A stretch of 20,308 bases of DNA from Bdellovibrionota bacterium FG-1 (GTDB lineage: Bacteria > Bdellovibrionota > UBA1018). Location: NCBI GenBank assembly GCA_051382295.1, contig JBBCAW010000157.1, positions 1 through 20,308 of the forward strand, written 5' to 3'. This document shows, piece by piece, positions 1 to 20,308 of the stretch; the stretch's first letter is position 1, and the number at the start of each line of letters is the position of its first letter. The notes under the pieces are model-generated. The model was not told the origin of the DNA. It made no database searches and was given only the letters and a program-made list of their open reading frames with translations. The position numbers and the translations under genes are program-made.

Positions 1-3
1 GTC

Positions 4-33
4 TTGACAGGGGGGGGCGGACCACGTATTTAT
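4..33 (+). promoter_or_regulatory. Probable sigma70-type promoter for tRNA-His
   Basis: Perfect -35 TTGACA at 4-9, a 17 bp spacer, then a weak AT-rich -10 TATTTA(T) at 27-33, about 17 nt upstream of the tRNA. Confidence 0.55.
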
Positions 34-49
34 GGCCAGTCTGATCCGT

Positions 50-127
50 GGTGGCCGTAGCTCAGTTGGTTAGAGCATCGGATTGTGATTCCGAGGGTCG
101 GGGGTTCAAGTCCCCTCGGTCACCCCA
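50..127 (+). tRNA. tRNA-His (anticodon GUG)
   Basis: Cloverleaf: acceptor GTGGCCG (51-57)/CGGTCAC (117-123), D arm GCTC..GAGC, anticodon stem TCGGA/TCCGA with loop TTGTGAT (GTG at 85-87), T loop TTCAAGT. It has the His-specific extra G-1 (50) opposite discriminator C (124) and an encoded CCA (125-127). Confidence 0.98.
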
Positions 128-137
128 TTTTTATAAC

Positions 138-169
138 GCCGAACTCGTGAAAACGGGTTCGGCTTTCTT
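138..169 (+). terminator. Rho-independent terminator after tRNA-His
   Basis: GCCGAACTCGT-GAAA-ACGGGTTCGGC (11 bp stem with one G-U, GAAA loop) followed by TTTCTT. Confidence 0.85.
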
Positions 170-500
170 ATCTCATCGAAATCAAAAACATAAGAAAGAG
201 AACGGGTTAGCAAGTTGCGTGTGAGGCGTTCTCACAGAGACTGACTCGAACTCACTGCGGCTCACCGATTTTAGGTGGAATTCTTGGTGGCAGCCAAGAA
301 TTCCGACTCTCGCTCCGTGGTTTCGGATTTGTACCAACTGAGCTGCATGAAATTGCAGCTCTTTTGAAAAAAATCGAGACACCTTGTCTAAGTACTGAGT
401 AGTTCTGAACTCCGCCCTTTTCGCACGGCCAAGCCGGGTGAACGGATCAATCTTTGGTCCGTAACTCAGCACATATGAACCGGGAAAGGTGGCAAACATC

Positions 501-887
501 ATGAAAACCATTCATCAAAAGAAGATCACGCAGGAGGCGATTATCCTTCGCCATATGCGACACACGCGGAAACTTTCGCTCAATCAGGCCGGGCGGCTTG
601 TAGGCATTACGGGTTCCGCCGTTGCGCACTTCGAGCAAGGCAGAACGACACTTTCGCGCGCGCGGATTGAAACATTCCTAGAGGCGTTCCGCTACACGCG
701 GGACGAGTATTTGGAGTTTTTTGACAGCGCCGCCCTGCCGATCAATCTCCGCGATGAGTGCTTGGGGATCGTCAAGCACCTGGACGATGCGAAGCTTCAG
801 GCCGTGCATTCGGTTCTGGTGAACTTCATGCCCCTGAACACGATGAGGAGCAATTCTGCGCCACGGCAACCGGCAACACTGCGATAG
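501..887 (+). CDS. XRE/Cro-C1 family helix-turn-helix transcriptional regulator
   Basis: HTH_3 pattern LRHMRHTRKLSLNQAGRLVGITGSAVAHFEQGR. ATG 501 follows AAGGTGG; GTG 489 is an alternative start. Confidence 0.88.
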   Translation: MKTIHQKKITQEAIILRHMRHTRKLSLNQAGRLVGITGSAVAHFEQGRTTLSRARIETFLEAFRYTRDEYLEFFDSAALPINLRDECLGIVKHLDDAKLQAVHSVLVNFMPLNTMRSNSAPRQPATLR

Positions 888-926
888 CCTGACGCGTCGC
901 AATACATAGTAAGGAATCAGGCTCAC

Positions 927-955
927 GGGGGCGGGTTAGATACACCCGCCCCTTT
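927..955 (+). terminator. Terminator hairpin between the convergent XRE and hypothetical genes
   Basis: GGGGCGGGT (928-936) / ACCCGCCCC (944-952), 7 nt loop, followed by TTT. Confidence 0.7.
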
Positions 956-960
956 GCCGT

Positions 961-1359
961 TTATGATGCAGACACCATCGCATCGAGGCATTCCCCGCGA
1001 AGGACGTATGTGAACAGCTCTCCGAGCTGGCGGTGAACGTCCTTCCCGCACAGCCGGTACTCGTGGAACCGCCGGGCGAGCTTATAGAGCTGGGGCGCTT
1101 CGCGCTCGCAGGATGCTTCGACCGTCCATCCGTCAAAGGGGATGCTGTCGACCAGGACGCCCGCGCAGTGGCACAGGTCCAAAGTCGAGGCGTCTAGGAA
1201 ATCGCCTGGGACTTGGCGCAGAAAGCGCACCTCGGAAGCGAGCAGTCTGTAGAGGTCGGTGGCGACGGAGTCGCACCGGCGCGTGAAGGCCGGGTCTGAG
1301 CCGTAGCGAGCATCGAATGCAGGCAGGTCGAATAGCTGGAAAAAGCTTGGAGTAGACAT
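961..1359 (-). CDS. Hypothetical protein (132 aa), cargo of module 1
   Basis: ATG with upstream AAAGGA RBS, protein-like composition, co-oriented downstream of 1402-1635. No domain recognised. Confidence 0.7.
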   Translation of the reverse strand: MSTPSFFQLFDLPAFDARYGSDPAFTRRCDSVATDLYRLLASEVRFLRQVPGDFLDASTLDLCHCAGVLVDSIPFDGWTVEASCEREAPQLYKLARRFHEYRLCGKDVHRQLGELFTYVLRGECLDAMVSAS

Positions 1360-1390
1360 CGCGGTATCCTTTCGTGCCTCGAAAAAGGGG

Positions 1391-1420
1391 GAACCCCCAG
1401 GTCAGGCGACCTGGGAGTTC
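1391..1420 (-). terminator. mRNA hairpin overlapping the stop of the 77 aa gene (terminator, attenuator or stabiliser)
   Basis: GAACCCCCAGGTC / GACCTGGGAGTTC, 13 bp. The single mismatch is a G-U pair on the minus (mRNA) strand, where the hairpin is followed by CCCCTTTTT. Confidence 0.5.
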
Positions 1421-1635
1421 ATTGCATCTTCCGCCTTCACTTTGCGAGGCGTTGGTGTGTATTCCATGCCTACGCGCGCTTTCAGGAAGTTGGTGTGGAC
1501 TGGGACGACGAGGTTGCCTGGCAGGACCAGGAAAAGCTTCGTGTAGTCCTTGCTCCAGAAGTAGCGGTCGAAGTTCAGGAAGATGAGCTTCTGTGGGACG
1601 TTTTGGGACTGTTCGTTCTTCTTGATCGTTTGCAT
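1402..1635 (-). CDS. Small hypothetical protein (77 aa) with one copy of the SK-x8-LPG...NxxK-x6-Y motif
   Basis: ATG at 1635 with GGAG RBS (AAACGGAGAAATCACATG). The motif WSKDYTKLFLVLPGNLVVPVHTNFLKARVGMEYTP matches both repeats of the 6193-6582 protein. Confidence 0.8.
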   Translation of the reverse strand: MQTIKKNEQSQNVPQKLIFLNFDRYFWSKDYTKLFLVLPGNLVVPVHTNFLKARVGMEYTPTPRKVKAEDAMNSQVA

Positions 1636-1950
1636 GTGATTTCTCCGTTTGGTTGTTATTTGGGGAAGCTCTTGTTTCATTCCCCTTACGAATTCAGTAA
1701 GGGGTGAAACCAGAGGAAGTGACTGGAGGCCTTTTTTCCGGGGTTAAAGCCGGTCTGTAGGGGCATGGATGCCCCGGAGGGCAATCTGCGTGATCAGAGC
1801 GAAGCCGCAGGCGCAGCGTCCCGTAGGGCTGGCGCGAAGATTGAGGCCCCCGGAAAAGAGGCCGGAGGGAGCGTGTACCCAAAACGCATCCAAACGGTGC
1901 AGTGGGTCCCTGGAAACGATCAAGAAGAACCACGTCGCCAAGTCAAAACA
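1600..1950 (+). promoter_or_regulatory. Long branched fold-back element 1, candidate ssDNA promoter or priming signal (Frpo/ssi-like)
   Basis: Nested inverted repeats: 1615-1631/1914-1930 (17 bp perfect), 1645-1664/1878-1897, 1728-1743/1848-1863 (15 WC + 1 G-T), and an internal hairpin at 1669-1715. It also has a cluster of cGNAg mini-hairpins. The structure is seen directly; the function is inferred. Confidence 0.65.
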
Positions 1951-2163
1951 GAGGCACCTCTCGGAACATTCCCACCACTTTTGGATCGAGGCTCCGAGCA
2001 CTTTCCGGCGTGCAGACTGTCACCGCGCGCCCTGGACGCACGACGCATCAATGCGGGCTGGCTTTGGATTACGGGCCGATGCTCAAGGTGTGGCGACGAA
2101 CAATGAACCCCCTGGACAATGAGCGGGCGAGGCTCACCACTTTCGGGCGTATCGAAAGGTACC

Positions 2164-2191
2164 CCATAACTCCGCTCTTGTGACGCCGCAT
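2164..2191 (+). repeat. Left terminal inverted repeat of the IS
   Basis: Exact reverse complement of 4155-4182. Confidence 0.93.
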
Positions 2192-2294
2192 CCAAAAAAA
2201 ACAGCTTACCTATAGTGGAAAAAGTATTTTTATTTTTGCCAAAAGGGCGAGTTTTACTTGCCCTTTAATCTGGTTAGATGCATATGTTTCATAT

Positions 2295-2654
2295 ATGGCA
2301 TCAGACAGACAGAAAACCCTACAACAACGCAGAGCACTATTTGGTCAAATGCAGGCACTTTGCCACGAACCATTGATGCGCAGCACAATATCAGAGCGCG
2401 TTCGCTGCTGCGGACGCCCTAACTGTGCGTGCGCCCGAGATCCAGAGGCGAGACATCGAGGTGAGTTTTTAACTGTGCAGCTGGATGGGCGCACCCAGGC
2501 CGTTCACGTTCGCCCCGAAGACCGGGCCTATATCAGCAAAGCGATCGCTGCCTATTCGAAGCTCTGGGATGTCATTAATGGATTGACCGCCTGTGAGCTT
2601 GCGGACCTAAAAAGACAGGCTCGTGAGCGAAAACGGGCTCGGCAGCGGATCTAA
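2295..2654 (+). CDS. DUF6788-like small Cys/His (putative Zn-binding) IS-associated protein
   Basis: LMRSTIS...CCGRPNCAC...H...LTVQLDGRTQAVHV pattern; lies inside the IS directly upstream of the transposase. Confidence 0.75.
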   Translation: MASDRQKTLQQRRALFGQMQALCHEPLMRSTISERVRCCGRPNCACARDPEARHRGEFLTVQLDGRTQAVHVRPEDRAYISKAIAAYSKLWDVINGLTACELADLKRQARERKRARQRI

Positions 2655-4049
2655 TTGGAGATGCAAACTCGTTCGAGAAAACATCCGAGACAGGGTATCC
2701 TTCCTTTCATTATGAAACAGGGCGAAGGCGATGAAGTGACCGCACGTGCAGGTTTACCATTGGTCGTGGAAACAGCCCGGGCATTGGGACTGAACACGCA
2801 AGCGCGTGAGCTGCTGGGAGCTGCACGCAGGGAGTGTGATTTTGGAGCGGACGAGAAGATTGAAGCCATTTGTACTCTGATTGCTGCTGGCGGGGATCGA
2901 ATTGAAGATATTAAAACTCTAGGCGAGGACAAAGGGCTAGTGCGGCTCATCGGACGCGAGCTTCCTTCCCCTGATGCTTTACTGGATTTTTTGAATGGCT
3001 TTCATGACCCCCGGTGCTGGGAAGCGCGACCAGCGGAAAGAAAGGCTTTTGTTCCGAAAGAGTCCGAGAAGCTGCAAGCTTTGAAGGCCATGAATCATTC
3101 AATTGTTTTGCGAGGAGCTGATGAAGGTCAGAAAGTCGCAACAATCGATCACGACGGCACAATCATTGAATCACACAAAAAAGATGCTCTGCGTGCTTAC
3201 GAAGGCACTCGTGGGTATCAGCCTCTGGTGGCCGTATGGGCCGAGGAACAGCTTATTGTTGCTGATGAATTTCGAGATGGCAATGTAGGAGGAGGGGATG
3301 ATCCACTGACATCTGCCAAATATGCGCTCGAGAATCTGCCGACTTGGGTAGAAACGAGATATTTCAGGGGAGATTCAGCATCCTATTATGCGCCACTCTT
3401 AAAATACCTCAGTCAAGATGAGATCGGTTTTTGCATTAGCGCCGATATGACTCAGGAACTTCGCAAAGCGTGCTTGGCGCTCCCGACGGAGGCATGGCTG
3501 GAGCTTGAAAAGCGAGAGCATGAGGAAGTGGTGGTTGCTGAGGTTGAATTTACGCCCGGAAACTGGCCTAAAGATGCAAAGCCCCTGCGGTATGTGGCTT
3601 TACGATTTACCCCGCTGCAGGGTGACCTCTTAGAGAAGCCCTTGCCGCGGTATCACGCGGTGGTCAGCAATCGCCTCGAAATGACCGCATCTGCATTGAT
3701 CGAATGGCATCGTGGCAAGGCGGGTACAATCGAGCATGTTCATCGAGTGATGAAGGACGAGCTGGGCGCTGGCGTCATGCCAAGTCAACATTTTGGAGCC
3801 AACGCCGCGTGGTTTCGCCTCAATGCCATCACCTTCAATCTTCTCACCGTGCTCAAACGCAAGGCACTACCCGCCCGCTATCGCTTAGCTCGTCCGAAGC
3901 GGCTGAGGTTTGAACTCTTCACGCTGCCCGGCAAAATATCCGTACACCAGAGCCAGGTCTCTGTTGCTGTTTCAGCCAACGTCGATAAGACGGCGGAAAT
4001 TATTACGGCCCGCGAACGTCTTCTGAAAATAGCTGACTCGCTGCAGTAA
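2655..4049 (+). CDS. IS1380-family DDE transposase (DDE_Tnp_1_4)
   Basis: Motifs TARAGL, IDHDGT, GYQPL, FRDGN, FRGDSA, HRGKAGTIEHVHRVMKDELG, ANAAWF. Start is TTG 2655 or ATG 2661. Confidence 0.93.
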   Translation: MEMQTRSRKHPRQGILPFIMKQGEGDEVTARAGLPLVVETARALGLNTQARELLGAARRECDFGADEKIEAICTLIAAGGDRIEDIKTLGEDKGLVRLIGRELPSPDALLDFLNGFHDPRCWEARPAERKAFVPKESEKLQALKAMNHSIVLRGADEGQKVATIDHDGTIIESHKKDALRAYEGTRGYQPLVAVWAEEQLIVADEFRDGNVGGGDDPLTSAKYALENLPTWVETRYFRGDSASYYAPLLKYLSQDEIGFCISADMTQELRKACLALPTEAWLELEKREHEEVVVAEVEFTPGNWPKDAKPLRYVALRFTPLQGDLLEKPLPRYHAVVSNRLEMTASALIEWHRGKAGTIEHVHRVMKDELGAGVMPSQHFGANAAWFRLNAITFNLLTVLKRKALPARYRLARPKRLRFELFTLPGKISVHQSQVSVAVSANVDKTAEIITARERLLKIADSLQ

Positions 4050-4154
4050 TTGCAAGTGCAGTTTCGGTGTGCGGCGGGGCGTCGACCTGGGCGTGATCTT
4101 GGCCCGAAAGTGGTAAAATTCCCTCCGCGTTTGGATGTGGGGGATTGGTGGGTA

Positions 4155-4182
4155 ATGCGGCGTCACAAGAGCGGAGTTATGG
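4155..4182 (-). repeat. Right terminal inverted repeat of the IS
   Basis: Exact reverse complement of 2164-2191. Confidence 0.93.
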
Positions 4183-4255
4183 GTACCCCTTGGATATTGC
4201 TGGACACCATCGCTTCTGATAATGTAGTGTCTAATTTCCTGAAGGGGGCATCCAA

Positions 4256-4735
4256 ATGAAGTCGGTATTCTTATCTCTGCTGTTAGTCCTAAGTGCATCG
4301 AACACATATGCTGCCGACATTCAGGGCTTCGGCGTGATTAGGGAGTTTGGGGGGAATGACAACGCCGCGATGTTCGGCCTTTTGTCGCAAAATGGCACAT
4401 TGCAGATTACGGACGTTTCCGGGCCGGCCTTTTTGGGCGGGTACCGTGTCGGCGAATTGGATCAGGTTGCCATTGATCACCTTTTCCTGAAATCCTCGAA
4501 ACCAATGGATCAGAAGGAGAAGCTGGACTTGATATCCAAGTACAATGGCGCGCAGGTAATCTACTTTGAGGGTTATACTGGGAACTTGTGTCGCTCCAAC
4601 GAAATTGAGTACGACATTAGCGCCTCTGGCAATGTCAACGGAGCACCGTTCACCGCGACAATCCAATTTATCGCCTTGCCCAATTCTTCCGGAGATTGCG
4701 GGTACCATAAATTCATTACGGTCACTCAAAGCTAA
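4256..4735 (+). CDS. Hypothetical secreted protein with a Sec signal peptide
   Basis: N-terminus MKSVFLSLLLVLSASNTYA-A, purine-rich RBS GAAGGGGG, two Cys in the mature part. Confidence 0.8.
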   Translation: MKSVFLSLLLVLSASNTYAADIQGFGVIREFGGNDNAAMFGLLSQNGTLQITDVSGPAFLGGYRVGELDQVAIDHLFLKSSKPMDQKEKLDLISKYNGAQVIYFEGYTGNLCRSNEIEYDISASGNVNGAPFTATIQFIALPNSSGDCGYHKFITVTQS

Positions 4736-4745
4736 TACTGGAACC

Positions 4746-5669
4746 TCATGATCCACCGCCTTCTGAGCTGTCGGGCGCGGCCTTCGGATCGCGGTAATCC
4801 CTCAGATCGACGTACCTGAGCCGGTACCTGAAAGTAGGTACGTCGAGCCAACGGCTGATGGTGACGGATTTTTTTGAAACCCGCACCACTTCATACCACT
4901 TGCCTCCATAGTTGACGGCAAATCCAATTTTGACATTCTCGGCACTCGCGACGCGTTGGCCTGACTCCTTGAGTGTGCTTTCAACGACTTCAAGTCTGGC
5001 TCGCCAGTAGGCGACCTTCTCCTCGGTATCAGTGACTCGCGCCGTGTAGTCGGAATACTCCCCGGCGTGTCGTTTCAGCCGCGCGAGATATGTTTCGCCT
5101 TCCTCGATCCGATTCATGATGTAGCTGCGGTCCTGTGTGATCCGCCGGGAATCACGTTCAAGGTTGGCAGCCCGATTCGAGAAGTAATCAGCCTTCTTGT
5201 CCTCTTCGATCGACATTCGCATGTGCGAGTCGATTCGTTCGATGTCGCGGCGATGCCGCCTCTCGGAATGGTGGCCGACCAAGATCGGTTGTCCCATCGG
5301 GATAAACCGCCCGATCTCGTGCGCTGAATGAGACCTGGCATCAGCGCGGGCCTGCGCGTTCTCGGAGTAATCCGCGTAACGCTCCGCTCGCTCCAGCTTC
5401 CGTTCGCACTTTGCCTCGACCTGCTCGGCAAATGACTGGCGTCCGACCTTGTTGATTGCCTCAAGAAGCTCGTCGCTTGGATTATTCCAAAAGCTCCACT
5501 GCCCTCGGAACTTCCGACCACCGAGGTCGCGAAAGGTTTCCTCAAACCCTGCGGCCTTGCCCGCGACGATGAAGACCGGACGCGGCTTCTTACCCGGCCT
5601 GGTCGGCGTCGTCATAGATTCGATGACTCTTAATCCTGCTTCTTCCAAACTACTAAATGTGGTTTCCAT
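4746..5669 (-). CDS. DUF3560 domain-containing protein
   Basis: Signature IPMGQPILVGHHSERRHRRDIERI. ATG 5669 with AAGGAG RBS (the ORF is open to 5705). Confidence 0.9.
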   Translation of the reverse strand: METTFSSLEEAGLRVIESMTTPTRPGKKPRPVFIVAGKAAGFEETFRDLGGRKFRGQWSFWNNPSDELLEAINKVGRQSFAEQVEAKCERKLERAERYADYSENAQARADARSHSAHEIGRFIPMGQPILVGHHSERRHRRDIERIDSHMRMSIEEDKKADYFSNRAANLERDSRRITQDRSYIMNRIEEGETYLARLKRHAGEYSDYTARVTDTEEKVAYWRARLEVVESTLKESGQRVASAENVKIGFAVNYGGKWYEVVRVSKKSVTISRWLDVPTFRYRLRYVDLRDYRDPKAAPDSSEGGGS

Positions 5670-5710
5670 TGATAGACTCCTTTTGAAATGAGTGCGGCTA
5701 GGCACTCGGG

Positions 5711-6097
5711 TTATTCCTGTTCCTCGTGGATCTTTTCGATGAGCGGCACCTGCGCGACGGATTTTTTGGCGCGGTTCAGGTATTCGTCGTCGAAAGATCT
5801 CAGTGATTTCTGAACAACAAGACCGGGAACCCCCGGCAGCTCCTCGACGAACATCTCGGTATCAACTTCGATCCAGCCTTCGTAGACGAGGTAGTTGTCG
5901 CGTTCAAAGACTCGAAGCTGGCGCGGGTTGCGTTTTCCCTTGAGTTTGAACGTGAGCAACATGGTTTCGCGGTGCTGCGCATAGGGCGTGATCGTCTGCT
6001 CGACCAGTTCAAGCTGTGCTTTGTACGGGAATCCGAAGTCGTTCAACTTTACGAGGGTGTATCTGTGCCCTATCTTGAGGGCCGTTAGCTCTTTCAT
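5711..6097 (-). CDS. Hypothetical protein (128 aa), cargo of module 2
   Basis: ATG with GGAG RBS; lies between the 129 aa gene and the DUF3560 gene in the same orientation. Confidence 0.8.
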   Translation of the reverse strand: MKELTALKIGHRYTLVKLNDFGFPYKAQLELVEQTITPYAQHRETMLLTFKLKGKRNPRQLRVFERDNYLVYEGWIEVDTEMFVEELPGVPGLVVQKSLRSFDDEYLNRAKKSVAQVPLIEKIHEEQE

Positions 6098-6142
6098 GTG
6101 ATGGTCTCCAATGACTGTAAAAGGTTGATGAGTGAAGAACTT

Positions 6143-6179
6143 GTCCGAGTGTCACCTGATTCGCAGGCAACACCCGGAC
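6143..6179 (-). other. Intergenic mRNA hairpin downstream of the 129 aa gene
   Basis: 16 bp stem GTCCGAGTGTCACCTG / CAGGCAACACCCGGAC. All three mismatches become G-U pairs on the minus (mRNA) strand. Confidence 0.65.
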
Positions 6180-6192
6180 GTGGTTCGATGGT

Positions 6193-6582
6193 TCACGCGA
6201 CGGCCCGCGCGACCTTCTGGTATGGGATTTTGAAGATGTGTTTGAACGCATTAATGTGATTGCTGATGCGCCCCATGTTGCCGGGCAGGTAGAGCGTCAC
6301 CCACTGGCCGTCCTTGCTGAGTCCTAGCCGGACCTTGGCGTGCATTCCCAGGCGGGGCTTGAACTCTGTCTTCTCGGTGGGAGCTTTCGGGGTGTATGGG
6401 AAACCCAGGAGCCCTTTGAAGCGATTACTAGATTCACAAACGGTGATGTCACCTGGCAAGAAGTAGTAGATGTGCTCTCCGTTCTTGCTCAGCACCGGCA
6501 TGATGCTGGTGTTGAAGCCCGTGAGTTGCCTCACGTTCTGGATCACTTCGGTCGGTGTGGATTTCTGTTCGTTCGTTTTCAT
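6193..6582 (-). CDS. Hypothetical protein (129 aa) with two tandem copies of the SK-x8-LPG...NxFK-x6-Y motif
   Basis: ATG 6582 with GGAG RBS (ATGGAGAAAAAACATG). Repeats are LSKNGEHIYYFLPGDITVCESSNRFKGLLGFPY and LSKDGQWVTLYLPGNMGRISNHINAFKHIFKIPY. Confidence 0.85.
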   Translation of the reverse strand: MKTNEQKSTPTEVIQNVRQLTGFNTSIMPVLSKNGEHIYYFLPGDITVCESSNRFKGLLGFPYTPKAPTEKTEFKPRLGMHAKVRLGLSKDGQWVTLYLPGNMGRISNHINAFKHIFKIPYQKVARAVA

Positions 6583-6873
6583 GTTTTTTCTCCATTGGTT
6601 TGTTGTTTTGAGATGTTTTTTCTGCTTCATCCCTTCAAAGCGCAGCGTGGGATGAAGTTGAAAAAAAAGAGCCTTCGGGGGAGCGGCCCCGGCAGACTCT
6701 TCAGAGCAATAAGGGAGTGACGGAGCGTAGCGACGGCGCGAGTCTTTGCAGGCTGACGGATCAGGACGCGGCGGAGAAGGCGCGGGCTCGCAAAACAATC
6801 AGGACCAATGGGACTTAAACCTGGATTTGAAAACGAATGAGCAGAGATCTCACGAAACGAGTGGTCTTGAACG
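6534..6873 (+). promoter_or_regulatory. Long branched fold-back element 2, candidate ssDNA promoter or priming signal (Frpo/ssi-like)
   Basis: 6560-6581 pairs with 6828-6849 (19 WC + 3 G-T). Further stems: 6592-6599/6804-6811, 6603-6610/6791-6798, 6671-6676/6776-6781, and internal hairpin 6625-6657. GCGCAGC and GCGTAGC mini-hairpins are present. The function is inferred. Confidence 0.65.
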
Positions 6874-7608
6874 CGATGCTACGGCTCGCGAAATCCGCAC
6901 GGTCTGCGAGCTACCGGGTAGGGGACGAGCGCGCTTTGCCGGGACACTGTCGTATTCGCCTTACGGTTGCGGCGTGGAAGCTCGATCGCCGCAGGGAGCG
7001 CCGGACTCGCAGGTCGCCACCCCCTCCTGGTGCGCCTTTTGATGCCGGACAGCGTTAAACCTCCGGGCTCACGAGCTGCGCACGTTCGCTGAACATCCGG
7101 GAAGGCTTTCGCACGCGGGGCATAGATGGACGATGCACTTGGATGGATTGGGTATTTCCGGCGCACTACTCTGGAAGATGCTTGAACTCAGAATGAATGG
7201 GATGGAGCGCCTTCTGTAACGGCGTGAGAAGTAGCCCCTGATAAAGATGGCTCGGACTTGCGTAGAATGATTCCACGGATTTTGAATGAAGCATGTGGAA
7301 AATGCGCCTGGACCCCGCAAGTGGGTCAGAGGCGTCGCCCGGCAGCGCCGGGCCAGCGGATAAAGTTGGCTCAAGAGTCGCCTTCTGATTTCAGCGTAGA
7401 TTCTTGTGCGATATGCCGGGCGCCTTCGGTCATCGCCATTATCGGTCGCCGCTATTTTCGTACTAGACGCTCACGTGCTACTCAAGTGCTTTCAGAGCGT
7501 GGCAGGGACAGCACTGCGGTGGAGTTTTTCATCAAGACGATTAGGCATCGCCCGGCCCAACGTGACCCTCCCTCATCGCCTTTCGGCTTTCCGAAGGGAG
7601 GGCCTCTT

Positions 7609-7767
7609 ATGGTCCAGAATCAGTCGAAGCCAATCTTAGTCATTGATGTGAGACTCCATCTACGCGGGCGCTTGTACCAGCTCCGCCTTGCGGACGCTCT
7701 GAAGTGGCTGGTGCCGCTCGTGGTGGTTATCGTGCGAATAGTAGCAGCTCTGCGGCGCAGCCCGTAA
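7609..7767 (+). CDS. Small (52 aa) protein with a C-terminal hydrophobic helix; possible type I toxin
   Basis: ATG 7609 follows GGGAGG SD; C-terminus LKWLVPLVVVIVRIVAALRRSP; followed by a strong hairpin at 7779-7806. Confidence 0.55.
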   Translation: MVQNQSKPILVIDVRLHLRGRLYQLRLADALKWLVPLVVVIVRIVAALRRSP

Positions 7768-7778
7768 GGACTGCCTTC

Positions 7779-7806
7779 TGCCAGCCGTCAAGGACGATGG
7801 CTGGCA
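7779..7806. terminator. Hairpin between convergent genes
   Basis: TGCCAGCCGTC / GATGGCTGGCA, 11 bp with one G-T on the + strand; no U-tract. Confidence 0.5.
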
Positions 7807-7824
7807 CCTATCCACGTCGTCGAA

Positions 7825-8910
7825 TTATCCCACAGAAGCCAGGCTATATTTGCTCAATGCAGCTTTATCAACAGAGTCCACGACTGTCGCGAGATATTCA
7901 AATTTATCGAGAAAGTCATCCAACGTCATACAGTGCTCTTGGTTGATGGTAAACAGTCCTGGGTAGTGCTGTAGAAACCGCTCATCCACAATCCCGTTGC
8001 GATGCGAATAAAGGTGACGAATCTGAAGCAGTTTCTCGATGCCTTCTTGGTAAGCATCGGTCAGTACACCTAAAGACGCGATTTGGGGATTCTCCGTGAT
8101 AAAGCCCTTCACGCTTCCTCGTTGCAACTTCGCCAGCTTCTTCTTCGCGTAGAAATCAACGAACTCCTGCATATCGGAGCAGTCCAAGACCTCCTTCAGA
8201 GTTACCTGCGCTGCGGACTTCAGGGTGTCCGGCTTCGCAAGATAGATTTCGTAGAGAAGATCCGAAAGATACGTCTCGAAATTATCAGTACAGGATGAAA
8301 AGAGAATGCGCATGAGCATCTTTCCCTCCTGGTCTGTGGTCACTTGGGCGGGAGAAACCGGATAAAGCACTTTCCCTAGATCATCGACGATATTCAACAC
8401 GCTTCTAAAATGGTCGATAAACTTCGCACCAGATCCCGTACATCCTGCCTTGAAGGTGCTCAGCCGAGCAGAAATAGCTTTCAGTCTCGCATAACTCTCG
8501 GGAGTAATTTCACGAATGTTCGAGTTGGTAAGTACAGTTTTGGCACCTTGTCGAACAAAAACCTTACCCTCGATGGACACGGGGCCAGCCGACTTTTCGA
8601 CGAAAATTACAAACAACCGTTTCTGACTGTGCTCTAAATACTGAAATGAAACCGACGGACGCGGAGATAGAAGGTCAACTGCCCGCTGAGTAATTTCGTT
8701 GGCCCGAAAATCTTCGCTAAGCCCATTGACCAGAAGTTTTCCAGAGCTTTCAACAACACCAAGAACGAGATAGCCGCCTTTCGCGTTCGCAAAAGCACAA
8801 ATCAGTTGCCCAACCGTTCTGGCTGGCGGCAAGACCGCCTTGTACTCTAGGCGCTCGTCCTCCGGCTGCCCAATTAAACGGCTAATCTCTACAGTATCAA
8901 TTACGGTCAT
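7825..8910 (-). CDS. Schlafen/AlbA_2 domain fused to a C-terminal HEPN-like RNase domain
   Basis: N-terminus EDERLEYK...ICAFANAKGGYLVLGV. C-terminus has FETYLSDLL and the Rx4H motif IRHLYSHRNGIVD. ATGA overlap with the upstream gene. Confidence 0.85.
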   Translation of the reverse strand: MTVIDTVEISRLIGQPEDERLEYKAVLPPARTVGQLICAFANAKGGYLVLGVVESSGKLLVNGLSEDFRANEITQRAVDLLSPRPSVSFQYLEHSQKRLFVIFVEKSAGPVSIEGKVFVRQGAKTVLTNSNIREITPESYARLKAISARLSTFKAGCTGSGAKFIDHFRSVLNIVDDLGKVLYPVSPAQVTTDQEGKMLMRILFSSCTDNFETYLSDLLYEIYLAKPDTLKSAAQVTLKEVLDCSDMQEFVDFYAKKKLAKLQRGSVKGFITENPQIASLGVLTDAYQEGIEKLLQIRHLYSHRNGIVDERFLQHYPGLFTINQEHCMTLDDFLDKFEYLATVVDSVDKAALSKYSLASVG

Positions 8911-11468
8911 ATCGGAAACTTTCTAATCCCTGCTGTTTTTAAAATGTGGCCCAATGTAATTTGGCGTGGTTCTGCTCCGTCATCAACCCAAAGCTCCGCG
9001 TGCTCGTAATCCAGTACATCCCGCTCGGAGCCATAGTAGATGATGACCTCTCCATTGTAAGCGGGGCGAGTCACCACGTTAATGCTCTGCCCATCCTTTA
9101 GAATCCCAGCGAGCACCGTAGGAGCTGTTTCATCAAGGTCGGCCAAATCGTAATTCGGTTGTGTTCGCAGGTGGTCGATAATAGTTTTCTTGGCTTTCGC
9201 AATAAGACTCTGAGCGTAGACGAACATATCGGTCGTTGGTGTGGACTCATGAGAAAACAGCCCTGCGAGATCCTTGTCTTTGATCGCCTCGGTCCACTCT
9301 TCAACCGAAGAGATCCCCATATTCACCAAGATCTCTTGCGTAATAGGTAAAATGGCACCTGTCCTAGTGGCGAGAGCTGCCCGAAGCTCTGTGACGCTCT
9401 TGACATCAAACTCGGTTAACAGCGCGGCCAGTTGCTCGGCTTTCTCAATATTTTCTAGAATTTCCTCGTCATCATAGAGGAGATGCTTTTGCTTATAGAG
9501 TGTTGGAAATAGGGCTTTTGCTCGTTCAGAGTTCTCACCGAACCATGCGAGTAGCTTCCTAAATGCGGGACGAAAAGACCTGGCACCATCTCTGTCATTA
9601 GTCTTCTCCTGAACCTCAGAGGTAATTTCACGGACTGCATACGCCTTATCGCGGGTATCCAAGGCTTCAAAATGTCCATCGATCTCCCTATCCATGAGGG
9701 TGCTTCTCACGTCACTTCCTAGCAGTGCCAAGATATCTTTGAAGTCCTCAGGAATATCCCCCGCGTCATGCGAAAGATCCGCTCTTTTACAAAGAACGCC
9801 ATTCTGATTCGGAAAAATTTTATGCTTGTTCAATAAGGAGTCTACTTCGGTCTCTTCAAGTTTTAATAGTTCGTAAAAGTCAGCCAACCACTCGTGAACA
9901 TCTTTATTCGGTAGGACTTTTTGAAGTTTCTCCAGCGTGTCTTTCAATTCCACGAATTGAGCAAATTGGCTAGTAGAAAGCTTGCCACAGTCATCCCAGA
10001 CTAGGTCGTTCCAGAGCTCAACATCCGAACGCTTCGGCACCTGGTGCGAAAACCAATGGCTTGCACAGAGCCATAACCTATCCCGAATTTCCTTCGTGGC
10101 CCCTTTCGGAAACCAAATATATTTTGTTCCGTCGGGCGATAGAATCGAGGCTAAAGCGTCATCACTTGCCGTTCTGACAATTTTTGAATGGATTAGGACT
10201 TTGCGAATCGGATTTAGAACAGCGTCTCTGTACCAGCTAGATTCAAGCCAATCCAACGTCGGCGGTGCCATCTGTATGTTAGCCAGCAAGTGGAGATTCT
10301 TCCAGCCGCTCTCGGAGGCATGATCTAGCAGCTTGAGATAGGATTCGACGGCCTCCTGAATAATGAGCTTGTTCTCTGCAATTTGAGGAATTGTGCGTTG
10401 AGTGTGATTAAGGAATACGCCGTCGCGGGGGTCTGTCGGGCCAAAGTTGGGGTTGTTGACAACGATCGGGAGCGGAAGGCGTTCGGTACCAATCAACGGA
10501 AAATCGCAAAATAGTCTCGGAACTTGAGCCCCTATTTCAAGAATATGAATTGACCCGTTTAATTCTTTCACGGGAATGGCGATCGTGGTGAAGTTCTTAC
10601 GCAAAATTGCCAGCGTTTGAGTGCTACTCGAATTGGACTTATCTAAGCTCTCAACCGAAACCGAGACCAGTTCGATTTCTCCATCTGCGGCAACGGCAGC
10701 CTGACGAGTAGTTACCGAGAACCTGCGGGAAATCGCGGAAGCGTTTTCAATCTCTTTTACGAAAACAAGAGTGTACGGAATACATCGCACGAAATCTGCT
10801 AGGCCATTAGCGGCTATTTTACGACTGAGGTCGTCCGAAAGCGGATACCGGAACTCAGTATTAAAAGCCCCCTCGACGTACTTACGGTAGGGTTGAATAC
10901 TGTCTATCTGTTCCATCGAACCCTTCGCTGTCCTAACCGCTTCAGTGATCGTCTCAAGGTCGTCGCCTCGACGGTCGAGGAACAGAGTAAACTGGCGATA
11001 GTCGAGATCCGGCTCCTTTACGACGGCTTGGACGAAGACAGCTTCCGAAAGCAGGTGCGTGCTAAGAAACCCGGTGCCAAATTTCCCGGTCGTCTTCTGT
11101 TTCCCGCTGTCGTCTTTTTTTCGATCTTTGGTGGAAATTTGCTCGATCAAAAAGCGAATATTCTCCGCAGAAAATGGCTGACCGTTGTGCCTAAAGGTAA
11201 CGTGAGCATCTTCGCCATTGAGAGAGGAGCTAACCTCGACTTTTACCCTCTGCCCACCGTGGACGTCCTTTGCATTTTGAATCAGCTCCCAAATCCAACG
11301 CCTCGGCGAGGTTGTAGAAGAGGCCGCCTTAGACCTCAGCTCGGTCATTTCGCGAAGAATTTTTGTCGCGATGATCTGGTAGTGAGCTCTCTCTTCTGAG
11401 GCCGTGAACTTTTCCCTGTAAGTCATTAATCTTCGCTCAGACCTCGCATCAAGCCGTTGGTAATTCAT
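8907..11468 (-). CDS. GHKL (sacsin/NOV/MORC-like) ATPase domain protein, 853 aa
   Basis: RRWIWELIQNAKD, HNGQPFS, GKFGTGFLSTHLLS, LFCDFPLIGTE. The start may be ATG 11426. Confidence 0.88.
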   Translation of the reverse strand: MNYQRLDARSERRLMTYREKFTASEERAHYQIIATKILREMTELRSKAASSTTSPRRWIWELIQNAKDVHGGQRVKVEVSSSLNGEDAHVTFRHNGQPFSAENIRFLIEQISTKDRKKDDSGKQKTTGKFGTGFLSTHLLSEAVFVQAVVKEPDLDYRQFTLFLDRRGDDLETITEAVRTAKGSMEQIDSIQPYRKYVEGAFNTEFRYPLSDDLSRKIAANGLADFVRCIPYTLVFVKEIENASAISRRFSVTTRQAAVAADGEIELVSVSVESLDKSNSSSTQTLAILRKNFTTIAIPVKELNGSIHILEIGAQVPRLFCDFPLIGTERLPLPIVVNNPNFGPTDPRDGVFLNHTQRTIPQIAENKLIIQEAVESYLKLLDHASESGWKNLHLLANIQMAPPTLDWLESSWYRDAVLNPIRKVLIHSKIVRTASDDALASILSPDGTKYIWFPKGATKEIRDRLWLCASHWFSHQVPKRSDVELWNDLVWDDCGKLSTSQFAQFVELKDTLEKLQKVLPNKDVHEWLADFYELLKLEETEVDSLLNKHKIFPNQNGVLCKRADLSHDAGDIPEDFKDILALLGSDVRSTLMDREIDGHFEALDTRDKAYAVREITSEVQEKTNDRDGARSFRPAFRKLLAWFGENSERAKALFPTLYKQKHLLYDDEEILENIEKAEQLAALLTEFDVKSVTELRAALATRTGAILPITQEILVNMGISSVEEWTEAIKDKDLAGLFSHESTPTTDMFVYAQSLIAKAKKTIIDHLRTQPNYDLADLDETAPTVLAGILKDGQSINVVTRPAYNGEVIIYYGSERDVLDYEHAELWVDDGAEPRQITLGHILKTAGIRKFPI

Positions 11469-11611
11469 TGGTTTTATTACTATATATCATTGACACGCAA
11501 GCCATTTTGCTTTCCCTTTTCCATCGTTGAACTTGCTGAGGCCCCTTCCCTGAACCACCTATGATTGCCAACCAGGCCCCTCACGCAAATAAATTCTGGG
11601 GCAATTCTTAA

Positions 11612-12103
11612 CTACGTTCGAAACACCCAGCCTAGCGCGCGCTGCAAGCCCAGGACATTCATGCAATCAAGTCCAAGCACCTGGCACGCATCAGGAATCA
11701 TCATTCGAGAATTCTTCGGACCATTGGGAGTTTCCTGGGTGACCACCGCGCCACCGCGACTCAAGGCCGCGGCGACGACATAGGGATCAGCCTCGTCTTT
11801 TTTTCGAGTCGGATCGATCAAGGTACTACATTTACCCATAACAACCGGCATCGCAGCCGCAAGTTGCTTATCCATTGGAAGAAAAAGTTTGACGCGATCC
11901 TTCGCCCAAGCCGACAGGCCATCGTCGGCTCCAACCAATTCCTCCAAAACGGGCTCGATCGATAGCAGGGTCCCAGTCTCTATTGCCGCGTCGAGCTGAG
12001 CCCAAAACGCAGGATAGATGTCTATCGGATAGGCGCGTTTCCACGCCCAGATGAGAGCGCTTGTATCCAGAATGAAAATCTTGCCAGTCTTAGATCCACT
12101 CAT
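11612..12103 (-). CDS. DUF4411 family PIN-domain protein (putative toxin/RNase)
   Basis: FILDTSALI, YPIDIYPAFW, VLEEL, ADPYVVAAA, VVTQE, IPDAC. Confidence 0.9.
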   Translation of the reverse strand: MSGSKTGKIFILDTSALIWAWKRAYPIDIYPAFWAQLDAAIETGTLLSIEPVLEELVGADDGLSAWAKDRVKLFLPMDKQLAAAMPVVMGKCSTLIDPTRKKDEADPYVVAAALSRGGAVVTQETPNGPKNSRMMIPDACQVLGLDCMNVLGLQRALGWVFRT

Positions 12104-13270
12104 CTACTGGCCCGCCCCGCCTGCGATTTCCGGGCTCATTTTTTCGATCAACTTAAAGCTGAGACCTAAATATCTCGTAAGCTCCGGTGCCGTAATTAGT
12201 CCGCGAAGATAGCTGGTTACCGCCAATCTCGTAAACGGTTCCCCGTTATATGAGTAAACGCGTACTTGATAGGGTGGGCCACCATCGACTGTCTTCGCCT
12301 TCGCCGCAAATCTCTTCCTAAGACTGTCTCGGTAGCCCTGGTAGCTTGCGCCCGATAGCTTCCCCAGATCAGTGAGCCTGCGTAAAATTACCTCCCAGCT
12401 CACCTGAAACCGATTGGACAACGTCGCTAACAATTCCGCAGTTATCTGCGCCTCAGCCCGCAGCGAGGCGATCTCTGGTTGCCGCGTGAGCAGGGCCTTA
12501 GGAAGTAGACACTCCGCTGCCAGGGCATTACAGAAAACCTCGCTTGGCGAGAAGCCCCCGCGCGCCTCCATGTCCCCAATGCCAGAGACCCGGAGCAATA
12601 AATGTCCGAATTCATGGAGCAGCGAAAAAGTCCTCGGCTTCACCTGATCCTTGGTGCTCAGTAGGATGATTGGATACCGCTCGTGGAATATCGCCAGTCC
12701 TCGAAGCTCATCTAATGACTTGAGGCTCGCCTGAAATACCAGCACACCCACGTCTTCAATCGCCCTCTTCCAATGATTAAAGGATGCATAGTCGCTTGGA
12801 AACGAAGTCTGGCGCTCGTCAGTGACGCCAAACAGTTCACGCAGCTTAACGGCGAGTGCCTCAATGTCCGATTCTAAGGTCGCGCTAAGTGTGAAAGTTG
12901 GAATCTCGCTTCCCAGTTTTCGCGCCAGCTCAAGAGCGTCATTCCGTTTCCGCTGGATATCACGAAGTTCGGCGACAGTAGACGGCGCCAGTCGGCGTCT
13001 TTCGGCATCGTTCAAAACGCGAAAATCTTTGGGGATGGCAGGATCGGTCGGCACTTGCGACAGAAAAAAAGTTGCCGAGATCCTTTTGTAGACGTTCGAT
13101 ATTTTTTTTAGCTGCGGAAAGCTCGGTTGCTTTTCACCAGCCTCCCATGCGGCGAGGTTTTCCCTTGAAATGCTAAGCTTATCCGCCGCGTCATCCAACG
13201 AATATCCGATCGCCTCCCGTGCCCAGCGCACTACTGCGGGATTTACTGGCATGAAAACTCTCTCAGCCAC
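12104..13270 (-). CDS. XRE HTH + ImmA/IrrE (COG2856) Zn metallopeptidase
   Basis: N-terminal HTH (VRWAREAIGYSLDDAADKL...WEAGEKQPS), DFR motif, FSLLHEFGH (HExxH), EVFCNALAAECLLP. GTG start with GGAG RBS. Confidence 0.93.
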   Translation of the reverse strand: MAERVFMPVNPAVVRWAREAIGYSLDDAADKLSISRENLAAWEAGEKQPSFPQLKKISNVYKRISATFFLSQVPTDPAIPKDFRVLNDAERRRLAPSTVAELRDIQRKRNDALELARKLGSEIPTFTLSATLESDIEALAVKLRELFGVTDERQTSFPSDYASFNHWKRAIEDVGVLVFQASLKSLDELRGLAIFHERYPIILLSTKDQVKPRTFSLLHEFGHLLLRVSGIGDMEARGGFSPSEVFCNALAAECLLPKALLTRQPEIASLRAEAQITAELLATLSNRFQVSWEVILRRLTDLGKLSGASYQGYRDSLRKRFAAKAKTVDGGPPYQVRVYSYNGEPFTRLAVTSYLRGLITAPELTRYLGLSFKLIEKMSPEIAGGAGQ

Positions 13271-13419
13271 GTCTAAGCTCCACCCTTAATGCCAGGAATA
13301 GCTTCACAGAAGCGGCCATGGGGTAGCGAAAAGCAAGCTCTTGAAACTGAGAAGCGTTCAGATAAAAGTGTGTCGCTTTGTCCCAAGTCATTCCAGGTGC
13401 CCTCTTTCAAAATATTGGC

Positions 13420-13788
13420 TCACAGTAAAGCATTCCCGACAGTTTGCGTCACCAACTGCGCTTCAAGGGTCCGCGCCCAGGTATCCGCAAGCTCCACCAG
13501 TGCGGTTTGTTTTTGGAGATTCGTAAGTGTGCGACCATTCACACAGACCTCCGACCGAATCTGCTCACCATTCGACCCGAGGTATTCGATCGGCCACCAG
13601 CATTCCGCGCCTTCACTCTTCTCGACCCGAATCGTGAACGCAAATTCGGTCTGTTTTTCGGACCCATCGGTATACTTCTCGATCCTCACGAGTGCCGGCC
13701 CTAGATGCGAAACCATCAGGCCCGACGGCAACCCGCGCGCTAGCAACTGCTTAATAATCTTCCGTAATTTCTTTGAACCAATCTCCAT
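13420..13788 (-). CDS. Hypothetical protein (122 aa)
   Basis: ATG with GAGG RBS; co-oriented between the DUF499 and peptidase genes. Confidence 0.65.
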   Translation of the reverse strand: MEIGSKKLRKIIKQLLARGLPSGLMVSHLGPALVRIEKYTDGSEKQTEFAFTIRVEKSEGAECWWPIEYLGSNGEQIRSEVCVNGRTLTNLQKQTALVELADTWARTLEAQLVTQTVGNALL

Positions 13789-13876
13789 CCCGTAGCCTCT
13801 CTCTAGTTTGCCTCGGCAGACACTCTTCTAATGCCAGCACTCCATGAGCAAAACCCATTCCAACCAGATTCATCCT

Positions 13877-16693
13877 TTAGGTAAAGTCAGCCTGCTTAAA
13901 TTTCTCCGCAGCGCAGGCTTTTCCAATCTCCTCAACAAAGTCCTTCTCAAACCCCATCTCATCGGACGCCGTAATCTCGATCGAGATTCCCACCGACGTG
14001 GTCGAACGCGAGCTAAGCTGAAGAAATATTTTTTCCATTAAGCAATTGAAGTCGATTTTTGGCGCCCGCACATTCAGCTCTTTCGTCCCAAAGAAATATG
14101 TACGCTTTGCAGATGCAGGCACCGGTCCCGCAGGCCCACTCGCCGTCAGCCCTCCTAAACCACCACTCATCGGAGGCGAGGTGACAACCGAACCCCCGGT
14201 AGCAGCCCGCGCCGCCGCCACCTGGCGCTCAGCGTCCCGCTGCCGAACGGCTGCCTCGCGTTCGACGAGCAACGAACTTTCATCGATAATGACGTTTGCG
14301 GGTGAGCCAATCGTAAGACCAGCGTAACGGTCGCCCACTTTTCCCTGCGCGTAGCCGAAAAACTCATCCGCCATAACTCCTTGGCTGATCGAATTCTTCA
14401 GCACGCCTTCCGAAGCAAGTCGCGGTAGATATAAATAGCTCGCAAAATCGTTCAACAGCTTACGCGTGACTACTTCAGACTGCCCGTCTTTGAAGTACCA
14501 TTGCTTTAGGACGTTACTCAAATGAATGGGAGACCATTCGTAGATTACCCATTCTTCCTCTTTTAGCTTTCCCTCAATGACCGAGATACAATTCGAACCA
14601 CCGGATGCGAGTGCCGCGACCTCCCACTTCATGGAAGGCTTGCCGCCAACTAACTCCTCAAACGGATTTAAGAGCCACTTATAAGTATCTCGAATACTTT
14701 GCTGCAGCACTTTCTTGGACTGCTCAAAAGCCTGTTGAGCTTGCTTGATATTGTGCATATCGAGATTAAGCTTTTCATCTTCGATGTCGTCGATGATCGA
14801 CTTCCAAGCAAGATAGGTTCTAGTATTCTCACGTAGGCGCGTAAGGGAGTCGTAATCAGGTGCCAAAAAAACTAAGCGGTTACGACGTTGCCTGGGCTGT
14901 TCTCCGCGTCGTTCGAGAATCTTCTGAGCAGCCTCATATACGGCGGCCATGTTTGCCTTCGAATAAGCGGCGAGGCTTTCGGGTTCGAGTACAACTAGAC
15001 GGGGACCAGAACCAATCTCATCAGGAATGTCTGACGAAGCCGTAAAAACGTGCACGCCTGCAAAAGAGGAATTCCCCCGAAGTTCCGCCCCCACGAAGTC
15101 ACGCAAACAAGGCACAATGTGCTCTCGCCCATCGAGCCGATTCTTGCGACTCTCCATCTCGCGGCGAAGATTCGGGCGCGTATCAAACCAATAGCGGTTG
15201 TTGTCCCCGAACATATATTGGAGGCGATCCCGGAGCCGTTTCAAAGCGTCCTCATAAACCGCCACGACTTGACCAGGCTGGACCGCACCGAGCAGAATGT
15301 GGTCTAGTGCTAGTCCGCGCCCACCCTGCCCACTTGTGGAAGGTGCACTTCCTAAAAACACCGTACGGGCTACGCGCCTGGCGGCCTGGAGGGCACCAAT
15401 GCGGGGTTCCTTGCCGTCAATTTCGGCGGCGACCGAACGCGACCCGTCAATCTCACTTTCGATCACCGGCTCCCATCCCTGCGGTAGATAATGAATGCTT
15501 TTAGTGCGGACGTTAACATCGTCGAGTGGAAGAGCACCCGGCATAATCATCGGATCGCGATTATCTGAATTCCAAAGCTTATGAATTACAATCGCGAGAT
15601 ACTGAAGGACACCGCGTGTCCGCTGAAACTTTTCAAGCGTCGACCAGTCCGAATAAAGCCGATCAAAAACTTCCGGATGGATTGGATAGGACTGCAACAA
15701 CCGCTCGTGATAGCGACTTGTCTGCGTCTCCGCCGGAAACTTCCCATTATTCTCAATGTAGAAATCGAAAAACGCCTTACACACGCGCTCAACTTCAGCG
15801 GGATTATTAGCACTCTCAAATAGTCGCCGCTTGACGATTTCAAACGCCTCCTCGGTCCCAACCGGCTTCCAGACAGATTCGACTCGCGCAAAATATTTCT
15901 CTAGAGATTCGAGCGCGAGCTTCCCCATCGGTCCTGCTACTTCAATTTCACTTTCGGGTAAAGACGCAAGCAGAAGTGCATTCGGAACTGCTTTCATCGC
16001 TTCTGTCAGTGCCTGAATGAAACTCATGTTGCTCTCGAAAGTCCCGGCTACATAGGACTTACCAGATTCGAGCTGTCGAATGAAGGCAACCAATTCGTCG
16101 AGCAGTACCACGCATGGCGCCGCCTTCCTGATCACTTCGACGAGGGCCTCTTTCCCTGGTGATGTCCCGTCACGATCCGCCGCTGCCACGATCTGAAAAC
16201 CAGGTTCCCCAAGAAGCTGCCAGGCAATTTCACCCCAAAGCGTATTGACTGAAACTGAGCCACGCTTTCGAGCCTTGCTGGGGGATATGTTGTTGCCATC
16301 GACGACGGCAATCCGCGCCGAAGGCAAGTTCGCCACGCCCGCCTTATCTAAAATGGGCGGGATACCCTGCAATTTCTCGGGGCTCACTTCCCGTCTGGCC
16401 AGGTGATAGACCGCCAAGAGCGTATGGGTTTTGCCACCACCAAAGGACGTTTGCAGTTGGATTACGGGGTCTCCGCCCTTGCCAGCAATTCGTCTTGCAA
16501 CGGAATCCAACAACAAACGCATACCTTCAGTAATGTAGGTTCGCTTAAAGAACTGCTCAGCGTTCTTATATTCGTCGGGAGCCGTCCCACTTTGAACTTG
16601 GGTCAAGTCCGCCGCAAATTCGCTTTGCTTAAAAGTCCCGTCAAGTACGTCTTTATGCGGGGTGATAAGTTCACGCCATGGTTTTAGAGTCAT
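13877..16693 (-). CDS. DUF499 family P-loop ATPase (PglY/BrxC-related)
   Basis: [20 protein letters not shown], Walker [10 protein letters not shown], Walker [23 protein letters not shown]. Confidence 0.93.
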
Positions 16694-19611
16694 CTCTTCT
16701 TCCTCGTTCTCTTAATGGGTTCTACCGAATTGACATGACCGCCTTGATCTTCGCCAAAAAGCGAAGACTGGGAGCCAGAATAACCTGACGAGCGTGCAGA
16801 CGCTTCGATCGCATCCCAAGCAAGGACCAGTGAATTGTACTGACTCGCGTCTTGCGCCCACCCCTTGCGTTCACACAAAGTATACAAACGATAGGCTAAG
16901 GTTCTAGTTGCTTCGGAATGTCGACTTGTTTTTGCTAAAATATCGCCCGCACTCAAAGCTCCAGCCGCATTGAGGGCACGAATCAAGTGGTGAAGAATTT
17001 CCCAAACAGAAATTCGGGTATCTGTCTCGGGCTTCCACTTCTCCGATAGATCCACGGGCTTAAGAAGTCGAAGTGTACCGCCTGAGCTTTCGGCAACGCC
17101 TCCCTCCCTTAGCCCATCCACCGAGGTGCCTTTTGCGCGGGCAAGAACATCTGCTTCGCCAAATTTCCCCTTGTCCCATCCATAATTTTCAAACCAGTGA
17201 AGACAAAACTGCGTATCGTGATCGAAGTCGTCTTCGGCCAAAAACCGATTAACCAACTGGAGCGCCGTCTTAATTGACATAGGTTTCCCGTCGGCCTCAA
17301 GAACTGCGGAATACTTTGAGTAAATTCCCATACCCGGTCCAATTATCGCTTGACTCAGATCTACTGGAGCAACGGGAGAATGCTCACCACCGGTAGTCAT
17401 CTCTTCCAAAGCCTCCGGCAAGGTCAGATTAAGTTCTCGAATAAAATCGCGCCGCGAGATTACTGGCGCATCCTCAGGGCGACGGTTACACACAAGAACC
17501 ACGCTAGAAGCCAACGCGTTTGAGTCTGACCCAAGCATTCGGTTACTTAGTTCAGTTCGGATCGGCCATGTGCCTGAGATGCTGAAGCCGGAGACAATCA
17601 AGGCTTGAAGGAAAGTCTCCCACCCAGTACTAGAGGTCCCCGATTCTTCGTCCGTGTCTGACTGCTTGAACGCATAGTAAATTGTCACAGGAAACCCAGG
17701 ATGGGCGTCTTTCCTCAGTCTCTTCATCACTGACTGCATTCCATTTAGGAAAAATACTTCCGCCTCTTTCTTTCCACCATGCCGGTGCTTATTTGCAACA
17801 AGCTCCGTAGCGCGTGGAACCACAGGCGTGGAGAAGAGGTCAGGACTTACAGGTTGAAGCATCTTTCTAAGCCAGATGTAGAAAAAGTCCGAGAGATTTG
17901 AGTATGGAATATTATCGTAGTACGGCGGGTCAGTCGATATTACCTTCCCCTTGCTGATTTCTTGATCTCCTGCATCCGCGCGAAAAACATGTCCCGGCCT
18001 GCCGACACTAAATTTCTCAAGACATCCAACAATCCATTCAACTCCATTCATGAAGTTACCCGTTGACTCCGAAAATGGATTCGCCTCTGAGGACTCCCAG
18101 ACCATCGGGATAGCCTGACGTGCAAACGTATTTCTCATGCTGTCGCGACTCGAATCCCAGCCACAGAATGCAGAACAACGATCAGCAAGCTTGGAAACAG
18201 AAAGCGCAAGGTAGATCGTAATCGCATCGGCATAAGCTTCGGCGCCATTGCCGCCCTGGTCGAGAGCGATCCCATCGTTGGATAGCCCTGCTTTCAAGGC
18301 ATCTTTTAGAACAACACTTCTGGTTTCGGTGACCACTTTCGAGAAGACATTCAATGCAGCCATTTGTCTGTCGAGAAATAGGTGCTCGAAATGGGTATAG
18401 CCATAGACAACGCAATTTGTGCAACTTCTCCAATGCTCAATCGCAGCACTTGGAGAACCTTCAAGTAAATCTTTGGAGACGTCAGGCACACGGACTACCT
18501 CTGGTTTTAGATAGACCCTCCCACTCTTCCCTTCAGCAATCACCGCTACCAGTTGTTGCCCTAATCTCGATGTACGACCTTGCTCTTCAATTGCACTTAA
18601 TTTTGTGATCGCGTCGCAAAACAAACATCGAACGGCCCTTCGTTCGACGTTTCCAGGCACTTCTTCATCTTTCGCGCCAAAGACAGGAGTAAAGGAAACC
18701 TTATCTCCCTTGATTTTTGATTCTAAGTGAACTCCATTTCGCTTCGATAACGAAAAGGACTTCAGCATTGGGAATACCTTGAGACACGCAGGACTTTCGC
18801 ATTTTGCGGTTCGTGCCCAAATCCAAGCAATGACGGTTAGCTTTTCTCCCACTGTAGCTTTCAAATCAGGCTGTGCCTTTACTACTGCAGCGGTTATCTC
18901 AAAAGGAGGGTATAGATTGCCAATTCTCTTCCACGCGCTTTCGCGAACAATAGCGCCGTATCGTTTGAGATCTTCAGCCAGCCCGCGAGTTCCGGACCAA
19001 TCTAGGATGAGCTGATCCTGGGCTTCAGATCGTGGGGCGACCGGCTTTGACCCAGAGAATCGTGGTGGGATCTCGATCATTGCCTTGTTAATCGTAACCG
19101 CAACGGGATTGAGATCGGAGGCAAAAGATTCAAGACCGAGCCGCTGCGCCTCAAGGGGAATGGCCCCGCCCCCAGCAAAAGGGTCATGAAATGCGGGGAG
19201 GCATTCTGAATTAAATAAATCGGCAGCTTGAGGATGCGCCTTATTGAGAACACATGTTTCGCGCCAACTCTTCCAAATCTCCTCACGCGCTTCAGCAAGC
19301 ACCGATTCGTTATCGACGTTTTCCCATTTTACTAACTTTTCGATAATTCCAAAGAGTCGCTCACGCTCTCTTTGGGCATTCTCCTTGTTTACGCCGCGCC
19401 CCAGGTAACGCTCATATCCGGGATCATTCACCATTTGAGCAAAAATAATCGCTCTAGCAGCTGCTAAAGGTCGCCTTGCCCACCAAAGATGTAGTGTACT
19501 GGGATGCCCATGCCGGATAGACTTCTCTTTTGCGGCGGCAACGTTGATTGCATCAAGCGGCAGCGCAACTTCAATTAATTTTTTCGGAACCCTAATTTCA
19601 ACAGCCATCAT
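16690..19611 (-). CDS. DUF1156 domain DNA amino-methyltransferase (probable m6A)
   Basis: [28 protein letters not shown]-binding [17 protein letters not shown], catalytic TDPPYYDN, Cys pairs (CESPAC, CLFC). Confidence 0.94.
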
Positions 19612-20308
19612 CGCTCCACAGTCTGTTCAGGTTTCATTGCGCGACTAAGTAGACTCGCGAGACTAAAATTTCGGCTTTCTTCTCCAAAGCCGGGAGCCGA
19701 GTCGAACGGATTTCTCACGTAATGGGGTCCCTCGAACTTATCTCCGTCCACAATCACAACTGCGAGAATGAATTTTTCCTTCTGGTTCAAGGCATACATA
19801 ATCTCATTGGCCGTGATCGTGATCGTAGTTTGGCCCTTGGCGCGGCCTTTAACCTCGATATGACGGTCATCGGGTAGACGCTCCTTTTGTTTTGGAGGTC
19901 TCGCAGTCACATCCCATCCACATTTAGCGACTGAAACATCGAATACCTGATGGCCAAGTGCCCGTTCAGCATCCATCACCGCCCTCATGGCGATCAGCTC
20001 AACTCGCTTACGGGCCTCTGCATCGACAGTAAACGTCGTTGAACCTGACTTCATCGCAATGAGACCAGCGGGGACCACCAGTGCGCCACCCACAACATTA
20101 GGAGTCGACGAGATAACATTCCGCGTCGCCGCGATCTCCTTCTTCCGCTGTTCCAGGCGGGCGCTCAGCTCCTCAAAGCGGCGCCTCGCGTTCTCCGGTT
20201 GTAGCTTGGGCTGCTTGCCCGCCTTTTCATCTTCGGTGAGTTTCAAATAGCGACTTTCCCAGTGCGATATTTCTTTCGTAAGACGCTCATGAACCGCCTG
20301 CGTAACCT
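19608..20308 (-). CDS. 3' part of a probable SNF2 helicase with C-terminal DUF3883 (NOV_C) PD-(D/E)xK nuclease domain; runs off the window
   Basis: The frame is open to the window edge ([22 protein letters not shown]...). Motifs [31 protein letters not shown]. The helicase part is inferred from the usual DUF1156/DUF499 operon and is not visible here. Confidence 0.85.

Follow-up and report, generated by a model that had tools for sequence, protein, structure and literature searches.

Fold-back elements with sigma54-like cores as candidate single-stranded DNA promoters in an ICE family of Bdellovibrionota

The window, by which the whole analysed stretch of 20,308 nt from Bdellovibrionota bacterium FG-1 (contig JBBCAW010000157.1) is meant, represents one end of an ICE of Bdellovibrionota. 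Of the ICE machinery the window itself carries only the HTH end, and the integrase, Xis-like protein, MOBP relaxase, MobC, F-type T4SS and coupling protein were found in the relatives G125, G273, G415, G259 and G062, whose gene content bears out, as a conjugative ICE, the location in a mobile element proposed in an earlier note on this DNA. Among the five relaxase contigs of G000, neither a duplicate of the att site near a relaxase nor the half of this ICE that would carry its relaxase was identified. Two modules, each with a fold-back element, a small gene and following cargo (Table 1), are separated by an IS1380-like transposon that belongs to neither. In the Rfam search of positions 1-8000 the tRNA was the sole significant match, so that the fold-back element has no Rfam family, and no description of this ICE family of predatory bacteria was found in the literature searched. 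Genes for sigma54 activators are present among the ICE cargo.

Table 1. Positions of the genes and structural features in the window.
Feature	Position	Strand	Remarks
tRNA-His(GUG)	51..127	+	probable attachment site at this ICE end
XRE-type HTH gene	489..887	+	family F1, conserved ICE end
132-aa cargo ORF after gene 1	961..1359	-	without family match
Terminator-like hairpin	1391..1420	-	with U-tail; overlaps the stop of gene 1
Gene 1 (77 aa, P0001)	1402..1635	-	single-repeat member of an unnamed small beta-beta-beta-alpha family
Fold-back element 1	1615..1930	+	template, putative T strand; inverted-repeat and fold analysis; outer arms 1615-1634/1911-1930, 95% complementary
Leader of gene 1	1640..1657
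Hairpin H1 of element 1	1675..1709
Long stem of element 1	1728..1743/1848..1863
Predicted +1 of element 1	near 1769
Core of element 1	1781..1844	+	template arm 1781-1796, paired with the sigma54-like TGGCGC-N5-TTGA arm 1830-1844
GNA mini-hairpins of element 1	1799..1805 and 1811..1817
IS1380-like transposon	2150..4196	+	DUF6788 and DDE_Tnp_1_4; 42-nt inverted repeats
DUF3560 gene	4746..5669	-	module 2, second in the cargo
128-aa cargo ORF after gene 2	5711..6097	-	without family match
mRNA-strand hairpin after gene 2	6143..6179	-	without U-tail; -33.6 kcal/mol (folded stretch)
Gene 2 (129 aa, P0002)	6193..6582	-	two-repeat member of the family of gene 1
Fold-back element 2	6560..6849	+	template, putative T strand; inverted-repeat and fold analysis; outer arms 6560-6581/6828-6849, 86% complementary
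Leader of gene 2	6587..6604
Hairpin H1 of element 2	6616..6666		includes the internal hairpin of the earlier note, 6625-6657
Predicted +1 of element 2	near 6694
Core of element 2	6706..6749	+	template arm 6706-6721; sigma54-like arm GGCGCGAGTCTTTGC 6735-6749
GCGTAGC mini-hairpin of element 2	6725..6731

The two first genes are homologous, as had been claimed, with BLASTP E values of 2e-6 and 0.004 for the 77-aa protein against repeats 1 and 2 of the 129-aa protein, and a profile search recovers all three repeats. No name was obtained for them in Pfam, NCBIfam or PHROG, where a single sub-threshold match to Nod1 (E 0.066) was seen, and no match in PDB sequences or by Foldseek against PDB and viral structures; the ESM Atlas returned nothing for P0001 and only leads below 0.9 to primase-domain fragments for P0002. 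A phage origin of the family is not supported, the viral contigs having given one weak partial match to the two-repeat form and none to the single form. The best VIA rows, namely SsgA-like 3cm1 (Z 5.2, rmsd 3.5, 83 aligned), MRP1/2 2gia (Z 4.1, rmsd 3.3, 76 aligned) and PBF-2 1l3a (Z 3.1, rmsd 3.9, 86 aligned), all have Z values short of what the tool rates as meaningful, and we take the three to be one fold class. The small protein, with its two beta-beta-beta-alpha repeats, or one alone, may resemble this Whirly/PC4/MRP-like fold (Z 3-5, below the meaningful level), but has no sequence match in PDB, Pfam, NCBIfam or PHROGs; on this weak fold lead, the protein may bind single-stranded nucleic acid.

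Both fold-backs, which belong with the window's longest inverted repeats, proved real against shuffled sequences: folded as + strand DNA, element 1 reaches -79.2 kcal/mol (z -7.63, equalled by 0 of 100 shuffles) and element 2 -62.3 kcal/mol (z -5.71, 0 of 200), and the mRNA strand folded as RNA is also stable (z -7.04). The shared architecture described earlier was recovered as well: at both loci the start codon and RBS region lie within the outer stem, an mRNA-strand hairpin lies at or past each stop, and the DNA identity between the loci is confined to a single 36-nt stretch (81%) over the start and the leader, which both have in common. The distance from the internal hairpin to the ATG, given there as 41-43 nt, held at 43 nt for the hairpin at 6625-6657 but is 40 nt, not 41, for that at 1675-1709. 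The conserved core stem was absent from that description. Relatives of element 1 lack T1794, which gives the family consensus GTGACA at this place. The metatranscriptome yielded one 218-nt contig over 1506-1723, with a depth of 3.6, such contigs showing neither start nor strand.

The collection of homologues of the small gene gave 38 hits, five of which (L011, L012, L027, L030, L033) were dropped because their start or upstream DNA was missing; the 33 family-anchored elements were reduced to 26 by removal of 7 near-duplicates, and the wider set to 39 by removal of 9. All 33 usable homologues are preceded by a fold-back, a branched rod of about 250-330 nt, whose outer stem covers the RBS and the start in 31 of 33 loci; the cognate outer arms are the best pairing in 14/26 elements and among the top three in 21/26. 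The paired arms covary, as the earlier note had expected: core pairs are 91.3% intact, with 11 cells of two-sided change against 2.4 in shuffles (0 of 500), 24 of the 41 consensus pairs show two-sided change across 13 close elements, and a compensatory G-C to A-T change is seen at 1728/1863 in relatives of element 1. In 29 family loci the distance between core and ATG is 118-155 nt, and usually one element is found per ICE locus. The core was left unparsed in 5/39 elements, and a core of another kind, its stem containing TTGA, is present at L042, L044, L046 and L047. A DNA model of the core, which itself misses element 1 (best overlap 6.4 bits), found 15 further elements, all of them 79-95 nt upstream of an opposite-strand gene and with the same leader hairpin and RBS-covering outer stem. 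Ten of these precede a Cys-rich family of about 145 aa, four a family of about 138 aa (DUF6908 in one member scanned against Pfam), and one a distant member of the small-protein family. The dedicated pairing of element and partner protein put forward before is therefore rejected, with 14 of the 15 fronting two other families, and the small protein, although most often encoded first, is not obligatory as a partner.

The template strand is the more stable one in 33/33 family-anchored and 37/39 de-duplicated elements, and the details of the fold are those of DNA. Read as template pairs, the 1x1 mismatches are G·T in 25 cases and A·C in 8, and folding of the other strand gives 24 against 5; purine-purine loops are specific to the template strand. 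The GCGNAGC motif, which the accessible part of PMC13037366 describes as a DNA mini-hairpin with much less stable RNA counterparts, occurs 25 times on the template strand, with all four bases at N, and once on the coding strand, with 3.9 expected per strand; in the 26 elements found via the protein alone the counts are 15 and 1. The element is very likely a structure of single-stranded DNA that forms on the T strand, and the template-strand fold claimed earlier agrees with both asymmetries. A structured mRNA leader, with its 5' end pairing the RBS and first codons and repressing translation, perhaps under autoregulation by the small protein, would explain the position of the outer stem and the stability of the mRNA strand as RNA, and fits the nucleic-acid binders MRP1/2 and PBF-2 among the weak fold neighbours; against the 25:8 excess of template-only wobble mismatches, the template-specific purine-purine loops and triloops and the unrelated genes behind the element, such a leader is very improbable.

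In all 7 cases with a relaxase on the same contig, the strand that folds is also the one coding for the relaxase; of 8 regions examined, 7 carry an oriT-like motif on this strand, and the motif of G415, CCTATCTTGCCCGG, agrees at 13/14 bases with the RP4 nick oligo (PMC3772185, Table 2). Because of this RP4-like nick motif in related ICEs, the structured strand is taken as the transferred strand, i.e. the strand that probably passes during mating, and since the F1 HTH gene of related ICEs stands on the relaxase coding strand, the + strand of the window is the putative T strand. The mapping relative to relaxase and oriT, which the earlier note had called for, places the element on this presumed strand, early after oriT. 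By the same motif-based call the relaxase would be among the leading genes, an atypical position. An objection that the gene stands on the wrong strand by the F/ColIb convention was dropped, the nick-like motif having been found on the relaxase coding strand. No PF03432 relaxase was found in 11 of 13 genomes detected only via the DNA model, nor TrwC in any of 5 such genomes, nor a PF03432 match in 9 of the 26 genomes carrying the protein, and the oriT pattern was absent within the short relaxase locus of G005. A longer pC221 pattern gave no match; the 6-mer GCTTGC, present ahead of mobC on the mobC coding strand, has a chance expectation of 1.27 per plasmid, so that pC221 is a weak precedent only.

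Across 24 divergent cores, the invariant columns are GGC...TGC and their partners. A template-strand match to sigma54 of at least 9/10 is present in 27/39 elements against 0-4 in shuffles, the figure being partly circular for the 15 model-found elements, which were selected on the core, and in 18/26 of the protein-anchored set. Pairs of sigma70-like boxes occur in 4/39 against 2-5 in shuffles, i.e. at chance level, and the sigma70 scan of the two window elements gave no site; the sigma70 polymerase named as the reader in the earlier note is not supported, the conserved bases fitting sigma54 -24/-12. A single-stranded promoter for a sigma70-family factor, or a site resembling that of sigma54 but bound by a sequence-specific protein of the ICE or host, is quite unlikely with these chance-level boxes and with invariant bases that are exactly GG, C and TGC, even if the known single-stranded promoter classes all use -35/-10 in the portions of PMC11541004 and PMC12672017 at hand, a spacing of 11 is common, and four loci have the different core with TTGA in the stem.

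On the distal arm, GG is found in 31 of the 34 parsed cores (GC is set by construction of the parse), and the spacing is 11 in 18, 10 in 15 and 9 in one; a spacing of 10 is present on both arms in 10/34 and on at least one arm in 22/34. Position -11 is unpaired in 27/34 cores, and most have a G·A mismatch at -24. Element 2 has spacings of 11/12, and position -12 of element 1 reads GA, not GC; the count of 10 steps might be regained through a bulged internal loop. The canonical GG-N10-GC occurs on the coding strand in 0/34 (Fisher p 0.018, for sequences that are related), and with GT instead of GG at -24, or a spacing of 11, the promoter would be off in the duplex. Among duplex sites of the host, TGGCA is enriched (56 against 15-29) with a sharp peak at spacing 10, and TGGCG is not (34 against 23-38). 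These counts bear on a conventional duplex sigma54 promoter of the antisense strand, giving a divergent or antisense RNA, the inverted repeat then serving as terminator or as RNA structure: such a promoter would account for the GG-N10-GC of the distal arm in 15/34 cores (one of them GT) and for matches of at least 9/10 at spacing 10 in 11/39, but the host favours TGGCA, not TGGCG, GGCA with spacing 10 stands on the distal arm in only 2/34, and the pairing over 250-330 nt and the DNA triloops are left without explanation, which makes it hardly probable at all. The rpoN gene is present in 26/26 genomes and, being in every genome tested, does not discriminate, core types included.

The element is likely a promoter, and sigma54 as its reader is an even call. 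Wild-type sigma54 requires an AAA+ activator, and its bypass is rare in vivo, as far as the accessible text of PMC4551910 goes. This need for an activator, the spacing of often 11 and the missing MOBP relaxase in 11/13 genomes count against the reading as a whole. With the chances about balanced, the elements would be Frpo-like single-stranded DNA promoters of a Bdellovibrionota ICE family, read by the sigma54 (RpoN) polymerase. The MOBP relaxase would nick at an oriT that precedes mobC, and the strand transferred, to judge from the nick motif, would be the one coding for the relaxase; after the att junction, the part bearing the element would enter the recipient about 7-11 kb behind the nick, as estimated from gene maps, and by the orientation in related ICEs the entering strand would be the template of the downstream operon. 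It is computed to fold into the branched rod with GNA caps, consistent with the covariation and strand asymmetry, in which the distal arm, GG...TGC, and the proximal template arm of the core would rebuild a promoter of the -24/-12 type, mismatched at -11, whose conserved bases suggest recognition by sigma54. The polymerase would start about 110-140 nt upstream of the ATG and transcribe the first genes transiently, and it may also prime second-strand synthesis. The cassette driven by a single-stranded DNA promoter that the earlier note proposed stands as to its template-strand fold, conjugative setting and covariation, its promoter activity being a prediction, and falls as to the dedicated partner. 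That these are the first sigma54 single-stranded promoters, with two arms each defective as duplex, and that the -11 mismatch bypasses the enhancer-binding ATPase or the small protein helps, is a tentative and rather doubtful proposal.

If true, a sigma54 class of single-stranded promoters would be a new early switch for freshly delivered genes, activator-free in the ICEs of predatory bacteria, and would form a new kind of link between host range and early expression. The described single-stranded promoters of conjugative elements all rebuild sigma70 boxes and are sought by -35/-10 patterns, and such a class would therefore escape current surveys. It would also offer a natural test of whether the fork-junction mismatch at -12 alone can free wild-type sigma54 from its ATPase activator, with 48 natural variants as ready substrates and as a marker for establishment operons, including those with unnamed first-gene families.

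A single-strand origin (sso/ssi) for second-strand synthesis via primase, a PriA-type primosome or an RNA polymerase primer, with the position before the operon being secondary, is an unlikely alternative in view of the 15/15 model-found elements at 79-95 nt before an opposite-strand gene with leader hairpin and RBS-covering stem, the 118-155 nt from core to ATG, and the fixed bases that fit a promoter consensus. Frpo acts as both promoter and single-strand origin, and the two functions are not exclusive. In favour of an origin are the usual single element per ICE locus, the weak (below 0.9) ESM Atlas matches of P0002 to primase-domain fragments, the GNA mini-hairpins at the G4 origin and RSF1010 ssiA and the sso of ICEBs1 downstream of oriT, the latter two from the accessible portions of PMC13037366 and PMC4595007. 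With ICEBs1 sso1, ssoA/ssoU, the G4 ori and RSF1010 ssiA, as these same excerpts present them, the elements share strand-specific stem-loops with mini-hairpins and, for ICEBs1, a transferred ICE strand, but they differ in their fixed position and polarity to the downstream gene and in promoter-like invariant bases. In the EGeRS elements and Reg576 operators of pLS20-family plasmids, a conserved regulatory sequence likewise precedes variable establishment genes, but Reg576 is a duplex repressor system, unlike the single-stranded elements of the ICEs (PMC8708921 and PMC6294495, in the parts available); EGeRS1 may overlap with them in mechanism.

With sigma54 promoters and early-melted or fork-junction templates, as covered by the available sections of PMC4551910 and PMC10083551, the elements share the GG...TGC boxes and a mismatch right after -12, and also a host genome that has rpoN and numerous TGGCA-N-TTGC sites; here, however, the boxes stand on two arms of one DNA strand, with G·A at -24 in most, a spacing of 10 or 11 with an internal loop, and without an identified activator site. 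Frpo/ssi of F, ColIb-P9 and pESBL (classes 1-3; accessible parts of PMC9849209, PMC11541004 and PMC12672017) are the closest in plan, with a long imperfect template/T-strand hairpin before the leading operon and promoter boxes rebuilt from two arms, but these are -35/-10 boxes there and sigma54-like bases here. By folds and descriptions, the ICE elements are further set apart as branched and GNA-capped, and they belong to Bdellovibrionota ICEs whose leading part apparently includes the relaxase. F elements folded alongside were of similar size to those of the ICEs, and their folds stop about 100 nt upstream of the ATG, whereas here the outer stem includes the RBS and the first codons.

The fold-back element is a real, conserved and strand-specific single-stranded DNA (ssDNA) element of Bdellovibrionota integrative and conjugative elements (ICEs), and it is most likely an early promoter. 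The contig C157 makes up the entire window, the source genome being 4.44 Mb, and both inverted repeats of the earlier note are present there, with internal hairpins, leaders and post-stop hairpins agreeing in position to within a few bases. As + strand DNA, elements 1 and 2 fold with -79.2 and -62.3 kcal/mol (z -7.63 and -5.71), far more stably than shuffles, and their outer stems overlap the start codons of two - strand genes, whose 77-aa and 129-aa products have a common repeat and are indeed homologous. Usable upstream DNA was at hand for 33 of the 38 gene hits; the fold-back expected upstream of homologues was recovered, the distal arm pairing with the RBS/start region in 31 of these 33 loci, and the template strand was the more stable one in all 33. 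Among 26 non-redundant proximal arms, 14 paired best with the distal region of their own element and 21 had it among their three best partners; three to four loci looked decayed in this arm-pairing comparison. The anticipated covariation of the paired arms was found as two-sided change at 24 of 41 consensus pairs in 13 close elements, while in contigs related to element 1 the change at 1728/1863 is compensatory and the distal arm tracks altered first codons.

The structure forms in DNA, on the template strand. In 39 elements the template strands carry 25 copies of the motif GCGNAGC, with all four N represented, against one copy on the coding strands (3.9 expected); the 26 elements found via the protein alone have 15 against one. 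In PMC13037366, this motif is described as an exceptionally stable DNA mini-hairpin with much less stable RNA counterparts, such mini-hairpins sitting at the G4 origin, RSF1010 ssiA and N4 promoters. The 1x1 mismatches, counted with wobble pairing disallowed to avoid favouring either strand, were as template pairs 25 G·T and 8 A·C, purine-purine loops prevailing (other count, 20 versus 2). However, the mRNA strand of element 1 folds well as RNA too (z -7.04).

Inside the element, a core stem lies 118-155 nt from the ATG in 29 of the 33 family loci, its pairs being 91.3% intact with two-sided change in excess. In 24 divergent cores the distal arm has GGC and TGC, and the template arm GCA, TG and C, as invariant or nearly invariant bases. 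The core resembles a sigma54 promoter in sequence: with spacing 10-11, a box scoring at least 9/10 on the sigma54 consensus is present in the template strand of 27 of the 39 elements (0-4 in shuffles) and in the coding strand of 6. The sigma70 polymerase proposed in the earlier note is not supported, sigma70 boxes being at chance level across the elements. Among 34 parsed cores, the coding strand at -24 has GT in 28 and GG with spacing 11 in 6, and GG with spacing 10 in none (Fisher p 0.018, the sequences being related); 27 of these cores leave position -11 without a partner. Relatives of element 1 lack T1794 and thereby show the family consensus. The host has rpoN, and its TGGCA-N-TGC sites peak at spacing 10 (77 versus 21-30), the GGCA with spacing 10 which it prefers occurring in only 2 of the 34 distal arms. 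Two points weaken the sigma54 reading: 18 of the 34 distal arms have spacing 11, and sigma54 normally requires an activator. The bypass of the activator is rare in vivo and follows in vitro from destruction of the fork junction near -12, according to PMC4551910; the folded core might exploit such a fork-junction loss for bypass. The chances that sigma54 reads the predicted promoter are about even. The source genome has a large apparent sigma54 regulon of 77 TGGCAY-N6-TGCW sites, of which 20 are no more than 200 nt from a long ORF, and many of these ORFs have signal-peptide-like starts. At four family loci (L042, L044, L046 and L047) the upstream fold-backs have another core, a TTCTTGA stem with no GGC...TGC, and may represent the predicted switch in a sigma70-type form. 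A trio of sigma54-activator response regulator, histidine kinase and solute-binding protein recurs in ICE cargo.

The proposed mode of action is like that of Frpo as described in PMC9849209, PMC11541004 and PMC12672017. However, Frpo has -35/-10 boxes and does not cover the RBS, whereas the present element fails the -35/-10 test and covers the RBS, and it was therefore kept out of Frpo classes 1-3. The literature, most subscription papers aside, gave nothing relevant on this ICE family, nor, with the supplements of PMC11541004 and PMC12672017 also aside, on a sigma54 ssDNA promoter.

A covariance model of the core retrieved 15 further elements, all 79-95 nt upstream of an opposite-strand gene and with the architecture unchanged. 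Ten precede a Cys-rich ~145-aa family, which in other ICEs often comes next after the small gene, four a ~138-aa family, whose scanned member matches DUF6908, and one a distant member of the small family. The dedicated element/protein pair formerly supposed is thus contradicted by 14 of 15 elements, and from such varied first genes it follows that the element is a general head of this operon with no fixed protein partner. The unnamed ~145-aa family F25 is the first or second operon gene in many islands, its sole PHROG match being a weak one to PHROG 9294.

For the 77-aa and 129-aa proteins, no family name was found in Pfam, NCBIfam and PHROG. The relatives (40 for the long form and 10 for the short one, with 23 representatives left after clustering at 50%, one of which is a spurious repeat protein) come from records titled as Bdellovibrionota groups, and the family profile has hits in 24 of 401 genomes sampled phylum-wide and in 10 of 127 genomes of the class. 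The AlphaFold models (mean pLDDT 77 and 81) have two beta-beta-beta-alpha repeats with weak fold matches to SsgA-like proteins (Z 5.2), MRP1/2 (Z 4.1) and PBF-2 (Z 3.1); SsgA, MRP and Whirly form one fold class, and a role in binding single-stranded nucleic acid may be taken as a lead. The same ICE end, with the element, is also seen at locus L023, whose contig bears the title of a Streptomyces MAG; this suggests mis-binning rather than a broader host range.

The mobile context assumed earlier was substantiated by an ICE with relaxase and T4SS genes, defined from related loci. One end holds the integrase, an Xis-like gene, MOBP relaxase, MobC, F-type T4SS and coupling protein, followed by 40-60 kb of cargo. 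At the other end come the element, the small gene, then a few further cargo genes and an XRE HTH gene in convergent orientation; the window corresponds to this HTH-bearing end and adjoins tRNA-His. The relaxase half of its own ICE was not identified in the source genome, which has five MOBP relaxase loci. PF03432 had no match in 9 of 26 family genomes and in 11 of 13 model-only genomes, five contexts inspected in the latter being mostly island-like (TA, RM, CBASS, resolvase, IS). The structured strand of the element is the relaxase coding strand in all seven contigs that contain both element and relaxase. On that strand, upstream of mobC, a conserved G-rich block, inverted repeat and nick-like motif occur in 7 of 8 regions examined. 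In genome G415 the motif shares 13 of 14 bases with the RP4 nick oligonucleotide, as listed in Table 2 of PMC3772185, and has the repeat on the same side as RP4, 5' of the nick. With a nick-like motif so placed and so similar to that of RP4, the structured strand would be the T strand, although by the F convention the relaxase coding strand is the non-transferred one. From the candidate oriT, mobC, relaxase and integrase would be transferred first, and the element is estimated from gene maps to enter roughly 7-11 kb behind the predicted nick. Between oriT and mobC, many of these ICEs have a second small gene and that of a conserved acidic peptide, F13, with no Pfam match.

Coordinates of the features (window positions, or positions in numbered related loci, L)
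Feature	Location	Strand	Remarks
Small gene of element 1	1402-1635	-	77 aa
Small gene of element 2	6193-6582	-	129 aa
Distal arm of the element 1 core	1830-1844	+	TGGCGC-N5-TTGA; this core is missed by the core model
Candidate oriT	L096:3900-4450, L093:12560-13210, L106:6370-7210, others	relaxase coding strand	G-rich block, short palindrome, TATCTTG/ATGCTTG nick-like motif
F13 peptide gene	L096:3759-3938 and equivalents		~60 aa, ending W-L/I-T-T-I-F/G-K
F25 gene	L119:962-1408 and relatives		CY.CY and CxxCGSDD motifs
Sigma54-activator trio	e.g. L094:11580-17400, L105:5408-9600, L057:10237-16337		ICE cargo; sometimes beside YcaO or DUF4135 genes
IS1380-like transposon	2150-4196		42-nt inverted repeats; DUF6788 gene precedes transposase
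Defence-like cluster	7825-20246	-	AlbA_2, HATPase, DUF4411 PIN with HTH-M78, DUF499, DUF1156 methylase, NOV_C
Retroelement-like genes	L024:2088-5713		reverse transcriptase, bAvd, HRDC, FGE-sulfatase

Among other genes near the elements, the transposon lies between the two modules of the window, and the DUF499-DUF1156-NOV_C trio is also found near an element in another genome (G083, L152). The genes at L024, about 4 kb upstream of the family gene, resemble a diversity-generating retroelement.
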